Source of the DNA: Minisyncoccota bacterium
Lineage (GTDB): Bacteria > Patescibacteriota > Minisyncoccia > Phycocordibacterales > Phycocordibacteraceae
Direction of reading: 5' to 3'
Length of the DNA: 64,000 nucleotides
Assembly (NCBI GenBank): GCA_036399335.1
Contig: DASWNF010000014.1
Coordinates: 3,687-67,686, forward strand
In this document: positions 1 through 64,000 of the stretch, in pieces
Numbering within the stretch: position 1 is the stretch's first letter
How the letters are laid out: each line of letters opens with the position of its first letter
The notes under the pieces: model-generated
Seen by the model: only the letters and a program-made list of their open reading frames with translations
Told to the model about the DNA's origin: nothing
The model's database searches: none
Program-made: the position numbers and the translations under genes

Positions 1-178
1 GGGCTCGCAATTCATTTCCCATTGCATTCATCGAATCACGGTTAACCGTGAGCCCGCGTCGCTCAATTTCTTCAACGATAAATGCGCGGGCCGAATAGTG
101 CTTGAATCCTTTTTCTTCCAGGTATTCAACCACCGTGCCCTTCCCCGCCCCGTTAGTTCCCGTAATGCCTATGATCAT
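1..178 (-). CDS. P-loop nucleoside/nucleotide kinase (cytidylate kinase / dephospho-CoA kinase-like), N-terminal fragment running off the window
   Basis: Minus-strand ATG at 178 overlaps the secF stop (ATGA). Reverse-complement translation MIIGITGTNGAGKGTVVEYLEEKGFKHYSARAFIVEEIERRGL carries a Walker A GxxGAGKGT motif. Not in the ORF track because it is truncated. Confidence 0.55.
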   Translation of the reverse strand, partial: MIIGITGTNGAGKGTVVEYLEEKGFKHYSARAFIVEEIERRGLTVNRDSMNAMGNELRA

Positions 179-1128
179 GCAGGCTTCTTTTCGTCGTCCG
201 ACTCAAGTGCCGCTTTTGCTGCGGCGCGCTTCTCCGCCCAGACGGCAACCGGGATAAGGAGCGGTGCGGAGCGCGCGATAGAGGAGAACGTACCGATGAT
301 GACGCCGACGAGCATGACGAGGGCGAAGGTGCGCACCGACTCGCTACCAAAGAGGATGATCGCAAGGAGCGCGAGCGCTACCGTGAGCGAGGTGTTGATG
401 GAGCGTCCGAGGGTCTCGGTGATCGACTTACCGACCGTGCGCTCGAACGGCTCCTCTATCTCCCCGTCCTCATTAGCTTTCAAGTGCTCGCGGATGCGGT
501 CGAAGATGACGATGACATCGTTGATGCAGTACCCCATGAGCGCGAGGAGCGCGACCACGAAGAGCGTATCCACTTGTGCGCCCGTAAAGAAGGCGTATAC
601 GGCAAAGAAGCCGGCTGGGACGATGATGTCGATAGCGAGCATGGCGACGGCAATGATGCCGTAGCCCCAGGCAGGGACCGGGCGCGAGACCTTGCGGAAG
701 GCAAAGGCGATATAGAGCATGATGGCAAGCGTAACCGCCCCGATTGCGTAGAGGGCCTTCGTGGCGAGCTCTTGGCCGAGCGACGGGCCGATCGAGTTAA
801 AGCGGAGTTCGGTAAGCGGATACGCGCCTTCGCCCGAAAGCGCGGCGATGACCGTGTCGTGTTCCGCGGGCGTAAGCGCGTGCGTACGTACCGTCAGGTT
901 ATTCGCCCCGCTCTCGCGGACGGATACTTCCGGAAGCCCGAGCGCCTCGAGGCGCGTGGTCGCGTCCTCGCGCGGCATGCGCTCTGCCGTGTACGCGACC
1001 TCGAGGAGCGTCCCTCCGGTAAATTCTATCGAGAGGCGTGGCGGGATGAGGATGAGCGCGGCAACGGAAGCGACGAGGAACAGCCCCGTAAGCCAGAAGA
1101 AGAAGCTGCGATGGTTGACGATAAACAT
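175..1128 (-). CDS. secF: protein translocase subunit SecF
   Basis: ORF 175..1215. The likely true start is M30 (MFIVNHRSFFFWLTG) at 1128, abutting the secD stop at 1130. Multi-TM protein with a SecF-type C-terminal region (TVGKSITETLGRSINTSLT). Confidence 0.9.
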   Translation of the reverse strand: MFIVNHRSFFFWLTGLFLVASVAALILIPPRLSIEFTGGTLLEVAYTAERMPREDATTRLEALGLPEVSVRESGANNLTVRTHALTPAEHDTVIAALSGEGAYPLTELRFNSIGPSLGQELATKALYAIGAVTLAIMLYIAFAFRKVSRPVPAWGYGIIAVAMLAIDIIVPAGFFAVYAFFTGAQVDTLFVVALLALMGYCINDVIVIFDRIREHLKANEDGEIEEPFERTVGKSITETLGRSINTSLTVALALLAIILFGSESVRTFALVMLVGVIIGTFSSIARSAPLLIPVAVWAEKRAAAKAALESDDEKKPA

Positions 1129-1129
1129 A

Positions 1130-2461
1130 CTAGGAAGGGTTAGAGGGGCGTGCGCCGAAGCCCGCCTCGAGAAGCCGCCGCCACGTCGGCGTTGTTTCGT
1201 ACGGGAGGATGGCAAGGAGGAAGACGCGGGTTATGGATACGGCCGTGATAAGCGAGGCAACCACGCCGAGACCGAAGACGAGCGCAAACCCTTGTACGAG
1301 AGGGGTACCCATCCAGAAGAGGATGATGCTCGAGATGATCATCGTGAAGTGCCCGTCGCGGATGGCCGGCCAGGCGCGCTGGAAGCCGATAGCGACGCCG
1401 TCATGCGGCGCCTTCCCCTGCCGCAGCTCTTCCTTCATGCGCTCGAAGATGAGGACGTTCGCATCCACGGCCATACCGATAGAAAGGATGAGCGCCGCGA
1501 TACCCGAGGCCGTAAGCGTGACCGGTATGAATTTAATGAGCGCGATCGTCATGAGGATGTAGATGACGAGCGCTACGGAAGCCACGAGGCCGGGGAGCCG
1601 GTACCAGACGATCATGAAGAGCGCGACGAGGGCAAAGCCGATGACGCTCGCCGTGAGGCCTGCCTGGTACGCATCAGCACCCAGGGTCGGCCCGACGGCG
1701 TTGCTCGAGACGAGCTCGATAGGCACGGGGAGCGCGCCGAAGTTCAGGTCGCGCACGAGCTCCTTCGCTTCGACGGCATTGAATGTACCGGTAATCGTCG
1801 CCTGTCCTCCGGCGATCGGTTCCTGGATCACCGGCTCCGAGATAGGTGCTCCGTCGAGGAAGATGGAAAGGACCTCTCCCACGTTCTCCGTCGTAATCTT
1901 CTCGAAGAGGTCCGAACCTTCGTCATTGAAGTTCAGCACGATGACCGGCCCGCCGCCGACCGAACCGCTCGCGCCCTGCATGAACTGCAGGTCTGCAGAC
2001 TTGAGGTACCGTCCCGTGAGGCCCGTATCAACGTAGCTTGGCGTCGTCGTCCCGGGAGCAGCCTTGAGGAGCTTGAACTCGAGTACCGGCGTCGCGCCGA
2101 TGGCGCCTACGGCAGCGGCGACATCGGTCACGCCCGGAAGCTCGACTAACAGACGGTCCTCGGCCGCGCCGGTAACCGCGCTTGAGCGCTCGAGCTGGAC
2201 GAGCGGTTCGGCCACGCCGAAGACGTTGACGCGCCTCTCAATCACTTCCCGCAAGGAAGAAAGCGCACCTTCCTTATCGGTAACGACGGCGCTCGTGTCC
2301 GCCTTGTAGGTCAAGGCCGTTCCTCCCGCAAGGTCGAGCCCCAACTTTATGGCGAAGCGGGATTCCGGATGATGGGTCGCATATACGAACCACGCGAGGA
2401 GTCCGGCGATGATAAGCACGACTACGGCGGAAACAGTGTGCCGGATACGGGAATCGGTCAT
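1130..2461 (-). CDS. secD: protein translocase subunit SecD
   Basis: 443 aa with N-terminal TM, the LGLDLAGGT SecD motif and C-terminal TM bundle. Sits directly upstream of secF. Confidence 0.92.
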   Translation of the reverse strand: MTDSRIRHTVSAVVVLIIAGLLAWFVYATHHPESRFAIKLGLDLAGGTALTYKADTSAVVTDKEGALSSLREVIERRVNVFGVAEPLVQLERSSAVTGAAEDRLLVELPGVTDVAAAVGAIGATPVLEFKLLKAAPGTTTPSYVDTGLTGRYLKSADLQFMQGASGSVGGGPVIVLNFNDEGSDLFEKITTENVGEVLSIFLDGAPISEPVIQEPIAGGQATITGTFNAVEAKELVRDLNFGALPVPIELVSSNAVGPTLGADAYQAGLTASVIGFALVALFMIVWYRLPGLVASVALVIYILMTIALIKFIPVTLTASGIAALILSIGMAVDANVLIFERMKEELRQGKAPHDGVAIGFQRAWPAIRDGHFTMIISSIILFWMGTPLVQGFALVFGLGVVASLITAVSITRVFLLAILPYETTPTWRRLLEAGFGARPSNPS

Positions 2462-2556
2462 AGATAGGCTCTAGTGTACGAGTTTAGGCTTATTTCGCAA
2501 TATCCTGCCCCCATGCCCACTACCCCATTACATAGGAGGCTCGTCCCTAAGCCGCC

Positions 2557-3357
2557 TTATGGTTGCCGGTTCGCTTCAGCAAGCAGGACGACGTTCTCAA
2601 GGAGGCAGGCGACGGTAATGGGCCCGATGCCGCCCGGGACGGGCGTATACACGCTTGCGACTTCCGCCACGCGCGGATCCACGTCGCCGGCGAGCGAGCC
2701 GCCCAGCTCACTCGTTCCTATATCAATCACGACTGCACCCGGACGGACGTAATCCGGACGTATCAGGTTTGCGACGCCCGCGCCGGATACGATGATATCC
2801 GCGCCTATGCACGCACTCTTGATGTCCCCCTCCTCCTTGGTCACCGCCTGCACGATGGCACCTTCCCGACGGAGCCATTCGGTTGCAGGTAGGCCGACGA
2901 GCCATCCCTGCCCCACGACAACGGCTGCCTTACCGGACGCGCGTACGCCCGCTTCTTCGAGCACTGCCTTAATTGCGCCGGCGACCGGATGGGTGAGCGC
3001 GCCCGTTTCGCGCGTGCGCGATGAGAGCACGTCTGCGTCCTTCGTACTCGGGATGCTGTCGAGTACCTGCTCCGTATCAATATTTCCAGGTAGCGGAAGC
3101 TGCACGATGACGGCATCCTCCGACACCTGCGACAAAAGCTGCACGAGACCCGCCGTCGAATGTTCGTCATACATGCGGACATCCATCCGTACGCCGGCAC
3201 GCACGGCGAGCTGTTGCTTCATTCGGAGGTACGACTGGGTGGCCGGATCCGGAGCAACGGCAATAGCAAGGAAGGAGGGCGCTTCGGGTAACGCCTCCGC
3301 ACGCGTTTTCGTGCGCTCAAGCATGCCCTTCGCGATGGTGCGTCCGTCGATAACCAT
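2557..3357 (-). CDS. folD: bifunctional methylenetetrahydrofolate dehydrogenase/cyclohydrolase FolD
   Basis: 266 aa with LPLPGNIDTEQVLDSIPSTKDADV and a Rossmann GxGxxVG motif (VVVGQGWLVG). Confidence 0.9.
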   Translation of the reverse strand: MVIDGRTIAKGMLERTKTRAEALPEAPSFLAIAVAPDPATQSYLRMKQQLAVRAGVRMDVRMYDEHSTAGLVQLLSQVSEDAVIVQLPLPGNIDTEQVLDSIPSTKDADVLSSRTRETGALTHPVAGAIKAVLEEAGVRASGKAAVVVGQGWLVGLPATEWLRREGAIVQAVTKEEGDIKSACIGADIIVSGAGVANLIRPDYVRPGAVVIDIGTSELGGSLAGDVDPRVAEVASVYTPVPGGIGPITVACLLENVVLLAEANRQP

Positions 3358-3358
3358 G

Positions 3359-4693
3359 TTAGGTGCCGGAGAATGAGGCGAGCGCTCGCAAGGTCTTGAG
3401 GGCTATGGCCATATCAAGCCCGAATGACCGGTTCTTGAGGTAATAGAGGTCGTACGAAAGTTTACGCCGCGTCCGCGGGACGTCAGCCGCGCCGCGTGGC
3501 GCGTCATAATCATATATCTGCGCCCACCCGGAAAGTCCCGGGGCGATCAGGTGACGGATGCTGTAGTACGGGATCTCGCGCTCATAGGTGTGTGCGATGG
3601 CTGGCAGTTCGGGGCGCGGACCGATGAAGGAGAGTTCCCCACGGCATATGTTCCAGAGCTGCGGGAGCTCGTCGATGCGGGTCTTACGGAGGAACTTCCC
3701 GAGCGTGGTCACGCGGTTCCCTTTCTGGAGTTCCGGGTCCCCATGGTCGTTTATGAGCATCGAGCGAAGCTTCACGATGCGGAACGGCCGTCCCCCTTCG
3801 CCGATACGCGTGTGGAAGACGAAGGGCTCCCCGCGCTCGATAAGAAGGAGGATGGCTGCAACCAGGATGAAGGGCGTGGCAAGGACGAGCCCGACAAGCG
3901 CACCCGCAAGGTCGATGAGACGCTTCAAGAAACTGTAAATGACGTTCCGTTTCGGCAGGCATTCAAGTATCCACGCATGGTCGATGTGGTCGAGCGGCAC
4001 CCGGTCGAACAAGCTCTCATAAAAGGCTGAGAACTCGACGAAGGAAACGCCGGACACCATGAGGTCGTAGAGCGCCGGCAATTCGCGTCGCACGTCCTCG
4101 TTCCGCGTATCGATGACGACGAACGACACCCCGCTTTCGGTCGCGCGCCGTATCCGCTCCGAAAGCTGGCCCTCCGCAAGCGCCGAAGGGTCGAGATGCT
4201 CATCAAACGTAATGTAGTACTTCGGCTGCCGGTTGACCTCACTGTGCACTGCGGCAACGAGCGACCCGGTCCCGACGATGAGCGCGCGCTCGCGGCCGGC
4301 AAGCTTGAGCGCAGGCACGACAAAGAAACGCCAGCTGCTGATGAGCGCAACCGAGATGCCAAGGTACAGCGCGAGTATCGTCTTCGGCGCGATCTCAAGC
4401 GGGAGGATGAAGAAGATGACGGCGGCAATGACGGTGTTTGCGAACTGGGCCCCTAAAATGCGGGTACCGAGGATGCGCTTCACGAGGCGGGCCTGCCGCT
4501 CATAAAGGCCGGAGATGAAGAAGATGAGGAGCGAGAACAGGAAGACCGGTACGAAGGCCGTAAGATGCCCGATGAAATAGGCCGTGCCGGGGACGGCAAG
4601 CGCGCGCGCGGCGAGCGCGAGCCAGAGGGAACATATTAAGAGGAGTACGTCCCCGAGGAGCAGAAAGGCCGTCTCACGGCGGGTCGTATGCAT
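3359..4693 (-). CDS. polyprenyl-phosphate sugar phosphotransferase (WbaP/bacterial sugar transferase family)
   Basis: C-terminal catalytic domain LRSMLINDHGDPELQKGNRVTTLGKFLRKTRIDELPQLWNICRGELSFIGPRPELP with multi-TM N-terminus. Start moved to M132 (MHTTRRETAFLLL, ATG at 4693) because the 5086 start would overlap the divergent GT4 gene. Confidence 0.85.
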   Translation of the reverse strand: MHTTRRETAFLLLGDVLLLICSLWLALAARALAVPGTAYFIGHLTAFVPVFLFSLLIFFISGLYERQARLVKRILGTRILGAQFANTVIAAVIFFILPLEIAPKTILALYLGISVALISSWRFFVVPALKLAGRERALIVGTGSLVAAVHSEVNRQPKYYITFDEHLDPSALAEGQLSERIRRATESGVSFVVIDTRNEDVRRELPALYDLMVSGVSFVEFSAFYESLFDRVPLDHIDHAWILECLPKRNVIYSFLKRLIDLAGALVGLVLATPFILVAAILLLIERGEPFVFHTRIGEGGRPFRIVKLRSMLINDHGDPELQKGNRVTTLGKFLRKTRIDELPQLWNICRGELSFIGPRPELPAIAHTYEREIPYYSIRHLIAPGLSGWAQIYDYDAPRGAADVPRTRRKLSYDLYYLKNRSFGLDMAIALKTLRALASFSGT

Positions 4694-4771
4694 TGCTTGG
4701 ATACTATAACGCAGGCAGCGCCTGTAAAGTCGCTTGCTACCCTCGGTCGATGCCGTAGAGTTATCACATAT

Positions 4772-5941
4772 ATGGAACGCCAAGAAAGCCTCGCAGGTAA
4801 GCGCCTCCTCTTCGTCATCACCAAGTCCAACTGGGGCGGTGCCCAGGCTTACGTCTGCACCCTCGCAAAACATTCCCAAAGCCTGGGTATGGAGGTCGCT
4901 GTCGCCCTTGGCGGTACCGGCCGACCGGGAAGCGATACGGGCATCCTGGCTGCTCGGCTTACGGAAGCCGGCATTCGCGTCCACGTCGTCCCTGCCCTTG
5001 CCCGTGACATTTCTCCGCTCCACGAGTGGCGCGCACTCCAAGCACTGACCGCGTTCATCCGGAGCGAACGCCCCGACATCCTCCACCTAAACAGCTCGAA
5101 GGCCGGCGTCTTGGGGGCGATAGCGGGCCGGCGCGCGCGCATAGGCCGTATCGTCTTTACCGTACACGGCTGGCCCCATCGGGAACCGTGCGGGGCGGTG
5201 ATGCGCGCCGTACGCTGGCTTGGGTCCTGGCTGACGGTCGTCCTGTCGCACGCCGTCATAGCCGTCTCCGACTGTGACCGCTGCACCGCACCGGTTATAT
5301 TCTCACGCAAGAAAATCGCGGTCGTCCGTAACGGCATGGGCGACTTCCCCACCCTCGAGAAGGAAGCGGCGCGGCACTTCCTGGCGCCCGACATCCCTGC
5401 CCTCGCGAAGCTCACGTCCTGGGTGCTCATCCCTGCCGAGCTCACGCGCAATAAGGGCATCGATATCGCCATTCGCGCATTTGCTGGCGTCAGTACGAAC
5501 GTCGACCACGCCGCGCTCGTCATGGTGGGCGAGGGCGAAGAGCACGAGCACCTCACGCGACTCATCGAGTCCTACGGGCTCGGCGGCCGCGCCTTCCTGC
5601 TCGGCTTCGTACCGGACGTACGCCGCTACTTGAAAGCCGCCGATATCTTCCTCCTCCCCTCCCGCAAGGAAGGCCTGCCGCTCGCAGTCCTTGAAGCCGG
5701 GCGCGCAGGCCTCCCCGCAATTGCTACGCGCACCGGCGGCATACCCGAAATTATCGAGCACCAAAAAACCGGCTTACTTATTAACCCTGGTGACGTCGAT
5801 GCACTTGCCGACGCCATGACGACACTCCTCACGAACCCCGTGGACGCAACAAAGCTCGGCATGGCGCTCGAGCAGAAGGTGCGCGAGGAATTCTCCGAGA
5901 AGATGATGCTCGACCGTACGCTTCTCCTATACGTTAAATAA
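4772..5941 (+). CDS. glycosyltransferase family 4 (GT4)
   Basis: EGLPLAVLEAGRAGLPAIATRTGGIPEIIEHQKTGLLINPGD is the GT4 E-x7-E region. Start placed at MERQESLAGKRLLFVITKSNWGGAQ (ATG at 4772). Transcribed divergently from the sugar transferase, sharing a 78-bp promoter region. Confidence 0.88.
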   Translation: MERQESLAGKRLLFVITKSNWGGAQAYVCTLAKHSQSLGMEVAVALGGTGRPGSDTGILAARLTEAGIRVHVVPALARDISPLHEWRALQALTAFIRSERPDILHLNSSKAGVLGAIAGRRARIGRIVFTVHGWPHREPCGAVMRAVRWLGSWLTVVLSHAVIAVSDCDRCTAPVIFSRKKIAVVRNGMGDFPTLEKEAARHFLAPDIPALAKLTSWVLIPAELTRNKGIDIAIRAFAGVSTNVDHAALVMVGEGEEHEHLTRLIESYGLGGRAFLLGFVPDVRRYLKAADIFLLPSRKEGLPLAVLEAGRAGLPAIATRTGGIPEIIEHQKTGLLINPGDVDALADAMTTLLTNPVDATKLGMALEQKVREEFSEKMMLDRTLLLYVK

Positions 5942-5944
5942 TAA

Positions 5945-5975
5945 AGGGCGGAGTCACTGACTCCGCCCTTTCCAT
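5945..5975. terminator. rho-independent terminator hairpin (bidirectional)
   Basis: agggcggagtcactgactccgccct followed by a T-run. Lies between the GT4 stop and a convergent small ORF. Confidence 0.7.
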
Positions 5976-6155
5976 TCAGCAGTTCCGCGGTCGGCTGCGC
6001 TTGATCGGCGACTTGGCCCGGGCGTCTGCCCGTATCTTCCACAGCTCTTCACCGGGGAGATTGTGTATGCCCGGGATGCTGCGCGCAGCATTCGGTGCGC
6101 CTTCGCCTGCCCCTGACGTAGAGGAACTGCCGTTATCGGACTTCTTCTTAACCAT
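5976..6155 (-). CDS. candidate small protein (59 aa), Lys/Ser-rich N-terminus
   Basis: Minus ATG at 6155 is preceded by AAGGAGATAGGTC, one of the strongest SD matches in the window. Translation MVKKKSDNGSSSTSGAGEGAPNAARSIPGIHNLPGEELWKIRADARAKSPIKRSRPRNC ends with TGA at 5976. Below the 60-aa cut-off of the ORF track. Confidence 0.4.
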   Translation of the reverse strand: MVKKKSDNGSSSTSGAGEGAPNAARSIPGIHNLPGEELWKIRADARAKSPIKRSRPRNC

Positions 6156-6207
6156 GACCTATCTCCTTGTCTGCCAGGAAGGGTACGGCATACGAGGAAG
6201 GAGTCAA

Positions 6208-7344
6208 CTATCCCTCGTATTCTTGCGTCGCGTTATCGCGCGGGACGCTCCTCCCCTGCTGCGAGAGCGAGGCGACGATACCAAGCGCGAGGAACTCGAT
6301 GAGCACGTGCGAACCGCCCGAGCTCATGAACGGTATCGTCGTACCCGTAACGGGCAGGAGCCCGAGGTTGATGCCCGCGTGGATGCCGATGTGGGCCGTA
6401 AAGAGTATGGCGACACCGATGGCGAATAAGGCATCGAAATTTGCCGCCGCAAGGCGCGAGATCTTAAGGAGCTGGTAGAGCAACAGCCCGTAGAGCGCGA
6501 GCAGGAGCGTGACGCCGACAAACCCCCACTCCTCGGCGAAGGCTGCGAAGATGAAGTCCGTCTCGTACTCAGGCAGGAAGCGGAGCTTAGACTGCGTACC
6601 GTACCCGATGCCCTTCCCGAAGAGCTCGCCGCTGCCGGCGGCGACGGTCGCCTGGTACGCGTTATACCCGCTGCCGCGGATGTCCGCAGCCGGGTTCACG
6701 AAGGCAAGGATGCGCGTACGCTGGTATTCTTGGAGCCCGAATAACCAGAGCCCCGCCGCAGCGACCAGCCCCGTCATGAAGACGATGGCGAGGTGCTTTT
6801 TTGAGATGCCCGAGACGAGCACCATGCCGAACCAGACCGCCGAAAGGATGACGGCCGTGCCGAGGTCTGGCTGCACAAGAATGAGGAGGATAATGGCCGA
6901 GATATAAATGCCTGAAACGACGATATGGTGGATGTACCCTATCTGCATGTGCCGGCGCGAAAAGTACTTGGCAAGGAGCGCGATGACAATGAGCTTTGCC
7001 ACGTCAGCCGGCTGGAACGTAAAGGAGCCGAAGCTGAACCAGCTCCGCGCACCTTGGATCGTGTCGCCGATGACGAGCACCAGGCAAAGGAGCGCGATGA
7101 CGCCGAGGTAGCCCGCGATGATGACCGGCGTGCGCCTGATGAAGCGCATGTCGGTCACGGCGACGAGGAAGTACGCGATAATACCCAGCCCTATCCAGAT
7201 GAGCTGGCGCGGCGCAAGCGACGGCGAGCCGTCGAACGGGTGGATAGTAAGGACCCCAAGGAGCGACAGGACGATGCCAAGCGCGAGCAAGGGCCAGGTG
7301 CCAAGTACGGCCTTGAAGGAATGCGTGCGGACGAGCTCACTCAT
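6208..7344 (-). CDS. FtsW/RodA/SpoVE family peptidoglycan glycosyltransferase
   Basis: 378 aa, ~10 TM, SEDS-family motifs (PADVAKL, GSGYNAYQA, QSKLRFLPE). Confidence 0.88.
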   Translation of the reverse strand: MSELVRTHSFKAVLGTWPLLALGIVLSLLGVLTIHPFDGSPSLAPRQLIWIGLGIIAYFLVAVTDMRFIRRTPVIIAGYLGVIALLCLVLVIGDTIQGARSWFSFGSFTFQPADVAKLIVIALLAKYFSRRHMQIGYIHHIVVSGIYISAIILLILVQPDLGTAVILSAVWFGMVLVSGISKKHLAIVFMTGLVAAAGLWLFGLQEYQRTRILAFVNPAADIRGSGYNAYQATVAAGSGELFGKGIGYGTQSKLRFLPEYETDFIFAAFAEEWGFVGVTLLLALYGLLLYQLLKISRLAAANFDALFAIGVAILFTAHIGIHAGINLGLLPVTGTTIPFMSSGGSHVLIEFLALGIVASLSQQGRSVPRDNATQEYEG

Positions 7345-8114
7345 GGCGCACCGCCGACACGGGGAACGGGCAGGATCTCGTACCGCGCGACGGATGCGGC
7401 AAAGGGCGCGTTCCAGGTAAAGATAAGCGGGCTCGTCCCCTGCGACGGCAAGGTGGGTACGAGGGTCTGGGAGGCGGCCATGGCGTTCCCTGACACGTCA
7501 AAGACCGTGGCCACTAGCACGGTGTTATATACGGGCTCCGCGAAGGGATTCACGAGGGTAGCCGTGATGCGCGGCGCGTCCCCTTCCGTGACCGCTATAT
7601 TGCTGACGGACGGGAGCACGGGACGGGACGCAGGCGGCCTGGTCCAGATGATGGATTCCGCCTTAGGCGTGAGAAAGGCGACACCGGCCTCGGTTCCCCG
7701 CGGCGCTACGTTAGCCGCATAGAACGGCACCACGGTTGCAGCCGGCAAGTCGACGGTCACGGTCTTCGTCGCAATCACCCGGCCTTGGGCATCATGGACC
7801 TCAAGGAGGAACGGCGCGTCTTCCGCTTCGGCGTTCGTGTTGCGGTTCTCGATATACGCGATGATGTCCGTCCTGCCGGGTTGCGGCGTCGTAGGGCGCA
7901 CGAAGTTAACGATGGGCAGCGTGCCGACGTCAGCCGTGCATACGAGAGAGCACGCGCCGCCGCAGTCGATACCGCGTTCGTCCTGGTTTTGCTTCCCGTC
8001 AGAACACGAGGGTACCTGGTAGAAGACGGCGAAGCCGATTATGGCGAGTACGGCGAGCAAGGTCATGCTCGCGACCGTGATGATAAGCGCCTTCCGGCGT
8101 CCTGCCCAAGACAT
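7341..8114 (-). CDS. hypothetical membrane-anchored protein (Cys-rich N-terminal segment)
   Basis: 257 aa with an N-terminal TM. Its stop overlaps the ftsW-like start by 4 nt (ATGA). No recognisable domain. Confidence 0.6.
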   Translation of the reverse strand: MSWAGRRKALIITVASMTLLAVLAIIGFAVFYQVPSCSDGKQNQDERGIDCGGACSLVCTADVGTLPIVNFVRPTTPQPGRTDIIAYIENRNTNAEAEDAPFLLEVHDAQGRVIATKTVTVDLPAATVVPFYAANVAPRGTEAGVAFLTPKAESIIWTRPPASRPVLPSVSNIAVTEGDAPRITATLVNPFAEPVYNTVLVATVFDVSGNAMAASQTLVPTLPSQGTSPLIFTWNAPFAASVARYEILPVPRVGGAP

Positions 8115-8157
8115 ACGGACAGTATATAACCTTTGCCGCCCGCTTTATAGGACATAA

Positions 8158-8189
8158 GAAAACCTCAGCCGGTACCGGCTGAGGTTTTC
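8158..8189. terminator. terminator hairpin downstream of rRNA operon (second of two)
   Basis: aaaacctcagccggtaccggctgaggtttt is a perfect stem flanked by A/T runs. Confidence 0.6.
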
Positions 8190-8200
8190 TTATGTGTACG

Positions 8201-8230
8201 AAAAAAGCAGCCTATAAGGCTGCTTTTTTC
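8201..8230 (-). terminator. rho-independent terminator immediately 3' of 5S rRNA
   Basis: aaaaaagcagcctataaggctgcttttttc. Confidence 0.7.
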
Positions 8231-8242
8231 TGTCCCGAAGAA

Positions 8243-8364
<122 letters not shown>

Positions 8365-8755
8365 CTGGGCGCGTTCGACAGGGCGTCGACGCGTTAAATA
8401 CGTAAAGGTAATAGATAGCAATCACTTCAGTTAGTGCTATACAGAATTCCGCACCGGAACCATTGGACATATTAGTACTCCTCGACTGAACACATTGCTG
8501 TGCGTACATCTAGAGCCTATCAACCTAGTAATCTGCTAGGTGTCTCATAACGATTCCTAATCTTTGAGTGGGCTTCCCGCTTATATGCTTTCAGCAGTTA
8601 TCCCGTCCCGACGTAGCTACCCAGCGATGCTCCTGGCGGAACAGCTGGTAGACCAGAGGTCAGTTCACCCCGGTCCTCTCGTACTAGGGGCAACACTCAT
8701 CAAGAATCAACGCCTGTAGTAGATAGGAGACCAACCTGTCTCACGCATTTCGTTT

Positions 8756-9175
8756 GCTCCGATTACTCGGAGGATCGGACTGTAACTTCACCCGGGCTGG
8801 GTGACTGACATTCAGTCTCTACGGGCGCCAAGTGCACTCGCGTGAGCGAGCTGCTTTCTCCGCTTCCCTCGGTATTGCCCGCCGAGATTTTCTTAGCGGT
8901 ATTCCGCTTTAGAAAATCCAAGTGCAGTCGCTTTCTTAAGCGAGCTGCCCTCCTTATTAAGGCAGGTGGGGTTCCACCGATATGAGTCAGTTTGCTTGTA
9001 CGCATTCCTGCGTACAACCGCCGTGTCATGGTTGGTTCTATTCTTGTTTCAAGACGAAAAGACATTCACTCATCGCACTTTTTCGAATTCTGACAACAGA
9101 AATCTCGAAGGGATTCAAACGGTGTGAGAATCAATTCAAAGAATAAATCCTAAGTATCAATTCCCACACGGTTTG
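8756..9175 (-). other. ~420-nt insertion in 23S domain V at the L2593-like (I-CreI-type) intron site; putative ORF-less group I intron
   Basis: Conserved exon sequence GGTACGCGAGCTGGGTT is interrupted before ...AACGAAATGCGTGAGACAGGTTGG. The inserted block is AT-richer. The only ORF inside (8763..9065) has no homing-endonuclease motif. Confidence 0.6.
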
Positions 9176-9832
9176 AACCCAGCTCGCGTACCTTTTTAAT
9201 TGGCGAACAGCCAAACGCTTGGGACCTTCTCCAGCCCCGCGCTAAGGTGAGCCGACATCGAGGTGCCGAACTCCGCCGTCGCTATGGACGCTTGGGCGGA
9301 ACTAGCCTGTTATCCCCAGGGTAACTTTTATCCGTTAATCTCTGGCCGCATCTAAGGCGGACCATCGGTTCACTATGCTCTGCTTTCGCATCTGCTCGGG
9401 ATGTACCCCTCACAGTTAAGCCCACTTATGCCATTACACTATCGGCACGGTTTCCATTCGCGCCTAGTGGACCTTAATAGACTCCTCCGTTACTTTTTAG
9501 GAGGATAGCGCCCCACCAAAACTACCCGCCAGACACTGTTCCCGATTAGTTCTTAACCGGGTTAGAGACTGCACAATCCAAGAGTGGTATTTCACTGGCG
9601 ACTCCACGAGAGCCAAAACCCTCGCTTCAAAGTCTCCCACCTATGCTACGCATGGACCACACAGCCCCAATATCAAGCTGTAGTAAAGCTCCTGGGGTCT
9701 TTTCGTCTAACTACAGGTAACCGGCATCTTCACCGGTATTGCATTTTCACCGAGCGAGTCCTCGAGACAGTTTTCCACTCATTACGCCATTCGTGCACGT
9801 CTGAACTTACCAGACAAGGAATTACGCTCTAC

Positions 9833-10022
9833 TATTCCTCACAGTAGGACCATATCTTCACCCCATTGCTGGGGGCACGACGTATGGCCTCTCATTTGAG
9901 TCGTGGATTCAATTAACCTTTCGGTTAAAAGAGGTAGCTTCTTTGACGTTACCCTCTCGGGCTGTTTACGGTCTCCTATAATCGTCCCAATCCGTTCCGT
10001 ATCCGATTGCTCAGATACGGAA
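9833..10022 (-). other. ~190-nt insertion in 23S at the L1923-like (I-CeuI-type) site between GGTCCTAAGG and TAGAGCGTAATTCCTTGTC; putative small intron or intervening sequence
   Basis: E. coli-type sequence TAACTATAACGGTCCTAAGG|TAGCGAAATTCCTTGTC is split by 190 nt that end in ...AATAG and contain internal hairpins (ccgtatctgagcaatcggatacgg). Confidence 0.5.
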
Positions 10023-11463
10023 CCTTAGGACGATTATAGTTATCGCCGACATTCACCGGGGCTTATACGGCCTAGCAATACAAGTAAAACTCATATCACC
10101 GTCCGTGCTTGACCTTCCGGCATTGGTCAGGCGTCACCCCCTATACATCCTCTTACGAGTTCGCAGGGAGCTGTGTTTTTGGTAAACAGTTGGCAGAAAA
10201 TCTTTCGCTGCGGCCCCCATTGCTGGGGGCAGGCCTTATCGCTAACTTACGGCCGCTTTTTTGCCGAGTTCCTTGAGGACCTCTCACTCGTTCGTCTTAG
10301 TCTACTCGACCTGAACACCTGTGTCGGTTTCCGGTACGGTCGTCATATGCTGAAGCTTAGAAGTTTTTCTTGGAACCGCGCTCCTTACTCTCTGCTCCCC
10401 CGTGGGAGAACATTGCCGCTTCGCTCGGGGTTAATGTCTTCCGGATTTGCCTAGAAGACCCCCTCACTAACGGACCCAAATCCAATAATGGGCAATAAGT
10501 ACAGCAATCCGTCACTCCATCGCACATATGAGCGGTCATGGAATATTAACCATGTGTCCATCGGGTGCGGCTTTCGCCATCCCCTTAGGCCCGACTAACC
10601 CTCAGTTGATCATCATAGCTGAGGAAACCTTGTTCTTTCGACGTGCGGGGTTCTCACCCGCATTGTGGTTACTTGTGCCTGCATTCTCACTTCGCAACGC
10701 TCCACCATGGGTCACCCCTTTGGCTTCATCGCGGATGCGAACGCTCTCCTACCGCATACACCTCCCGAAGGAGATGCACACCCGCAGTTTCGGTACTACG
10801 CTTAACCCCGATCATCTTCGGCGCAAGGACTCTCGATGAGTGAGCTGTTACGCTTTCTTTAAATGGTGGCTGCTTCTAAGCCAACATCCTCATTGTCAAT
10901 GAATCCTCACTTCCTTAAGTTGTACTGAGCGTAGATTTAGGGACCTTAACTGGCGATCCAGGGCTCTTCCCCCTTCGACGAGTGGAGCTTCGCCCCCACC
11001 GTCTAACTGCCATGCTGTAACCTCTCGGTATTCGGAGTTTGATAGGGACAACGAGGTTTCCCCCTGTTTGCCCCTTCCAGTGCTCTACCCCCGGAGGGAT
11101 CACACGACGCTAGCCCAAAAGCTATTTCGGAGAGAACCAGCTATTACCAGGTTCGATTAGCTTTTCACTCCTTGCCACAGGTCATCCCAAGACGTTGTAC
11201 GATCTACGGGTTCGGTCCTCCATGTGTCTTTCGACACACTTCAACCTGCCCATGGCAAGCTCACCTGGCTTCGGGTCGTATGTATGCTACTGACGCGCTA
11301 TTAACACTCGGTTTCCCTGCGGCTCCGTCCCGTAACGGACTTAGCCATAGGCAACATACATACACTCGCAGGCTCATTCTTCAATAGGCACGCTACAACG
11401 GATACAAGACCCGCCGTAACCCTTTGTAAGTACACGGTTTCAGTTCTATTTCACTCCCCTCTC

Positions 11464-11509
<46 letters not shown>

Positions 11510-11734
11510 TTATGCATTATTTAGCCTTACCGGTTAGTTCCGGCAGATTCACTCGAGCTATTCGTGTCTCGAGCTACTCAAGAATAGGAGCACAAAAGAG
11601 TCGTTCATTTCGCGTACGGGGCCATTACCCTCTGTGGCGTTGCTTCCCAGCAACTTCCGCTATAATCGACTTTTGTAACTTTTGCCGTACAAGTACGGAG
11701 CTCCTACCTTACAACCCCCCTATCCGAAGGCAGA

Positions 11735-11768
<34 letters not shown>

Positions 11769-12322
11769 AAGGGAATCGCGGGAGTTGCCTTCCATCTGTT
11801 CGAAGCATCGAACAGACAGAAGGCAACTCGCTATTGTTTTCTATTCCTCTGGGTACTGAGATGTTTCACTTCCCCAGGTTCGCTTCCTACCTCAAATGGA
11901 TAGGATGACCATTACTGGCCGGGTTTCCCCATTCGGACACCTCCGGATCAAAGGCTACATATCGCCTCCCCGAAGCATTTCGCAGATTAGTCACGTCCTT
12001 CATCGCATGCATAAGCCAAGGCATCCACCGTGCACCCTTCAGTTTCCAGTGCGGAAACCTGAATACCACTTAACTTTATTTTTGTGATTGCAATATCATC
12101 TCACCCCCGCCATAAGCGGGAGCTCGTTGATTTACCTTTACGTATTCAACTGTCAAAGTGCACGTGTTTCTTGGCACGAAAAAAGCCGCCTCAGGGGCGG
12201 CGGAAAAGCTTTACAGCCGCTCCGTTATCCGCTCCGCTTGGTGAATAATTTCGTGGTTGTAAACACGTAGGAGGAGTATATACGTAGGGGTTTTCTGTGT
12301 CAAATAGGGGCAAGGGCAAACG

Positions 12323-12350
12323 GAAAACCGCGCCTAACGGCGCGGTTTTC
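12323..12350 (-). terminator. rho-independent terminator after the 12377..13057 gene
   Basis: gaaaaccgcgcctaacggcgcggttttc. Confidence 0.7.
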
Positions 12351-12376
12351 CAATAGTCGGGCTTCCCCGAAAATAC

Positions 12377-13057
12377 CTAGCGTACCTGTTCGTGCATCCG
12401 CTCGATGATGCGCGCAGCTGCCTGTTGGCCGCCGAGGCCGAACGAGAGGCCAAAGGCGAGGGCAAGCGCGACTACGAAGGCGGTAAAGAGAGGCTGGATG
12501 AGCTCGCTCGCGATTTCAAGCTGGTTGAGCGCGGCGAGGATCGCGAAGATCCAGATAGCCCAACGGGCCAGGGATCCGAGGAGTTTGGCCGAGCGAAGAT
12601 TCGCTGCCGCCGCAGAAGCCGCAACCACCCTCTGTACTACGTCCGCGAGGACGGCCGCCACCAGAAGGATGAGGACAGCTACGATCACCTTCGGGAGATA
12701 CCCGAGAACGACGTTGCTCAAGAAGTCGGTTACCTGGTCGAGGCCGAGCACGCCAAATGCGGCAACGAGGAAGACGATGATGAAGAACCATTTCACGAGG
12801 CCGCCGAGGAATGCGCCTGCATTCATCCGGAGTCCTGCGCGCTCCACGATCGTCTCGACTCCTGCGGAGCGAAGCGCCTGGTCAACTTTGGCCGCATTCA
12901 CGGCCTGCGCGACGAGGCGCCCGAGACCTGCGCCGACGATCCATCCGAGGATGAAGAGCACGAGCGCAGCGAGTAGATTCGGAAGGAAGGCGATGACCCC
13001 GTGGAACATTGCGCGGAATGCATCCTCGAGAATAATCGCCCAGTTGTTTATGAACAT
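12377..13057 (-). CDS. membrane protein with repeated conserved-TM-helix (MscS N-terminal-like) segments
   Basis: ORF 12377..13102. Start moved to MFINNWAIILEDAF (ATG at 13057). Four or five TM helices with repeated AxxLxxxG patterns. Confidence 0.65.
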   Translation of the reverse strand: MFINNWAIILEDAFRAMFHGVIAFLPNLLAALVLFILGWIVGAGLGRLVAQAVNAAKVDQALRSAGVETIVERAGLRMNAGAFLGGLVKWFFIIVFLVAAFGVLGLDQVTDFLSNVVLGYLPKVIVAVLILLVAAVLADVVQRVVAASAAAANLRSAKLLGSLARWAIWIFAILAALNQLEIASELIQPLFTAFVVALALAFGLSFGLGGQQAAARIIERMHEQVR

Positions 13058-13175
13058 ATACGTTTTATACCGTGTAATCTGTAATACGCCGCAGCTCGTC
13101 AATAGGGCTGCTTACCTAAAAGTGTACCAAGCGGGCTAAACTTCGGATGAAGCTCTTCCCTAGAGTGTGGATAGG

Positions 13176-13203
13176 AAAAACCGGCGCCTAGCGCCGGTTT
13201 TAA
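13176..13203. terminator. bidirectional terminator hairpin
   Basis: aaaaaccggcgcctagcgccggtttta. Confidence 0.65.
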
Positions 13204-13778
13204 TTTGGGCTGAGGCCGATCTTGTCGACCAGGACCTGGTGCGGGAAGTCGAGGACGTCCCGGACGAGGCGGTCGTACACGCTTACGCGGTACCTGAAGT
13301 CTTCGGTGGCGAAGGCGGCGAACCGGAGCTCGCGCCCGAGCTCGGCCTCGAGCTTATGCACGCTCGCCTCAAGGGCCTTATCGTCGATGCGGTCCCCTAC
13401 CACGAGAAGGTCGATCTTCGACTCGACCGCGTCGCTGAATACGCCCGAGAGGACGACGAGGCGGAGCGTGCCCGCGCGCTTCAGGGTGGCGAGGATGACG
13501 GCGTCAGATAGACCTGACGAGGAGCTGAGGAAATTGCAGAGCGCCGCGAAGTGTTCGAACTTCGAGTCGGCGGCGAAGGTCGGGCCTCCCTTCCCCGCCT
13601 TCTTCTTGACCACGCCTGCAGTGACGAGGGTGTTGATCTCGCGCCGGGTCGCGTCCTTGGGCGTCTTCGTGCGTAGGGCAGCGTCGGCAAGGGTAAACGC
13701 CTGGTCGTCATTGAAGAGGAAGAGGCGGAGGAGTTTCAGGCGGGCGTTACTGCCGAACAGGCGTGCGAGGGGATCCAT
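13200..13778 (-). CDS. hypothetical protein with N-terminal winged-helix and C-terminal minimal nucleotidyltransferase-like segment
   Basis: 192 aa. LKLLRLFLFND...FTLADAALRTKTP...REINTLVTAGVV looks like a wHTH. LVVLSGVFSDAVESKIDLLVVGD resembles the GS-x9-13-D-x-D NTase motif. Confidence 0.5.
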   Translation of the reverse strand: MDPLARLFGSNARLKLLRLFLFNDDQAFTLADAALRTKTPKDATRREINTLVTAGVVKKKAGKGGPTFAADSKFEHFAALCNFLSSSSGLSDAVILATLKRAGTLRLVVLSGVFSDAVESKIDLLVVGDRIDDKALEASVHKLEAELGRELRFAAFATEDFRYRVSVYDRLVRDVLDFPHQVLVDKIGLSPN

Positions 13779-13825
13779 GAATGTTTCCCCATTCTACCCC
13801 CCTCCCCCGCCCGCGCAAGGTAACG

Positions 13826-13857
13826 AGAAAACCCGGCTGCAGAGCCGGGTTTTCTCG
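13826..13857. terminator. terminator hairpin after rplL
   Basis: gagaaaacccggctgcagagccgggttttctc. Confidence 0.7.
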
Positions 13858-13901
13858 TCCACGATACGTGGACCGCACGAAGTCGGATGCCGACGAGGAC
13901 G

Positions 13902-14405
13902 CTACTTGAGCGTAACCTTGCCGCCTGCCTCCTCCATCTTCGCCTTGAGTTCGTTTCCTTCCTCCTTGCTGACGTTCTCCTTGAGCACGGATGGAACGCC
14001 GTCGACAAGGTCCTTAGCCTCCTTGAGGCCGAGGGCGAGTACTTCCTTGACTGCCTTGATGACGGCAATCTTGTTTGCACCCGAGTCGGTGAGCTCAACC
14101 GTAACGGTAGACTTCTCGTCCTCACCGCCGCCTGCTCCGCCTGCTGCAGGACCGGCTACGGCTACGGCTGCCGCCGAAACGCCGAACTTCTTCTCGAAGA
14201 CCTTAACGAGCTCATGGAGTTCCATGACGCTCATCTTTTCGATCTCCTCGACGAACTTCTTGAACTTCTCGGGGACTTCGACTTCCGCCTCTGCTTCCGC
14301 AGGAGCTTCCGTCTTCTCCTCAGCTGCCGGAGCGGCCGGTGCCTCTTCGGCTGGAGCCGCTGCCGCTTCCTCAGTTCCCTCTTCCTGCTTTACTTCATCT
14401 GCCAT
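13902..14405 (-). CDS. rplL: 50S ribosomal protein L7/L12 with ~40-aa acidic/Ala-Pro N-terminal extension
   Basis: C-terminal [56 protein letters not shown] and hinge [13 protein letters not shown] are canonical. The N-terminal 40 aa [45 protein letters not shown] have no counterpart in standard L12. Confidence 0.9.
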
Positions 14406-14427
14406 GGTAAATAAATGACGTTATTAA

Positions 14428-14922
14428 TTACGCACCTTTCTTCTCTGCGACTGCATTAAGGACGATTGCGAGTCCCTGTATCGGGCTGTTGATGACATTC
14501 ACGAACATGCCACGCAGTACGTGTACCGGCGGTATGGTCGCGATGTTCGTCATCGCGGGGGCATCGAGGTACGAGCCCTCGAAGACGCCGCCGACGATCG
14601 AAAGCGCACCCTTGTGCTTCCTGCCGTGGTCATAGATGCCGCGGGCAGCGAGCGTCGGGTCTTCCGAAGTCCACGCAAGCGCTATCTCACCCGGCATGTC
14701 AGGCAAGGTGCCTGCGTAACCGCGTTCGTTGAGCGCGCGCTCGATGAGGGTTTTCTTTGCGACGTAGTAGCCGACACCCTCCCCCTTGAGCGACTTGCGC
14801 ATCGCAGACGTATCCGCGACCGAAAGGCCCTTGAAGTGGACGAAGACCACCGACACCGCGCCCTCGAGGACGTCCTTAATCTTAGCGACGATGTCCTGCT
14901 TTTTTTCCTTGGTAATTGCCAT
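14428..14922 (-). CDS. rplJ: 50S ribosomal protein L10
   Basis: ORF 14428..15111. Start moved to MAITKEKKQDIVAKIKDVLEG (ATG at 14922). L10 family and directly upstream of rplL. Confidence 0.85.
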   Translation of the reverse strand: MAITKEKKQDIVAKIKDVLEGAVSVVFVHFKGLSVADTSAMRKSLKGEGVGYYVAKKTLIERALNERGYAGTLPDMPGEIALAWTSEDPTLAARGIYDHGRKHKGALSIVGGVFEGSYLDAPAMTNIATIPPVHVLRGMFVNVINSPIQGLAIVLNAVAEKKGA

Positions 14923-15113
14923 ATGGTTTGTTGTTGTATACGAAACGGAAACGGCCCCCTTAGGGAGACCGTTTCTGAGGAGACATGCGAGACCGGGCGC
15001 AGGGCGCTCCGGTTTCGTCCCTCGGCCAGGCTTGTGCTTCCATATAAAGAAGCTGCTGGCTGTCTTCGGTCCGTACCCAGGCACTCTAGCCGAAACGGGG
15101 CCAGGGCGCAACC
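14923..15113 (-). promoter_or_regulatory. rplJL 5' leader (candidate L10(L12)4 autoregulatory leader)
   Basis: A ~190-nt GC-rich, hairpin-rich untranslated region precedes rplJ. The position matches the conserved L10 leader in other bacteria. Structure was not verified. Confidence 0.4.
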
Positions 15114-15239
15114 TTAAGCGCCTGCCGTAAAGGTGAAGAGGAAGAGCGAAACGCCGATGATAAGCACGAACGTGGCGAGGAACTTGAAGAAATGGGTGAT
15201 GTACTCCCCTACCGGCTGGTCATCGTGCTGCGGAGGCAT
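15114..15239 (-). CDS. candidate 41-aa single-TM peptide
   Basis: Minus ATG at 15239. MPPQHDDQPVGEYITHFFKFLATFVLIIGVSLFLFTFTAGA ends at TAA 15114. Lies between a terminator and the rplJ leader. No SD is visible. Confidence 0.25.
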   Translation of the reverse strand: MPPQHDDQPVGEYITHFFKFLATFVLIIGVSLFLFTFTAGA

Positions 15240-15255
15240 GCCTGCATCCTAGCAC

Positions 15256-15285
15256 GCAAAAAGCCGCCCGGAGGCGGCTTTTTGC
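15256..15285 (-). terminator. rho-independent terminator after 15298..16401 gene
   Basis: gcaaaaagccgcccggaggcggctttttgc. Confidence 0.75.
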
Positions 15286-15297
15286 AGAACGTTTTCG

Positions 15298-16401
15298 CTA
15301 GTCAGCGATGTGCACGTAATTCGTGCGGTACGTGCTTTCCGGGCGTGTCACCATCTCCTGGTCGGGAGCGCTTGCGGTGTCGTTGTAGTGGACGCCGAGG
15401 AGCTGCAGGCGGTAGAGCTGGCCCTCGTCTACCGCGAGCGGGTCGAAGACGACCGTGAGCATGAAGCGCTCAGACTCGTCTTCTTCGACGACATAGTAAC
15501 TCCCTTCCTCCTCAGCAGTCGCGTCGATGTACGCACTCAGACGTGTCTGGCTCGTAACTTCGTTTCCGTCAGAATCCTGTACTTCATAGTCGAGGGACAC
15601 GACCTCGTCCTGCGCAAGGTAGATATCGTCTCCAAAAGCGCGGAGTTCGAACTCTATCTCGAAGGTGGCGTAGTCATTATCAGCGCCACTGACCCGAGTC
15701 AACTCTGCGGAGGTCGAGACCTTATCGTTGCCATCATCATCTGAATCATCTGCAGTTTCCTCAACCTCATCAAGCGCTTCACCAATGAGGTCTTCTGCCT
15801 CCTCAACAAGTTCCACGGCTTCTTCGTAGTCTTCGTCTAGGAAAGCCTCCTCAGCGTCATCGATGCGGTCTTCTGCGTTTTCGAGGAAGTCCTCAGCATC
15901 GTCAGTGTCAGTCCCGTCGTCGTCTGCTTCTTCGACCTCATCACGAGCGTCCGTAAGCGCCTCTTCTACTGAATCAATTGCATCCCGGGCGTCAGACTTG
16001 CTCACCCTGTCATCCCCGTCGCCATCATTTCCTGGCACAGGTTCAGGAGCGGGGCCTTGGGTGACAGACAGTATGCGCGCACGAGTGATCGGACCGAAGT
16101 AACCAGCTGCTGGGCTGATGCCGACAGAAGCCTGGTAACGAGCGAGAGCTGCCTGCGTCTGGCCACCGAAGTAACCAGTTGCACCTGCAGCGATGACGAA
16201 GCCTCGTCCGATGAGCCAATTTTGGAGGGCGGTTACGTCGCTACCCATGGATCCTATCGTCAGGTCTCGGCTGAATGAGACTATGGGTGAGGCGTGAGAT
16301 ACGGCTGTGGTCGTCTGGGCCCCTACGCCGATCGCGAAGGATGAGGCGATAAGCCCGACGATTGCGAGCACGGCAAGTACCTTAGCAATGGTTTTATACA
16401 T
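15298..16401 (-). CDS. secreted peptidoglycan-binding-domain protein with long D/E-rich region (paralog A)
   Basis: Signal peptide MYKTIAKVLAVLAIVGLIASSFAIGVGA. PG_binding_1-like LQNWLIGRGFVIAAGATGYFGGQTQAALARYQASVGISPAAGYFGPITRA. Then ~120 aa of D/E-rich low complexity followed by a C-terminal beta-rich segment. Confidence 0.8.
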   Translation of the reverse strand: MYKTIAKVLAVLAIVGLIASSFAIGVGAQTTTAVSHASPIVSFSRDLTIGSMGSDVTALQNWLIGRGFVIAAGATGYFGGQTQAALARYQASVGISPAAGYFGPITRARILSVTQGPAPEPVPGNDGDGDDRVSKSDARDAIDSVEEALTDARDEVEEADDDGTDTDDAEDFLENAEDRIDDAEEAFLDEDYEEAVELVEEAEDLIGEALDEVEETADDSDDDGNDKVSTSAELTRVSGADNDYATFEIEFELRAFGDDIYLAQDEVVSLDYEVQDSDGNEVTSQTRLSAYIDATAEEEGSYYVVEEDESERFMLTVVFDPLAVDEGQLYRLQLLGVHYNDTASAPDQEMVTRPESTYRTNYVHIAD

Positions 16402-16472
16402 AGAAGTGTGATTAGAGACTGAGTATAGCTTTTTATTGTAGACGTCTCAATTGAGCATCCGTTACCAAAACA

Positions 16473-16500
16473 AAAAGACCACCCGAAGGTGGTCTTTTTG
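16473..16500. terminator. terminator hairpin after 16544..18520 gene
   Basis: aaaaagaccacccgaaggtggtctttttg. Confidence 0.75.
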
Positions 16501-16543
16501 TCAGCTAGTTACGAACTAGGTTCGCACTATATCTGCTTTGAGA

Positions 16544-18520
16544 CTAGTTCTCGAAGCCGATGAAGGTGCTGAGCTCTTCGTTGACCGCAGTCTCAGTGGT
16601 TCCGTCTTCGTTCTCAATGTCGTTGAGGGTTACCTCGTAGACACCAGCGTCCGTAGACTCGCCAATCTGAACATAGACGGTGAAGGTAATCGTACCCTCG
16701 TTCTCGTCGATCTCGTAGACGTCGTTGTTCTCGTCGAAGTCATTCGAGTCGAGCTCAGAGCTTACGGTAACCGTTGGGTCAGCGGATGCGCCGTTCACAC
16801 CAATGGTGGTGGAGCCGGTGACACCGTTGTCGCGGGTGACCGTGAAGTCGAAGTCGCTTTCGTCGAGGTCAGTCTCGTCACCGAGTGAGCTGATATCAAG
16901 TACGAAGACGAATTCGCCAACGTTGTTATCAGCATCTGTTGCCTCCTCAGAAGCCTCTTCGTCGAAGTCAACTACGAGGCCTTCGGCGCGGAAAGTCTGG
17001 GTTTCGCCTTGTGCGGTACCATCCTTGTCAGCATCCTCAAGCTCCTCGCCGTCTTCTTCAGTCTCAGCCTCAACGTCGTCAGAGTTGACGGTTGCCCTAA
17101 GGACAGCCATGTCACCCTCCTCAAGTTCGTTAAGAACTGCGATGATCTCGAATTCGAGAGTCTCGTCTGCTCCAACAACTACGTCTTCAACATCGAAGGT
17201 GTAAGTTGCGGTGGCGCTGTTTGCACCGGTGGTCTCCTCGTCGGAGTCCACGCAGTCAACCTGATCGCCGTCGATCATGAGGCAGTACTCGGAAGCAACA
17301 TTCTCAGTGGTCTCAACGTCGTTGGTCGTAGTGCCGTTGTTGTCGAGGTCGATAACAGAACCGGTAGAGGTGATGGTTGCAATAATCTCGGTGATTTCGA
17401 GATCTGCACCTTCAGCCTCGAGTTCGCCGATGAGAAGTACTACCTCCTCATCACCGTCCTCTTCTACCTGTACTGAACCCTCATCAGGGTTTTCGTCTGA
17501 CTCGTCGACGCTAAGCTCAACGTCGTTAGCCTCAGAGAATGAAGTGAATTCGAATTCACGTCCCTCCTCCTGCTCATCTGAGTCGCCGATGTCATCGAGG
17601 GAATCCTCGGTGACTACAGCACCCTGAGCGTCAGTGTAACGAACGGTGTCGAAGAATACTTCGAAGGTGTTCGAGTCGAGGTCGTCGGAATCAATACCCT
17701 CGAGCGCGGTGACAGCAAGCGTGAGCTCACCAGTCTCGCCCTCGCGGATGATTGCGTCCTCCCAATCGAATGAGAAGGTGTGAGTGTACTCACCATCGTC
17801 CTCGTCGATATCGTCAACGTCTACGGTCTCAAGCTCTTCTCCGTCAAACCAGAGAGAGATGCTTTCAGCGTAGTCGTCGAGGTCCTCAGAACCCGTGTTC
17901 GTTGCCGTGCTGGTAGCGCGGATCGTAACGCGGGAAGCCGAGAGGCCGAGGTCAGAGCCTTCAGCCTCGAGTTCGAGACCTGCGACTGCTACTTCCTCGT
18001 CGCCCTCGCCAACGTCCTCGTTGTTGAGGTCAGAGACATAGTCAGCTGACTCGAGGTCGCCTGCGCCACCTTCGAGATCACCCATGTCATCATCGTTGTC
18101 GTCGTCGTCATCGTCGTCGTCGTCATCGGTGCCTCCGGTACCAGGGTTGGTGGTGCCGCAAGTCGAGTTGACCTTCGCGCGAGTGATCGGACCGAAGTAA
18201 CCAGCTGCTGGGCTGATGCCGACAGAAGCCTGGTAACGAGCGAGGGCTGCCTGCGTCTGGCCACCGAAGTAACCAGTTGCACCTGCAGCGATCGTGAAGC
18301 CCTTCGAGATGAGCCAGTTCTGGAGAACCGTTACATCTGCGCCAGTAGCGCCGACCGTGAGGTCGCGGTTGAAAGATGCGCACGAAGACGCGGACGTCGT
18401 CGTGGTCGTCGTGGTCGTGGTCTGAGCAGAAGCAGAGACTGCGAACATAGAGACCGAAAGGGCAACAACGGCAAGCGCTGCTGCTACCTTCGCAATCACC
18501 TTGGTGTTTGCAATAGTCAT
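16544..18520 (-). CDS. secreted peptidoglycan-binding-domain protein with poly-Thr, poly-Asp and extended acidic repeats (paralog B)
   Basis: Signal peptide, T10 tract, the same PG-binding domain as paralog A (a ~110-bp core near-identical at DNA level with 1 mismatch, 16084..16194 vs 18181..18292), a DDDDDDDDDDDNDDD tract and ~450 aa of acidic beta-rich repeats. Confidence 0.8.
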   Translation of the reverse strand: MTIANTKVIAKVAAALAVVALSVSMFAVSASAQTTTTTTTTTSASSCASFNRDLTVGATGADVTVLQNWLISKGFTIAAGATGYFGGQTQAALARYQASVGISPAAGYFGPITRAKVNSTCGTTNPGTGGTDDDDDDDDDDNDDDMGDLEGGAGDLESADYVSDLNNEDVGEGDEEVAVAGLELEAEGSDLGLSASRVTIRATSTATNTGSEDLDDYAESISLWFDGEELETVDVDDIDEDDGEYTHTFSFDWEDAIIREGETGELTLAVTALEGIDSDDLDSNTFEVFFDTVRYTDAQGAVVTEDSLDDIGDSDEQEEGREFEFTSFSEANDVELSVDESDENPDEGSVQVEEDGDEEVVLLIGELEAEGADLEITEIIATITSTGSVIDLDNNGTTTNDVETTENVASEYCLMIDGDQVDCVDSDEETTGANSATATYTFDVEDVVVGADETLEFEIIAVLNELEEGDMAVLRATVNSDDVEAETEEDGEELEDADKDGTAQGETQTFRAEGLVVDFDEEASEEATDADNNVGEFVFVLDISSLGDETDLDESDFDFTVTRDNGVTGSTTIGVNGASADPTVTVSSELDSNDFDENNDVYEIDENEGTITFTVYVQIGESTDAGVYEVTLNDIENEDGTTETAVNEELSTFIGFEN

Positions 18521-19139
18521 AACAATTTTCTTTTTAATTTCTTTGAACGGGACGTATGCGGTGCGAATAATTATTAAACGTGCATCGCATGCGCCCCGCC
18601 TATTTTACTAATTGCCGGCCAACGGTTTCCCGCTGGCCCGCAGAGGCGAACTTTCACACTATCCGACGGGACGTCCTATCGACTCACGCCCCCTCGGCTA
18701 GTTGGCAAACGTTTCCCTATCATCCTGAGTCCTTCCGTAACTGGGCAGTGCTTCCGTTCTGGGCCGTCTCTATGGAAGACGGTTATCCCTGCCCTTCCTT
18801 ACTAGGGGAATATTGGCAGGAACGTTGAACATATGGGTGCGGGCGAGCACCCTATACAGGGGTCACCCTCTTCCGTACGTATCGCACGGAAGAGGTGAAA
18901 ACCACATGAAATGTCAACGAGCTAACAACCGTTCAGCAAGCGCCCAATCGTTTCAGTACACCAACGTAGTATACAGACGAGCTGCCCGCTTACTGTCAGG
19001 CTTTAATGTGGATAACCGTTTGGAATTTCTTAGAGTTTGCTCGGGACATCCTTCGCTCTCTATAAGAGAATCCGCCCGATACCACTACATGCATTATAGC
19101 TTAACTCAGCCGTAAAATCAATGTTCCGCTCAGGGTGCA

Positions 19140-19925
19140 CTAGGCGTTTGCAAGGGTGTACGTGGTCCAGCGGCGCTCACCGGTACGGGTTACTTCCCCG
19201 CTCTCAACCAAGGCCTGTAGCTCGCGCTGTACCGTCTTCTCGCTCACGTCGCGGATCACGGTGGAGATATCCTTTATATAGGAAGGGCCCTTCGACTTAA
19301 GTATGGAGACGATTGCATCGCGACGGCTGTTCGTCTTGTCCGATACTTGTCCTTTAGGTTGTCTCGTAGCCGGCGCTGATTTAGGTGCAAGGACAGGCTT
19401 CGCGGTGCGCTCGGGGACCCGGCTCTCACGTGCGTTCTCGGAGGCCATATCCTTAGCCAGCATGGCGAGCGTCGGAGCCTCTTCGAGGAAGAGGCGCGGC
19501 GCCTCGTAGCTCGCGACTTCTTGGAGAAGCGTGTGCGCCTCGCGCGCAATAAGCTCGGCATTCATGCTCGAGAGAAGGCCGCTGCTCTCGGCAATGGAAA
19601 GGACGCTCGACAGGGCGAGGAGCTCGCGCGAGAGCTGGTCACGGGTCGAGCTCGGTGGCTCGATGGCCGCATCAACGAGTCCAACGGACACTTGGTCGAG
19701 GCGGTCGCGGAGCGCCGGCGAATGGCGGAAGGCCGGGGCGATGAGGTGGATGGCCTTGGCGAGACGTTCGGCCTTCTTATAGATATAGACGCGGCGTATG
19801 TCCTTGTCGAAGATATTGGAGAATATGCTCTTATCTAAGACAAACGTATCAAAGTCGCTCGCATTGCGCGTCGTGCGTACTTCCCTGTTTTGTCCTTTAT
19901 CTTGCATGTAATTCGTTTGAGACAC
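19140..19925 (-). CDS. hypothetical protein with C-terminal winged-helix DNA-binding domain
   Basis: 261 aa. C-terminus RDAIVSILKSKGPSYIKDISTVIRDVSEKTVQRELQALVESGEVTRTGERRWTTYTL is wHTH-like. Confidence 0.6.
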   Translation of the reverse strand: MSQTNYMQDKGQNREVRTTRNASDFDTFVLDKSIFSNIFDKDIRRVYIYKKAERLAKAIHLIAPAFRHSPALRDRLDQVSVGLVDAAIEPPSSTRDQLSRELLALSSVLSIAESSGLLSSMNAELIAREAHTLLQEVASYEAPRLFLEEAPTLAMLAKDMASENARESRVPERTAKPVLAPKSAPATRQPKGQVSDKTNSRRDAIVSILKSKGPSYIKDISTVIRDVSEKTVQRELQALVESGEVTRTGERRWTTYTLANA

Positions 19926-20068
19926 GTAAGGGACATACTATACTTCCGCACCCCTGCTGTCTATCGGTCGAGCTTTACCCGGTGTCCGAAACACCAAGCC
20001 ATGGTCGATAACCGTCCCGGCGCTGTTTATAAGCCGCGAGCCGAAGCGGATGCTAAAATGGTGGAGTA

Positions 20069-22270
20069 ATGGCAAAGAAGAAGAGTCGTAAGCGCGACGC
20101 AGAGAACTACAAAGCGGTCATGAAATGGACCGCCTCTATTCTTTGTATTGCGCTCGGCCTTATCCTCGCGCTCGGTGCGGTCGGCACGATTAGCGGTGTC
20201 ATGCTCGCCGGCGACATCGGCAATCTCACCTTCCTCTCGGCTTGGCATGGCCTTGGCATGGGTGCCCTCCTCTTGCCGGTACTCATCGTCATGGTCGGCC
20301 TCAGCATCCTCCTCGACCGTTCCTTTATAGAACCGTTCACGGGCTTCGGCATCGCGCTCATCGTCGTCTCCCTCATCACCCTCCTCGGGACGGTAACGGA
20401 GACGTTCGGGGGCGCGGCCGGCAGCTTCCTCGGCGGGCAGCTCGTCACCCTCTTTGGCTTCGGCGGTGCGTTCATACTCCTTCTCGCGCTCATCCTCGTC
20501 GGCCTCGGTATCGTCACCGACATCAAGGCGCTCTGGGATCGCTTCCTCGCCATGACGGGCAGCGCGCGCGACCGCCTCGGGAATATTGAAATTGCCCTCC
20601 CTGCACGGAAGGCCAAGGGAACGGTAGAGGAAGAGCCGGAAGAAGATGAGGAGGAGGTCGAAGAATACGAAGAGGAAGAAGAGGCCGCACCCGCGCCTTC
20701 AAAGGAACCGACAGTGACCGTCTTTAGCGAGAACAAGTCGGGAACCTCGGGAGATGCACCCGTCATCCCTAATTTTGATGCCGAGTATAAGGCCCCTCCC
20801 CTCGCGCTCCTTGGGATAGATAAGGGTAAGCCGGGCGTCGGCGACATCAAGGCAAATGCCAACATCATCAAGCGCACCTTCCTTAACTTCGGCATCTCCG
20901 TAGAGATGGATGAAGTCTCGGTCGGGCCTACCGTTACCCGCTATGCCATTAAACCGGCTGAGGGCGTACGCCTCTCGAAGATAATCTCGCTCCAGAACAA
21001 CCTCGAGCTCGCCCTTGCCGCGCACCCGGTGCGCATTGAAGCCCCTATCCCGGGGAAGTCTCTCGTCGGCATCGAGGTACCGAACGCCTCGAAGGCCATG
21101 GTGGGTCTTGGCGGCGTCCTCTCTGCCCCAGAATGGAACTCAAGCACTAAGCCCATCCTTGCCGGCCTTGGCCGTGATATCACCGGCACGCCGCACTACG
21201 TCAACATCGCAAAGATGCCGCACGGCCTCATTGCGGGTGCTACAGGCTCGGGTAAGTCGGTCGCCATCCACGCCGTCATCACTTCCCTTCTCTACCGGAA
21301 CGGCCCGAACCAGCTCCGCTTCATCATGATTGACCCGAAGCGCGTCGAGCTTACCCTCTATAACGGCATCCCCCACCTCCTCACCCCCGTCATCACCGAC
21401 CCCAAGAAGGCCATCATGTCCCTTAAGTGGGCGGCCAAAGAGATGGATCGCCGGTATAACATCCTCGAGTCGGAGCAGGTACGCGATATCGACTCGTACC
21501 ATCGCACCGTCTTTGAGCCGGCTAAGAAGAAAGGCCAGGGCAAGACGGCTGCCGAGCTTCCTGAAGCGATGCCGTATATCGTCATCGTCATCGACGAGCT
21601 CGCCGACATCATGCAGACGTACCCGCGCGAGCTTGAGGCCTCAATCGTGCGCCTCGCGCAGATGTCCCGCGCCGTGGGCATTCACCTCGTCCTTTCTACC
21701 CAGCGCCCGTCCGTGAACGTCATTACCGGCCTCATCAAGGCGAACGTGCCTACCCGTATGGCGCTCCAGGTGGCGAGCCAGATCGATTCGCGCACCATCC
21801 TCGACGGATCGGGAGCAGAGTCGCTCCTCGGCGCCGGCGACATGCTCTACCTCTCAAGCGACATGCAAAAGCCCGTCCGCATCCAGACGGCATATATCGC
21901 CGAGGGTGAGGTGAAGAAAATCGTCGAATACATAAAGAAGAACAACGCGGGTTCGCTCGGTTCGCTCGACCTTGGCGGCCCGAACGGCGGCTCCCCTCCC
22001 GAGCCGAACGATGCCATGAGTTTCGCCATGGACGACGACTCTGACGACGACCTCTATCAGGATGCAAAGGCAGCCGTCGAGGAAGCCGGACGCGCGTCGA
22101 CCTCATACCTCCAGCGGAAGCTCCGCATCGGGTATTCACGCGCCGCCCGCCTCATGGATATCCTCGAGGAAAAGGGTGTCATCGGTCCTGCCGACGGCTC
22201 CCGCCCGCGCGACATCCTCACCACGGGCGCCGGACCCTCCTCACAGGACGAAGAAGAAGAGACCTATTAG
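20069..22270 (+). CDS. ftsK: DNA translocase FtsK/SpoIIIE
   Basis: N-terminal TM segments, acidic linker, Walker A GATGSGKSVAIHAV, Walker B IVIVIDELAD, and a C-terminal gamma wHTH (YQDAKAAVEEAGRASTSYLQRKLRIGYSRAARLMDILEEKGVIGP). Confidence 0.93.
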   Translation: MAKKKSRKRDAENYKAVMKWTASILCIALGLILALGAVGTISGVMLAGDIGNLTFLSAWHGLGMGALLLPVLIVMVGLSILLDRSFIEPFTGFGIALIVVSLITLLGTVTETFGGAAGSFLGGQLVTLFGFGGAFILLLALILVGLGIVTDIKALWDRFLAMTGSARDRLGNIEIALPARKAKGTVEEEPEEDEEEVEEYEEEEEAAPAPSKEPTVTVFSENKSGTSGDAPVIPNFDAEYKAPPLALLGIDKGKPGVGDIKANANIIKRTFLNFGISVEMDEVSVGPTVTRYAIKPAEGVRLSKIISLQNNLELALAAHPVRIEAPIPGKSLVGIEVPNASKAMVGLGGVLSAPEWNSSTKPILAGLGRDITGTPHYVNIAKMPHGLIAGATGSGKSVAIHAVITSLLYRNGPNQLRFIMIDPKRVELTLYNGIPHLLTPVITDPKKAIMSLKWAAKEMDRRYNILESEQVRDIDSYHRTVFEPAKKKGQGKTAAELPEAMPYIVIVIDELADIMQTYPRELEASIVRLAQMSRAVGIHLVLSTQRPSVNVITGLIKANVPTRMALQVASQIDSRTILDGSGAESLLGAGDMLYLSSDMQKPVRIQTAYIAEGEVKKIVEYIKKNNAGSLGSLDLGGPNGGSPPEPNDAMSFAMDDDSDDDLYQDAKAAVEEAGRASTSYLQRKLRIGYSRAARLMDILEEKGVIGPADGSRPRDILTTGAGPSSQDEEEETY

Positions 22271-22294
22271 CTTCTACCTCTTACCACTCGCTCT

Positions 22295-22324
22295 GGACAA
22301 AGCCGCCTAAGGGCGGCTTTGTCC
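22295..22324 (+). terminator. hairpin after ftsK (weak T-tract)
   Basis: ggacaaagccgcctaagggcggctttgtcc. Confidence 0.45.
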
Positions 22325-22421
22325 GTTCCCCGGTTCTCAAACGAGGGTTACCACCTGACGAGCCTACACTCATGCTATAGTCCGTCCGGACACTGGGTCC
22401 CTACCCTTCAGGAGAAGTGCC

Positions 22422-22928
22422 GTGATTGTAAATATAGTTCAAGGGGACATCCTCTCCCCGGACAACACATGCGACATCATCGTCGGGATGAATACCGACT
22501 TCAAGGATGTCCGGGGCATCGCCACGCGGTTCGTCGCCAACATCATGCCGGATATGGCTCCCGAGCTGGGGTCGGTCATCAGCTTCGACTTTGACGGAAA
22601 GCGAAAGCTGCACCTGATCATCTGCCACGAGATCGGCGAAGGTGGCTGGAAGAACGCGGATAAGTACGTCCGCTTCGGCATGGACTACCTGGACCACCTG
22701 ACCGACGATCGGCAGCATTCTATCGTGCAGATCGGCACCGGCCGGGTAGGCAGGCGCGACGGGGCCGATGCCCCGGCAATTATTACCGCCATGGCCCAAA
22801 GCTTCCTGCCGGTCACCTTATACATCTACGACGGCGTCCCGATGGAAGCTGTTTTGGAGAATCGCATGCCCCTCAGGACCTTGTTCGCTTGGAGCCCCAC
22901 CAGCGGCATGGCTCGTATCGCTGCGTAA
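22422..22928 (+). CDS. divergent macro-domain protein (ADP-ribose-binding/hydrolase fold)
   Basis: GTG start with AGGAG 8 nt upstream. IVNIVQGDIL...CDIIVGMNTD...GSVISF...HLIICHEIGEGGW...IVQIGTGRVG aligns with macro-domain strands (E. coli YmdB VVQGDIT / DVIVNAAN / VITLAGDL / VVHTVGPVW / AFPAISTGVYG). The NAAN...GGGV motif is replaced. Confidence 0.6.
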   Translation: MIVNIVQGDILSPDNTCDIIVGMNTDFKDVRGIATRFVANIMPDMAPELGSVISFDFDGKRKLHLIICHEIGEGGWKNADKYVRFGMDYLDHLTDDRQHSIVQIGTGRVGRRDGADAPAIITAMAQSFLPVTLYIYDGVPMEAVLENRMPLRTLFAWSPTSGMARIAA

Positions 22929-23073
22929 GGACACGGCACTCACTGCCCTTCCCCAAAACCAGACGCCCCTCCGCTACGCACGGAGGGGCGTTTTTCTTTA
23001 CGTTGGTATGCGGAATGGAACTTAAAGCTACTCCTTTTGCTTCAAGATGCCTGTCGCATAAACATCATTGTAT

Positions 23074-23108
23074 AAAAATGAGGAGGCAGTTTCCTGCCTC
23101 CTCTTATT
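23074..23108. terminator. bidirectional terminator between convergent genes
   Basis: aaaaatgaggaggcagtttcctgcctcctcttatt. Confidence 0.75.
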
Positions 23109-23111
23109 AAG

Positions 23112-23594
23112 CTACTCGATGTCGCCATAGTCCCACATGAACAGGAAGCGGAAGTCCCCGGGCCAGAACGCGGAATTGTCTCCAGACTCGCGCCCGCGAA
23201 GCCATAGGTAGTCACCGTCATTATGCAGGCTGAAGCGGTATGGGCGGCGACCAGGGCCTATCATGGGGCTGTGCACAATGCCTACAACATCCCTCACGGC
23301 CTGCTCCGTATATCCTCGCCTAAGCGGCGAGATGAGTTTCTTTGGCACCGCGCCGAGGCCCCTCTGCCGAGCTGACCGGTAGATAGTCCCCCACTCGGCC
23401 CCGTGTTCGTGCCCGAGCGCTGCAGGGGTCGCGATCACGAATTCCAGGCATGCGGGTTTCAGGGAAGCGCGGACCAGGAGCAGAAGCTTCGGAGCCCAGT
23501 CGCCTAACCGGAACCTTCCGGTGTTGAGTTCGCTCCTGCCTTCGCGCCCCAGGGGCGCCAGGTCGAGACTTTGTCTAAGTAGCATCTCACGCAC
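23112..23594 (-). CDS. hypothetical protein (160 aa)
   Basis: Coherent ORF convergent with the macro-domain gene. No motif I can assign. Confidence 0.5.
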   Translation of the reverse strand: MREMLLRQSLDLAPLGREGRSELNTGRFRLGDWAPKLLLLVRASLKPACLEFVIATPAALGHEHGAEWGTIYRSARQRGLGAVPKKLISPLRRGYTEQAVRDVVGIVHSPMIGPGRRPYRFSLHNDGDYLWLRGRESGDNSAFWPGDFRFLFMWDYGDIE

Positions 23595-23729
23595 CTCCTG
23601 TGCTGTTTCTGGTCAGATACTACAGGGTCTGGCTAAAAAGTCATCTTGTACGCGACAGTGCGGCAAAAGAATGTTGGAACAATTTTGACAACCTCGTCCT
23701 ACGGGCGTATTTTTTCACTGGCAAGCAAC

Positions 23730-24038
23730 ATGAGGAGAGTCGCCATGCTGCCTTACGTGGTAATCGCCATTCTTATAGCCTCGGCCCTGATTTTTCGCAT
23801 CCTGGCTCATAGGAGCAAAAGGATGGAAGCACGGATCGTGAGGCTCCCCGGGTCTGAAAAATATACCCTCCAGACACGGGAGTCGTCCTTCAATTTCAGG
23901 CTCCCGCGCTCGGAGTGGCAAACCTTCATCGCTAACGGGACCCCGCTCGAAGGAGATGGCCTCATTGAAGTCGCACAGCAGTTTGAGCCCCACTGCCCTC
24001 GTGGAATTGCCGTGCCGATAAGGCTCTGTGGCGACTAA
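23730..24038 (+). CDS. hypothetical small membrane-anchored protein (103 aa)
   Basis: MRRVAMLPYVVIAILIASALIFRILAHRSKRMEARIV is an N-terminal TM. Start chosen at the internal ATG. Confidence 0.5.
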   Translation: MRRVAMLPYVVIAILIASALIFRILAHRSKRMEARIVRLPGSEKYTLQTRESSFNFRLPRSEWQTFIANGTPLEGDGLIEVAQQFEPHCPRGIAVPIRLCGD

Positions 24039-24134
24039 CGCCACTACACCCCCAGCTAAATCTGGGGGTGTCTGTTTTTGTTGCGCCCTTGGAGGCGCCA
24101 CAACACTGCTATGCAACTGCGCTACTATGAAATC

Positions 24135-24599
24135 ATGAGCAAACAGCAGCCGGACAAGGCCTTCCCTCCTAACCATTCCCTGCAAGCATTCGCGCCCGTC
24201 ATTGGGGAATGGAAGACTGCCGGAACCCACGGGATGATACCCGACACGCCGCTCCACGGTCACACCTCATTTAGCTGGCATGAGTCAGGGGCATTCATAG
24301 TCATGCAGTCATCTATCAACGAAGATGTCGGTATCCCTCATGGCCTGGCGATACTGGCGAGTGACGATGCGTTAGGCACATTCGCCATGGCGTATTACGA
24401 CGAACGAGGTGTTTCGCGGCACTACCACCTGAGCATCCAGGACAATGTAGTGAAGTGGTGGCGCGAACAGCCTAGCGTGTCTCAACGCTACTCGCTTACG
24501 ATTTCCGAGGACGGGCACACCTTAACCGGAAAGGGTGAGATTTCTAAGGACGGGATAACCTGGGAACAAGACCTTAATCTGGTCTACTCGAAGGTATAA
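24135..24599 (+). CDS. hypothetical protein (beta-rich, 154 aa)
   Basis: Start chosen at MSKQQPDKAF. No confident family assignment. Confidence 0.5.
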   Translation: MSKQQPDKAFPPNHSLQAFAPVIGEWKTAGTHGMIPDTPLHGHTSFSWHESGAFIVMQSSINEDVGIPHGLAILASDDALGTFAMAYYDERGVSRHYHLSIQDNVVKWWREQPSVSQRYSLTISEDGHTLTGKGEISKDGITWEQDLNLVYSKV

Positions 24600-24620
24600 A
24601 TCGTATTTTGGAATCAAATT

Positions 24621-25313
24621 CTACTTTCTAATCCTTTTATGTTCGAATACTAGGTCGAGTTTCGATAAGTCCGCTATTTCGTAGCCTCGAGACCGTATAT
24701 TGCTAATGAGTGTCGACAGCATGCGTACCGTCCTGGCTGCCCTGGTTTGTAAGTCAGGGTCTTTTTCACTTCCGTCGTGCATGTTAATGATTGCGCCGTT
24801 ATGCAGCTGCACATTCACTTTGGCGAGCATGAGCGGCACGGGCATGGGCGTAAACCAGTCATGGGTAACGATTGAACAATCCATAACAACGACCTCTTTC
24901 TTCAAGATTTGTTCCCGTAGCGGTGGTTCAAAGAACTCTTTAGTCCTGAGCACCCCGTTATCGATGGCGCCATACCTAAGCTGCGGAACCCTGACATACC
25001 GGACAGGGAGTCCGGTAATACGCTCTATCGATTCATTCCCGAGCAGGAATTCATGGAAAGGCTCCTTCTGCGACGTCCCGCCATGCTTATGGCTATGCCC
25101 GCCAATCGTGTGCCCTTCCGCCTGGATGCGCCGCACGATTTCCGGGTACTGGTCTGCGCGCCTTCCTATGAGGAAGAATGTCGCTGTACAACCTTCCTGC
25201 TTGAGGATATCGAGTATTTGGGGAGTGGCGTACGGGTTTGGCCCGTCGTCAAAAGTGAGGGCGACGTTACGTTCCTGTGGGCTGCCTTTCTTTACTATAG
25301 GCAAGGTTTCCAT
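24621..25313 (-). CDS. polysaccharide deacetylase family protein (CE4/NodB homology)
   Basis: VALTFDDGPNPYATPQILDILKQEGCTATFFLIG plus His motifs HTIGGHSHKH. Start moved to METLPIVKKG. Confidence 0.85.
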   Translation of the reverse strand: METLPIVKKGSPQERNVALTFDDGPNPYATPQILDILKQEGCTATFFLIGRRADQYPEIVRRIQAEGHTIGGHSHKHGGTSQKEPFHEFLLGNESIERITGLPVRYVRVPQLRYGAIDNGVLRTKEFFEPPLREQILKKEVVVMDCSIVTHDWFTPMPVPLMLAKVNVQLHNGAIINMHDGSEKDPDLQTRAARTVRMLSTLISNIRSRGYEIADLSKLDLVFEHKRIRK

Positions 25314-25357
25314 GCCATAAGTGTACGTTATTGCTGACACGGACGTTGTGGAACTTC

Positions 25358-25861
25358 TTAAATAGGTGCACCTGAGGGAGTGTGCGTGAGCCCTTCTTCC
25401 AACCACTCGATTGGATATTCTTTTACTTCGATTCCGAGCTTAGATCCGACTTCTCTTTCCCACCTCGTGCCTATGGAACTCTCCCAGCCTGGCAAGAACA
25501 TAAATGCGTCAATGTACCCCGCTTCAAAAACACGCTGGTAAAAACGCTCGAGAATATCCATGCCGTACTCTTCCGAACCTTCCTTGTAATTACTGAGGCG
25601 AATGATGGCTTCCTGGAACGCGACTTGGTTGAATACCGTGATTCCCTTCGCTATGGCAATGTCCACCGCCCGCTGAAAACGCTGCATATTTTCTCGGAGG
25701 CTCCCCAGGCCTCCAGTGGACATCGGCCCACAAATTTGAACTATGGGCTGTCCTAAATCTCTCATGCGGGCAAGTATGGCAATGGCAATATCTGCCGCCT
25801 CCTCGTATGAATTCGCTTCCTTAAGCGCCTCCCGTTCTATCTCGGTCCAGTATTCATCCAT
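25358..25861 (-). CDS. nucleoside 2-deoxyribosyltransferase-like protein (DUF4406-like)
   Basis: PIVQICGPMSTGGLGSLRENMQRFQRAVDIAIAKGITVFNQV matches the ICGPM...N..F..A......G..VFNP pattern of DUF4406/NDT-like Rossmann proteins. Confidence 0.55.
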   Translation of the reverse strand: MDEYWTEIEREALKEANSYEEAADIAIAILARMRDLGQPIVQICGPMSTGGLGSLRENMQRFQRAVDIAIAKGITVFNQVAFQEAIIRLSNYKEGSEEYGMDILERFYQRVFEAGYIDAFMFLPGWESSIGTRWEREVGSKLGIEVKEYPIEWLEEGLTHTPSGAPI

Positions 25862-25896
25862 GCGTAAAGCATAGCAGCACCCGGCAGCTCTATTGC

Positions 25897-26319
25897 TTAT
25901 GAAAACTCCGGGATATCGAAGTTCTGGTAGTCGATGCCTTCGCGTACAAATACTTCCGATAAGTCCTTGGCATGATTGATCGAAGGATGTAATTGCATCA
26001 AAGAGCGTTTTGAGTGGCCGCCGATGATATATATTCTTACCGAGTTAGCGGCCTCACTGCGTGCGAGCATGACGCCGAGTTCGACGAACATGTCTGTTCC
26101 TCCCGGGTCACTAATGAGCACGAAAACATCAGTGGTGAGTACGGACTCCACTACCTGCGTAGCGAGGGCCTGAACGCGATTGAGGTTCTCTTCGTAAGGC
26201 TTCAAGCTATCCTGATACACCCAGTCGGCAGAAAACGTATGGCCCGTAGCTTTTAAGAATTCCGCCACCTGGAGCAGCTTCGGCTGATGACGAACGCGGG
26301 AGGCGAAATACCAATTCAT
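25897..26319 (-). CDS. nucleoside 2-deoxyribosyltransferase-like protein
   Basis: VFVLISDPGGTDMFVELGVMLARSEAANSVRIYIIGG matches the NDT D-x-G-T-x-FE-x-G motif, including the catalytic Glu context. Confidence 0.6.
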   Translation of the reverse strand: MNWYFASRVRHQPKLLQVAEFLKATGHTFSADWVYQDSLKPYEENLNRVQALATQVVESVLTTDVFVLISDPGGTDMFVELGVMLARSEAANSVRIYIIGGHSKRSLMQLHPSINHAKDLSEVFVREGIDYQNFDIPEFS

Positions 26320-26390
26320 GGAGGAATTCTACACCCACCTATTCATCTGCATAGGTATGAGGAATCAATTCCCGCAACTACTGCTCGACT

Positions 26391-26420
26391 CTGGAACGAC
26401 GTTAGAAATTCTCATACAGT
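26391..26420. repeat. conserved ~30-bp intergenic motif, copy a (divergent variant)
   Basis: tgctcgactctggaacgacgttagaaattc. Lies between divergent starts 26319(-) and 26457(+). Confidence 0.6.
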
Positions 26421-26456
26421 TATGTTAGGTTCTAGATTGGACAGAAGGAGGCCGGA

Positions 26457-26666
26457 ATGAGCAGAATATTAAACTTGGTTGCAGAAGATGAAGCCGTGCG
26501 GGTTATCGACGAACTCAAGGGAAGATTCGGGGTCAAAGAGGATGCGGAAGTCCTTCGGAAATCGCTCGCGGTTGCCAAATTCGCTTCCGAGCACACCGAT
26601 TCCGAAGGTACCCTTACCGTTCTCGGCGCCGACGGCTCTCAGCACAAGCTGAGCATCACGACCTGA
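26457..26666 (+). CDS. hypothetical small protein (69 aa)
   Basis: AAGGAGG 7 nt upstream of ATG. Followed by a hairpin and T7 terminator. Confidence 0.7.
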   Translation: MSRILNLVAEDEAVRVIDELKGRFGVKEDAEVLRKSLAVAKFASEHTDSEGTLTVLGADGSQHKLSITT

Positions 26667-26685
26667 TCGGCACACGCCGCCACGA

Positions 26686-26727
26686 CAGAAAGCCGTTGCT
26701 TTCTCTTGTGACGGCTTTTTTTATTGC
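26686..26727 (+). terminator. rho-independent terminator
   Basis: agaaagccgttgctttct stem then gacggcttttttt. Confidence 0.65.
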
Positions 26728-26750
26728 TGTGCTCTGGGACGATGTTGGAA
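26715..26750. repeat. conserved ~30-bp intergenic motif, copy b
   Basis: ttattgctgtgctctgggacgatgttggaac. Its right edge sits 3 nt from the TAA stop (26754..26756) of the 79-aa gene. Confidence 0.7.
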
Positions 26751-26753
26751 CTT

Positions 26754-26993
26754 TTATGGCCAGAGACCAGCCGAGGTAAACGGGAGGGATTCGTTTGTAA
26801 GGTCCTGAAACTTGCTACTTACTAGATACGCGAGAAGTCCGGCGAAACCAGGAATCGCGGTCAGCTGCATTATGGCCTTGGCACTTTGGTTATCAAGGAA
26901 AAAATAGGAAAAGGTAGAAAATCCGAATAGGGCTAGCGCAATTACCCATACTGACGTAACTAGGCCCATGAGGACTTTTGGGACAATATTCAT
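26754..26993 (-). CDS. hypothetical small membrane protein (79 aa, 2 TM)
   Basis: MNIVPKVLMGLVTSVWVIALALFGFSTFSYFFL.... TATACT-N7-ATG lies upstream. Confidence 0.65.
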   Translation of the reverse strand: MNIVPKVLMGLVTSVWVIALALFGFSTFSYFFLDNQSAKAIMQLTAIPGFAGLLAYLVSSKFQDLTNESLPFTSAGLWP

Positions 26994-27025
26994 TGCTCTA
27001 AGTATAGCGTTACTGCCTACACATG

Positions 27026-27051
27026 GCTGGGGTGTGGGACGACGTTAGAAC
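27026..27051. repeat. conserved ~30-bp intergenic motif, copy c (variant)
   Basis: gctggggtgtgggacgacgttagaac. Abuts the SDR gene stop at 27054. Confidence 0.6.
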
Positions 27052-27053
27052 TT

Positions 27054-27725
27054 TTACCACTGGAATTTCTCCCCATTAAACCAGAACTGGCCTGTTTCCA
27101 CGTCAGAGGTGGCCAGCTTGAAGATGGGCTCTGCAGCCTCCTCTGGGCTCAGGTCAGCATCATCGCCTCCCATATCAGTCCTCACCCAGCCGGGATGTAC
27201 TGATGAGACAATTATCCCCTTCCCTTCCAGCTGGAATGAGAGGACACGGGTAAACATATTTAGGGCGGCTTTAGAAATTTTGTAGTCTGGGTAATTTGCG
27301 TGGTGCGCATGACCAAGCGAGCCAGCCCTCGAAGAGACGTTAACGATATGGCCTGACTCGCTTATGAGTGGAAGGACCCTCTGAGTGAAGTCGATTGTCC
27401 CGATGAGATTAACCTCAAGCGTTTGTCGTAGCCAATCTATGCGTACCTCGTTAGGAGATTCTTCCTCGCTCTCATCTCCCGCCCAGATTCCTGCGTTGTT
27501 TATTAGAATATCTATCTTTTTTCCTAAGGCAGTGATCTCGTTAGAACATTCTTTGATACTTCCTGGTGACGCCAGATCAAGTTGTACGGATGCAAGATTC
27601 TCGTTCTCATATGAGAGCTTGCCGCCTGTTGAAGTGCCGATTACGAAGTATCCCTCGTTGAGGAACTTTTTTGCCAATGCCCTACCAATTCCTCTGCTTG
27701 CACCTGTTATAAGCGCGGTTTTCAT
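27054..27725 (-). CDS. short-chain dehydrogenase/reductase (SDR) family oxidoreductase
   Basis: MKTALITGASRGIGRALAKKF (TGxxxGIG), NNAG and YxxxK (YKISKAALN) motifs. The track start at 27731 is a TTG; the ATG at 27725 is preferred. Confidence 0.88.
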   Translation of the reverse strand: MKTALITGASRGIGRALAKKFLNEGYFVIGTSTGGKLSYENENLASVQLDLASPGSIKECSNEITALGKKIDILINNAGIWAGDESEEESPNEVRIDWLRQTLEVNLIGTIDFTQRVLPLISESGHIVNVSSRAGSLGHAHHANYPDYKISKAALNMFTRVLSFQLEGKGIIVSSVHPGWVRTDMGGDDADLSPEEAAEPIFKLATSDVETGQFWFNGEKFQW

Positions 27726-27743
27726 ACACAAAGCTTATCAGAT

Positions 27744-27771
27744 ATTGCTGGGCTCTGGGACATGTTGGAAC
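27744..27771. repeat. conserved ~30-bp intergenic motif, copy d
   Basis: attgctgggctctgggacatgttggaac. It is 5 nt from the TAA stop at 27777 and ~20 nt upstream of the SDR start. Confidence 0.7.
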
Positions 27772-27776
27772 TGTAT

Positions 27777-28148
27777 TTATGTGCCCGGTCGCAAGTGTTC
27801 CCACCACAAATAAAAAATAGCGACAGCTGCAATTGGAATGGATGTCCAGGGCGCAATTGTGTTCCAGAACAGCCATCCACAAAAAAGAAAGGCGGGGATG
27901 AAAACCAAAGGACTTCTGAAGGCGTGATAGCTGTTCGGTCGAAAAAGCGAGTACGAGGGCTTACCGTTACGATTCCACCACCATAAGTCGATTCCCATTA
28001 CGACGCTAAAGTACCCCACTAAGAAATAAATATTCCAGGAGTCACTTACCGTGAATAAAATAGCAATTGGAATAGCGATGTATATGATGACACCAAGCAG
28101 CGCATGCAAAACAGTCTTTACATCAAGAATCGCAAGCATTCGTTCCAT
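27777..28148 (-). CDS. hypothetical membrane protein (123 aa, 4 TM, Trp-rich)
   Basis: Hydrophobic segments. TGCTAGACT-N8-ATG lies upstream. Confidence 0.65.
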   Translation of the reverse strand: MERMLAILDVKTVLHALLGVIIYIAIPIAILFTVSDSWNIYFLVGYFSVVMGIDLWWWNRNGKPSYSLFRPNSYHAFRSPLVFIPAFLFCGWLFWNTIAPWTSIPIAAVAIFYLWWEHLRPGT

Positions 28149-28177
28149 GACTAGAGTCTAGCAGCTTGAAGGCGATT

Positions 28178-28206
28178 TTGTTGGCAGTCTGGGACGTTGT
28201 TGGAAC
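28178..28206. repeat. conserved ~30-bp intergenic motif, copy e
   Basis: tttgttggcagtctgggacgttgttggaac. It directly abuts the TAA stop (28207..28209) of the HD gene. Confidence 0.7.
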
Positions 28207-28797
28207 TTACAGTAATGGCTGATCGTATTTTCTTGCAATAGAATCCAAGTCAGGTTTACCGAATTTTACCTGCATCTGCTTAAACCTAACGACTTTGTCA
28301 TCACCATAACGAGATACGAAAGTGGAATAAGATTCTGGGCGGTTAAACCTGGGGGGCGTGGATTTTGAGTGGAACTTGTCAGCATACATGACAAGAAGTT
28401 CCTCATCAGTCTCCGCAAGATAATCCTGTAGCGGTAACGGTAACTTTTGTCGCACTACGTCGTCCCGAGTTAACCCCACTCCTGTGTGGTGCGACGCAAT
28501 ACGGCACAGTTCGTCAGGCAGTCTCTCAGCTCTGAGTAGTCCCTCCCCAAGAACGCCGTGCTTTGTATAACTAGGCCCAGAAAGCTCCTCGGCACTCAAT
28601 TCATAAACACCTATGTCGTGTAGCAGACAGCCCGCCTCAACTAATTCTTGATTTATCCTGAGACTGCAACTTGAAAGCAACTGCTGTGCTATTTCATTAA
28701 CTGCCCTGCAATGCGTAAATACCAGATCAAACGCCTCTACACTTGGCGCGTATTTTCTGTGCAATCTTTCGATTTCCTCGAATGTGGGGACTGTCAT
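28207..28797 (-). CDS. HD-domain phosphohydrolase
   Basis: H...CLLHDIGVYEL (HD motif) with further His/Asp residues in a ~190-aa protein. Confidence 0.75.
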   Translation of the reverse strand: MTVPTFEEIERLHRKYAPSVEAFDLVFTHCRAVNEIAQQLLSSCSLRINQELVEAGCLLHDIGVYELSAEELSGPSYTKHGVLGEGLLRAERLPDELCRIASHHTGVGLTRDDVVRQKLPLPLQDYLAETDEELLVMYADKFHSKSTPPRFNRPESYSTFVSRYGDDKVVRFKQMQVKFGKPDLDSIARKYDQPLL

Positions 28798-28820
28798 ACC
28801 AAGATTCTAGCAGCTCGGAT

Positions 28821-28849
28821 TTGCTGACAGTCTGGGACGTTGTTGGAAC
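28821..28849. repeat. conserved ~30-bp intergenic motif, copy f
   Basis: ttgctgacagtctgggacgttgttggaac. Located 24 nt upstream of the HD gene start, which has TGCTAGAAT-N6-ATG. Confidence 0.7.
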
Positions 28850-28908
28850 CTTTTTCCAGCTTCTGCTACATTCTGTCTAGACTTTCAACTTCACGTAAGG
28901 GGTAGGTA

Positions 28909-29166
28909 ATGCCTGAATCAAAGAAAGACGGGCCCAGGGAGGCTCATACTGCCGAATCTGTTAAGCAACTTTCTGGCGAAGTGTTGCTCGACACCTACGA
29001 CAGTCTGGTACGCGAAAGCAACCAGCTTTTGCCGGAGCTGTTCGGGGACGAGGTCCAGGGAAAAGTAGAACACCCGAAATATCAAGAGTGGAGGCAGATT
29101 GGAAGGAACATTCGTGTTCTACGAACTGAACTCGCCCTGCGCTTGAGAGACCAAACTGTTCACTGA
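28909..29166 (+). CDS. hypothetical small protein (85 aa)
   Basis: AAGGGG SD-like sequence upstream. Coherent charged helical sequence. Confidence 0.6.
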   Translation: MPESKKDGPREAHTAESVKQLSGEVLLDTYDSLVRESNQLLPELFGDEVQGKVEHPKYQEWRQIGRNIRVLRTELALRLRDQTVH

Positions 29167-29264
29167 GAAAATTGCCCGGGCTGCTGGAAGCGGGCTGGCA
29201 GGAATTGGACGAGGAGGACAAACCCATCAACTCCTGATCGCCCGCCAAACCCCTAAACTGACAA

Positions 29265-29300
29265 GGCCGCCCCAAGCGAAAGCAAGGGGCGGTTTTTCTT
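29265..29300 (+). terminator. rho-independent terminator
   Basis: ggccgccccaagcgaaagcaaggggcggtttttctt. Confidence 0.75.
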
Positions 29301-29303
29301 ATT

Positions 29304-29333
29304 AATTGCTGGCAGAATGGGTTTCAAACCTTT
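29304..29333. repeat. partial copy (j) of the conserved motif, plus orientation
   Basis: attaattgctggcagaatgggtttcaaacc shares TTGCTGGCAG. It is followed by TATAAT 6 nt before the ATG at 29358. Confidence 0.4.
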
Positions 29334-29357
29334 TCGATAAACCAGTATAATTGGGGT

Positions 29358-29678
29358 ATGTTCCTCCGCTATACGGCTGTCATCGTCCTTATTTTGGTGG
29401 TCGGGTACGGCCTCGTGAAGGCCTGGCCGCTCGTCCGGGGGCCGGAATTAACGCTTGAGCCCGTTACCCAGGGTGACGTTCCTGGAGTAGTGAGTTTCCG
29501 CGGCCGGGCGCTCCATACGGAGACCCTGACCTTAAACGGTGGCATCCTGCTTATCGATGACCGGGGGTACTTCGAAAAGACCCTCACCCTTCCCTCAGGG
29601 GGCGCTATACTATCATTAACGGCGACGGATCGTTTCGGCAGGAGCTCGTATGAGCGGCTCACGGTGCTCGTCCCTTAG
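29358..29678 (+). CDS. hypothetical membrane-anchored protein (106 aa)
   Basis: N-terminal TM VIVLILVVGYGLV. TATAAT-N6-ATG lies upstream (apparent leaderless arrangement). Confidence 0.6.
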   Translation: MFLRYTAVIVLILVVGYGLVKAWPLVRGPELTLEPVTQGDVPGVVSFRGRALHTETLTLNGGILLIDDRGYFEKTLTLPSGGAILSLTATDRFGRSSYERLTVLVP

Positions 29679-29699
29679 CAGCTTGTTACCTATTTACGT

Positions 29700-30761
29700 A
29701 TGCCAGCAAAGAAAGCAAAGAAACCAGCAAAGCCAACGGTGACCTCAGAAGAGGATGAGGCTCCCGCAGCAGACGAGGGCGGTAAAAGCCGCTCCATCGA
29801 GCTGGCTATTAAGAATATAAAGACCAAATTCGGTGATGAGGCAATCATGACCTTTGGTGCAGGCAAGCCTGCGGCCATCCCAACCATCCCGACGGGCTCC
29901 ATCGGGCTTGATGCGGCGCTCGGCGTTGGCGGACTTCCCTGCGGGCGCATCATCGAGGTCTTCGGCCCCGAGTCGTCGGGCAAGACGACACTCGCCCTCC
30001 ACGTCATTGCTGAAGCGCAAAAGAAGGGCGGTATCTGCGCATTCGTCGATGCCGAGCATGCGCTTGACCCTGAATACGCTAGAAAGATCGGAGTAAATTT
30101 GCAGGAACTCTTAATCTCGCAGCCGGATACCGGTGAGCAGGCGCTCGAAATCGTCGAGTCGCTCGTGCGTGCGAACTCCATCGCCGTCATCGTCATTGAC
30201 TCCGTTGCGGCCCTCACGCCGAAGGACGAAATCGAAGGCGACATGGGTGCGCACCACGTGGGTAAGCAGGCCCGCCTCATGTCCCAGGCGCTCCGCAAGC
30301 TCACGGCCATTACGTCAAAGTCAAACACCATCGTCATCTTCATCAACCAGATCCGCATGCAGATCGGTGTGATGTTCGGCAATCCCGAGACCACGCCGGG
30401 CGGCAAGGCGCTTAAGTTCTACACGTCAGTGCGCCTCGACATCCGCCGCATCGCGCAGATCAAGAAGGGCGAGGAAGTCGTCGGCGGCCGTACGCGCGTG
30501 AAGGTCGTAAAGAATAAGGTCGCGGCGCCCTTTAAGACGACCGAATTCGACCTCATGTATAACGAGGGCATCAGCCGCGAGGGTGAAATCATCGCCCTCG
30601 GCGAGAAGTTCGATATCATCCAGAAGTCAGGCGCGAGCTACAGCTACGGCGAAGTGAAGCTTGCCCGCGGGTACGACGCCACGCGCACGTTCCTCCGCGA
30701 GAATAAGCCGATTGCGACCAGTATTTTGAAAGAGATCCGCACGAAGCTTGCAGAGATCTAG
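29700..30761 (+). CDS. recA: recombinase RecA (with ~25-aa Lys/Ala/Pro-rich N-terminal extension)
   Basis: [13 protein letters not shown] Walker [11 protein letters not shown]2 loop [26 protein letters not shown]. Confidence 0.95.
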
Positions 30762-30823
30762 GTTACCTACCCCCCCCACTAACGAAAGAGCGCCCGGCAT
30801 GCCGGGCGCTGTTTCGTTATGGC

Positions 30824-31261
30824 CTACGATTTATTCGTGCAATTGAACATCCACTGTACGCCGTACTTGTCCTTACAGGAGCCGAAATAATCGCCCCAGA
30901 ACATTTCTTGGAGCGGCATCTCGACCGTCCCCCCTTCCGATAGCTGGGCAAACAGCCGGTCGGTCTCCGCGCGCGTATCAGGCTCGAGGTTTAGGTATAC
31001 GTTATTCCCGAAGGTGACGTTAAAGCCCATGCTCTCGGGCGCATCCGTGCCCATGAGTACGTGGCCACCAAGTATGGGGAGCGCGACGTGCATGACGAGG
31101 TTCTTGTCTTCGTCTGGGAGTTCGGGTGCCCCGTCCTGGGGCGGGACTTCGCCCATACGGTGTATGCCGCCGTCGAACTCGCCGCCGAAGACCGACTTGT
31201 AAAAGAGAAATGCTTCTTCGGTAGAGCGGGGGAAATTCAGGTAGGTGCTGACGCGTGCCAT
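30824..31261 (-). CDS. VOC/glyoxalase-superfamily protein (PhnB-like)
   Basis: 145 aa. NFPRSTEEAFLFYKSVFGGEF...MHVALPILGGHVLMGTDAP...MFWGDYFGSCKDKYGVQWMF is typical of PhnB-like VOC proteins. Confidence 0.7.
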   Translation of the reverse strand: MARVSTYLNFPRSTEEAFLFYKSVFGGEFDGGIHRMGEVPPQDGAPELPDEDKNLVMHVALPILGGHVLMGTDAPESMGFNVTFGNNVYLNLEPDTRAETDRLFAQLSEGGTVEMPLQEMFWGDYFGSCKDKYGVQWMFNCTNKS

Positions 31262-31291
31262 AGGTGAAGATGATGCGGGTAACGGCTACCA

Positions 31292-31630
31292 CTATACCCT
31301 ATACGCGTACCCGGACTGCAGGGGAAGGAGACGAATGGCTTCGCGGACAAGCCAGAGCACGGCAATGCCCGCGGCGAGCGTCGTCGCCTGCACTACGAAG
31401 GTCGTATTAAGGAAGGCGGCTTCAATGAAGCGAAGGAAGGCCGCAGGATCGGTGGCGACAGCCATATTCCGCACCACTTGTGCCACGAACACTTCCCTTC
31501 CGAGAAGGTAAAGGGAGATGACGAGGAGTACGGCAGCGCCGGCGGCCCCGCTTATGAAGGGGCGCACGGCGTGCACGAAGCGCACGCGCCGCATGACGTT
31601 CCTGCGCACACGGTTATCGGTTTCGGTCAT
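31292..31630 (-). CDS. hypothetical membrane protein; candidate anti-sigma factor
   Basis: 112 aa with a single TM. Overlaps the 3' end of the ECF sigma gene by 17 nt. Confidence 0.45.
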   Translation of the reverse strand: MTETDNRVRRNVMRRVRFVHAVRPFISGAAGAAVLLVISLYLLGREVFVAQVVRNMAVATDPAAFLRFIEAAFLNTTFVVQATTLAAGIAVLWLVREAIRLLPLQSGYAYRV

Positions 31631-32183
31631 AGATGGTTTGGAAAAGTTTCTTAGCGCGGTGTACCCGGGTCTTTACGGCCGGGACGGAGCTCCCTTCGAT
31701 GGCCGCAATCTCCTCTTGGGACTTGCCCTCAATGAACTGTAACCTGAGTACCCGCGCCGCGGTTTCAGGCAGCTTCGCGAGCACGGCAAGTACCTCGTTG
31801 CGGACAGTGAGATCCTCAAGGAAATTGCCCTGGTCCGGCAGCCGTTCGTACGCCTCAGGCTCAAGGTCTTCGCGACGCTCCTTATCGCGCCTCAGCTTCC
31901 CGTAGCGGGTATAGCAAAGGCGTATGAGGATGGCGTACCCCCAGGAGGAGAAGGAGGCCCCTTCCTGGGGAATAAAGCGGTCAGCGTAGAGGTAGATGCG
32001 CGTAAAGGCGTCCTGGACGACCTCCTCCGCGTCTTCGGGGCTCCAGAGGATGCTTCGCGCCTTCCTTAAGAACGGCGCCTCATACCGGTCGATAAGCGCC
32101 TCGAAGGCATCCGGATCTTGTCGCGCTATCCGCAGGACTTCCTCGTCCGGAATTCCCTCCCATACCTCCTTTGAATACGTCAT
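31614..32183 (-). CDS. RNA polymerase ECF-type sigma-70 factor
   Basis: Region 2 (VQDAFTRIYLYADRF...SWGYAILIRL) and region 4 (ETAARVLRLQFIEGKSQEEIAAIEGSSVPAVKTRVHRAKKLF). Confidence 0.85.
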   Translation of the reverse strand: MTYSKEVWEGIPDEEVLRIARQDPDAFEALIDRYEAPFLRKARSILWSPEDAEEVVQDAFTRIYLYADRFIPQEGASFSSWGYAILIRLCYTRYGKLRRDKERREDLEPEAYERLPDQGNFLEDLTVRNEVLAVLAKLPETAARVLRLQFIEGKSQEEIAAIEGSSVPAVKTRVHRAKKLFQTIYDRNR

Positions 32184-32259
32184 GCTCTCCTGTATGATAG
32201 CCCCAATCGGCCGATGCCCGCAGGGGCCTTTTTAACAACCCAAGGCCTGACCCAGCACT

Positions 32260-32835
32260 ATGGCAATCCTCTCATACAACGAAATCACCCAGAAAAAGGT
32301 CATCGAATATAACGGCGACCCGTACGAAGTACTCTCGTCCCACGTCTTCCGCATGCAGCAGAGGAAGCCGGTGAACCAGACGAAGCTCCGCCACCTCGTC
32401 TCGGGCAGGGTCATCGAGATCTCCTTCCACCAGAACGAGAGCGTTCCCGAGGCCGACATCGCGACGATGAAGGCGAACTACCTGTATACGAACCGCGGCG
32501 AGTCATGGTTTGCCGAAGAAGGAAACGCAAAGAACCGCTTCGCCTTCCCCGAAGATGCCGTACACGAAAAGGTGCAGTGGCTTAAGGCAAACTCCCCGGT
32601 TGAAGTCATGACCTATAAGGAAACTCCCGCAACCGTAAAGATCCCGATCAAGATGGACCTCAAGGTGACCGACGCGCCGCCCGCAGTCAAAGGCGATACG
32701 GCAACCGGCGGCAACAAGGTCGTGACGCTTGAGTCCGGCGCGACCGTGCTCACACCGCTTTTCATTAATCCGGACGATGTCGTGCGCATCAACACCGAGA
32801 CCGGCGAGTACGTCGAACGGGTTGAAAAGGCGTAG
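32260..32835 (+). CDS. efp: elongation factor P
   Basis: KGDTATGGNKVVTLESGATVLTPLFI plus N-terminal KOW-like domain. Confidence 0.9.
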   Translation: MAILSYNEITQKKVIEYNGDPYEVLSSHVFRMQQRKPVNQTKLRHLVSGRVIEISFHQNESVPEADIATMKANYLYTNRGESWFAEEGNAKNRFAFPEDAVHEKVQWLKANSPVEVMTYKETPATVKIPIKMDLKVTDAPPAVKGDTATGGNKVVTLESGATVLTPLFINPDDVVRINTETGEYVERVEKA

Positions 32836-32865
32836 GACTAAGGCTTGGCCAGTGTTTGGAAAAAC

Positions 32866-32896
32866 AAAAACCCGCTTTCGCGGGTTTTTGTTTTTC
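32866..32896. terminator. bidirectional terminator between efp and rpsR
   Basis: aaaaacccgctttcgcgggtttttgtttttc. Confidence 0.75.
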
Positions 32897-32903
32897 TGCC
32901 TAA

Positions 32904-33110
32904 TTAGGCGGCGAGGTATGGGAGGAGGCCCATATAGCGCGCGCGCTTTACGGCGAGCGCAACCTCGCGCTGGCGGGAAGCGGACGTATTCGTACGCTTC
33001 TTGCCCATAATCTTGGCGTGCGGGCTCATAAACTGGCGGAGGTACGGGACATCCTTGTAGTCGATGAACTTCTTGTTCTCTATTTCTTCGCGTTCTGCTT
33101 GGTGAGCCAT
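32904..33110 (-). CDS. rpsR: 30S ribosomal protein S18
   Basis: KFIDYKDVPYLRQFMSPHAKIMGKKRT...QREVALAVKRARYMGLLPY. Confidence 0.92.
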   Translation of the reverse strand: MAHQAEREEIENKKFIDYKDVPYLRQFMSPHAKIMGKKRTNTSASRQREVALAVKRARYMGLLPYLAA

Positions 33111-33154
33111 GTTACGTAAACCTACTATAGGTAATGCTGTCGGTCAAAAGGGTC

Positions 33155-33637
33155 CTAGAAAGGAATGTCCTCAGGATTGATTTCGTCATCCGGGTACTGG
33201 ATGGAGTCGCCTCCCCCGCCCGTGGTGTCCTCGGAGCTGTTGTCGCTGGCTGCCTTGCTTGATGAGGTGCTTGCGCCCTCGTAGCCTCCGGCGGCGCCTG
33301 CGCCAGTGCCGCCTGCCTGCGGACCGAACTGGAAGTTGTCGACGACGATTTCGGTGCGGAAGTTCTTGCGTCCGTCAGCCTCCCACGAACGGGTCTGGAT
33401 GCGTCCTTCGACGAATACCGGGCGTCCCTTCTTCAGGTACTGGCCCATGACCTCGGCGGTGCGGCCGAAGGCGACGATATTGTGGAACTCCGTCTGCTCC
33501 TGCTGCTGGCCTTCCTTGTTACGGAAAGAGCGGTTGGTAGCGAGACCGAAGGTTGCGACCTGCTGGCCGGACGGAAGTGCGCGCACTTCCGGGTCGCGGG
33601 TCAGGTTGCCGTAGAGAAGGGCTTTGTTGAGGTACAT
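33155..33637 (-). CDS. ssb: single-stranded DNA-binding protein
   Basis: OB fold LTRDPEVRALPSGQQVATFGLATN, Gly-rich linker, acidic tail ending DIPF. Confidence 0.92.
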   Translation of the reverse strand: MYLNKALLYGNLTRDPEVRALPSGQQVATFGLATNRSFRNKEGQQQEQTEFHNIVAFGRTAEVMGQYLKKGRPVFVEGRIQTRSWEADGRKNFRTEIVVDNFQFGPQAGGTGAGAAGGYEGASTSSSKAASDNSSEDTTGGGGDSIQYPDDEINPEDIPF

Positions 33638-33644
33638 GCCCTAA

Positions 33645-34136
33645 TTATACACCCGCCTCCTTAAGCGCGGCATCAAGTTCGGCTTCGGATGAGTCCTCTG
33701 CCTCGTCTCCCTCGCCCTGGGCAAGTGCCTCCTTCGCGAAGAGCTCGTGCATGTCAGCTGAATGCTTGGCTGCGTCCTTGCTCGTGCGGATATCGAGGAA
33801 GCGGACGATTGAGGTCTCGCTGCGCGCAAGCGCGGCGACGTCCTCGTGGCCCGCTACGTCTGCCTCATAGGCGATCCAGCAGAAGAAGGCGCTGTCGAAG
33901 TCGCGGCGGCCGGCCGTCTCCTGGCGGGAAATGGTGTACGCAAGCGGTATTTTCGTAGGCTCGCCTTCGGCGATGACCGTTCCGACCGCGGAGATGCGGT
34001 CGCGGATGCCCTGGTATACCTTCTTTACTTCTTCCTGGGGAAGCTCGGCGTCGAGATGGAAGCCAAGTTCGTACACCCGCGTTTCCGCGAGGTCGCCGTC
34101 TTCCTGGGGGTCCATCAGCTCGGTGTCATTCGTCAT
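33645..34136 (-). CDS. rpsF: 30S ribosomal protein S6 (acidic C-terminal tail)
   Basis: YELGFHLDAELPQEE...GTVIAEGEPTKIPLAYTI...VRFLDIRT follows the S6 pattern, in the rpsF-ssb-rpsR cluster. Start approximate (ORF extends to 34175). Confidence 0.8.
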   Translation of the reverse strand: MTNDTELMDPQEDGDLAETRVYELGFHLDAELPQEEVKKVYQGIRDRISAVGTVIAEGEPTKIPLAYTISRQETAGRRDFDSAFFCWIAYEADVAGHEDVAALARSETSIVRFLDIRTSKDAAKHSADMHELFAKEALAQGEGDEAEDSSEAELDAALKEAGV

Positions 34137-34184
34137 AGATTTGCCGATAGTAACACGGAGTGTTTTAGCTAGCAAATGCGCCTT

Positions 34185-34988
34185 TTAAGCGAAATCTGCA
34201 GGCAACTTAAAGAGTTTCGCCGCATTTTGGAGAATATGCACCCGGACGGCCTCCGGATCTTCCCCGCGGATGGCGGCTATTGCCTCGACGATGGGCACGG
34301 TCGCGCGCGGGTCGTTCCGTTTTCCCCGGTTCGGGGCGGGTGCGACGTACGGCGAGTCGGTCTCGGAGAGGAGGTGCGAAAGCGGGGCAAACCTGACGAC
34401 CTCGTCATACTCGCGCGCAAAGGTAAGCACGGCCGTATAGGAAAGAGTGAAGTCGAGGTCGATGAAGCCGCGTGCCATGGAAATGTCGCCGACGAAGAAA
34501 TGCATGTCGCCCCGAAGTCGGTCGCCATGCTCGCGCTTATAGCTCCCTAGTAAGTCGAGCGCGTCCTCATACGCGTCCATGGTTCCTTTTGACGGCCGGG
34601 CATGCACGATGAGCGGCTTCCCCGTCTCAACGGCGAGCTGTATATGTGCCTCAAATACGTCGCGCTGCGCAGCCTTCGTAGCTGCCGGGTCCTCGGGACG
34701 GTAGTTATCGAGGCCGCACTCCCCTATGGCGACGACCTTTGGGTCCTCGGCGAGCTTGCGGTATACCTCGATGCCTTCAAATTCGTGCGCGCTATTGGGG
34801 TGGAGCCCGACGCTCGCCCATAAGGAGCCGTGTCCTGCGACGAGCTGCACGGCAGCCACCGACGTTGCCGCGTCGACGCCGACGACGATGCCGCCCACTC
34901 CCGCCTCTTCCATGGACGCGAGGACTTGCGCGCGATCCTCGTCATATGCGGAAAATTGTACGTGGCAATGCGCGTCAACATACTTCAT
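34185..34988 (-). CDS. TatD-family metal-dependent DNase/hydrolase
   Basis: MKYVDAHCHV, AIGECGLD, HARP..., SETDSPY motifs. Confidence 0.9.
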   Translation of the reverse strand: MKYVDAHCHVQFSAYDEDRAQVLASMEEAGVGGIVVGVDAATSVAAVQLVAGHGSLWASVGLHPNSAHEFEGIEVYRKLAEDPKVVAIGECGLDNYRPEDPAATKAAQRDVFEAHIQLAVETGKPLIVHARPSKGTMDAYEDALDLLGSYKREHGDRLRGDMHFFVGDISMARGFIDLDFTLSYTAVLTFAREYDEVVRFAPLSHLLSETDSPYVAPAPNRGKRNDPRATVPIVEAIAAIRGEDPEAVRVHILQNAAKLFKLPADFA

Positions 34989-35051
34989 GGGAGGACTGTA
35001 GCACGATATGAAAAGGGGCGGCTCCGGTGAAGGAAACCACCCCCTGCTCCA

Positions 35052-35555
35052 TTAGCTTTGCCTGCAACGGGCAGGCTCGCCGTGCCCGGGTTGGGGCACT
35101 TCGCGCTTCTCGGGACGCGGCAAGGCACGCACAGCGTACTTTACCGGCCCGGAAAGCAGGAAAGAAAAGAACAGGACGACATAGACGAGCGCTAGGCACG
35201 CCGCGGCCTGGACTTCCGGCGGGATGCTCTGCTCCACCTGCTCGAGCCTGACGAAGGTCCCGTAGGACACGGCGCCGATTAGCCCGGCAAACAAAATGAG
35301 CGACCAAAGCAGCGCGTTGTTGAGCTGTTCATTCTCCTTAATCCGCGTTTCCCGGTCACCCTGGATGCCCATGACCTTCGGCAGCAGCACGCGGTTCATC
35401 ACGAGCAGCAGTCCGAAGAGGGGCACCAGGATTCTCCAGTCCACAAGGCCAAGTATTGAGAAAAGATAGCCAGAAGCGGCGAGGATCACTGTGACGAACG
35501 CACAGTAGATCGCAAATCGAGCGCTCTGCTGGCATGCGAATAGCATGCGGTTCAT
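35052..35555 (-). CDS. hypothetical membrane protein (4 TM)
   Basis: Hydrophobic helices. No family assigned. Confidence 0.55.
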   Translation of the reverse strand: MNRMLFACQQSARFAIYCAFVTVILAASGYLFSILGLVDWRILVPLFGLLLVMNRVLLPKVMGIQGDRETRIKENEQLNNALLWSLILFAGLIGAVSYGTFVRLEQVEQSIPPEVQAAACLALVYVVLFFSFLLSGPVKYAVRALPRPEKREVPQPGHGEPARCRQS

Positions 35556-35615
35556 CGATGTTCTCCCGGGGTCATGTCCCCTCTGCGTATATTATAACTC
35601 TCTTTCACAAAAAAA

Positions 35616-37040
35616 TCAAGTGAGGCGCGGGAAAAGGTTCTCGGGCTTCTTATTCTCGCGAATGGCGCCAAGGATGGCCTCGGACGTTGCCGGCATAGAG
35701 GGTGCCAGGTGTACGGCAATCTTCGCTAAGTGCCGTACAAGCTTCTCGATGTCGGCGAGCGCCTGGCCTTTAGTGGCTTCGACCTTAACCTTCTTATACG
35801 GCTCCTCGGCCGTCATGTACTCATCCCCTTTCGCGACGTGCTCATAGATGAGGTCCATGGCCTCGTTGAAGCGATATGCCAGCACCTTCTCGGTAAAGGC
35901 GGCTTCAATGCGCGTATCATCCTCGGTGAGCACGACGGGCGCCGGAAGGTGCTCCTCGGCGAGCTTCATGACGCGCGCGACGAGGTTCCCGATGCCGTTT
36001 ACCAGGTGCGCCGTATAGGCCTCCTTAATCCCCTCCTCGGTAAGGTCGGAGTCCTCGAACGGGCTCATGTGGCGAAGGAGTACGTACCGTACGGCGTCCA
36101 CGCCGTACGTACCGACGAGCGCCATCGGGTCGATGACGTTACCCAGCGACTTGCTCATCTTTTGGCCGCCGCTCGTGATGAACCCGTGTATGAAAATCTG
36201 CTTCGACGGCATCAGCCCGGCCGACATGAGCATGGCCTGCCACATGGCTGACTGCTGGCGGAGGTTATCCTTCCCGGCAAGCTGCATGCCCGGCCACCAT
36301 TTTGAGAATCCTCCCTCTTCCCGCGGCCAGTTGATGACGGAGATGTAGTTCACGAGGGCGTCGAACCATACGTACATGACGTGCTCGGGATCGCCCGGTA
36401 CGGCCACCCCCCACGGGAGCTTCTCCTTCCGGCGGCTCACGCTGAAGTCCTTGAGGCCCCGTTCAACGAAGGCACGGATCTCGTTCAGGCGCTCTGCGGG
36501 TACGACGAAATCCGGACGCGCGGCATAGAGCTTCAGGAGCGGTTCCTGGTACTTCGAGAAACGGAAATAGTAGTTCTCTTCTTCGATAAGCGCGATGGCG
36601 AGGTTCGGATGGAGCGGACACCGGCCGTCGACGAGCTCCGAATCGGTCTTCTCAAGCTCGCAGCCGACGCAGTACTTCACTTCGTAGGTCGCCTTGTAGA
36701 TGTCCCCGGCGGATTCGCACCGCTTCCAGAACGCTTGCGCAGCCTCCTTGTGCGCAGGACTCGTCGTGCGGATGAACGACGTGTACGAGATGCCGAGCGT
36801 ATCCGCAAACGTGCGGAAACGTGCGGCAAACTCGTCGACGTATGCCTGCGGCTCCTGGCCGCGCTCGAGCGCCTTCTCGTATATTTTCGTACCGTGTTCG
36901 TCGGTGCCGATATTGAAGAAGACTTCTTCGGACAAACGCAGCGTACGCGCGAGCATGTCAGCCTGCACGAACTCAAGCGCGTGGCCCAGGTGCGGGTCCG
37001 CGTTCACATACGGGAGCGTGGTGGTAAGGTATTTCGCCAT
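35616..37040 (-). CDS. metG: methionyl-tRNA synthetase (core, no C-terminal tRNA-binding domain)
   Basis: HLGHA (HIGH) and KMSKSLGN motifs. Start at MAKYLTTTLPYVNADPHLGHA. Confidence 0.93.
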   Translation of the reverse strand: MAKYLTTTLPYVNADPHLGHALEFVQADMLARTLRLSEEVFFNIGTDEHGTKIYEKALERGQEPQAYVDEFAARFRTFADTLGISYTSFIRTTSPAHKEAAQAFWKRCESAGDIYKATYEVKYCVGCELEKTDSELVDGRCPLHPNLAIALIEEENYYFRFSKYQEPLLKLYAARPDFVVPAERLNEIRAFVERGLKDFSVSRRKEKLPWGVAVPGDPEHVMYVWFDALVNYISVINWPREEGGFSKWWPGMQLAGKDNLRQQSAMWQAMLMSAGLMPSKQIFIHGFITSGGQKMSKSLGNVIDPMALVGTYGVDAVRYVLLRHMSPFEDSDLTEEGIKEAYTAHLVNGIGNLVARVMKLAEEHLPAPVVLTEDDTRIEAAFTEKVLAYRFNEAMDLIYEHVAKGDEYMTAEEPYKKVKVEATKGQALADIEKLVRHLAKIAVHLAPSMPATSEAILGAIRENKKPENLFPRLT

Positions 37041-37041
37041 A

Positions 37042-38100
37042 TCAGGCAATCTCGACCGCTTCCCGCTTCCCGCGGTCGTAGTCGTTCAAGAATTCGCGGA
37101 GCGCCGCGGCGACCGGGATGGCGATGAGGACGCCGAGGAAGCCTGCAAGCTCGTACCCGATGATAAGCGCGAGGATAACGAGCAAGGGCGGTATGCCCAC
37201 CACCTTATTCACCACGAGCGGGTGGATGAGGTGTGACTCGAACTGGTTGATGACGACATAGAGCGCGGCAACGAAGAGCATGAGCGTCGTGCCGCCTGCG
37301 GAGAAGGCGACCGTCATGGCAGGGACGGCAGAAAGGAAGGAACCGAAGATCGGCACGAGCATCATCGCTGCCGTGAAGACGGCGATGAGGAAGGCATACG
37401 GGACCTGGAGGATGAGGAGGCCGAGGTACGCGAGTACGCCGCCGATGACTGAAGAGAGCAGCTGGCCCTGCATCCACAGCCCTATCTTCACCTGCGCGCG
37501 GAGCCAAAGCCCGACGACATAGGCTTCGCGCTTGGCCGGCGTGATGAGCCGAAGGAAGTCCTCGACTCCCTTGTCCTGCACGGAGAAGTAGAAGGAGAGG
37601 ACGACGAGCAGGATGAACGAAATGAACCCGCCGAAGAAGGCGGCCATGAGCTTGAAGGCAGCCTCGCTCGACCCGGTGAAGGCCGACTGGAACGTGAATA
37701 GCGAGTTGAATATCGACTCGGCACCTGCGGTACCTTCGGCTGCCGACATGAATTGCGACAGGTCGCTGAAAGGCCCAGGGAGGTTCAGCGTACCCAGGTA
37801 CTGGGGTATGAGCGAAAGAATACCCTGCATGTCCGCGAGGATGGGTGGAAGGAAGAAATACACGATGCCGAACAGCGAGCCGAAGACGGCGAAGTACATG
37901 CCGAGCACGGCGAGGACGCGCGGAATGTGGTAGCGGGCGAAAAAGAGTACGCCCGGTTCGATAGCCGAAGCGATGACGATGGCGGTCACGACGAGGAGGA
38001 CGAGTTCGCGAAGGAGCCAGGCCGCATACGCGAGCCCGAAAATAATGATGGCGCGGATGAAGGTGCCTGAGTGGATGGAGATGACCTTACTTGGTTCCAT
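37042..38100 (-). CDS. AI-2E family transporter (UPF0118/PerM-like)
   Basis: 352 aa, 7-8 TM, typical AI-2E topology and length. Confidence 0.75.
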   Translation of the reverse strand: MEPSKVISIHSGTFIRAIIIFGLAYAAWLLRELVLLVVTAIVIASAIEPGVLFFARYHIPRVLAVLGMYFAVFGSLFGIVYFFLPPILADMQGILSLIPQYLGTLNLPGPFSDLSQFMSAAEGTAGAESIFNSLFTFQSAFTGSSEAAFKLMAAFFGGFISFILLVVLSFYFSVQDKGVEDFLRLITPAKREAYVVGLWLRAQVKIGLWMQGQLLSSVIGGVLAYLGLLILQVPYAFLIAVFTAAMMLVPIFGSFLSAVPAMTVAFSAGGTTLMLFVAALYVVINQFESHLIHPLVVNKVVGIPPLLVILALIIGYELAGFLGVLIAIPVAAALREFLNDYDRGKREAVEIA

Positions 38101-38133
38101 ACCGTCTAGCCTAGCACCGAGAACGAAAGACGG

Positions 38134-39489
38134 CTACGTAAGGGCCTGCCGGAGGCGCTCCACGACCTCTGCCACGGAAAGGCGCTCCTGTTCCCCGCTA
38201 TCGCGGTGACGGAGCGTAACCGTGTCCTTGAGTTCGGGAGTCTCGCCGAGCGTGTCGAAGTCGATGGTGATCGAAAACGGCGTACCGATCTCGTCCTGGC
38301 GGCGGTATCGCTTGCCGATGTTGCCGTTGTCGTCCCAGGCGATAGACGGGTGGACCTTACGGAGGAGGTCACGCACTTCGCGCGCCTTCTCGACGAGCTC
38401 GGGCTTGTTCTTGAGGAGCGGCGACACCATGGCTTTCACGGGTGCGACCTTGGGGTTAAGGCGTAGGTACGTGCGCGTCTCGCCGCCGAGCTCGTCTTCG
38501 GTATACGCGTCGGTAAGAACGGCGAGGAGCATGCGGCCGACGCCGACTGACGACTCGGTGACGTATGGCACGAAGCTCTCCTTCGCGCCTTCGTCGCGGT
38601 AGGAGAGGTCGACCCCCGAAGCGTTCATATGGCTCTTCAGGTCGAAGTCCGTGCGGTCGTGCGTGCCCCAGAGCTCCTTGAAGCCCTGCGGGAAGTTGAA
38701 GTAAATGTCGTGCGCTGCGGCGGCATAGTGCGCGCGCTCGTTCTCTTCGTGCTCGTGCCACTTGAGGTTCTCCTCCCTAATGCCGAGGTCTGCGGTAAGG
38801 AATGTCCACGCGAATGCGCGCCATGCCTCATAGGCTTCCTGCTGCATCGCTGGCGGGATGAAATACTGCATCTCCATCTGCTCAAGTTCGCGTACGCGGA
38901 AGATGAAGTCGCGCGGGGCGATTTCGTTGCGGAAGGCCTTCCCTATCTGGGCAATGCCGAACGGCAGCTTCGGATGGATGGAATCGATGACGTTCTTGAA
39001 ATTGATGAAGATCGAGCCGGCAGTTTCGGGGCGGAGGTAGGCGACCGACGAGTTGTCCTCGACCGGGCCGACCCACGTCTTCATCATCATGTTGTATTTC
39101 CGGGGCGCCGTGAGGGTCTTCTTCCCGCAGGTCGGGCACGCCGCTTCCTTGAGGAGTTCGGTGAGCTCATTGATATCCGTACTATCGGTGTCCGCGAGGT
39201 GGTCGGCACGGTGCCGCGCGCCGCAGTTCTTGCAATCGACGAGCGGATCGGTGAAGCCGGCGACGTGGCCGCTCGCCTCCCACAGCTTGGGGCTCTGGAT
39301 GATGGCACCGTCGATGCCGAAGACATCGTCGCGCTCCTGCACGACGCGCCGCCACCAGAGCGCCTTCAAGTTATTCACGAGCTCCACGCCCATGGGCCCG
39401 TAGTCCCAGAAGCCGGCGATGCCGCCATAGATCTCGCTCGCGGGGAATACGAAGCCGCGGCGCTTACAAAGCGAGACTATTTTTTCCAT
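38134..39489 (-). CDS. glyQS: glycyl-tRNA synthetase (alpha2 dimeric type)
   Basis: RRGFVFPASEIYGGIAGFWDYGPMGVEL N-terminus. Class II motifs and Cys cluster CKNCG...CPTCG insertion. Start at MEKIVSLCK. Confidence 0.9.
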   Translation of the reverse strand: MEKIVSLCKRRGFVFPASEIYGGIAGFWDYGPMGVELVNNLKALWWRRVVQERDDVFGIDGAIIQSPKLWEASGHVAGFTDPLVDCKNCGARHRADHLADTDSTDINELTELLKEAACPTCGKKTLTAPRKYNMMMKTWVGPVEDNSSVAYLRPETAGSIFINFKNVIDSIHPKLPFGIAQIGKAFRNEIAPRDFIFRVRELEQMEMQYFIPPAMQQEAYEAWRAFAWTFLTADLGIREENLKWHEHEENERAHYAAAAHDIYFNFPQGFKELWGTHDRTDFDLKSHMNASGVDLSYRDEGAKESFVPYVTESSVGVGRMLLAVLTDAYTEDELGGETRTYLRLNPKVAPVKAMVSPLLKNKPELVEKAREVRDLLRKVHPSIAWDDNGNIGKRYRRQDEIGTPFSITIDFDTLGETPELKDTVTLRHRDSGEQERLSVAEVVERLRQALT

Positions 39490-39509
39490 CGAGTGTTGCA
39501 TAGTGAAAA

Positions 39510-41408
39510 TTATTGCGTAACCACGCCCTGCCCCGGCTGGTAGCGAGGGTCGTCCCCGAACTGCGTCGTGATGCGCTCGTTCTTCAGGATGACCTGCGCT
39601 TTCGTAAACCGGTCGGTACCGGTAAAGGTCTGTTCGCCGACAAGTACAGGACTCGTACCGTTTTGTGAGGCACTTGGCAAGAGGGCGACCTGGAAGTACG
39701 CCTTCGACGACGCGCCTGGCGCGAGGTCGTTAATGCGCCAGGTGACGACGCGCGAGCGTTCGTCATAGGTGACGGTTCCCGCGGGGCTCACCGCGCCCGT
39801 GAAGCGCACGTACGACGGGAGCGTCATCGACGCCGACGCGCCACCGATGGAATTGACTGAGTTCACTGCCGACAGCTCGATGGTATACGTCGTTTCGACA
39901 TCGGGCTTCGGCGGTACGGGGCCCGTGTTCGCAAACGGCCCTACGCTCCTGAGCGCACGCACCTCGAAGGCTACGTCGGTGCCCACCTTCACGGTCTTCG
40001 TCAGGGTCGACGTGATGAGCTCGGGCACTTGGTTCTGCCCGATGCGGTTCCCGGCGATGGAAACGGTAAGGGTGACGGTCGGGTTCGGTACCCCCTTCAG
40101 CTGCGCCGCGCTCTTTGGCGTAAAGGAGAATGATCCCGCGCCGGTGTCTCCCGGCAGGAGCTGGGCCAGGGAGCGGTTCGTATCTTTCGAGAAAAGTATC
40201 GTGCCGTCACCCGAGCGATAGAAGCCGCTCTGGGTGTATACGCTTGTTGGGTCGAAGGCGTTGCCCGAAAGCTTCACGGACACCTGTGCATCGCTCACGG
40301 GCGCGCTCAAGTTATTTTCCCAGGTTATGGTCCCGCTCACGCTTTCGCCGGCCGATACACGCACCGTGTCGCCTGTCTCACGGTTAAGCGTAAGGGTCGT
40401 CGCGAGGAAGGGCCGCGCGACGCGGACGGACGCAACCGTACTCGCATACGGCAGCGAGATGCCGGTCGTACCGGACGCCGCCTGGGTGCCGGCCGTGATG
40501 CGGAAGACGCGTTCGTCCAAGTCCTGGCCCGTCAGTACGCCGGTTATGGAAATTGCACGCTGCTGCCCGGGCAGGAGGGTGCCGAGCGTAAACAGGCTGC
40601 CGCTTATCGGCGGGTTCGTACTCGTCGCCCGGAAGCCGGGGGGATACACGACTTCGACGGCTACGTTATCAAGCTTGGTCGCCGCGTTGCTGCGTACCGT
40701 GAGCCCGACCGTGAACGGCTGCCCGGACGCGGCCTCTTGCGGGGCGGCGGCAGTAAGCGCGAGCGGCGACGTAGTCACCGTCACGACGTATTCCCCTTCC
40801 GTCACGAAGAGGGCATTCGATCCTTCCGCCCGGTACTCGACGCGGACAGGGATCGTAAGCTTTTGGTTTTGTGCACCGAACAACACCGCGCTTACCGTGC
40901 GCGATGCCTCTTCGCCGGGCGCGAGATCCCCTACCGTGTCGGTGTAATGGTCGAACGGCTGCGTCTTATCGGCGGCCTGCCGCGTACCTTCGGGCAAGTC
41001 GACGATGAGGTTCGTGTTCGTGATAGTCGCAGGGTTTTCGTTCTTCACCGTCACGACGATGGCTACGGTGTCGCCGCTACCGATTGATACCGGGCCCTGG
41101 GTTCGGATGATGACGTTCTCGCTCGAGATTGCACGGGAGCCGCCGAAGAACAGGTATGCGGCGGCGGCACCTGCAACGATGAAAAAGGCTACGGCAAGTA
41201 CAAGGAAGCGGCTCGTCCACGGCATGGCGGCCCATCCATGCGGGGGCTTCGCAGGAGGCGGTGCCGGAGGGGGCGTCCATGTCGTCGGTGGCAGTGCCGC
41301 CTCACGATGGACCACGGGTGGCGCCATAGGGGCGAGGGGCTCCGGCGCGTATAAACGGTTGCGGAGCGATTCAAGAGGACTTTCCGGCTCTTCGGGCATT
41401 GGTACCAA
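39510..41408 (-). CDS. hypothetical membrane-anchored surface protein with repeated beta (DUF11/CARDB-like) domains
   Basis: Pro-rich cytoplasmic N-terminus, one TM (FLVLAVAFFIVAGAAAAYLFF), then ~530 aa Thr/Val/Ser-rich beta repeats. Confidence 0.65.
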   Translation of the reverse strand: MVPMPEEPESPLESLRNRLYAPEPLAPMAPPVVHREAALPPTTWTPPPAPPPAKPPHGWAAMPWTSRFLVLAVAFFIVAGAAAAYLFFGGSRAISSENVIIRTQGPVSIGSGDTVAIVVTVKNENPATITNTNLIVDLPEGTRQAADKTQPFDHYTDTVGDLAPGEEASRTVSAVLFGAQNQKLTIPVRVEYRAEGSNALFVTEGEYVVTVTTSPLALTAAAPQEAASGQPFTVGLTVRSNAATKLDNVAVEVVYPPGFRATSTNPPISGSLFTLGTLLPGQQRAISITGVLTGQDLDERVFRITAGTQAASGTTGISLPYASTVASVRVARPFLATTLTLNRETGDTVRVSAGESVSGTITWENNLSAPVSDAQVSVKLSGNAFDPTSVYTQSGFYRSGDGTILFSKDTNRSLAQLLPGDTGAGSFSFTPKSAAQLKGVPNPTVTLTVSIAGNRIGQNQVPELITSTLTKTVKVGTDVAFEVRALRSVGPFANTGPVPPKPDVETTYTIELSAVNSVNSIGGASASMTLPSYVRFTGAVSPAGTVTYDERSRVVTWRINDLAPGASSKAYFQVALLPSASQNGTSPVLVGEQTFTGTDRFTKAQVILKNERITTQFGDDPRYQPGQGVVTQ

Positions 41409-41471
41409 GTATAGCGTACCTGTCTTGTGCCCCGCATCCTTTCCCTTCCCTTCGAGGTTCTACTAACCAGT

Positions 41472-43277
41472 ATGTGTGGAATCATCGGCTACATCGGCAA
41501 GAAAAATGCCGTACCCATAATTATCGCGGGTCTCAAATCGCTTGAGTACCGCGGGTACGACTCGGCGGGGCTTTATACGGCCCCGGGCGGCGCCGTAAAG
41601 GCCAAGGGCCGCGTCCGATCCCTTGAGGAAAAGATCCCTCCGGGACTAAGCGCCCACGCAGGCATCGGGCATACGCGGTGGGCCACGCACGGCCCACCCA
41701 CCGAAGAAAACGCACACCCCCATGCTGACGCGACCGGTACGATATGGGTGGTGCACAACGGCATCATCGAGAATTTCAGGGAATTGCGTACCGAACTCGA
41801 GGCCGAGGGAGTTGCGTTTCGTTCCGAGACGGACACCGAGGCACTCGCGCAGCTCATCGGGAAGTACTACGCGGAGTCTCGCGTACTTGAAACTGCCGTA
41901 GCCAGCGCGCTTTCAAAAGTCCGGGGTGCATACGGCATTGCCGTCATGAGTACGGAAGAGCCGGATAAGATCGTTGCCGCCCGTCTCGGGAGCCCGCTGC
42001 TCATCGGCATCACGGAGGAGGGGTATGCGCTCGCTTCAGACCCAGCACCGCTTCTCCCCCAGACGCGCGACGTCGTGTATCTCGACGACGGCGAGATGGC
42101 CGTGCTTACCCGCGACCGCTTCGAGATAACGGGTGTGAACGGCCTTCCGGTCCAGAAAACACCGGAGACCATCGACTGGGATGTCGAGGCCGCGCAAAAG
42201 AAGGGGTTTGAGCACTTCATGTTGAAAGAGATGCTCGAGATCCCGGACGTATTGGAAAACGCCCTGCGCGGGCGTATCGATGACTCGTCGCAAGTACACC
42301 TCGGCGGGCTTATCGACGTGACCGACCGCTTGGCGAGCGTAAAGCGTGTCATCATGACGGGCTGCGGCAGCGCCTACTACGCGGGGCTGGTCGGCGAACT
42401 CCTCATCGAGGAACTCGCCGGAATCCCGGTCGAGGTAGAGGTTGCCTCGGAATTCCGGTACCGCAGGTTCGTAGCAGATCCCGAGACGACCGTGCTCATT
42501 GCGGTCTCCCAATCGGGCGAGACTGCGGATACGCTCGAGGCCGTCCGTCTCGCCCGAAACCACGGCATGCTTACGCTCGGCATCGTGAACGCCGTCGGCT
42601 CATCCATTGCCCGCGAGACGGACGGCGGGGTATACAACCACGCGGGCCCGGAGATAGGCGTCGCCTCTACGAAGGCATTCCTGTCGCAGCTGGCCGTATG
42701 CGCGCTCGTGGCCCTTTTCTTGAAACAGGTGCGGGGCGGCGGCGTCTCTCCCGACGTAGTACGCGACTTGCGGTCACTACCGCGCCTCGCGCAGGAGGTA
42801 CTCGACGCACGGACGCATATCGAAGCCATTGCAAAAAAGTATGCGGGCGCCAAGGATGCCCTGTTCATCGGGAGAAAGTTCCAATTCCCGATTGCCTACG
42901 AAGGCGCGCTCAAGCTTAAGGAGGTCTCGTACATACATGCGGAAGCGTATGGCGCGGGCGAGATGAAGCACGGGCCGCTCGCCTTAATCGAAGAGGGTTT
43001 CCCCACCATCGCGCTCGTACCCCGTGATTCAGTGTACGAGAAGACGCTGTCAAATATCGAGGAAATACGTGCGCGCGGCGGCAAGATCATCGCTGTCTCT
43101 ACGGAGCGGGAACTTGCCGCAGCTGACGATTTGATTACGGTTCCGCTCGTACACGAAGCCTTGCTCCCGCTACTGACAGCCATCCCGCTCCAGCTGCTTG
43201 CCTACTACGCCGCGCGCGAACGCGGACTTCCCATAGACATGCCGCGCAACCTGGCGAAGTCGGTAACGGTCGAGTAA
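41472..43277 (+). CDS. glmS: glutamine--fructose-6-phosphate aminotransferase
   Basis: MCGIIGYIG N-terminal nucleophile, two SIS domains, C-terminal ...KSVTVE. Start moved to MCGIIG (41472). Confidence 0.95.
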   Translation: MCGIIGYIGKKNAVPIIIAGLKSLEYRGYDSAGLYTAPGGAVKAKGRVRSLEEKIPPGLSAHAGIGHTRWATHGPPTEENAHPHADATGTIWVVHNGIIENFRELRTELEAEGVAFRSETDTEALAQLIGKYYAESRVLETAVASALSKVRGAYGIAVMSTEEPDKIVAARLGSPLLIGITEEGYALASDPAPLLPQTRDVVYLDDGEMAVLTRDRFEITGVNGLPVQKTPETIDWDVEAAQKKGFEHFMLKEMLEIPDVLENALRGRIDDSSQVHLGGLIDVTDRLASVKRVIMTGCGSAYYAGLVGELLIEELAGIPVEVEVASEFRYRRFVADPETTVLIAVSQSGETADTLEAVRLARNHGMLTLGIVNAVGSSIARETDGGVYNHAGPEIGVASTKAFLSQLAVCALVALFLKQVRGGGVSPDVVRDLRSLPRLAQEVLDARTHIEAIAKKYAGAKDALFIGRKFQFPIAYEGALKLKEVSYIHAEAYGAGEMKHGPLALIEEGFPTIALVPRDSVYEKTLSNIEEIRARGGKIIAVSTERELAAADDLITVPLVHEALLPLLTAIPLQLLAYYAARERGLPIDMPRNLAKSVTVE

Positions 43278-43279
43278 GA

Positions 43280-43835
43280 CTAGAGGCCCGACGCCCCTAT
43301 CCCGTTATTGATGCGGGCGATGTACGCCTTGCGCTCGTCCCGAATGGCGTGAAGTGCTTCGGGCTCGTAGTTGCCGAACCCGCCCGGGAGTTCCCCGGCA
43401 TCGTGCCCGAGGATATGCAGGATGCGAAGCGCGGCGAGGAACTCGGCGTATTCGGCGTCGTCTTCCGAAAGCGTCGGGAGTACGCGCACAAAGGAAAGCA
43501 CCGTCTCATAGAGGCGATGCTCCGGTTCTTCACCCTGGGCGAGCCGCCGCATGAGTTCGGCGATGCGCGCAGCACGGGTACGCTGTTGAAACGTGAGCGT
43601 AGCTGCCCAGTTGCAAGTAGGGAGCGCGCCCGTAAGGCGCCACCCGTCCTTGGCACGGATGATGGTCACGTCGCTCTCGGTAAATGTCTGGAGGCCGATA
43701 GCCATCTTCGAGCCCGGCTTACGGAGCCCCGTCGCGCGCGCGCGGACGATGCCGAAATCGACGGTGGCGAGTATGACGTTCGAATCGTGCTCGCGCACGG
43801 GGTACCGGGCGAGCACGAAGGCCGGCGTCTGGTAC

Positions 43836-43846
<11 letters not shown>
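43280..43846 (-). CDS. recO: DNA repair protein RecO
   Basis: PAFVLARYPVREHDSNVILATVDFGIVRARATGLRKPGSKM OB-fold N-terminus. Start at MQHKYQT. Overlaps the ileS stop by ~10 nt. Confidence 0.8.
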
Positions 43847-47303
<3,457 letters not shown>

Positions 47304-47439
47304 ATCCTACCCATCCTAGCGTTCCGCGTATAAAAAGGAAATGGCCGCCCGGTTTCGGGCGGCCTGGCAGTAGCGTGAATGAAAAGAGAATAGCCGGCGC
47401 ACAGGGCGCGCCGGCTATATTCGCTACGTAACCAGGGTG

Positions 47440-47835
47440 TTACATAGCGGCGGGTTGGGCGGCAACGACTTGCTGCTGCTGCTTGCGGCGGCGGTCGGTG
47501 CGGCACAGCTTGTCGGTCTTCTTCTCCGGCGGCTGGATGAGCCAGATCGCCCCTTCGGAGGGAACGATCCCGTTCTGGAACGCGCAGTAGGCGCGCAGGA
47601 ACTTCGGAATGACCGGCGTGCCCGTCTGGGTCCGGAGGAACTGCTCGGTGTAATGGAGCGCGTCCTTGTCCGTATTGCGGTTCAGGGTCGCCCTGACCCC
47701 GTACGTTTCGTCCGCCCACTTGAGGGCGGCGGCCATGACGAGGATGACCTCCTTCTGGGTCGCCTGGCCGGTCGCAAGCTGCGGCGGAAGCTGGTTGACC
47801 CATGCGCCGTTATTCGAAGACTTTATCGAAAGCAT
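47440..47835 (-). CDS. hypothetical protein (131 aa, Gln-rich C-terminus)
   Basis: Coherent ORF. No family recognised. Confidence 0.5.
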   Translation of the reverse strand: MLSIKSSNNGAWVNQLPPQLATGQATQKEVILVMAAALKWADETYGVRATLNRNTDKDALHYTEQFLRTQTGTPVIPKFLRAYCAFQNGIVPSEGAIWLIQPPEKKTDKLCRTDRRRKQQQQVVAAQPAAM

Positions 47836-47933
47836 TCATTCCCTCCCTTTTCGGGTTATCGACTGCCAAATGCCAAACAGAACAGTCTGCGGGCAACCAT
47901 ACCGCAGAGGGCCGCATGAAGCAACCGCGCTAT

Positions 47934-49613
47934 CTACATCCGCTCGGGCGCGGGTATGCCAAGGAGGGCGAGGCCGTTTTGCATCGTCGTCACGAAGGCG
48001 CGTGCGAGCGCGAGCTTGTACGCCTCATGCTCGCCGCCGAGAATGCGTTCTTGCGCGTAGAAGGAGTTCCACTCGCCCGCGAGCTGGGTGAGGTACTGGG
48101 CGATGACATGCGGGGCTTCGAGCGCCTGCGCCTTGAGTACCACGTCCGGGAAGCGCGTAATAAGGCGCGCGATGTCATACACCTCATCGGGCGCTTCGGG
48201 CGCGGTGCCAAGCGCGTCCGCACTTGCGATGATGGACACTGCGCGGACCGTCGCGTACTGGAGGTACGGCCCCGAGTCGCCCTCAAGCGAGAGCGACTTC
48301 TCAGGATCAAAAATGATGTTCCCGCCGGGAGCGCTCCGCAGGATCATGTACTTGAGCGCGCCGATGGCGACTTGCTCGGCGACGACAGGGTCTTCGTTCC
48401 GCTCCCCTGCGCGCTCCATAACATCTTCGATGAGCTGCTTCGCTGTAATGACGTTGCCTTCCCGGGAAGACATCTTCCCCGTCGCGAGCTGCAAGAGGCC
48501 GTGCGGGATGTGCTTGGTCTTCTGCGCAACGAGAGGCGCAATGTCTTCGAGTGCCGCGAGGAACACCTTGAAGTGCCCGATCTGCTCGGCACCCGTAAGG
48601 ATATAGGAGCGGTCGTTCGGCATCTTCTCTTCCTTCAGGAAGGCAAGGCCGACGTCCTTCGTCTCGTACGTAGGCGTACCGCGCGACGTGATGAAGACAA
48701 GCGTATGGAGGCCTTTTTTCTCGCCGCGATAAATGACGGCGCCCTCGCTTTCTTCGAAAATACCCTGCGCAAGGCCGTCGCGCACAACGGTAAGGCCGAT
48801 AGGCGTCGTCTCGCTCTCGAAGATGAAATAATCGAAGGACGTGTCGAGCACCTTATAGATGTCGCGGAAGCCGGCGAGCGCTGCGTCGCGGCCTTTCCGC
48901 CAAAGGTCGAAGAGTTCGCGCTGGGCTTCCGTGTGCGCGGCTTGTTCTGCGGCGAGTACGGTGTAGAGCTCGACATTAAGCGCGTCGATTTCTTTTTTTA
49001 CCTCCTCGCTTTCCTCGTACGCGCGCGAGCCGTGGGTGTAGGCGTCCCCCACTTCGCGGACCGTCGCCGGTTCCGTAACGCCCTTCTTCCTGAGCGCCCA
49101 CAGGGTCTTGGCTACATGCGGGCCCACGTCTCCGCCGTACGAATCCTTCAGCACCGTCGCGCCCGAGGCGGCAAAGATGCGCGCGACGGACTCCCCGATC
49201 ACCGTGCTCATGAGGTGCCCGATGTGCATCTCCTTAAACGGGTTCGGGCACGAGTATTCGACGAGCACCCGCTCGCCCCGGTGCAGGGTGCTCATACCCC
49301 ACGCCTTGCCGGCGGCGATGGCTCCCTCAAGTTCGCGGGATACGGCCGCTGCCGAGAGCGTTATGTTTACGAAACCCGGACCGGCGACGACAACGCGTGC
49401 CGCGTCCGCACCAAGAGCCTCCTTGAGTGCCGGCACTAATGCCTCAGCTATCTCGCGCGGCGCCTTCCCCAGGGATTTTGCTGCGGCCATTGCCGCGTTT
49501 GTCGCAAAGTCGCCGTGGGCGAGTTCTGCCGGCCACTCGACGGCAAAGTCGACGTCACCCGCACCAAGGCGGGCGAGTTCTGCTCCCACAATGCTCCGTA
49601 TCCGCTCGTACAT
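47934..49613 (-). CDS. argS: arginyl-tRNA synthetase
   Basis: N-terminal Arg_tRNA_synt_N. Class I core with CPNPFKEMHIGHLMSTVIG (HIGH), DALRY-type C-terminal anticodon-binding domain. Confidence 0.93.
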   Translation of the reverse strand: MYERIRSIVGAELARLGAGDVDFAVEWPAELAHGDFATNAAMAAAKSLGKAPREIAEALVPALKEALGADAARVVVAGPGFVNITLSAAAVSRELEGAIAAGKAWGMSTLHRGERVLVEYSCPNPFKEMHIGHLMSTVIGESVARIFAASGATVLKDSYGGDVGPHVAKTLWALRKKGVTEPATVREVGDAYTHGSRAYEESEEVKKEIDALNVELYTVLAAEQAAHTEAQRELFDLWRKGRDAALAGFRDIYKVLDTSFDYFIFESETTPIGLTVVRDGLAQGIFEESEGAVIYRGEKKGLHTLVFITSRGTPTYETKDVGLAFLKEEKMPNDRSYILTGAEQIGHFKVFLAALEDIAPLVAQKTKHIPHGLLQLATGKMSSREGNVITAKQLIEDVMERAGERNEDPVVAEQVAIGALKYMILRSAPGGNIIFDPEKSLSLEGDSGPYLQYATVRAVSIIASADALGTAPEAPDEVYDIARLITRFPDVVLKAQALEAPHVIAQYLTQLAGEWNSFYAQERILGGEHEAYKLALARAFVTTMQNGLALLGIPAPERM

Positions 49614-49663
49614 GTGGATGAGTGTACCAGAAATGTTTGTACGGATGAGTCCCGGATGCTAGG

Positions 49664-50155
49664 GTGCCTACGGACCTACATACGGAGGAAGAGGCCATGA
49701 CTGATCTACCGCTCATTGCGGCGTTAACCACCCCGCCCCCCTGGTGGAACGGGCACGACCTTACGTGGACCGCGATCCGGAGGGGCACGACGCTCAAGCT
49801 CACCGCTGAAGGGCGCGTACTCGAAATCTCTGCCATCGGACGGTCGGGGAGTTTCCGCCTTTGCTACACCATCGAGCACGGGAACGGCACGACCGCCCAC
49901 CAAATCAGCGGCCTCCCTGCGGTGAGGATTGAAAAGATGTTCGCCTTGCGGCGAGGCAGCCCGAGCGACTGGCGCATATTTCCCGGCATCGGCATCGTGG
50001 CCGACGCTGGGGAGCGGGGCGAGTTTTGTCGCACTAAGGGATACCTGAACATCCCGCACCCCGGCATCGGCCACCCCGGCGACCCCAATCTCTCGTTGCT
50101 CATCACCGAGGACATCCGCAAGGCAGTCGAAGACTTTCTTGCCTGGGTCCCGTGA
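49664..50155 (+). CDS. hypothetical protein (163 aa)
   Basis: ORF followed by a strong terminator. No family recognised. Confidence 0.5.
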   Translation: MPTDLHTEEEAMTDLPLIAALTTPPPWWNGHDLTWTAIRRGTTLKLTAEGRVLEISAIGRSGSFRLCYTIEHGNGTTAHQISGLPAVRIEKMFALRRGSPSDWRIFPGIGIVADAGERGEFCRTKGYLNIPHPGIGHPGDPNLSLLITEDIRKAVEDFLAWVP

Positions 50156-50163
50156 CGGACCCC

Positions 50164-50196
50164 CGGCGCTGCCTTTGGCAGCGCCGGTTTTTTTAT
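50164..50196. terminator. bidirectional terminator
   Basis: ccggcgctgcctttggcagcgccggttttttta. Confidence 0.8.
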
Positions 50197-50780
50197 ACCG
50201 ACTCGAGAAAGGCGCGCGCCTTCCGGAACGCCTTCCCGCGGTGGGATATCGCGTTCTCCTGCTCAGTCGTCATTTCCGCCCAGCAAAGCTCCTCGCCCTC
50301 CGGGACGAATAAGGGGCTATAGGGCATCTTGGGCTGCGGCTGTACGCGCGGCGCCTCAAGGACGCGCCCGTGTACCTCTCCCTCGAATGCGTGCTCCTCT
50401 CCCTCCGGCGACACGGCAACGACGACCGTCCTAAAGGTGGCCGAACGGTCGGCGGCTCCGTTGAGGCGCTCCAAGCAGTACGCCGTAATTTCATCCGTGG
50501 TGACGTCGCCAGCCCAGCGCGCCGAATGCACTCCCGGTTCCCCGTCCAGCGCCGTGATGAATATGCCCGAATCATCTGCCATCGCCCAGAGGCCGGGCGC
50601 GCGCTCATGCGCATACCAAGCTTTCTTCCCTGCGTTTTCGCGCAAGGTCGCGCCGTCCTCGACGGCTTCCCCGTCGATGCCCGCTTCCTTAAGCGTACGG
50701 ACCTGCACCGGAGACCCGGTAAAGACTTCCCGTATCTGGAGCGCCTTGCTCGGGTTCGTGGTCGAGAGTATGACGTCCAT
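50193..50780 (-). CDS. rdgB: non-canonical purine NTP pyrophosphatase (RdgB/HAM1 family)
   Basis: MDVILSTTNPSKALQIREVF...EAGIDGEAVEDGATLRENA...SARWAGD... matches Ham1 motifs. Confidence 0.88.
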   Translation of the reverse strand: MDVILSTTNPSKALQIREVFTGSPVQVRTLKEAGIDGEAVEDGATLRENAGKKAWYAHERAPGLWAMADDSGIFITALDGEPGVHSARWAGDVTTDEITAYCLERLNGAADRSATFRTVVVAVSPEGEEHAFEGEVHGRVLEAPRVQPQPKMPYSPLFVPEGEELCWAEMTTEQENAISHRGKAFRKARAFLESV

Positions 50781-52054
50781 TAAGAGAAGGATTCGGGAAT
50801 GGGATGCAGGGCGGCAAGTTCGGCGACGCGCGCACGCGCAACCCTGACGGTTTCGCTATCACGCTTCTCGAGCACCTCGAGCATGAGGCGGGCGACCTCG
50901 CGCACCTCATCTTCCTTGAAGCCGCGCGTCGTCATCGCCGGCGTGCCAAAGCGGATGCCGGACGGATCCATCGGGGAGCGTGTATCATCGGCTATCGAGT
51001 TCTTATTGAGCGTCATACCGGCCTCGTCAAGAAGCGTCTCGGCTTCGGCGCCCGCGATGCCAAAGGACGTGAAGACGTCAGCGAGGAGGAGATGGTTATC
51101 CGTGCCTCCCGTGATGAGCCGCGTGCCGCGCTCCTTGAACACCTCGGCCATGGCGCGCGCGTTTGCGACCACCTGCGCGGCATACGTCTTGAAGGACGGG
51201 TCGAGCGCTTCGCGGAAGCTGATCGCCTTCGCGGCTATCTGGTGCATGTGCGGGCCGCCTTGGAGCCCCGGGAATACGGCCTTGTCTATCTTCTTGGCGA
51301 GTTCCTCCGCGCCGTCACCTTGGCGCGTGAGTATCATGCCGCCGCGCGGTCCGCGGAGCGTCTTGTGGGTCGTCGTCGTGAGGACGTCGAAGCCGTGGTC
51401 GAAAGGGTTCTTGGCCGCGCCTCCGGCGATGAGCCCGGCGATGTGCGCGACGTCGGCAACGGCATACGCGTCGACCTCTTTTGCGATGTCCGCGATGCGC
51501 GCCCAGTCGAGCTCGCGCGGGTATGCGGAGAAACCGGCGAGCACTATCTTGGGGCGCTCCTTAAGCGCCGTCTCGCGGAGCTGGTCGTAATCTATCTCCC
51601 CCGTCTCGATGTTCTTCATCTTGTACCGGACGAAGTTGAACACCTTCGAGATGTACGTCACCGGATGGCCGTGGGTAAGGTGCCCGCCGTGCGAGAGATC
51701 CATGCCAAGGACGGTGTCTCCGGGCTGGAGAAGGGCCATGTACATGGCGATGTTCGCATTAGCGCCTCCCAGGGGCTGCACGTTCGCGTGTCCCGCATTA
51801 AAGAGCTGCTTCGCGCGCTCGATGGCGACGCGCTCTACTTTGTCGGTAAATTCCTGGCCACCGTAGTAGCGCTTCCCCGGGTACCCTTCCGAGTACTTGT
51901 TCGTTAAGGTCGAGGCCATGGCTTCGCGCACGGCACTCGAGACGTAATTCTCGGACGGGATCAGTTCAAGCCCTTCGGCTTGGCGCTTCTCTTCCCCTGC
52001 TATGGCGGCATATACGTCCGGGTCTTCTTGTTCGATGTGAGAATAGGAATGCAT
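50780..52054 (-). CDS. glyA: serine hydroxymethyltransferase
   Basis: GGHLTHGHPV and the PLP-lysine context TTTHKTLRGPRGG. Confidence 0.95.
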   Translation of the reverse strand: MHSYSHIEQEDPDVYAAIAGEEKRQAEGLELIPSENYVSSAVREAMASTLTNKYSEGYPGKRYYGGQEFTDKVERVAIERAKQLFNAGHANVQPLGGANANIAMYMALLQPGDTVLGMDLSHGGHLTHGHPVTYISKVFNFVRYKMKNIETGEIDYDQLRETALKERPKIVLAGFSAYPRELDWARIADIAKEVDAYAVADVAHIAGLIAGGAAKNPFDHGFDVLTTTTHKTLRGPRGGMILTRQGDGAEELAKKIDKAVFPGLQGGPHMHQIAAKAISFREALDPSFKTYAAQVVANARAMAEVFKERGTRLITGGTDNHLLLADVFTSFGIAGAEAETLLDEAGMTLNKNSIADDTRSPMDPSGIRFGTPAMTTRGFKEDEVREVARLMLEVLEKRDSETVRVARARVAELAALHPIPESFS

Positions 52055-52121
52055 GATGGTTGTGGTTGGCCGGTTAGTGGGAGCTCCTCATGTCCTGTCT
52101 CATGGTGGTATGCGTTAGCTC

Positions 52122-53090
52122 TTACCCGTGCAGCTTCTTGTTGTATCCGCCGATGACGGTAAGCGGTGCCTTTATAGGCGGATGGGACTCGTACCCTACA
52201 AGCTCTACGTATTCTGGGCGGAACGAATCGAGTGAGTCGAACTCCTGCGTAAATCGTATCTGCGGGAAGTTCATCGGCTCGCGCGAAAGCTGTTCTTCTG
52301 CCTGCGCCTTGTGATTCTCGTATATATGCACGTCACCGAACGTGTGGATGTATTCGCCCGCCTCCCGTCCGAGAAGTTTCGCGATGATATGGGCAAGAAG
52401 CGCATAGCTCGCGATGTTGAACGGCACGCCGAGGAAGATATCAGCCGTCCGCTGGTAGAGCTGCAGGCACACCTTCTCTTCCTTTATGTTGAGTTGGTAC
52501 ATGTTATGGCAGATCGGGAATCTCGCGCCTTCACCCGGACGTGCCATGTTGTATAGGTATTCAGGATTCCAGGACGTCACGAGCGTGTTGTGGGCATACG
52601 GATCTTTCCGCAGTTCTTCTACCGCCCATGCGAGCTGGTCGATTTTTCTGCCGTCGTGCGCCTCCCACTTCCTCCACTGCTCTCCGTAAATATGCGGCAG
52701 GTGACCATGCGCGTCTGCAAATGCTTCGTCTTCGGCAATGCGGGTTATGAACTCCTCTTTAGTCATCTTGGGTTCCTCACCTTTTTCCGTTTTCTCAAGA
52801 TAGATTTTGTACGGGTAGTCGTCCCAAATATGCACGTTGTTATCGACGAGGTACTTGATATTCGTCTGGCCCGACATGAACCAATAGAGCTCATGGAGAA
52901 TGCCGTTCCAATAGGTCTTCTTGGTCGTAAGGACGGGCAGGCCCTGGGACAGGTCAAAGCGTATCTGGCGCCCAAATACACTGTACGTCTTAACGCCCGT
53001 CCCACTGTCGACCTGTTCTTCTCCCTTCTCAAGCGTCTCCCGCAGGAGATCGAGGTACTGGTATTCGGGATGGCGGGAGTCTTTTTCCAT
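52122..53090 (-). CDS. thyA: thymidylate synthase (ThyA, long form with insertions)
   Basis: RHPEYQYLDLL, TKKTYWNGILHELYWFMSGQTN, catalytic Cys context ARFPICHNMYQL. Confidence 0.93.
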   Translation of the reverse strand: MEKDSRHPEYQYLDLLRETLEKGEEQVDSGTGVKTYSVFGRQIRFDLSQGLPVLTTKKTYWNGILHELYWFMSGQTNIKYLVDNNVHIWDDYPYKIYLEKTEKGEEPKMTKEEFITRIAEDEAFADAHGHLPHIYGEQWRKWEAHDGRKIDQLAWAVEELRKDPYAHNTLVTSWNPEYLYNMARPGEGARFPICHNMYQLNIKEEKVCLQLYQRTADIFLGVPFNIASYALLAHIIAKLLGREAGEYIHTFGDVHIYENHKAQAEEQLSREPMNFPQIRFTQEFDSLDSFRPEYVELVGYESHPPIKAPLTVIGGYNKKLHG

Positions 53091-53093
53091 GTT

Positions 53094-53693
53094 TTATTTC
53101 TTAGGCTTTTTTGCGGGCTTCTTTAGGGACTTCGCTGCCTTCGTGCTTTCGATTCGCTTCGGCACGAAGTGCGCGGAGTTCTTCTTGTCGTAGCGGCCGA
53201 TCTTCTGGTAATCCTGGCTCGTCGGGCTCGTGAGCCTCGCGAACATGAGCTGGGCGACTTCCATGCCTGGGCGGAGGATGAGCGGAACGTTGTTCGTATT
53301 CACGAGCTCGAAGGTCGGGTAGAAATGGTGGCCCGGGTTGAAGAGCATGGCCGTGTTATGCACGACGAGGCCGGCGCGGGCGAGCGAGCTTTTGCCTGAC
53401 AGGAGGATGAGATGCTCGTTGTCGACGCCGATGAATTCGCGCTGCTTGCCGAGGACGCTCTCGCCGGGATGGAGGATGAACGCTTCCCCGTCCTTCACCT
53501 TCACCGTGCGGGTCTTGGGGTAGATCTTCTTCGCCGGATCGATAGAGGCGGTTATGTGGCGGTCGGTCACGTCGAACTCGTTGCCGAGCGTGACGTCATA
53601 GCTTGCTACCTGGAGCTGCTTCTCATGGAACGGGCGGATGACGATTTGCTTCGCCTCAAGTGCCTTCTTAATGTCGACGTCGGATAGGAACAT
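53094..53693 (-). CDS. dcd: dCTP deaminase (dUTPase superfamily), with Lys-rich C-terminal tail
   Basis: MFLSDVDIKKALE, ASYDVTLG and VHNTAMLFNPGHHF motifs. Tail KAAKSLKKPAKKPKK. Confidence 0.88.
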   Translation of the reverse strand: MFLSDVDIKKALEAKQIVIRPFHEKQLQVASYDVTLGNEFDVTDRHITASIDPAKKIYPKTRTVKVKDGEAFILHPGESVLGKQREFIGVDNEHLILLSGKSSLARAGLVVHNTAMLFNPGHHFYPTFELVNTNNVPLILRPGMEVAQLMFARLTSPTSQDYQKIGRYDKKNSAHFVPKRIESTKAAKSLKKPAKKPKK

Positions 53694-53694
53694 A

Positions 53695-54381
53695 TTATTC
53701 GATTATGAATACCTTAGTAGTGCCATAGTACTCCGGCCAGTGCTCGTTGTAATGCTTGAACATCCGCTCGAGCCGGTCCTGCGGCAGCTCCTCAACGCCA
53801 AGCAGCCGCATGACTTCCTCAAGCTCCGCCCTGCTCGCCTCGACTTCTGCCGGGTCGTCGATGACCTTCTCGAACTCGACGAGGTAGCCGTAGCCCGCAT
53901 TGCGGTCGATGCAGACGGTCACGCCCGGCACCTCGTACACTTCGCGCGCGCGCGACCACTTCGCCTGGTACGCGTACCCGGCCTCGAGTATCTCCGTATC
54001 GAGCTCGTCGAGGGTCATCCCCTCGACGGGTGCATCCACCTCAACGCGCACGACGCCGTTCTCGCTCGAGTCGTCCCCGAGCGATGCCTTTACGACGAAG
54101 CGCGCAAGCCCGTCCACTTCGCGCGTGCGCACCGAAGCGGACGCGGCGCGCTCGACGATACGGGCGAGGTTTGCCCGGTCGTTCCCGGTTAGGCGCGGCG
54201 CGATGCGCTCAGCGAGCGTCGCCAGGTCGCCCCCTTCGAAATAGTGGTTCAGCTGCTTCTCGCGCAGGCTCGCGCCGACGCCCGGGAATTCGGCCGCGAG
54301 CTTATTGCGGAAGTCATGCGCTGCCTGCTCATCGCCCAACAGGCACTTGATCTCGATCTCCAATTGCTCGGCCGCGCTCAT
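53695..54381 (-). CDS. CYTH-domain protein (class IV adenylyl cyclase / triphosphatase-like)
   Basis: N-terminal EIEIKCLL (EXEXK signature) plus acidic beta-barrel pattern. 228 aa. Confidence 0.7.
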   Translation of the reverse strand: MSAAEQLEIEIKCLLGDEQAAHDFRNKLAAEFPGVGASLREKQLNHYFEGGDLATLAERIAPRLTGNDRANLARIVERAASASVRTREVDGLARFVVKASLGDDSSENGVVRVEVDAPVEGMTLDELDTEILEAGYAYQAKWSRAREVYEVPGVTVCIDRNAGYGYLVEFEKVIDDPAEVEASRAELEEVMRLLGVEELPQDRLERMFKHYNEHWPEYYGTTKVFIIE

Positions 54382-54427
54382 AGTATTGCTAGTATACTAT
54401 GACGGTAACCACACCTGAATCCCGACC

Positions 54428-54934
54428 ATGCCCGAGAAAATAAGCCGCATTTCAGCAGTCGCCGCCATAGGCACGCGTACCCGAGCCCTTGGCAAGGAGG
54501 GCGCCCTCATCTGGAGTTTCCCTGAAGACGTGCGGCGCTTTAAGGCGCTCACGCTCGGCCACCCGGTGGTCATGGGACGGAAGACTTGGGAATCAATTCC
54601 GAATAAGTACCGCCCGCTCCCTGGCCGCACGAATATCGTCGTCACGCGCTCTGCGGACTTCTCTGCCGAAGGTGCCGTCGTCGTACACTCGCTTGAGGAG
54701 GCGCTTAGCGCCGCAAAGGGCGCGCCGGGAAGTGAGGAAATTTGCATCATTGGCGGCGGCGAAATATACCGCCTTGCCCTTCCCTTCACTGACCGCCTGT
54801 ACCTCACGCTCGTCGACGACGACATGGAAGGCGACGCGTACTTCCCCGAGTATCCGGAGTTTACGAACGTTATTGAGGACGAGCGCCATCCCGAGGACAT
54901 TCCGCCTTACGCATTTATTACGCTCGACCGATAA
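54428..54934 (+). CDS. folA: dihydrofolate reductase
   Basis: ISAVAAIGTRTRALGKEGALIWSFPEDVRRFKALTLGHPVVMGRKTWESIP, TNIVVTRS, IIGGGEIY. Confidence 0.92.
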   Translation: MPEKISRISAVAAIGTRTRALGKEGALIWSFPEDVRRFKALTLGHPVVMGRKTWESIPNKYRPLPGRTNIVVTRSADFSAEGAVVVHSLEEALSAAKGAPGSEEICIIGGGEIYRLALPFTDRLYLTLVDDDMEGDAYFPEYPEFTNVIEDERHPEDIPPYAFITLDR

Positions 54935-54939
54935 AACGC

Positions 54940-55374
54940 ATGGATCTTGCAGGAGTCTTACGTGATTACACCTTCTGCATCGCATATGCGCCGCTTCCAG
55001 ACGAGGTAGATATACGCGCGAAGCTGCCCGCGCATTTGGAAGTACAGGTGCTCACTGACGACCCGCACACGAACCCAGCTAGTGAGGCAACCCGCGCTGC
55101 CGAGGTGGCGCGCAGGCATGAGGCGGTCGTACTCCTCCCTGGCCAGCGCTTCGATATGTCCGGTACGCGGTACGGGCGCGGCGGCGGCTGGTATGACCGA
55201 TTCCTTAGTGCCACGCCGAAGGAGTGGCTGCGCATCGGCACATGCTTCAGCGACCAAATGAGCGATGGCGTACTTACCCGCGAGCCATGGGACGAGCCCG
55301 TCGATTTTGTTTTGGTCGTTAGCCGCGATGACGGGCAGGTACGACTGGTTGAAACGAAGGCGCGCGCTAGTTAG
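54940..55374 (+). CDS. 5-formyltetrahydrofolate cyclo-ligase family protein
   Basis: RYGRGGGWYDRFL matches the G-x-G-G-G-Y-Y-D-R motif of the MTHFS/5-FCL family. Confidence 0.8.
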   Translation: MDLAGVLRDYTFCIAYAPLPDEVDIRAKLPAHLEVQVLTDDPHTNPASEATRAAEVARRHEAVVLLPGQRFDMSGTRYGRGGGWYDRFLSATPKEWLRIGTCFSDQMSDGVLTREPWDEPVDFVLVVSRDDGQVRLVETKARAS

Positions 55375-56128
55375 CTCCTCCCTTCTTCCACGGCACGTCC
55401 TTTAAGAAGGGCGCGAAGATGTCCTCCTCAATCCCGAAAGTATACGTATTAAAGTCTTCCTTCCTTCCGGTCTGCGCTTCGCGTACATACGGTACCCCGC
55501 GCATGCGCACGAGCGGAGTACCTTCATTCGCTTCCCCCATAACAAAGACGGCGGCGGCGGCAAGCGCATCAGGCACGTTCGTCTGGCTTCCACCGCTCGC
55601 GTGCCCGAGCAGGTCCTTCCGTACGCGGTTGTCATAGACCGGCTCAAACCCTGCCCAAGCAATGGCCATACCCACCACGCCGCGCCGCAAGAATACGCTC
55701 CGCGAATCCGTAATGATGAGATAAAGGTTCTTGCGCCCGTACTCTTTTTTAAACCAGGCGAGCATTTCCTCCGCCGCACCTTGCGGGTCTTCGGGCCAAA
55801 GCACGTAATACCCAGCAAACGGGTCGATACCGGCGTTCGGGATGAGCGTGCCGCCCTTAAGGGTATGCGTGACGAACTTCCCGGGCACCACGTCCTTGTC
55901 GAGGTAGGCGTCGGCCTCGCGGCGTATGAGCTCGTCGGCGTCGGTGCCTTCCTGCGGCACGCACCTCCCCTGCCCTATGGCGACGACCTTCGAGGAGATG
56001 GCGATGACGTCGTGCTCCTCAAGCGTTAGCGCGGATGCGCGAATCTTCGCGTACAAATCGTCCTTGGGCGGCATGAGGGTCGCGAGCGCAATGGGCGTAA
56101 TTTCCATGGAAGTTATTCTATACGCCAT
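55367..56128 (-). CDS. CofE-like (F420-0:gamma-glutamyl ligase family) protein, paralog 1
   Basis: DVIAISSKVVAIGQGRCV, TLIPNAGIDPF and ITDSRSVFLRRGVVGMAIAWAGF resemble the F420_ligase (PF01996) fold. Confidence 0.7.
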   Translation of the reverse strand: MAYRITSMEITPIALATLMPPKDDLYAKIRASALTLEEHDVIAISSKVVAIGQGRCVPQEGTDADELIRREADAYLDKDVVPGKFVTHTLKGGTLIPNAGIDPFAGYYVLWPEDPQGAAEEMLAWFKKEYGRKNLYLIITDSRSVFLRRGVVGMAIAWAGFEPVYDNRVRKDLLGHASGGSQTNVPDALAAAAVFVMGEANEGTPLVRMRGVPYVREAQTGRKEDFNTYTFGIEEDIFAPFLKDVPWKKGGAN

Positions 56129-56151
56129 GGGCGCGCTGGTATACTCACGAG

Positions 56152-56793
56152 ATGAGTCACCCGGAGGTGCCTAATCTCCATAAGCTTCTTATCGCACTGG
56201 CGATCTACCTTACGTCACTTCTTGCCGCAAACACTTTGGGGCTGAAAATTATTCCCTTCCTGTTTGATACCCACATATCGGTAGGCATCCTCTCATTCCC
56301 TATAGTGTTCCTGATGACTGATGTCGTGGGCGAGGTGTACGGCAAGAAGGTTTCAAAACTCTTCGTGCTGGCCGGGTTCGTCTCTACGGCGCTCTTCCTT
56401 ACGTACTCGCTCATTTCGCTTGCCTTGCCTTGGGCTGAGGCGGGGCTGTGGGCGAAAGAAGGATACGACCAGGTGTTTGGCGTGTCGGCGCGTATTGCCC
56501 TTGCATCGCTTCTCGCCTTTGCCGTCGCCGAATACCAGGACGTCTTTTCTTTTTTCTTCCTCAGGGCGCGCTTCGGTGAACGCTTGTTTTGGCTCCGCTC
56601 ACTCCTGTCTAATGCATGGTCTCAGTTGTTCGATTCGGTGATCTTTATGATCGTCGCTTTTGGGGGCGTATACGAGACTGGCGCACTCATTACGCTTATT
56701 ATCACATGGTGGCTCTTTAAGGTTGCCATGGGCTTCCTGTACACGCCCCTTAGCTACCTAGGGATCCGGCTACTGCGTGCACCTAGCACCTAA
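56152..56793 (+). CDS. YhhQ/Vut_1 family transporter (queuosine-precursor / vitamin uptake type)
   Basis: 213 aa, 6 TM. FPIVFLMTDVVGEVYGKK and the overall PF02592 pattern. Confidence 0.75.
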   Translation: MSHPEVPNLHKLLIALAIYLTSLLAANTLGLKIIPFLFDTHISVGILSFPIVFLMTDVVGEVYGKKVSKLFVLAGFVSTALFLTYSLISLALPWAEAGLWAKEGYDQVFGVSARIALASLLAFAVAEYQDVFSFFFLRARFGERLFWLRSLLSNAWSQLFDSVIFMIVAFGGVYETGALITLIITWWLFKVAMGFLYTPLSYLGIRLLRAPST

Positions 56794-56794
56794 C

Positions 56795-57499
56795 ATGGAA
56801 CTAACCGCAGTACACCTGAGGCGGCTCAGTCCGCCTCGTGACGACCTCTTCGCGGCACTTGAAGGCGTATTGCCCGCGCTCCAAGAAGGAGACGTGCTCG
56901 CCGTGGCCTCAAAGGTCGTGGCCATCCATGAGGGCCGCTGCGTCGCGAAGGACGAGGCCCAGAGGGAGGCGCTCATCAAAAGCGAAAGCGAGCGCATCAT
57001 ACCGACGACGACTCCTGGCGCCTGGGACCTCACGGTAAAGCACGACATGGTGGCCTTTGCGGGCGGCGTCGACGAGAGTAATGCGGGCGGGTACTTCGTG
57101 CTGCTTCCCGAAGACCCGATGCGCTCGGCTGCCGAGATACGCCGCAGGCTTCGTGAGAAGTATGCTCTCACTAACCTCGGTGTCGTCATCACCGACTCCA
57201 CCGCCCTGCCCTTCCGCCAGGGCGTCATCGCGCTCTCAATCGGGCACGCGGGCTTCCGTCCGGTGAACGACAAGACCGGTACGCATGACCTCTTCGGACG
57301 CGCGTTCAACTACACGTACATAAATGTCGCGGACTCAATTGCCGTTGCGGCCGCCTTCGTCATGGGTGAGACCGACGAATCGACACCTGCATGCATCGTC
57401 CGCGACGTCCCCCACATCGTCTTCTCGGATGAGAACCATGCCCAAGACATACGAATCCGCCCCGAAGACGACATCTACTTTCCCCTCTTTAACCGATAA
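56795..57499 (+). CDS. CofE-like (F420-0:gamma-glutamyl ligase family) protein, paralog 2
   Basis: DVLAVASKVVAIHEGRCV, VVITDSTALPFRQGVIALSIGHAGF are paralogous to 55367..56128. Start at MELTAVHL, after the YhhQ stop. Confidence 0.7.
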   Translation: MELTAVHLRRLSPPRDDLFAALEGVLPALQEGDVLAVASKVVAIHEGRCVAKDEAQREALIKSESERIIPTTTPGAWDLTVKHDMVAFAGGVDESNAGGYFVLLPEDPMRSAAEIRRRLREKYALTNLGVVITDSTALPFRQGVIALSIGHAGFRPVNDKTGTHDLFGRAFNYTYINVADSIAVAAAFVMGETDESTPACIVRDVPHIVFSDENHAQDIRIRPEDDIYFPLFNR

Positions 57500-57517
57500 C
57501 GAAAAAGCCGGCGCAAG
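57489..57517. terminator. bidirectional terminator between CofE-like paralog 2 and rplK
   Basis: aaaaagccggcgcaagccggcttttt. Confidence 0.8.
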
Positions 57518-57546
57518 CCGGCTTTTTCGTTATCCCTTGAGGGGCG

Positions 57547-57966
57547 TTACTTAACTTCCACTCCCATCGAACGCGCTGTGCCTTCCACCATGCGCTCCGC
57601 AGCTTCGAGCGAACCTGCATTCAGGTCAGGCATCTTCGTCTCCGCGATTTCACGGACCTGCGCGCGCGTGAGCGTGCCGGCGCGCTTAAGCGGGGTCTTG
57701 CCCGAACCCTTGTCGATGCCGAGGGCCTTTAGGATAAGGCGGGGCATCGGGGAGACCTTGAGCACGAAGGTGAAGGTGCGGTCGTCATACACGGTCATGT
57801 CGACCGGAATGATGACGCCTGGCTTGTCCTTCGTCGCCTCGTTGAACTTGTTCACGAAGTCGCCGATGTTCACGCCGGCAGGACCGAGGACGGTACCGAC
57901 TGGCGGAGCGGGAGTCGCCTTGCCTCCGGGGATCTGGAGTTTGATTTTCTTTACTACCTTAGCCAT
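57547..57966 (-). CDS. rplK: 50S ribosomal protein L11
   Basis: [42 protein letters not shown]... canonical L11. Confidence 0.95.
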
Positions 57967-57990
57967 ATCAATGTGTTACGAGACTGTACC

Positions 57991-58560
57991 TTACAGCTTC
58001 CGGATTTGCAAAAAGTCGAGCTCGACGGGAGTCTCGCGGCCGAACATGGCAACCATGACCTTGATCTTGCCGCGTTCCTCGTCGATCTCGCCCACCTTCC
58101 CTTCGAGGTCCTTGAACGGGCCGTCGATGATGACGATTGGGTCGTCCTTCGTGAGGTCGATGCGGTGCTTGGGCGCTTCGGCGTCCATGCGCTTCATGAG
58201 GGTTGCGACTTCGGACTCTTCCATAGGGACCGGGGTCACGCCCGAGCCCACGAAGCCCGTCACGCGCGGCGTGTTGCGGACGACGAACCATGAGTCCTCG
58301 TCCACGATCATGCGCACGAGGATGTAGCCCGGGTAGATTTTCTCTTCCTCGACGATGCGCTTGCCGCCTTTGACGCGGATCTTCTTCTCCGTCGGTACGA
58401 CGACCTCGAAGATCTTGTTCTCCATGCCGAGGGATTCGATGCGCTGCTTCAGGTTCCTCTCGACGGCATTCTCATAGCCGGCGTAGGTATGGATGGTGTA
58501 CCAGCGGGGTTCCTGGTCCGCGGCTTCGTCTGAGAACTCGGGGGTAGTGCGTATCTCCAT
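57991..58560 (-). CDS. nusG: transcription termination/antitermination factor NusG
   Basis: RWYTIHTYAGYENAV NGN domain. C-terminal KOW GPFKDLEGKVGEIDEERGKIKVMV. Confidence 0.92.
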   Translation of the reverse strand: MEIRTTPEFSDEAADQEPRWYTIHTYAGYENAVERNLKQRIESLGMENKIFEVVVPTEKKIRVKGGKRIVEEEKIYPGYILVRMIVDEDSWFVVRNTPRVTGFVGSGVTPVPMEESEVATLMKRMDAEAPKHRIDLTKDDPIVIIDGPFKDLEGKVGEIDEERGKIKVMVAMFGRETPVELDFLQIRKL

Positions 58561-58576
58561 ACGGGGTGATTAGGGG

Positions 58577-58780
58577 TTAGTAAAGGAATAGGCCAAAACC
58601 GCGGGTAAAGACGTAATCGAGCGCCGCAATGAAGAGGGCCGTCAAGATCGTAATAAGGACGATAAGCGCGACATGGGTCAGCGCTTGGCGCTGCGGAGGC
58701 CACACGACGTGCGTGAGCTCTGCGCGGACGTTCTTGAGATACGTGACGAATGCGTTCATGGTGTGAGAATAAGCGCCCAA
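58577..58780 (-). CDS. secE: preprotein translocase subunit SecE
   Basis: 67 aa. VRAELTHVVWP motif followed by a single TM. Confidence 0.88.
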   Translation of the reverse strand: MGAYSHTMNAFVTYLKNVRAELTHVVWPPQRQALTHVALIVLITILTALFIAALDYVFTRGFGLFLY

Positions 58781-58921
58781 ATTAAAAAAGACCCGCGGGC
58801 CTTCAGTGGGAATAGGATACTACGGCCTATTTGCGGTGTCAATCGGTGATACTTGCCTACCCAGCCGTGGAACGAACTCGGTACTGACTATAAAAAACAA
58901 AGGGCCCGCATACAACGCGCC

Positions 58922-58950
58922 CTTTGCGGCTCTGGGACTATGTTGGGACG
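58922..58950. repeat. conserved ~30-bp intergenic motif, copy g (variant)
   Basis: ctttgcggctctgggactatgttgggacg. Abuts the TGA stop (58954..58956) of the nuclease gene, ~145 bp upstream of secE. Confidence 0.6.
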
Positions 58951-58953
58951 ATA

Positions 58954-59958
58954 TCAGGGCAGGGACTCACACGCATCCCCGTCCTTGTCTCCATCTAACC
59001 CATGTACGTCATTCCCTACCCCGCCACATGATTCATATACGCGCTGTGCTTCTGCGTGGGTGCTAAAGTCCGTGCAGTTATACGTGTTGTATGAGCAGGA
59101 GCCCGAGGATGCGGGGACAACGGGCTGCGGCTTGGGTGCGGGAGGCTGCTTCGTCACAGGCCCGTTTGCTACTGCAGAAGGTTCAGAAACAGATTTCTGG
59201 GGGACGGAACTATCACACACACCATCCGCCCAAAGGCCTGCCTTATTTGCCCTTGCAGTAATTTCTGCCTGCTTAAATGACGCCTGGTACCGGTATTCTC
59301 CGTCATACGTATATTCGTTGGCGTATCCTTCCTCAATAAGCTTCTGGGCCAGGTTTGTGCCGTCTTCTAGGAACACATAGGCTAAACGCCGCTGGTAGCG
59401 ATCATAGGTCCCTTGCGACTCATCAGTTTCTATATAGATATTCTTGCCAGATACGAGCGCCTTAGTTTGGTTGGATGCTTCGCGCCCGAAGCACTCAACT
59501 GCCTGTGTAGGATGTACCGTCTCCGGAGTATCTACACCTATAAGGCGTATGGTCTCCACGAAACCACCGATACGTACTTTTAGAGTATCTCCATCGACCA
59601 CATCAACTACTCGATAGGTAACGGCTGATCGCTCACCCTGCTCGACAGCAACCGCCTCTTCTTGAGCCTGTTCTCTATTGCCCGATGCTATCTCCGTAGC
59701 AGTTTCTCCTGTGGCAGGTATAAAGGTAAGAAATAAAAGAATCAGAACCGTTACTACTCCGCTCTTTATCCGGGAGCTTGGGGTAAAGGGGAGCTTCTTG
59801 GTAATACGCTTATATGTAAATGGCACGAGGGCAGCGCCAACAAGCAGCGCGATAAGTCCTGCCCAAGCTCCTTCAAATAGGTACGCAATGCCGATAAGAA
59901 CAAACAGCAACCCAAAACCCCATCCGGTAACAGTTTTAAGGAGATCTAATCTTTCCAC
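58954..59958 (-). CDS. membrane-anchored thermonuclease (SNase family) with C-terminal Excalibur Ca-binding domain
   Basis: Two N-terminal TM. SNase core [13 protein letters not shown]...[10 protein letters not shown]...RY..R. C-terminus [37 protein letters not shown] is an Excalibur domain. Confidence 0.85.
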
Positions 59959-60103
59959 CCAAAAAGGATAGCATTACTGGGCTCCGGAACTTTCTTAACC
60001 TAGTGCCACGTACATGGCCAAGCATCCACTGCCATCCCGACCATCATGAGGTTCTCAATGAGTGACACGAACCCTAGCGGTACCAGTCCTTATCTACGGA
60101 TAA

Positions 60104-60286
60104 CTAGCGGGGTGCGTTTAATGCCTGGGATATCAAGGACGACGAGATTTGGAGCGCCTTAATTCTGTTTTCAATTAGGGTGAGGTGCCCTTTAGTCAGG
60201 TTCACTTTCGCCTTCTCGCTTTTACTGATCAAGGAAGTTATAGCAATGAGTGCATGTTCTAACTCCTCCTTTGAAAACTTATCCAT
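60104..60286 (-). CDS. hypothetical small helical protein (60 aa)
   Basis: TGGTATAGAAT-N6-ATG upstream. Low-GC islet. Confidence 0.5.
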   Translation of the reverse strand: MDKFSKEELEHALIAITSLISKSEKAKVNLTKGHLTLIENRIKALQISSSLISQALNAPR

Positions 60287-60303
60287 AATTTAATTCTATA
60301 CCA

Positions 60304-60333
60304 GTTGCTGGGCTCTGGAGACGATGTTGGAAC
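60304..60333. repeat. conserved ~30-bp intergenic motif, copy h
   Basis: agttgctgggctctggagacgatgttggaacc. It is 4 nt from the TAG stop at 60338 and ~20 nt upstream of the 60286 start. Confidence 0.7.
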
Positions 60334-60337
60334 CATC

Positions 60338-60766
60338 CTAGAGATTGTATTTTGAAGCATCTACTTCAAGAGGTGCATGGGTGTATCCGAATTTAAGAAG
60401 TTCTTGGATGTAAACAGTTAAGAAGTTGGATATTGAACCTAATTGCTCGAACTGGTACACGTGTCTTAGTTCATGGGGTATGGAGGTTTCGTTTCCTTTA
60501 ACGATATAGATGCCATGCCCAAGAGTGAGTCCAATCATAGTTGGATTGAGTAGGCCAAGTGAGTGTGCTGCTTCTCGCAAGCCCTCATCCTCAGGCTGTG
60601 GTAGCTGTGACACTTCACAAATACGTACCTGCTCAGGATGCTGCACGCCAGCATTACGTGCAGCCTCTATTTCCTCCGGTGTAAGCACTCTCCCCTTTTC
60701 CAGAATTAAAGATGACTGACCCTCAGCCCAAGCAACTGCCTTAGGAAAAAGTGTGGCGATGTCCAT
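60338..60766 (-). CDS. putative HExxH metallopeptidase-like protein (142 aa)
   Basis: IPHELRHVYQFEQLG contains HExxH. Size and motif recall ImmA/IrrE-type or SprT-like minimal metalloproteases. TTTGCTAGAAT-N6-ATG lies upstream. Confidence 0.55.
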   Translation of the reverse strand: MDIATLFPKAVAWAEGQSSLILEKGRVLTPEEIEAARNAGVQHPEQVRICEVSQLPQPEDEGLREAAHSLGLLNPTMIGLTLGHGIYIVKGNETSIPHELRHVYQFEQLGSISNFLTVYIQELLKFGYTHAPLEVDASKYNL

Positions 60767-60784
60767 GCCATGATTCTAGCAAAT

Positions 60785-60815
60785 ATTGCTGGCAGTCTGG
60801 GAGGATGTTGGAACC
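60785..60815. repeat. conserved ~30-bp intergenic motif, copy i
   Basis: attgctggcagtctgggaggatgttggaacc. Located 19 nt upstream of the 60766 start. Confidence 0.7.
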
Positions 60816-60944
60816 AACTTCATGCATACGTCATTACCTATAGAATATAAGGGATTGCGGAAGTGCGGTTCAGCGGAAAGGATCTGGTTGCTTCTTTTCC
60901 GCTGAACCGCCACTAGGGGCGGCAGCGTTAAAAGGGATGGTCCG

Positions 60945-61697
60945 ATGTTCGGAAGAGCCCGTGAAAGAAGTAACGACGAATATTTTCAGATGAATCAGGC
61001 GAGCCTCAGCGTCCAGGCTGCTCTGGCTCCCATGATTGCAAGGATGAGCCCAGAGCAGCGGCAACGGCTTATCATTGGGAAGAAGACTTCTCTCCTGACC
61101 AGAGAACTCGAGAGCGTTTTCTTTCCCGAGTACACTGGTGAACGGGTGTGTCTCGGTTATGAGGACACGGTTACAGTACATCCTCCCGGTGATGAGTTTG
61201 ACCACTCGACCTTCTTCGGTTCTAGGGACATGTGGTCACCTGATTTAGGTGCGCGTCAAAGGGTTTGGCCCACCGAACCGGTCATTCTGGGGTATGCCGA
61301 CGTAGTCATTGAAGCTCAAGACAAGAGCATCCAGAACGAGCTGCCCGAGGGGTATGCGGTGGAGCCCTGGATGATTGCGCAGCTTGTGCGTAACCAAGAC
61401 CCTACCGAGGACGGCCCTTTGAATCGGGAGGGGGTAAACATCTTCTACGTGCATGGACTTCCTCCGGTTCGAATTTCTTGTGCCGGGGCTTGGCGTCTCA
61501 AACCTGACAGGGGCGATCCCATGGTGGGTTACTTAGGGGGGCCACGATTCCCTACAGATACCCTGGTGAGCGTGTGTTCTTTCGGAAATGACTTGGCCCG
61601 CGCCGCTTTCGGCGCGGGCTTCACATTAGTTGGCAGACTAGGTTTCGAACCAACGGGAAAAGCCGCGGCAGTGCTGCGGCTTTTGTTACGCGTGTAG
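60945..61697 (+). CDS. hypothetical protein (250 aa)
   Basis: Coherent ORF. Its C-terminal codons overlap a terminator-like hairpin (aaaagccgcggcagtgctgcggctttt). Confidence 0.5.
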   Translation: MFGRARERSNDEYFQMNQASLSVQAALAPMIARMSPEQRQRLIIGKKTSLLTRELESVFFPEYTGERVCLGYEDTVTVHPPGDEFDHSTFFGSRDMWSPDLGARQRVWPTEPVILGYADVVIEAQDKSIQNELPEGYAVEPWMIAQLVRNQDPTEDGPLNREGVNIFYVHGLPPVRISCAGAWRLKPDRGDPMVGYLGGPRFPTDTLVSVCSFGNDLARAAFGAGFTLVGRLGFEPTGKAAAVLRLLLRV

Positions 61698-61707
61698 CCC
61701 TGATGGG

Positions 61708-62520
61708 TTACTCGATCTCGTACGTGACCGTGACGGTAACGACGGACTCATTCTGGCCTTGAGGCAGGGGCACTGCCTTCTCGCTTCGTGCTGACGTCGC
61801 GTCCATCATGACTCCCCCTCCCATGCCGTATGCAGGCATCGGGTACGGCGTGCCGCTCTCGCTGAACGAGACGACATCGCCGAGGTTAACGCCGAGCTGG
61901 CGCGCGAGCATGCGTGCATTGTCGCGCGCGTCCTTGATGGCTTCACCGCGGGCTTCTTCCATGACGGCCGAGTCGTCGTCAACTTCGAAGTTAGGGCCCT
62001 GGATGTTCTGCACTCCGGCATTCCCGAGCGCTTGGAGCACTTCGCCAGCCGCGTCCGTGTTGCGGATCTTTACGGTGACCGACTGGCTCACCTGGTACGC
62101 GACGATGCGCGTATTCCCCTGGTTACAAATTGCACCCGGCACGCACGGCTGCGGCTGCGCGTACTGCGGATAGGTCTGGTAGCTTGCGGCCTGTACGTCT
62201 GCGTCTTCGATACCGAGCGCGCGGACGGCTTCGAGCGCCGTGCGGGTACGGGTGCTTGCCCGCTCCTGCGCCTCGGCGACGGTCGCTGCCGTCTCCTGGG
62301 TCGTAAAGAGCACGCGTGCGATAGTCGGCGGCGTCTGCGCCTTCCCGGTGCCGGATACGCTAATCACGTTCGGCCCTGCGTACGGCGACTTGCCCATCCG
62401 GTCGAAGGCATCGACGGTCTTCGCAAGCAAGAAGAGCGCGAGGAGGACGAGTACGGCAAAGGCGGCGTAGGCGAGGAGGCGGCCATAATCGTTCGTGAGC
62501 TTCTTTAGGGTTTCATTCAT
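61708..62520 (-). CDS. SIMPL-domain (DUF541) protein, membrane anchored
   Basis: N-terminal TM. ISVSGTGKA...QTYPQY...VTVKIRN... matches the SIMPL fold pattern. Confidence 0.7.
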   Translation of the reverse strand: MNETLKKLTNDYGRLLAYAAFAVLVLLALFLLAKTVDAFDRMGKSPYAGPNVISVSGTGKAQTPPTIARVLFTTQETAATVAEAQERASTRTRTALEAVRALGIEDADVQAASYQTYPQYAQPQPCVPGAICNQGNTRIVAYQVSQSVTVKIRNTDAAGEVLQALGNAGVQNIQGPNFEVDDDSAVMEEARGEAIKDARDNARMLARQLGVNLGDVVSFSESGTPYPMPAYGMGGGVMMDATSARSEKAVPLPQGQNESVVTVTVTYEIE

Positions 62521-62577
62521 GCAAAATTGGTTAGGCTATAGGGAAAGTGTAGCACTGGAAAAGTTATACTTACCCGC

Positions 62578-63711
62578 ATGCCTGCCCTACGTATCTTCCT
62601 CAGCCTCGCCTTCCTGGCTGCACCGTTCCTCGCATATGCGCAGGAAGCCGAGATCGACCCCGCCCAATTCGCTCCCGACCAGGAAATCAACGCCAAGGCG
62701 CGCGTCGTCAGCGTGAGTAACGAGCGCACCGTGCCCGTCCCGGGCTCAAACGTCGAGGAGAAAGAACAAACGCTTACCGTCGAAATACTGAACGGTCCGG
62801 AACAAGGGCAAACGGTGACCTTCGAAAACGACTTTACGCAGCTTGAGCCCGGGGACGTGTTCTATGCGCGGCACCTCATAAGCCCTGACGGGTCAGAGAT
62901 GTGGTCGGTATCGGAGCCTTACCGCCTGCATGTCCTCGGCGCGCTTCTCGCAGCCTTCCTTGTCCTACTCTTCCTCTTCGGCGGGCTCCAGGGGATACGG
63001 GGGCTCGCGAGCCTCATCGGCAGCCTCTTCCTCATCTTTTACCTACTCCTTCCGGGGATTTACGGCGGCCACTCCCCCATCCTCATCTCCATAGGCGTAT
63101 CCTCGCTCATCATCATCGCAGGGTCGTACGTCACCCACGGCTTCAACCGCGCGACCTCGTCGGCCGTCCTCGGCATGATCGCAACCGTCATTGTCACCGG
63201 TCTTGCAGCGTATTGGGCCGTTAACGCAGGGAGCTTGTCCGGCTTCACGACCGAAACGAACGTCTACCTTAACTTCAATACCGAAGGCCGTATCAGCATG
63301 GTCGGCCTCTTGTTCGGCGGGATTATCATCGGGCTTCTCGGCGTCCTGTATGACATAGCGATAGGCCAGGCCGTTGCCGTTGATGAGCTCTACCGCGCAG
63401 CGCCGCACCTCTCAAGGGTTGAGGCATACCGCCGCGGGCTCCGCATCGGGCGTGAACACATCGGGGCGCTCGTGAATACCCTCGCCATCGCCTACGTCGG
63501 CGCCTCCCTTCCGCTCCTCTTGCTGCTCCAACAGTCGACGTCGGGCGCGGCGTACATCGTGAACGGCGAGCTCTTTGCGACCGAGATCGTCCGCATCCTC
63601 ATCGGTAGCATCGGCCTTATCTTGGCCGTACCCTTGACGACCCTTATCGCATCGCGCATGCTCTACGGTATTGAATCGCGGGAACCTGTTTCTGCCCACA
63701 CCCACGCCTGA
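62578..63711 (+). CDS. YibE/F family membrane protein
   Basis: Signal/TM N-terminus, periplasmic beta domain, then 7-8 TM with Gly-rich helices typical of PF07907. Confidence 0.75.
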   Translation: MPALRIFLSLAFLAAPFLAYAQEAEIDPAQFAPDQEINAKARVVSVSNERTVPVPGSNVEEKEQTLTVEILNGPEQGQTVTFENDFTQLEPGDVFYARHLISPDGSEMWSVSEPYRLHVLGALLAAFLVLLFLFGGLQGIRGLASLIGSLFLIFYLLLPGIYGGHSPILISIGVSSLIIIAGSYVTHGFNRATSSAVLGMIATVIVTGLAAYWAVNAGSLSGFTTETNVYLNFNTEGRISMVGLLFGGIIIGLLGVLYDIAIGQAVAVDELYRAAPHLSRVEAYRRGLRIGREHIGALVNTLAIAYVGASLPLLLLLQQSTSGAAYIVNGELFATEIVRILIGSIGLILAVPLTTLIASRMLYGIESREPVSAHTHA

Positions 63712-63742
63712 GCGCACCCCATTATCCCCGTTAACGTATTCC

Positions 63743-64000
63743 CATGACTGAAACCTATCTCTTTGCCTTCGGCAGCGTCCTTCTCGTAAGCCTCCTCTCC
63801 CTCGTGGGGGCGGTTACCTTGTCGATGAACGTCGACCGCCTAAGGAAGGGCCTCTTCGTGCTTGTTTCGCTTGCCGTCGGCGCGCTCCTGGGCGACGCCT
63901 TCCTCCACCTCATCCCCGAGGCCTTCGAGGCGGCAGCGGATCCTGTCGTAGTTTCGCTCGGCATCGTCGGCGGCGTGCTCTTCTTCTTCGTCATTGAAAA
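63743..64000 (+). CDS. ZIP-family metal transporter, N-terminal fragment running off the window
   Basis: [24 protein letters not shown]...LAVGALLGDAFLHLIPEAFE resembles the ZupT N-terminus. No stop before the window end. Confidence 0.5.

What the first reader, a model, noticed from the sequence alone, without database searches (positions are those of the whole stretch)
8756..9175. ~420-nt ORF-less insertion in 23S domain V at the I-CreI/L2593-type intron site
The universally conserved GGTACGCGAGCTGGGTT|(T)AGAACG..GTGAGACAG is split by an AT-richer block. This position is a classic group I intron homing site. The insert has no homing-endonuclease ORF: the only internal ORF (8763..9065) lacks LAGLIDADG, GIY-YIG or HNH motifs. 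rRNA introns are rare in bacteria but have been reported in candidate-phyla lineages.
Basis: partly seen in the sequence, partly recalled or inferred. Interest (0 to 1): 0.55.

Follow-up and report, generated by a model that had tools for sequence, protein, structure and literature searches.

The report
ORF-less group I intron in 23S
A 422-base group I (self-splicing-type) intron with no homing-endonuclease gene interrupts the 23S rRNA gene of an uncultured candidate-phyla-radiation-like bacterium at position L2593, a site where such introns are already known to be common in that group, so the finding is real but largely ordinary; its one unusual trait is an extra 5' element that base-pairs with the upstream exon.

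Summary
The 23S rRNA gene lies on the minus strand (8450..12051). The insert is a group I intron. The 5' exon ends in U and the intron ends in G. An internal guide, CACG|GCGG, pairs with both exons and gives a U·G wobble at the splice site. P2-P9 are supported by covariation in 30 relatives: 95.5% of cells paired versus 35-40% in slid controls, and 32 of 46 pairs compensatory. A covariance model built without the window scores it 150 bits (E=2e-39). There is no endonuclease ORF or remnant. The kind is already known: position 2593 is a catalogued recurrent intron site in CPR 23S genes, where ORF-less group I introns are common. More than 120 species genomes carry a G-terminated insert at this site. 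The architecture is not that of the I-CreI/cyanobacterial L2593 introns, because P7.1/P7.2 are absent. The unusual part is a 5' module (hairpin plus ACCGUUUGAAUCC) that pairs with exon -13..-1 and co-varies with host exon variants. I found no description of it. The same gene also holds a 193-nt L1931 mini-intron with no P4-P6 at the canonical place.

The parts
8450..12051 (-). 23S rRNA gene, 3602 nt including two introns and domain I expansions
   Evidence: Rfam LSU_rRNA_bacteria, 2329.5 bits, full-length match
8746..9167 (-). Group I intron at L2593, 422 nt. The first intron base is window 9167 and omega-G is 8746.
   Evidence: Junctions read directly. RF00028 25 bits, E=2.7e-4. Family CM R1 150.3 bits, E=1.9e-39.
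9168..9180 (-). Last 13 nt of the 5' exon, GGGUUCAAACCGU. It ends at U2593 (window 9168), is bound by element A (-13..-1) and by the IGS (-4..-1).
9124..9167 (-). H1, the 5'-terminal hairpin (intron 1-44). It is continuous with the exon-A helix across the 5' splice site.
   Evidence: Minimum-free-energy folds. The continuity recurs in relatives.
9111..9123 (-). Element A, ACCGUUUGAAUCC (intron 45-57). An accessory guide complementary to exon -13..-1 with a mismatch at -3.
   Evidence: Co-varies with the exon: exon-blind test gives A:U 18, A:C 0, G:C 31, G:U 5, Fisher p=3.5e-10. A 7/7 complement occurs in 51 of 105 introns versus 4.7 expected. Replicated 9/9. The predicted precursor fold forms it.
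9026..9110 (-). Rest of the 5' module (intron 58-142). Includes the hairpin UUCGAGAUUUCUGUUGUCAGAAUUCGAA and the conserved AAUGUCUUUUCGUCUUGAAA...AGAACCAACC stretch.
   Evidence: 80-85% identical in L098, L189 and L171. Folded. Function unknown.
9018..9025 (-). Internal guide sequence B, CACG|GCGG (intron 143-150). CACG pairs with 3' exon CGUG (P10). GCGG pairs with 5' exon CCGU (P1) and gives U·G at the splice site.
   Evidence: The only such site in the intron. Found in 72 of 105 introns. Sits at position 24-37 in members without A. Hosts with exon ACGU have GCGU.
8996..9017 (-). P2 hairpin with a GGAA (GNRA) loop
   Evidence: All 8 pairs show compensatory changes
8986..8991 (-). P3 5' strand (ACUGAC)
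   Evidence: All 6 pairs compensatory. Coordinates.
8869..8980 (-). P4 (UCGGUG/UACCGA) and P5 (CCC/GGG), enclosing the lineage-specific 88-nt L5 extension at 8881..8968
   Evidence: P4 98.9% paired. All 3 P5 pairs compensatory. The extension is absent from L098, L019, L171 and L189. Folded.
8823..8868 (-). P6/P6a with a hairpin extension
   Evidence: 5 of 7 pairs compensatory. Coordinates.
8814..8819 (-). P7 5' strand, GAGACU, with a bulged A
   Evidence: Invariant in 30 of 30 sequences. Pairs with 8777..8781 as a pseudoknot with P3.
8804..8809 (-). P3 3' strand (GUCAGU). It is only 4 nt after P7, so there is no P7.1/P7.2.
8789..8803 (-). P8 hairpin (CACCC/GGGUG)
   Evidence: All 5 pairs compensatory
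8777..8788 (-). J8/7 (AAGUUAC) and P7 3' strand (AGUCC)
   Evidence: Matches the Rfam consensus gAAGAUAUAGUC. Invariant.
8757..8772 (-). P9 hairpin with a GUAA (GNRA) loop
   Evidence: 5 of 6 pairs compensatory
8746..8746 (-). Omega-G, the last intron nucleotide
8763..9065 (-). 100-aa ORF, judged spurious. It overlaps P2 through P9.
   Evidence: No Pfam family. Spans the L5 extension that the closest relatives lack.

Best explanation
The insert is a group I intron in the 23S rRNA gene of a GC-rich Patescibacteria (CPR)-like bacterium, at L2593 in helix 93 of the peptidyl-transferase centre. It is expected to remove itself from the pre-rRNA by the standard two-step guanosine-initiated mechanism. 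In this reading the guide CACG|GCGG (intron 143-150) aligns the two exons: GCGG pairs with exon CCGU with a U·G wobble at the cleavage site (P1), and CACG pairs with 3' exon CGUG (P10). The P3-P9 and P4-P6 domains form the catalytic core, and the terminal G occupies the P7 G-binding site for exon ligation. The intron has lost, or never had, the LAGLIDADG homing-endonuclease gene that some family members carry, so it is now inherited rather than actively homing. Ahead of the guide it carries a ~140-nt 5' module that the simplest family members lack. The module's hairpin H1 and element A (ACCGUUUGAAUCC) pair with exon positions -13..-1 across the splice site. My inference is that A acts as an accessory exon clamp. 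It would hold exon -13..-5 while the 4-bp P1 forms on -4..-1, so that the 2.9-kb 5' exon does not dissociate after the first step. Shown here: the insertion, its site, the core structure, the guide complementarity, the A-exon covariation and the absence of an ORF. Inferred: catalytic activity, and whether A and P1 form together or one after the other.
For: Site and junctions. Generic group I model on the correct strand, E=2.7e-4. RNAalifold on 30 relatives recovered P2, P3, P4, P5, P6, P8 and P9 without guidance, with 33 of 45 pairs compensatory. The full topology including the P3/P7 pseudoknot gave 95.5% of cells paired versus 34.6-40.2% when slid, 32 of 46 pairs compensatory, and 0 of 500 shuffles as high on all five measures. 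A CM built from 20 relatives without the window scores 8749..9025(-) at 150.3 bits, E=1.9e-39. Guide B is the only site in the intron complementary to the exon end with U·G. It is present in 72 of 105 introns, lies at position 24-37 in members without A, and reads GCGU where the exon reads ACGU. For element A, 51 of 105 introns have a 7/7 complement to exon -10..-4 versus 4.7 expected by chance. The exon-blind cross-tabulation gave A:U 18, A:C 0, G:C 31, G:U 5 (p=3.5e-10), and at -8 C:G 48, U:A 5. An independent set replicated this 9/9. A compensatory switch is visible between the window (UUCAAAC/GUUUGAA) and L189 (UUCAGAC/GUCUGAA), whose 23S is 93% identical. The predicted precursor fold forms the helix, z=-8.1. 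The intron is optional: empty L2593 sites with the same exon variant occur in L188 and L232. No ORF family or HEG remnant was found. From the literature, CPR rRNA insertions are removed from transcripts and 2593 is a recurrent group I site (PMC11270868).
Against: No RNA-level evidence exists for this locus, so splicing is inferred. The Rfam match (25 bits) is below the family's gathering score of 50. P7 and most of P4 never vary, so they are supported by conservation and position only. The covariation tests do not correct for phylogeny. Element A overlaps P1 at exon -4..-1, and the predicted minimum-energy fold forms A rather than P1. A could therefore compete with catalysis rather than assist it. 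The clamp function is a hypothesis only. The host's assignment to CPR rests on 23S similarity to named MAGs at 83-87%, not on a phylogeny.
Confidence: 0.9

Rival explanations
1. The exon-A helix, with H1, is the real P1, as in a conventional group I intron where the guide lies just 3' of a P1 hairpin. On this reading CACGGCGG serves only as a separate P10 guide or a tertiary element, and the hairpins between A and B are P2/P2.1-type peripheral helices.
For: A plus H1 has the form of a P1 stem-loop with the splice site inside a continuous duplex. A co-varies with the exon. The two bases opposite G(-2) and U(-1) are conserved as C in 47 of 51 and A in 42 of 51, which pair.
Against: In helix A the splice-site U faces A in 42 of 51 introns and G in only 4. 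B always offers the U·G wobble, which by established knowledge is near-universal in group I introns. Position -3 is mismatched in 43 of 51. Members without A use B alone, at the standard position. GCGG stays invariant in A-bearing introns, 29-30 of 30. That would not be expected if only CACG mattered. B is followed directly by P2 and P3, the canonical connectivity.
Confidence: 0.12
2. The element is a group I-derived insertion that is no longer spliced and stays in mature 23S rRNA. This has been reported for the L1931 intron of Simkania negevensis, per the title of Everett et al. 1999 as cited in PMC11270868.
For: No RNA data exist for this locus. The Rfam score is sub-threshold. The 5' splice site is predicted to be sequestered in a long duplex.
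Against: Every core helix, the guide and P7 are kept by compensatory change or invariance across about 70 divergent relatives. That implies selection on the ribozyme. The insert splits helix 93, next to A2602 and U2585 in the peptidyl-transferase centre, where 422 extra nucleotides are unlikely to be tolerated (inference). CPR rRNA insertions are reported as removed from transcripts (PMC11270868).
Confidence: 0.05
3. It is an intervening sequence or expansion segment removed by RNase III without re-ligation, giving a fragmented 23S, and not a ribozyme.
For: IVSs are the commonest insertions in bacterial 23S genes and are reported in CPR (PMC11270868). The exon-A/H1 duplex of about 24 bp is long enough to resemble an RNase III substrate.
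Against: Known IVS sites are elsewhere; the paper places the CPR ones at its sites 23IS2 and 23IS4. The two ends of the insert do not pair with each other to form the usual IVS stem. A complete, co-varying group I core with a guide sequence and omega-G is present. A break inside helix 93 would sever the peptidyl-transferase centre (inference).
Confidence: 0.02
4. The insertion is an assembly artefact, a chimeric join of a 23S gene with unrelated sequence.
For: The window comes from a short-read metagenome assembly (ERZ27253082 k141_303455), and rRNA regions are prone to mis-assembly.
Against: Homologous introns sit at the identical nucleotide in more than 100 independent assemblies. These include the close relatives L189 and L171 from other projects. 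The junctions restore a perfect helix 93. The intron's guides match this host's own exon variant.
Confidence: 0.01

Closest known systems
Group I introns at position 2593 of CPR 23S rRNA genes: site 23IS12 of Tsurumaki et al. 2024, J Bacteriol (PMC11270868), following Brown et al. 2015 as cited there
   Same: Same host group, same gene, same nucleotide position and same class. That survey counts 222 ORF-less group I introns in CPR 23S genes and names 2593 as a recurrent site. The window's intron is one more of these.
   Different: That work classified insertions by Rfam hits and ORF content only. It gives no secondary structure, guide sequence or 5' module. This intron would fall below Rfam's gathering score (25 versus 50 bits).
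L2593 group I introns of cyanobacteria (Synechococcus sp. C9, S. lividus C1, Thermosynechococcus elongatus; Haugen et al. 2007, PMC1995217) and, from my own knowledge, the Chlamydomonas chloroplast Cr.LSU intron that encodes I-CreI
   Same: Identical insertion site after U2593, and the same exon context AACGU|CGUGAGACAG.
   Different: Those are 744-748 nt, encode a single-motif LAGLIDADG endonuclease, and have a ~65-nt P7.1/P7.2 extension with a short P5. The window's intron is 422 nt with no ORF. It has only 4 nt between P7 and P3', so no P7.1/P7.2. It also has an expanded L5 and a 5' exon-binding module.
Compact bacterial tRNA group I introns of the IC3 type (Azoarcus tRNA-Ile, Anabaena tRNA-Leu); from my own knowledge, not tested here
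   Same: The overall core layout is similar: P2 and P9 hairpins capped by GNRA loops (GGAA, GUAA), a short P5 in minimal family members, no P5abc, no P7.1/7.2, and the AGAGACU ... AGUCC P7 strings.
   Different: Those lie in a tRNA anticodon loop rather than rRNA, have no 5' accessory module, and have a short P1 loop. Subgroup membership was not tested with any classifier.
Extended guide sequences engineered onto trans-splicing group I ribozymes (PMC3895272, PMC6155759)
   Same: The idea is the same: an extra 5'-terminal guide that adds base pairs with the substrate beyond the short P1 to improve binding and specificity.
   Different: Those are artificial, and (from my own knowledge) bind the substrate 3' of the splice site. 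Element A is natural, acts in cis, and binds the exon 5' of the splice site (-13..-4).
LAGLIDADG-bearing members of the same CPR L2593 family (for example L010, L035, L052, L060)
   Same: Same guide CACGGCGG, same site, and BLAST similarity to the window's guide-P2-P3-P4 stretch (L010 28-86 versus window intron 142-199).
   Different: They carry a 145-159-aa YIAGFLDGDGS endonuclease ORF and mostly lack element A: 19 of 22 ORF-bearing introns have no A, and 48 of 51 A-bearing introns have no ORF. Their guide instead extends 3' (GCGG-C-UUG) to reach exon -6..-8.

Membership tests
Group I intron | The 5' exon ends in U, which forms a U·G wobble with an internal guide sequence (P1) | tested here: met
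   Exon ...CCGU pairs with GCGG at intron 147-150, giving U·G at the splice site. It is the only such site in the intron. It is conserved in 72 of 105 relatives and changes to GCGU with exon ACGU.
Group I intron | Terminal guanosine (omega-G), with P10 pairing between the guide and the 3' exon | tested here: met
   The intron ends ...AAAUG. CACG (143-146), directly 5' of the P1 guide, is complementary to 3' exon CGUG. Omega-G in relatives is uninformative because the search pattern required it.
Group I intron | Conserved core: P3-P7 pseudoknot, P4-P5-P6 stack and P8, in canonical order | tested here: met
   RNAalifold recovered all nested helices. The full topology gave 95.5% paired versus 35-40% slid, 32 of 46 pairs compensatory, 0 of 500 shuffles.
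Group I intron | Guanosine-binding site in P7 | tested here: inconclusive
   P7 (G-A-GACU/AGUCC, with a bulged A) is invariant in 30 of 30 sequences and matches the Rfam consensus strings. Invariance cannot prove the pairing or the binding site.
Group I intron | Score at or above Rfam RF00028's gathering threshold | tested here: not met
   25.0 bits versus 50, E=2.7e-4. No hit in the gathering-threshold scan. The shortfall is explained by large insertions in L1, L5 and L6. A family-specific model gives 150 bits.
Group I intron | GTP-dependent self-splicing | not testable with these tools
   Needs in-vitro transcription and splicing, or RNA-seq.
CPR L2593 intron family (model R1, built here from 20 relatives excluding the window) | Significant full-length match to the family covariance model | tested here: met
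   Window 8749..9025(-), 150.3 bits, E=1.9e-39, model positions 1-180 of 180
IA-type L2593 intron (cyanobacterial / I-CreI-type) | P7.1/P7.2 extension in the P7 region | tested here: not met
   Only GAAU separates P7 from P3', and P3' abuts P8. The feature is as described in PMC1995217.
IA-type L2593 intron (cyanobacterial / I-CreI-type) | Encodes a LAGLIDADG homing endonuclease | tested here: not met
   No ORF with a Pfam family. No tblastn remnant of 22 family LAGLIDADG proteins.
RNase III-processed 23S intervening sequence | The two ends of the insert pair with each other in a long stem, at a known IVS site | tested here: not met
   The 5' end pairs locally (H1) and with the exon, not with the 3' end. 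The site is helix 93, not the paper's IVS-type sites 23IS2 or 23IS4.

The most novel reading that the evidence does not exclude
About half of the CPR L2593 introns, this one included, may recognise their 5' exon with two separate guides. The canonical 4-bp P1 guide (GCGG on exon -4..-1) would be supplemented by a second guide about 90 nt upstream (GUUUGAAUCC on exon -13..-4). The two would stack into one pseudoknotted, quasi-continuous exon-binding helix. That would be a natural counterpart of the engineered extended guide sequence, and I found no description of one. The small L1931 intron in the same gene appears to be built the same way: [GA]GGAC on exon -10..-5 plus GCU[AG]CCU on the junction. 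If so, this would be a recurrent design of CPR rRNA introns, possibly one that compensates for loss of an endonuclease/maturase or holds a very long 5' exon after the first splicing step.
Probability: 0.3. Interest if true: 0.55.

Novelty: new member of a known kind. Interest (0 to 1): 0.35.

Why it matters
As an intron call it matters mainly for annotation. Generic tools miss or under-score it (25 bits in Rfam), so CPR 23S genes like this one are easily mis-annotated as oversized or fragmented. Exact splice boundaries are also needed to reconstruct the mature peptidyl-transferase-centre sequence. The family-level observations are of more general interest. A co-varying accessory exon guide would be a natural solution to a known weakness of group I ribozymes, the short P1 that holds the 5' exon. 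It could also inform the design of trans-splicing or RNA-circularising ribozymes. Empty, ORF-less and endonuclease-bearing versions of the same site all occur among related lineages, which gives a clear snapshot of the homing-intron life cycle in CPR bacteria.

Tried and rejected
1. The Rfam gathering-threshold scan of the whole window found only 23S and 5S. The intron appeared only in an E-value scan of the insert.
2. I first took CACG|GCGG as the sole guide and the ~140 nt before it as an idle P1-loop insertion. I dropped that view when element A turned out to co-vary with the exon.
3. My first A-exon statistic required pairing in order to find the element, so it was circular. I redid it with an exon-blind motif and on an independent sample.
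4. RNAalifold paired the guide's GGC with the P7 3' strand GUC. I rejected this as an artefact of its inability to draw the P3/P7 pseudoknot and replaced it with P7.
5. A global MAFFT alignment of the unspliced gene to E. coli smeared the intron over several gaps. I repeated it with the intron removed.
6. The E. coli copy used is 2906 nt and runs +1 at this point, so raw coordinates would have given 2594. I corrected this using the A2602 landmark.
7. A search for endonuclease remnants in the intron gave only trivial hits.
8. A literature search for a natural accessory 5'-exon guide found only engineered extended guide sequences.
9. For the L1931 mini-intron, Rfam gave nothing at E<=1. I could not establish a conserved fold for its AU-rich 'var' domain or locate a P4-P6 equivalent.
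10. I considered that the mini-intron might borrow P4-P6 in trans from the L2593 intron. L232 has the mini-intron with an uninterrupted L2593 site, which argues against a strict dependence.
11. The subgroup (IC3-like) is a resemblance recalled from memory only. No classifier was available.
Full report
OBSERVATION

Rfam finds a full-length bacterial 23S rRNA on the minus strand at 8450..12051 (2329 bits) and a 5S at 8254..8361. The 64-kb window has no 16S and no tRNA. The 23S spans 3602 nt against a 2925-position model.

Read in RNA sense, domain V runs ...GGUACGCGAGCUGGGUUCAAACCGU, then 422 nt beginning GUGGGAAUUGA and ending CAAACGAAAUG, then CGUGAGACAGGUUGG. The bases flanking each junction differ, so the boundaries are unambiguous. 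The insert is window 9167 down to 8746 on the minus strand.

Removing the insert restores a helix 93 that is colinear and equal in length with E. coli. Aligned to an E. coli rrl copy, and using the A2602 landmark to correct that copy's +1 offset, the last exon base is canonical U2593. The insert has GC 0.48, against 0.52 for the exons and 0.58 for the window. It folds far better than shuffles, with z = -6.2 alone and -8.1 with flanks. The only ORF of 60 aa or more (8763..9065, minus strand, 100 aa) has no Pfam family. There is no tblastn trace of the LAGLIDADG proteins found in related introns.

WHAT IT IS

Rfam's group I model matches the RNA-sense strand at 8756..9081 with E = 2.7e-4. At 25 bits it is below the gathering score of 50. 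The match aligns the P7/J7-3/P3'/P8/J8-7/P7'/P9 strings.

To obtain relatives I searched one genome per species for GCGTGAGACAGKTYGGTC, which is a terminal G placed directly before the 3' exon. In 105 loci the 5' exon is within reach, and the insert sits at exactly this nucleotide with lengths of 213-1034 nt. Most hosts are Patescibacteria/CPR. A second, unrelated-looking intron type occurs in Acidimicrobiaceae, Omnitrophota, Chloroflexota and others.

Thirty core sequences, from the guide to omega-G, were aligned. RNAalifold recovered P2, P3, P4, P5, P6/P6a, P8 and P9 without guidance, with 33 of 45 pairs compensatory. For the full group I topology including the P3/P7 pseudoknot:
- 95.5% of cells pair, against 34.6-40.2% when the 3' partners are slid by 1-3 columns.
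- 32 of 46 pairs show changes on both sides.
- None of 500 shuffles reaches the observed value on any of the five measures.

P7 and most of P4 are invariant. A covariance model built from 20 relatives without the window scores window 8749..9025(-) at 150.3 bits, E = 1.9e-39, over its full length. The insert is therefore a group I intron of a family that is widespread in CPR 23S genes.

THE GUIDE SEQUENCE

The intron has exactly one site complementary to the exon end with a U·G wobble: CACG|GCGG at intron 143-150 (window 9025..9018).
- GCGG pairs with exon CCGU (P1).
- CACG, immediately 5' of it, pairs with 3' exon CGUG (P10).

The 8-mer is thus the wobble complement of the ligated junction, as expected of an internal guide sequence. 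It is present in 72 of 105 introns. In the simplest members (L010, L035, L052, L060, L075, L084) it lies at position 24-37, the conventional place. Where the exon reads ACGU, the guide reads GCGU. It is followed directly by P2, J2/3 and P3.

THE UNUSUAL 5' MODULE

Between the 5' splice site and the guide lie 142 nt that the simple members lack. Nucleotides 1-44 form a hairpin (H1). Nucleotides 45-57, ACCGUUUGAAUCC (element A), are complementary to exon -13..-1 with one mismatch at -3. Exon, H1 and A together make a continuous duplex of about 24 bp with the splice site inside it. This is what the precursor is predicted to form.

A perfect complement to exon -10..-4 occurs upstream of the guide in 51 of 105 introns, against 4.7 expected from shuffles. 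When the element is located by its own motif without reference to the exon:
- Exon -6 = A always faces U (18:0).
- Exon -6 = G faces C 31 times and U 5 times (Fisher p = 3.5e-10, not corrected for phylogeny).
- At -8, C faces G 48 times and U faces A 5 times.
- L014, with exon UUAAAAC, has GUUUUAA.

An independent set of L2593 introns, from metagenome loci selected on a different site, reproduces this 9 of 9. The closest host relative, L189 (23S 93% identical), has exon UUCAGAC with GUCUGAA where the window has UUCAAAC with GUUUGAA. The A-exon pairing is therefore real.

Three observations argue that A is not the catalytic P1. In helix A the splice-site U faces A in 42 of 51 introns and G in only 4. 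Position -3 is mismatched in 43 of 51. GCGG remains invariant in A-bearing introns.

My reading is that B is P1/P10 and A is an accessory exon guide. A's solid pairing (-13..-4) and B's (-4..-1) abut, so the two could stack into one pseudoknotted exon-binding helix. Alternatively, A could form first during transcription and then be exchanged at -4..-1. Simple duplex energies are compatible with the exchange: CCGU/GCGG is -3.6 kcal/mol, against about -1.2 contributed by the two A-helix pairs it would replace. Which of these happens is inference.

In members without A, the guide instead extends 3' (GCGG-C-UUG) to reach exon -6..-8. A-bearing introns are mostly ORF-less (48 of 51), and ORF-bearing introns mostly lack A (19 of 22). 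This association is confounded by family structure.

PERIPHERY, HOST AND LIFE CYCLE

The closest introns share the 5' module and core at 80-85% identity: L098, L019, L171 and L189. They lack the window's 88-nt L5 extension (8881..8968). L189 instead has a ~190-nt P6 insertion. Peripheral loops therefore turn over quickly.

The window derives from ENA assembly ERZ27253082, contig k141_303455, 263 kb. Its spliced 23S is 93% identical to L189, 90% to L171, and 83-87% to the nearest named genome, Ca. Kaiserbacteria. The host is therefore most likely a GC-rich Patescibacteria member, with moderate confidence.

In loci sampled for another site, L2593 is uninterrupted in about 35. These include genes with this host's exact exon variant, L188 and L232. 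Empty sites, ORF-less introns and LAGLIDADG-bearing introns (YIAGFLDGDGS, 145-173 aa) thus coexist. That is the pattern expected from the homing-endonuclease gain-and-decay cycle (established knowledge).

COMPARISON WITH WHAT IS KNOWN

Tsurumaki et al. 2024 report insertions in 82% of CPR 23S genes. Of those insertions, 45% match Rfam's group I model and 222 are ORF-less group I introns. Their recurrent sites include 2593, and they state that such insertions are removed from transcripts (PMC11270868). The class, site and host group are therefore already described, and this is a new member of a known kind.

It is not the classical L2593 intron. The cyanobacterial ones are ~745 nt, encode LAGLIDADG enzymes and have a large P7.1/P7.2 extension (PMC1995217). 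Here only 4 nt separate P7 from P3'. From my own knowledge, the core most resembles compact IC3-type bacterial introns, with GNRA-capped P2 and P9 and no P5abc. That is a resemblance, not a test. I found no description of a natural accessory 5'-exon guide. The nearest concept is the engineered extended guide sequence of trans-splicing ribozymes.

SIDE FINDING

The same 23S has a second, unflagged insert of 193 nt (window 10021..9829, minus strand). It splits UCCUAAGGU|AGCGUAAUUCC, the classic L1931 site, and it ends in G. Rfam's group I model does not see it at E <= 1. The L2593 family model hits it at 31 bits, E = 3.7e-7.

It belongs to a family of at least 49 distinct small inserts of 185-330 nt. 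On 20 members, helices alpha, P2, P3, P7, P8 and P9 are 87.4% paired versus 30-41% slid, 22 of 33 pairs are compensatory, and 0 of 500 shuffles reach the observed values.

It shows the same two-guide logic. GCU[AG]CCU is the reverse complement of the ligated junction AGGU|AGC, and the base opposite the splice-site U toggles between A and G. [GA]GGAC is complementary to exon -10..-5. Only about 8 nt separate P3 from P7, where P4-P6 should be. An AU-rich conserved domain sits instead between the two guides. I could not resolve its fold.

VERDICT

The intron call carries about 0.9 confidence. Splicing itself and the role of element A remain inferred.

Noticed in passing
window 9829..10021 (minus strand): A second, unflagged insert in the same 23S: 193 nt at the classic L1931 site (UCCUAAGGU|AGCGUAAUUCC), ending in G. 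It belongs to a family of at least 49 small (185-330 nt) structured inserts. P2, P3, P7, P8, P9 and a long-range helix are supported by covariation (87% paired versus 30-41% slid). Only about 8 nt lie where P4-P6 should be. Rfam's group I model misses it; the L2593 family model gives 31 bits. It may be a group I-derived ribozyme with a relocated or replaced P4-P6 domain.
   Followed up: partly
window 8918..8948 and 8828..8854 (minus strand; intron ~220-250 and ~314-340): A ~30-nt hairpin module (GCAGCUCGCU...GCGA[C/G]UGCACUUGG) is duplicated inside the intron, once in the L5 extension and once in the P6 extension. Part of the L5 extension is 88% identical over 52 nt to introns labelled Saccharibacteria (L042, L028). 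This suggests small structured modules shuffle between intron loops.
   Followed up: partly
window 11775..11827 and 11677..11730 (minus strand): Two ~53-nt expansions in 23S domain I, after E. coli ~233 and ~277. The first is a near-perfect long hairpin, GUUGCCUUCUGUCUGUUCGAUGCUUCGAACAGAUGGAAGGCAAC. Whether they are expansion segments or RNase III-type intervening sequences was not examined.
   Followed up: no
window 1..64000: The 23S-5S pair has no 16S gene within 52 kb upstream, and ARAGORN finds no tRNA gene anywhere in the 64 kb. The rRNA genes appear unlinked.
   Followed up: no
window 43836..47303 (minus strand): An 1155-aa class I aminoacyl-tRNA synthetase (tRNA-synt_1 plus Anticodon_1) with a histidine-phosphatase domain (His_Phos_1, E=2e-25) inserted at residues 499-655 inside the catalytic domain.
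   Followed up: no
loci L002, L005, L006, L008, L012, L015, L018, L020, L028, L042, L118 and others: Many MAGs labelled Candidatus Saccharibacteria carry 213-1034-nt inserts at L2593, several with the full group I core. Tsurumaki et al. 2024 reported that Saccharibacteria rRNA insertions are almost all short and non-intronic. Either the sampling differs or the MAG labels are unreliable.
   Followed up: partly
loci L017, L025, L027, L034, L036, L043, L095, L099, L104 (Acidimicrobiaceae) and L032, L113, L089, L007: A distinct L2593 intron type occurs outside CPR. It starts AGAUCACACUGCGU, with the guide at position ~5-11, and comes in two sizes: ~378 nt, and ~735 nt with a LAGLIDADG ORF. It may be the cyanobacterial/chloroplast-like type. 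This was not tested.
   Followed up: no

Follow-up and report, generated by a model that had tools for sequence, protein, structure and literature searches.

A short motif that recurs between small genes in a 64,000-nucleotide stretch of Patescibacterial DNA (hereafter the window) is, in our judgement, probably the attachment-site junction of Patescibacterial integrative elements, tandem copies of which bound single-gene cassettes behind a tRNA-Gln-like landing site. Patescibacteria (CPR) account for a large share of bacterial diversity, have tiny genomes and harbor few recognised mobile elements; a recent survey (PMC12455944) described hundreds of genomic islands in this group without naming a mechanism, and with no mention of recombinases, integrases or tRNAs.

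The motif provides a searchable handle, a 20-nt arm joined to a tRNA-end core, found at cassette boundaries in about 200 loci and accompanied by a candidate enzyme family. If the mechanism proposed below is correct, these loci would form an integron-like system in which a serine integrase moves the cassettes, and the enzymes would interest genome engineers because their natural targets are tRNA ends and their demands on half-sites are unusually relaxed. The motif also bears on annotation, since it shows the low-GC islets of these genomes to be cassette arrays with defined limits.

The motif and its two arrays in the window

The repetition of a ~30-bp motif between the small genes of an islet, reported in an earlier note on this DNA, is real: the window contains nine clear copies and about five decayed ones, all in one orientation, with a chance expectation of 0. 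The gene-sense consensus spans 29-35 nt, (A.AAAG)GTTCCAACATCGTCCCAGAC.GCCAGCAA, and includes three TnCCAG-like direct repeats; conservation extends from -6 to +29, and the positions beyond these limits are unconserved on either side. Matched on the + strand, the copies lie at 26385-26410 (weak), 26724-26751, 27025-27051, 27745-27771, 28178-28206, 28821-28849, 58921-58949, 60305-60333 and 60786-60814; the copy at 26724-26751 had been put at 26715. Additional decayed copies are found at 25331-25354, at 59972-59996 (with an internal deletion) and perhaps at 23652-23680, along with two variant 24-nt ‘start’ sites (29306-29329 and 61627-61650). With up to 3 mismatches allowed, dinucleotide-preserving shuffles contained no match to the 29-mer; the 19-nt core was found 6 times vs 0.05 expected. 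A PWM scan recovered seven ungapped copies on a single strand, the other two containing 1-2-nt indels.

The context described for the motif was likewise borne out. Stop codons of the upstream genes abut it (gaps of 0, 5, 2, 2, 3, 4 and 4 nt for genes ending at 28207, 27777, 27054, 26754, 25358, 60338 and 58954, respectively), the next ATG follows at 17-65 nt (15-60 nt in the earlier account), and islet GC is lower than that of the surroundings (46-52% vs about 61%). A third low-GC region, at 8-12 kb, corresponds to 23S and 5S rRNA and contains no islet. Across loci, the delimited units (n = 193) have a median length of 522 bp and usually carry one gene; a CRISPR array, which has non-coding spacers of 25-50 nt, was rejected on these grounds.

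Array 1 (about 23.7/25.3-29.3 kb; features on the minus strand unless marked +) starts with a free-standing 24-nt fragment resembling the 3' end of tRNA-Gln (29306-29329; gene-sense GTTTGAAACCCATTCTGCCAGCAA; attB-like, type B). The same start type is the true tRNA-Gln 3' end in 39 related loci, and also opens the arrays in loci L067/L095 and L013/L101. The first cassette (28850-29305, +) contains an antisense-oriented 85-aa gene (28909-29166) and its own terminator; the predicted promoter of this gene is TTGGAA-N18-TACATT, with the -35 box provided by the TTGGAA of the canonical site at 28821-28849 (GTTCCAACAACGTCCCAGACTGTCAGCAA). There follow a leaderless gene for a 196-aa HD-domain phosphohydrolase (28207-28797; TAGAAT-N6-ATG), a homologue of which stands behind the same site in L056; a canonical site 0 nt past its stop (28178-28206); a leaderless 123-aa membrane protein gene (27777-28148); a canonical site matching the consensus minus 2 nt (27745-27771); a leaderless 223-aa short-chain dehydrogenase gene (27054-27725); a diverged canonical site (27025-27051; GTTCTAACGTCGTCCCACACCCCAGCC); and a leaderless 79-aa membrane protein gene (26754-26993).

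The next canonical site (26724-26751) leads into a bidirectional terminator hairpin (26690-26722) and a cassette (26411-26723, +) with an antisense-oriented 69-aa gene (26457-26666), whose predicted promoter, TTAGAA-N18-TAGGTT, takes its -35 box from the decayed site at 26385-26410 (AATTTCTAACGTCGTTCCAGAGTCGA). Beyond this site lie two leaderless genes (25358-26319), encoding a 140-aa protein (25897-26319) and a DUF4406-like protein of 167 aa (25358-25861), with no recognisable site between them, followed by a decayed site with internal deletions (25331-25354; GTTCCACAACGTCCGTGTCAGCAA) and a leaderless gene for a 230-aa polysaccharide deacetylase (24621-25313). A possible terminal decayed site (23652-23680; GTTCCAACAT), after which the sequence is unrelated, resembles the decayed terminal copies of L067/L095; as its assignment is tentative, the distal limit of array 1 is uncertain. 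recA adjoins this array.

Array 2 (58.9-61.65 kb; same convention) begins with a tRNA-Gln 3'-like fragment (61627-61650; GTTCGAAACCTAGTCTGCCAACTA) directly 3' of the terminator of a core SIMPL gene. It comprises a cassette (60815-61626, +) whose antisense-oriented gene, from 60945, encodes about 235 aa; a canonical site (60786-60814); a leaderless 142-aa gene (60338-60766; TAGAAT-N6-ATG); a canonical site in which a 1-nt core insertion is offset by a deletion before the tail, preserving the 29-nt length (60305-60333); a leaderless 60-aa gene (60104-60286); a remnant site that has lost about 11 nt internally (59972-59996; AAGAAAGTTCCGGAGCCCAGTAATG); a gene for a membrane-anchored protein of 334 aa (58954-59958), probably the source of the window's single Staphylococcal-nuclease (SNase) domain match; and the last site (58921-58949; GTCCCAACATAGTCCCAGAGCCGCAAAGG).

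The earlier note offered two readings of the motif, the first being a shared operator or promoter of an accessory-gene regulon. One part of this reading stands. TTGGAA lies 17-18 bp from a TAnnnT hexamer, pointing outward, in 100 of 474 sites (21%), about 10 times background, and this enrichment suggests that TTGGAA provides a -35 box to neighbouring genes in antisense orientation, among them those at 28909 and 26457 in the window; the three direct repeats would also suit an operator. A fixed position on the sense side and functionally related target genes, in contrast, were not found: the distance from site to downstream -10 is between 6 and about 55 nt in the window and is broad elsewhere, a convergent gene faces about 40% of sites with its 3' end, the neighbouring genes are unrelated in function, and indel breakpoints between related genomes fall at the sites. 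As an account of the motif, the regulon reading is therefore mostly wrong, and we regard it as very improbable.

Distribution, tRNA anchoring and cassette turnover

The site was identified in at least 119 genome loci and 97 metagenome loci, almost all of them Patescibacterial. Its ~20-nt arm is nearly invariant across lineages (about 470 copies), and none of the 200 loci with canonical sites shows mixed orientation. Arrays start either at the 3' end of a tRNA-Gln gene or, as both of those in the window do, at a tRNA-Gln 3' fragment that stands free. Where tRNA-Gln genes are nearby, they lie upstream of the sites and co-oriented with them in 25 of 26 and 13 of 13 cases (38/39 together), and a tRNA-like T-arm plus acceptor fragment precedes the first site in 68 loci. 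In having integrated at the 3' end of a tRNA and in bearing direct repeats derived from it, the arrays are like tRNA-anchored integrative islands. Co-variation between site tail and local start site is weak (0.694 vs 0.663, permutation p about 0.04), which counts against the attachment-site explanation.

Cassettes begin 0-2 nt past the preceding core in hundreds of units, and their contents are diverse: 150 cassette ORFs match 63 Pfam families (NUDIX, HAD, hydrolases, HD, SDR, GNAT and others) with mutually unrelated functions. Inverted ORFs make up about 38% of those called within the arrays, and array GC regresses toward about 0.47, whatever the GC of the host.

Related genomes differ by whole gene-plus-site units, with indel breakpoints coinciding with sites. 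L013 and L101 share both core flanks, between which lie 3.8 kb with 7 sites in one and 1.7 kb with 3 sites in the other; L067 and L095 contain 2 and 4 sites, respectively; and in L074/L097 and L024/L111 the flanks are 91-93% identical and the cassettes unrelated. Conversely, one and the same cassette turns up in separate arrays, and homology stops at the sites: this was found for L004~L115, L013~L120, L013~L053 and L010~L068, and for L040~L095, where the cassette occupies an internal position in one array and the first position in the other. Tandem, mostly single-ORF cassettes whose content varies between relatives are typical of integrons. A selfish intergenic repeat of the REP or MITE type, with the intervening genes being ordinary residents, would also be short, abundant and intergenic; however, relatives do not differ by insertions of the site itself, the arrays are uniformly oriented and tRNA-anchored, and the site has no palindromic structure, so that this alternative is almost certainly wrong.

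Neither circular intermediates nor strain-level variants of the junctions were observed, and gene order is identical in the only alternative assembly (from SRR10954984); this, too, weighs against the attachment-site explanation.

A linked serine recombinase and the architecture of the junctions

The window itself contains no integrase, as had been noticed before: no large serine recombinase (LSR), tyrosine recombinase or other recombinase was found in its 64 kb. Elsewhere, an LSR (Resolvase, Recombinase and Zn_ribbon domains) occupies the first array position in L179, L231, L071, L188 and L212, antisense and with its 3' end abutting the tRNA. The same layout was found in 6 of 6 look-ups of LSR homologues (L256-L261), making 11 related loci in all, and the LSR unit ends with the motif, bounded like the cassettes. 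The family is large (2609 relatives at E<=1e-20), its members being named at source as Parcubacteria/Paceibacterota recombinases. This association suggests that the LSR is the enzyme acting on the sites. Against the attachment-site explanation count the lack of a recombinase in cis in the window arrays and the presence of an LSR in only 5 of about 200 site-selected loci.

In these elements, the tail of the site tracks the tRNA that is targeted, whether Gln, Lys or Ser. In L257, a 9-nt block (AGGGCGGAC) is present both at the tRNA-Lys end and in the distal site, a 12-nt block (CACACTCTCCGC) is common to the site and tRNA-Ser in L261, and the block common to the Gln cases is (C)CAGCA; in each, the two junctions share a core and the element is flanked by a host-derived and an element-derived arm, as with the attL and attR sites of LSRs. 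Because its tail follows the target tRNA, the motif is best understood as an attR-type junction composed of an element-borne arm and a tRNA-end core, which, as part of the explanation favored here, we consider likely; crossover would then occur inside the tRNA-identical core. Such a crossover leaves the origin of the free-standing tRNA-Gln 3' fragments unexplained.

Cassette-type arms measure 29 nt and tRNA-type arms 24 nt, with a common distal AGGTTC displaced by 5 nt. This difference appears to match that between the attP and attB half-sites of LSRs, in which the zinc-ribbon motif is shifted by 5 bp (Rutherford et al. 2013, PMC3783163). No dyad symmetry around a central dinucleotide, as in an LSR half-site pair, was found in the site; the right flank of small cassettes is unconserved, with no conserved second half-site, and these cassettes lack the P' sequence that LSR elements have, only 6 of 493 scoring higher than the 99th percentile of the controls. 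A serine integrase dimer normally needs a second half-site, and all three observations speak against the attachment-site explanation.

In the proposed mechanism, the motif would consist of two modules: an element-borne arm of about 20 nt (GTTCCAACATCGTCCCAGA, with A.AAAG ahead of it) and a core of about 9 nt copying the tRNA-Gln 3' end (nGCCAGCAA). Autonomous family members, predicted to encode an LSR and often a rolling-circle Rep protein, would insert at a tRNA 3' end, mostly that of tRNA-Gln, or at a free-standing copy of such an end. The window arrays would thereby comprise a free-standing tRNA-Gln-like start followed by single-gene cassettes with their own promoters, each ended by one motif. 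Directly observed are the sequence, orientation and sharp edges of the site, its tRNA anchoring and tRNA-matching tails, the cassette differences between relatives, the recurrence of cassettes across arrays, and LSR units bounded exactly like cassettes. Cassettes may be dropped off or picked up because, upon excision of an integrated LSR element, each downstream copy of the motif could serve as an alternative attR; we know of no description of LSRs using multiple alternative attR sites.

An alternative that we consider unlikely is that the arrays are graveyards of repeated tRNA integrations, in the manner of tycheposon islands, from which recombinase and replication modules were later deleted, the motifs being disused attR sites and the cassettes immobile. 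LSR elements integrate tRNA-proximally and would push older material outward; there are many decayed copies (in the window at 26385, 25331, 59972 and 23652), and the lack of P' in small cassettes is also as expected of remnants. Random deletions, however, would not reproduce cassette starts 0-2 nt past the core in hundreds of units; single cassettes recur at other positions in the arrays of other genomes with only the sites in common, and an arm so nearly invariant is hard to reconcile with neutral scars.

Still less probable is the exchange of cassettes by natural transformation and RecA-dependent homologous recombination, with the repeats serving as short homology anchors and the LSR acting only on larger autonomous elements. 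Patescibacteria carry competence and recombination genes (dprA is present in L260, and recA lies by array 1), and sites within one genome share private SNPs (e.g. CCCACAC in L004), suggestive of gene conversion; yet repeats of 29-35 bp are near or below the minimum for efficient RecA exchange, and neither strict orientation, tRNA anchoring nor the tracking of the linked LSR's target tRNA by the tail would be explained.

Beyond the attachment-site explanation itself, we put forward tentatively, with slightly less than even confidence, a wider proposal: that Patescibacteria possess integron-analogous gene capture built on an LSR. A small, plasmid-like integrative element (LSR with or without Rep) would dock at a tRNA-Gln end or its decoys, every downstream motif would be a usable attR, and excision at different copies would drop or pick up single-gene cassettes, creating a cassette pool common to CPR lineages that could explain much of the accessory-gene flux in these organisms.

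Comparison with known systems

The second reading in the earlier note, a cassette boundary analogous to integron attC sites, was right insofar as the motif bounds units that vary between relatives and recur in other arrays, and wrong as to attC itself. As in integrons, tandem and mostly single-ORF cassettes, each ending in a site that often swallows the stop codon, extend in one orientation from a fixed start, turn over rapidly between relatives and carry diverse cargo, often of unknown function; the lower GC of the arrays is a further likeness.

Integron attC sites are folded and 57-141 nt long, whereas the site described here is an asymmetric duplex of 29-35 nt: its 35-nt form folds with only -1.0 and -4.1 kcal/mol on the two strands, R''/L''-L'/R' inverted repeats are absent, and an inverted 8-mer partner within 150 nt is no more frequent than in shuffled controls (115 of 143 instances vs 98-119). 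Integron arrays begin at attI and depend on IntI; here the starts are tRNA-Gln 3' ends or copies thereof, with no attI, and the search for intI or another tyrosine recombinase returned none in the window, a single Xer-like gene in about 100 genome loci and none in the 97 metagenome loci. The associated enzyme is instead an LSR, usually absent from the array, and cassettes have their own, mostly leaderless, promoters. Given the absence of inverted repeats and IntI, the tRNA-Gln anchor and the LSR, the motif is not attC, and a chromosomal integron or CALIN (an attC cluster without integrase) of which it forms part has hardly any likelihood.

The pdif modules of Acinetobacter and Xer-dependent IMEX are also small, have short sites (28 bp) and use a recombinase encoded elsewhere; pdif sites contain XerC/XerD dyad arms and alternate in orientation. 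The arrays described here share with them small gene modules between short sites, and differ in that the sites are asymmetric, all direct and tRNA-anchored. Xer/dif-type modules were rejected for lack of dyad arms and because all copies are direct.

LSR elements and prophages (PMC3783163) share with the present family an enzyme with Resolvase, Recombinase and zinc-ribbon domains encoded beside one junction, hybrid junctions with a short common core, and an element arm 5 bp longer than the host arm with a common distal motif. Unlike those elements, the present family uses a tRNA gene end as its host site; its element-type arm is repeated many times in tandem around single genes that are cargo only, and small units are without a conserved second half-site.

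The tycheposons of Prochlorococcus (bioRxiv 10.1101/2020.12.28.424599) likewise form tRNA-adjacent islands in which successive integrations push older material outward, have tRNA-derived repeats between units, carry niche-gene cargo and occur in streamlined genomes without classical mobile elements. Tycheposons rely on tyrosine recombinases and partial-tRNA repeats and consist of multi-gene units or their remnants; in the Patescibacterial arrays, a serine recombinase is the linked enzyme, the tRNA contributes only about 9 nt to the site and the conserved element arm the rest, and each unit is one gene of about 0.5 kb.

Distribution of the site in the window and beyond

The motif that the earlier note had described between successive small genes is matched in the window, both as the reader's 29-mer and as its 19-nt core TCTGGGACGnTGTTGGAAC, on the plus strand only and in two islets only, whose low GC content (46-52%, against a background of ~61%) is likewise as reported there. 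Shuffled sequences yielded no match to the 29-mer, and 0.05 core matches were expected by chance, against six found. Two more copies, at 27745 and 60305, carry 1-2-nt indels and were recognised by reading the sequence, as were decayed copies at 26385, 25331, 59972 and perhaps 23652. Since most of the intervening genes are on the minus strand, we write the site on that strand ('gene-sense'), as GTTCCAACAnCGTCCCAGAnnnCAGCAA. The stop codon of the preceding gene abuts the site as claimed (0-5 nt before GTTCC), and in the window 17-65 nt separate CAGCAA from the start of the next gene. The genes themselves are mutually unrelated; among their products are an HD hydrolase, an SDR, a polysaccharide deacetylase, a DUF4406-like protein and small membrane proteins.

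Array 1 (~23.7/25.3-29.3 kb) adjoins recA (29700-30761), the ~370 bp between recA and the array's start site containing a 106-aa gene; at its N terminus, RecA is extended by ~30 residues in which Lys, Ala and Glu are abundant. Array 2 occupies 58.9-61.65 kb. No Rfam family matches either islet at E<=1. A further low-GC region at 8-12 kb was considered as a third islet and rejected, as it is accounted for by minus-strand genes for 23S rRNA (8450-12051) and 5S rRNA (8254-8361), the TTGCTGGGGG repeats there being rRNA sequence. At 3602 nt against a 2925-nt model, the 23S rRNA carries ~680 nt of insertions. No 16S match was found at 12-15.3 kb of the window, and the longest ORFs at 12405-15111 give low-complexity, Arg/Ala/Ser-rich translations, unlike real proteins.

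In a species-representative genome collection, at least 119 stretches contain the core, nearly all of them from Patescibacteria MAGs (Paceibacterota/Parcubacteria, Kaiser-, Nomura-, Wolfe-, Moranii-, Levyi- and Berkelbacteria, and bins labelled 'Saccharibacteria'), and a single 8-kb piece holds as many as 7 copies; a longer pattern matched 97 metagenome stretches, in which the number of copies reaches 11-12. Over 145 instances, conservation spans positions -6 to +29 (A.AAAG GTTCCAACATCGTCCCAGAC n GCCAGCAA) and is zero outside. None of 200 loci contains an array of mixed orientation, and neither self-complementarity of the site nor a nearby inverted partner was found. Phage carriers were rejected, as all 34 IMG/VR matches (L122-L155) represent an unrelated, conserved coding context of Rhodobacterales type. 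In these and in ~17 Rhodobacterales genomes (L008, L020, L033 and others), the 19-mer GTTCCAACATCGTCCCAGA lies inside one coding context (cggccgtcgaagGTTCC...), an occurrence that looks like coincidence in a phage- or GTA-type gene.

Cassettes between sites

Comparison of related loci shows that the motif bounds cassettes, the sites behaving as junctions of mobile units. The 193 units between sites have a median length of 522 bp, and their ORFs (131 sense, 81 antisense) a median of 140 aa. Two pairs of loci with common core flanks on both sides differ in array content: 3.8 kb with 7 sites in L013 against 1.7 kb with 3 sites in L101, and 2 sites in L067 against 4 in L095. In two other such pairs (L074/L097 and L024/L111), the flanks are 91-93% identical from 4 nt before the last site, and the cassettes upstream are unrelated. 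Conversely, single cassettes recur in several genomes, with homology ending at the outer edges of the flanking sites (L004 and L115, L013 and L120, L013 and L053), and one shared by L040 and L095 has an internal position in one of the two arrays and the first position in the other. All of these homologies begin 0-2 nt past ...CCAGCAA. The cassette ORFs have no common theme, with 63 Pfam families among 150 ORFs, including NUDIX, HAD, serine and alpha/beta hydrolases, histidine phosphatases, methyltransferases, HD, SDR and GNAT. Array GC is compressed toward ~0.47 irrespective of host GC, as expected of a shared cassette pool. For the window itself, an exact-protein look-up for strain-level variation returned a sole other assembly (SRR10954984), with the same gene order up to the point where its contigs end.

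Units between or next to sites in L258 (663-6456) and L103 (3944-5284) encode a ThsB-like TIR protein, a zeta-toxin-like kinase, DUF2726 and a STAND/AAA NTPase, defence-type genes that suggest arrays may double as small defence islands. Both sites flanking one cassette (L004 5442-6201) carry a private CCCACAC in place of CCCAGAC; this change is absent around the homologous cassette (L115 2258-3020), suggesting within-genome homogenisation of sites. The L074/L097 array ends just upstream of a core gene for an HI0933-like flavoprotein, and a new tRNA-Gln-like start site (gcgtaaGTT(C/T)GATCC...) directly follows its stop, placing arrays on both sides of this gene.

The tRNA-Gln anchor and a candidate recombinase

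Homology between L067 and L095 stops directly after a variant site, TAG GTTCGA(A/T)ACCTAGTCTGCCAGCAA, which a search identified as the T-arm and acceptor 3' strand of tRNA-Gln. This tRNA accounts for 26 of the 47 tRNAs within reach of sites in the genome set and 13 of 17 in the metagenome set, lying upstream of the sites and co-oriented with them in 25 of 26 and 13 of 13 cases, respectively; a tRNA-like fragment precedes the first site in 68 loci. Where no tRNA is present, the array starts with a free-standing 24-nt copy of the tRNA-Gln end, seen after ychF, tRNA-Pro and the HI0933-like gene, and in the window at 29306-29329 and 61627-61650. The array anchor is the 3' end of tRNA-Gln. Cassette-type (canonical) and tRNA-type sites have the last ~14 nt and the initial (A)GGTTC in common, the cassette-type being 5 nt longer mid-site.

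Some sites depart from this pattern. That a 'GATGGTGCAC' sub-family represents RNA-gene 3' ends was considered and rejected, as ARAGORN and Rfam found no RNA ending there; a link of this sub-family to tRNA-Leu is only suggestive. Sites in L002, L005, L041, L082 and L092 combine the same 20-nt arm with the tail ATGGTGCAC; those in L041 and L082 lie 370-850 nt downstream of a 3' end resembling that of tRNA-Leu (..C(G/T)GGCAC), and the group may represent a variant that targets tRNA-Leu. Site tails co-varied only weakly with the local start site.

Most loci have only core neighbours, such as dnaX, ychF, the HI0933-like flavoprotein gene and dus, and no recombinase was found among the largest cassette ORFs. 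Two loci have an unusually long gap between tRNA-Gln and the first site, and both gaps hold a large serine recombinase (LSR; Resolvase, Recombinase and Zn_ribbon domains, 486-502 aa) beside a Rep_ORF2/RepSA-like replication protein. By tblastn, the same LSR is present in L071 and, truncated at contig starts, in L188 and L212. The gene is always antisense and tRNA-proximal, its 3' end abutting the tRNA (...CAGC|AT...), and the LSR unit is always terminated by a canonical site. LSR-bearing units use the same junctions as cassettes. The family comprises 2609 proteins at E<=1e-20, with source names, where given, of Parcubacteria/Paceibacterota recombinases, and the layout was identical in all six homologue contexts looked up (L256-L261), one of which has at least 7 further sites beyond the LSR unit (L256). 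In two of these, the LSR abuts another tRNA: tRNA-Lys in L257, where the distal site GTTCCAACATCGTCCCA + TAGGGCGGAC matches the tRNA-Lys end, and tRNA-Ser in L261, where the site tail CACTCTCCGC matches tRNA-Ser. These matches indicate that the motif is modular, with a conserved element-borne arm and a core copied from the target tRNA, which is what an element-host junction (attR) would look like. In serine integrases, the attB motif for the zinc-ribbon domain is 5 bp closer to the centre than its attP counterpart (PMC3783163), a rule mirrored by the 5-nt difference between cassette- and tRNA-type arms, with the distal AGGTTC in common.

We propose that the LSR directs integration of its element into the end of tRNA-Gln or into a decoy copy of that end, crossover taking place within the tRNA-identical core. 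In the integrated state, each motif copy farther down could act as an attR-like excision partner: excision at the nearest copy would leave cassettes behind, directly abutting the tRNA core, and excision at a farther copy would carry them off. Such a model accounts for the uniform orientation and precise junctions of the arrays, for the rarity of the LSR and its constant first position, and for a conserved arm alongside decayed distal copies. It leaves unexplained where the free-standing tRNA-Gln fragments come from and why small cassettes lack the LSR-side half-site (P') and any conserved second half-site. As the earlier note had observed, the window contains no integrase gene; it encodes no LSR either, making its arrays passive at present.

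L179 (8-122) contains a complete tRNA-Gln whose T-arm is atypical (CTAGGATCGTACCCTAG) and, 14 nt beyond this tRNA, a canonical tRNA-Gln 3' fragment that stands free. An LSR element is inserted at the fragment, which may be a decoy landing site sparing the tRNA. Two LSR-family genes lie within 9 kb in L259 (8001-17084), one abutting tRNA-Ser, and in L258 (15012-16301) another LSR is found at a distance of 5.5 kb from the first, suggesting tandem or nested elements.

Promoter elements and relation to known systems

Outward from the GTTCC end, 100 of 474 sites have a TAnnnT hexamer at 17-18 bp from TTGGAA, against ~10 per offset elsewhere. TTGGAA is predicted to supply the -35 box of neighbouring antisense-oriented genes, those at 28909 and 26457 in the window among them. 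On the other side, a leaderless signature (TAnnnT-N5-8-ATG) lies within 80 nt of 166 of the 474 sites. Every minus-strand islet gene (24621-28797, 58954-60766) has a -10-like hexamer (TAGAAT, TAGACT, TATACT, TAAGCT, TACACT or TATGCT; often extended TGn) 6-7 nt ahead of its ATG and no Shine-Dalgarno sequence, and these genes look like sources of leaderless mRNAs; plus-strand islet genes have a leader with AGGAGG. The motif as a -35 element for sense-oriented leaderless genes was rejected, its distance to the -10 varying from 6 to ~55 nt, as were sigma-54 and ECF readings of TGGGAC/GGAAC, which misfit in spacing and strand on sequence reading. The promoter element proposed in the earlier note is thus retained for antisense neighbours but not for sense genes.

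The same note's alternative, a cassette boundary analogous to that of integrons, agrees with how the arrays work but fails on attC structure, IntI and attI: the site has neither R/L boxes nor structure. A Xer/dif-like site is contradicted by the absence of inverted arms, and a CRISPR-like repeat, whose handle the GTTGGAAC end resembles, by units that are ~0.5-kb genes. Several features are those of serine-integrase att sites, but two-half-site symmetry is not among them, dyad symmetry of the P arm with the LSR-side P' being unconvincing. Neither the motif nor tRNA-Gln cassette arrays in Patescibacteria (CPR) were found in full-text searches, whose incomplete coverage makes a prior description possible, and no mechanism is named in a 2025 survey of genomic islands in Patescibacteria (PMC12455944). 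Tycheposon islands (bioRxiv 10.1101/2020.12.28.424599) are alike in tRNA anchoring and outward stacking, whereas in the present arrays the linked enzyme is a serine recombinase, the units are single genes and most of the repeat is not tRNA-derived. Overall, we place the system among site-specific cassette arrays.
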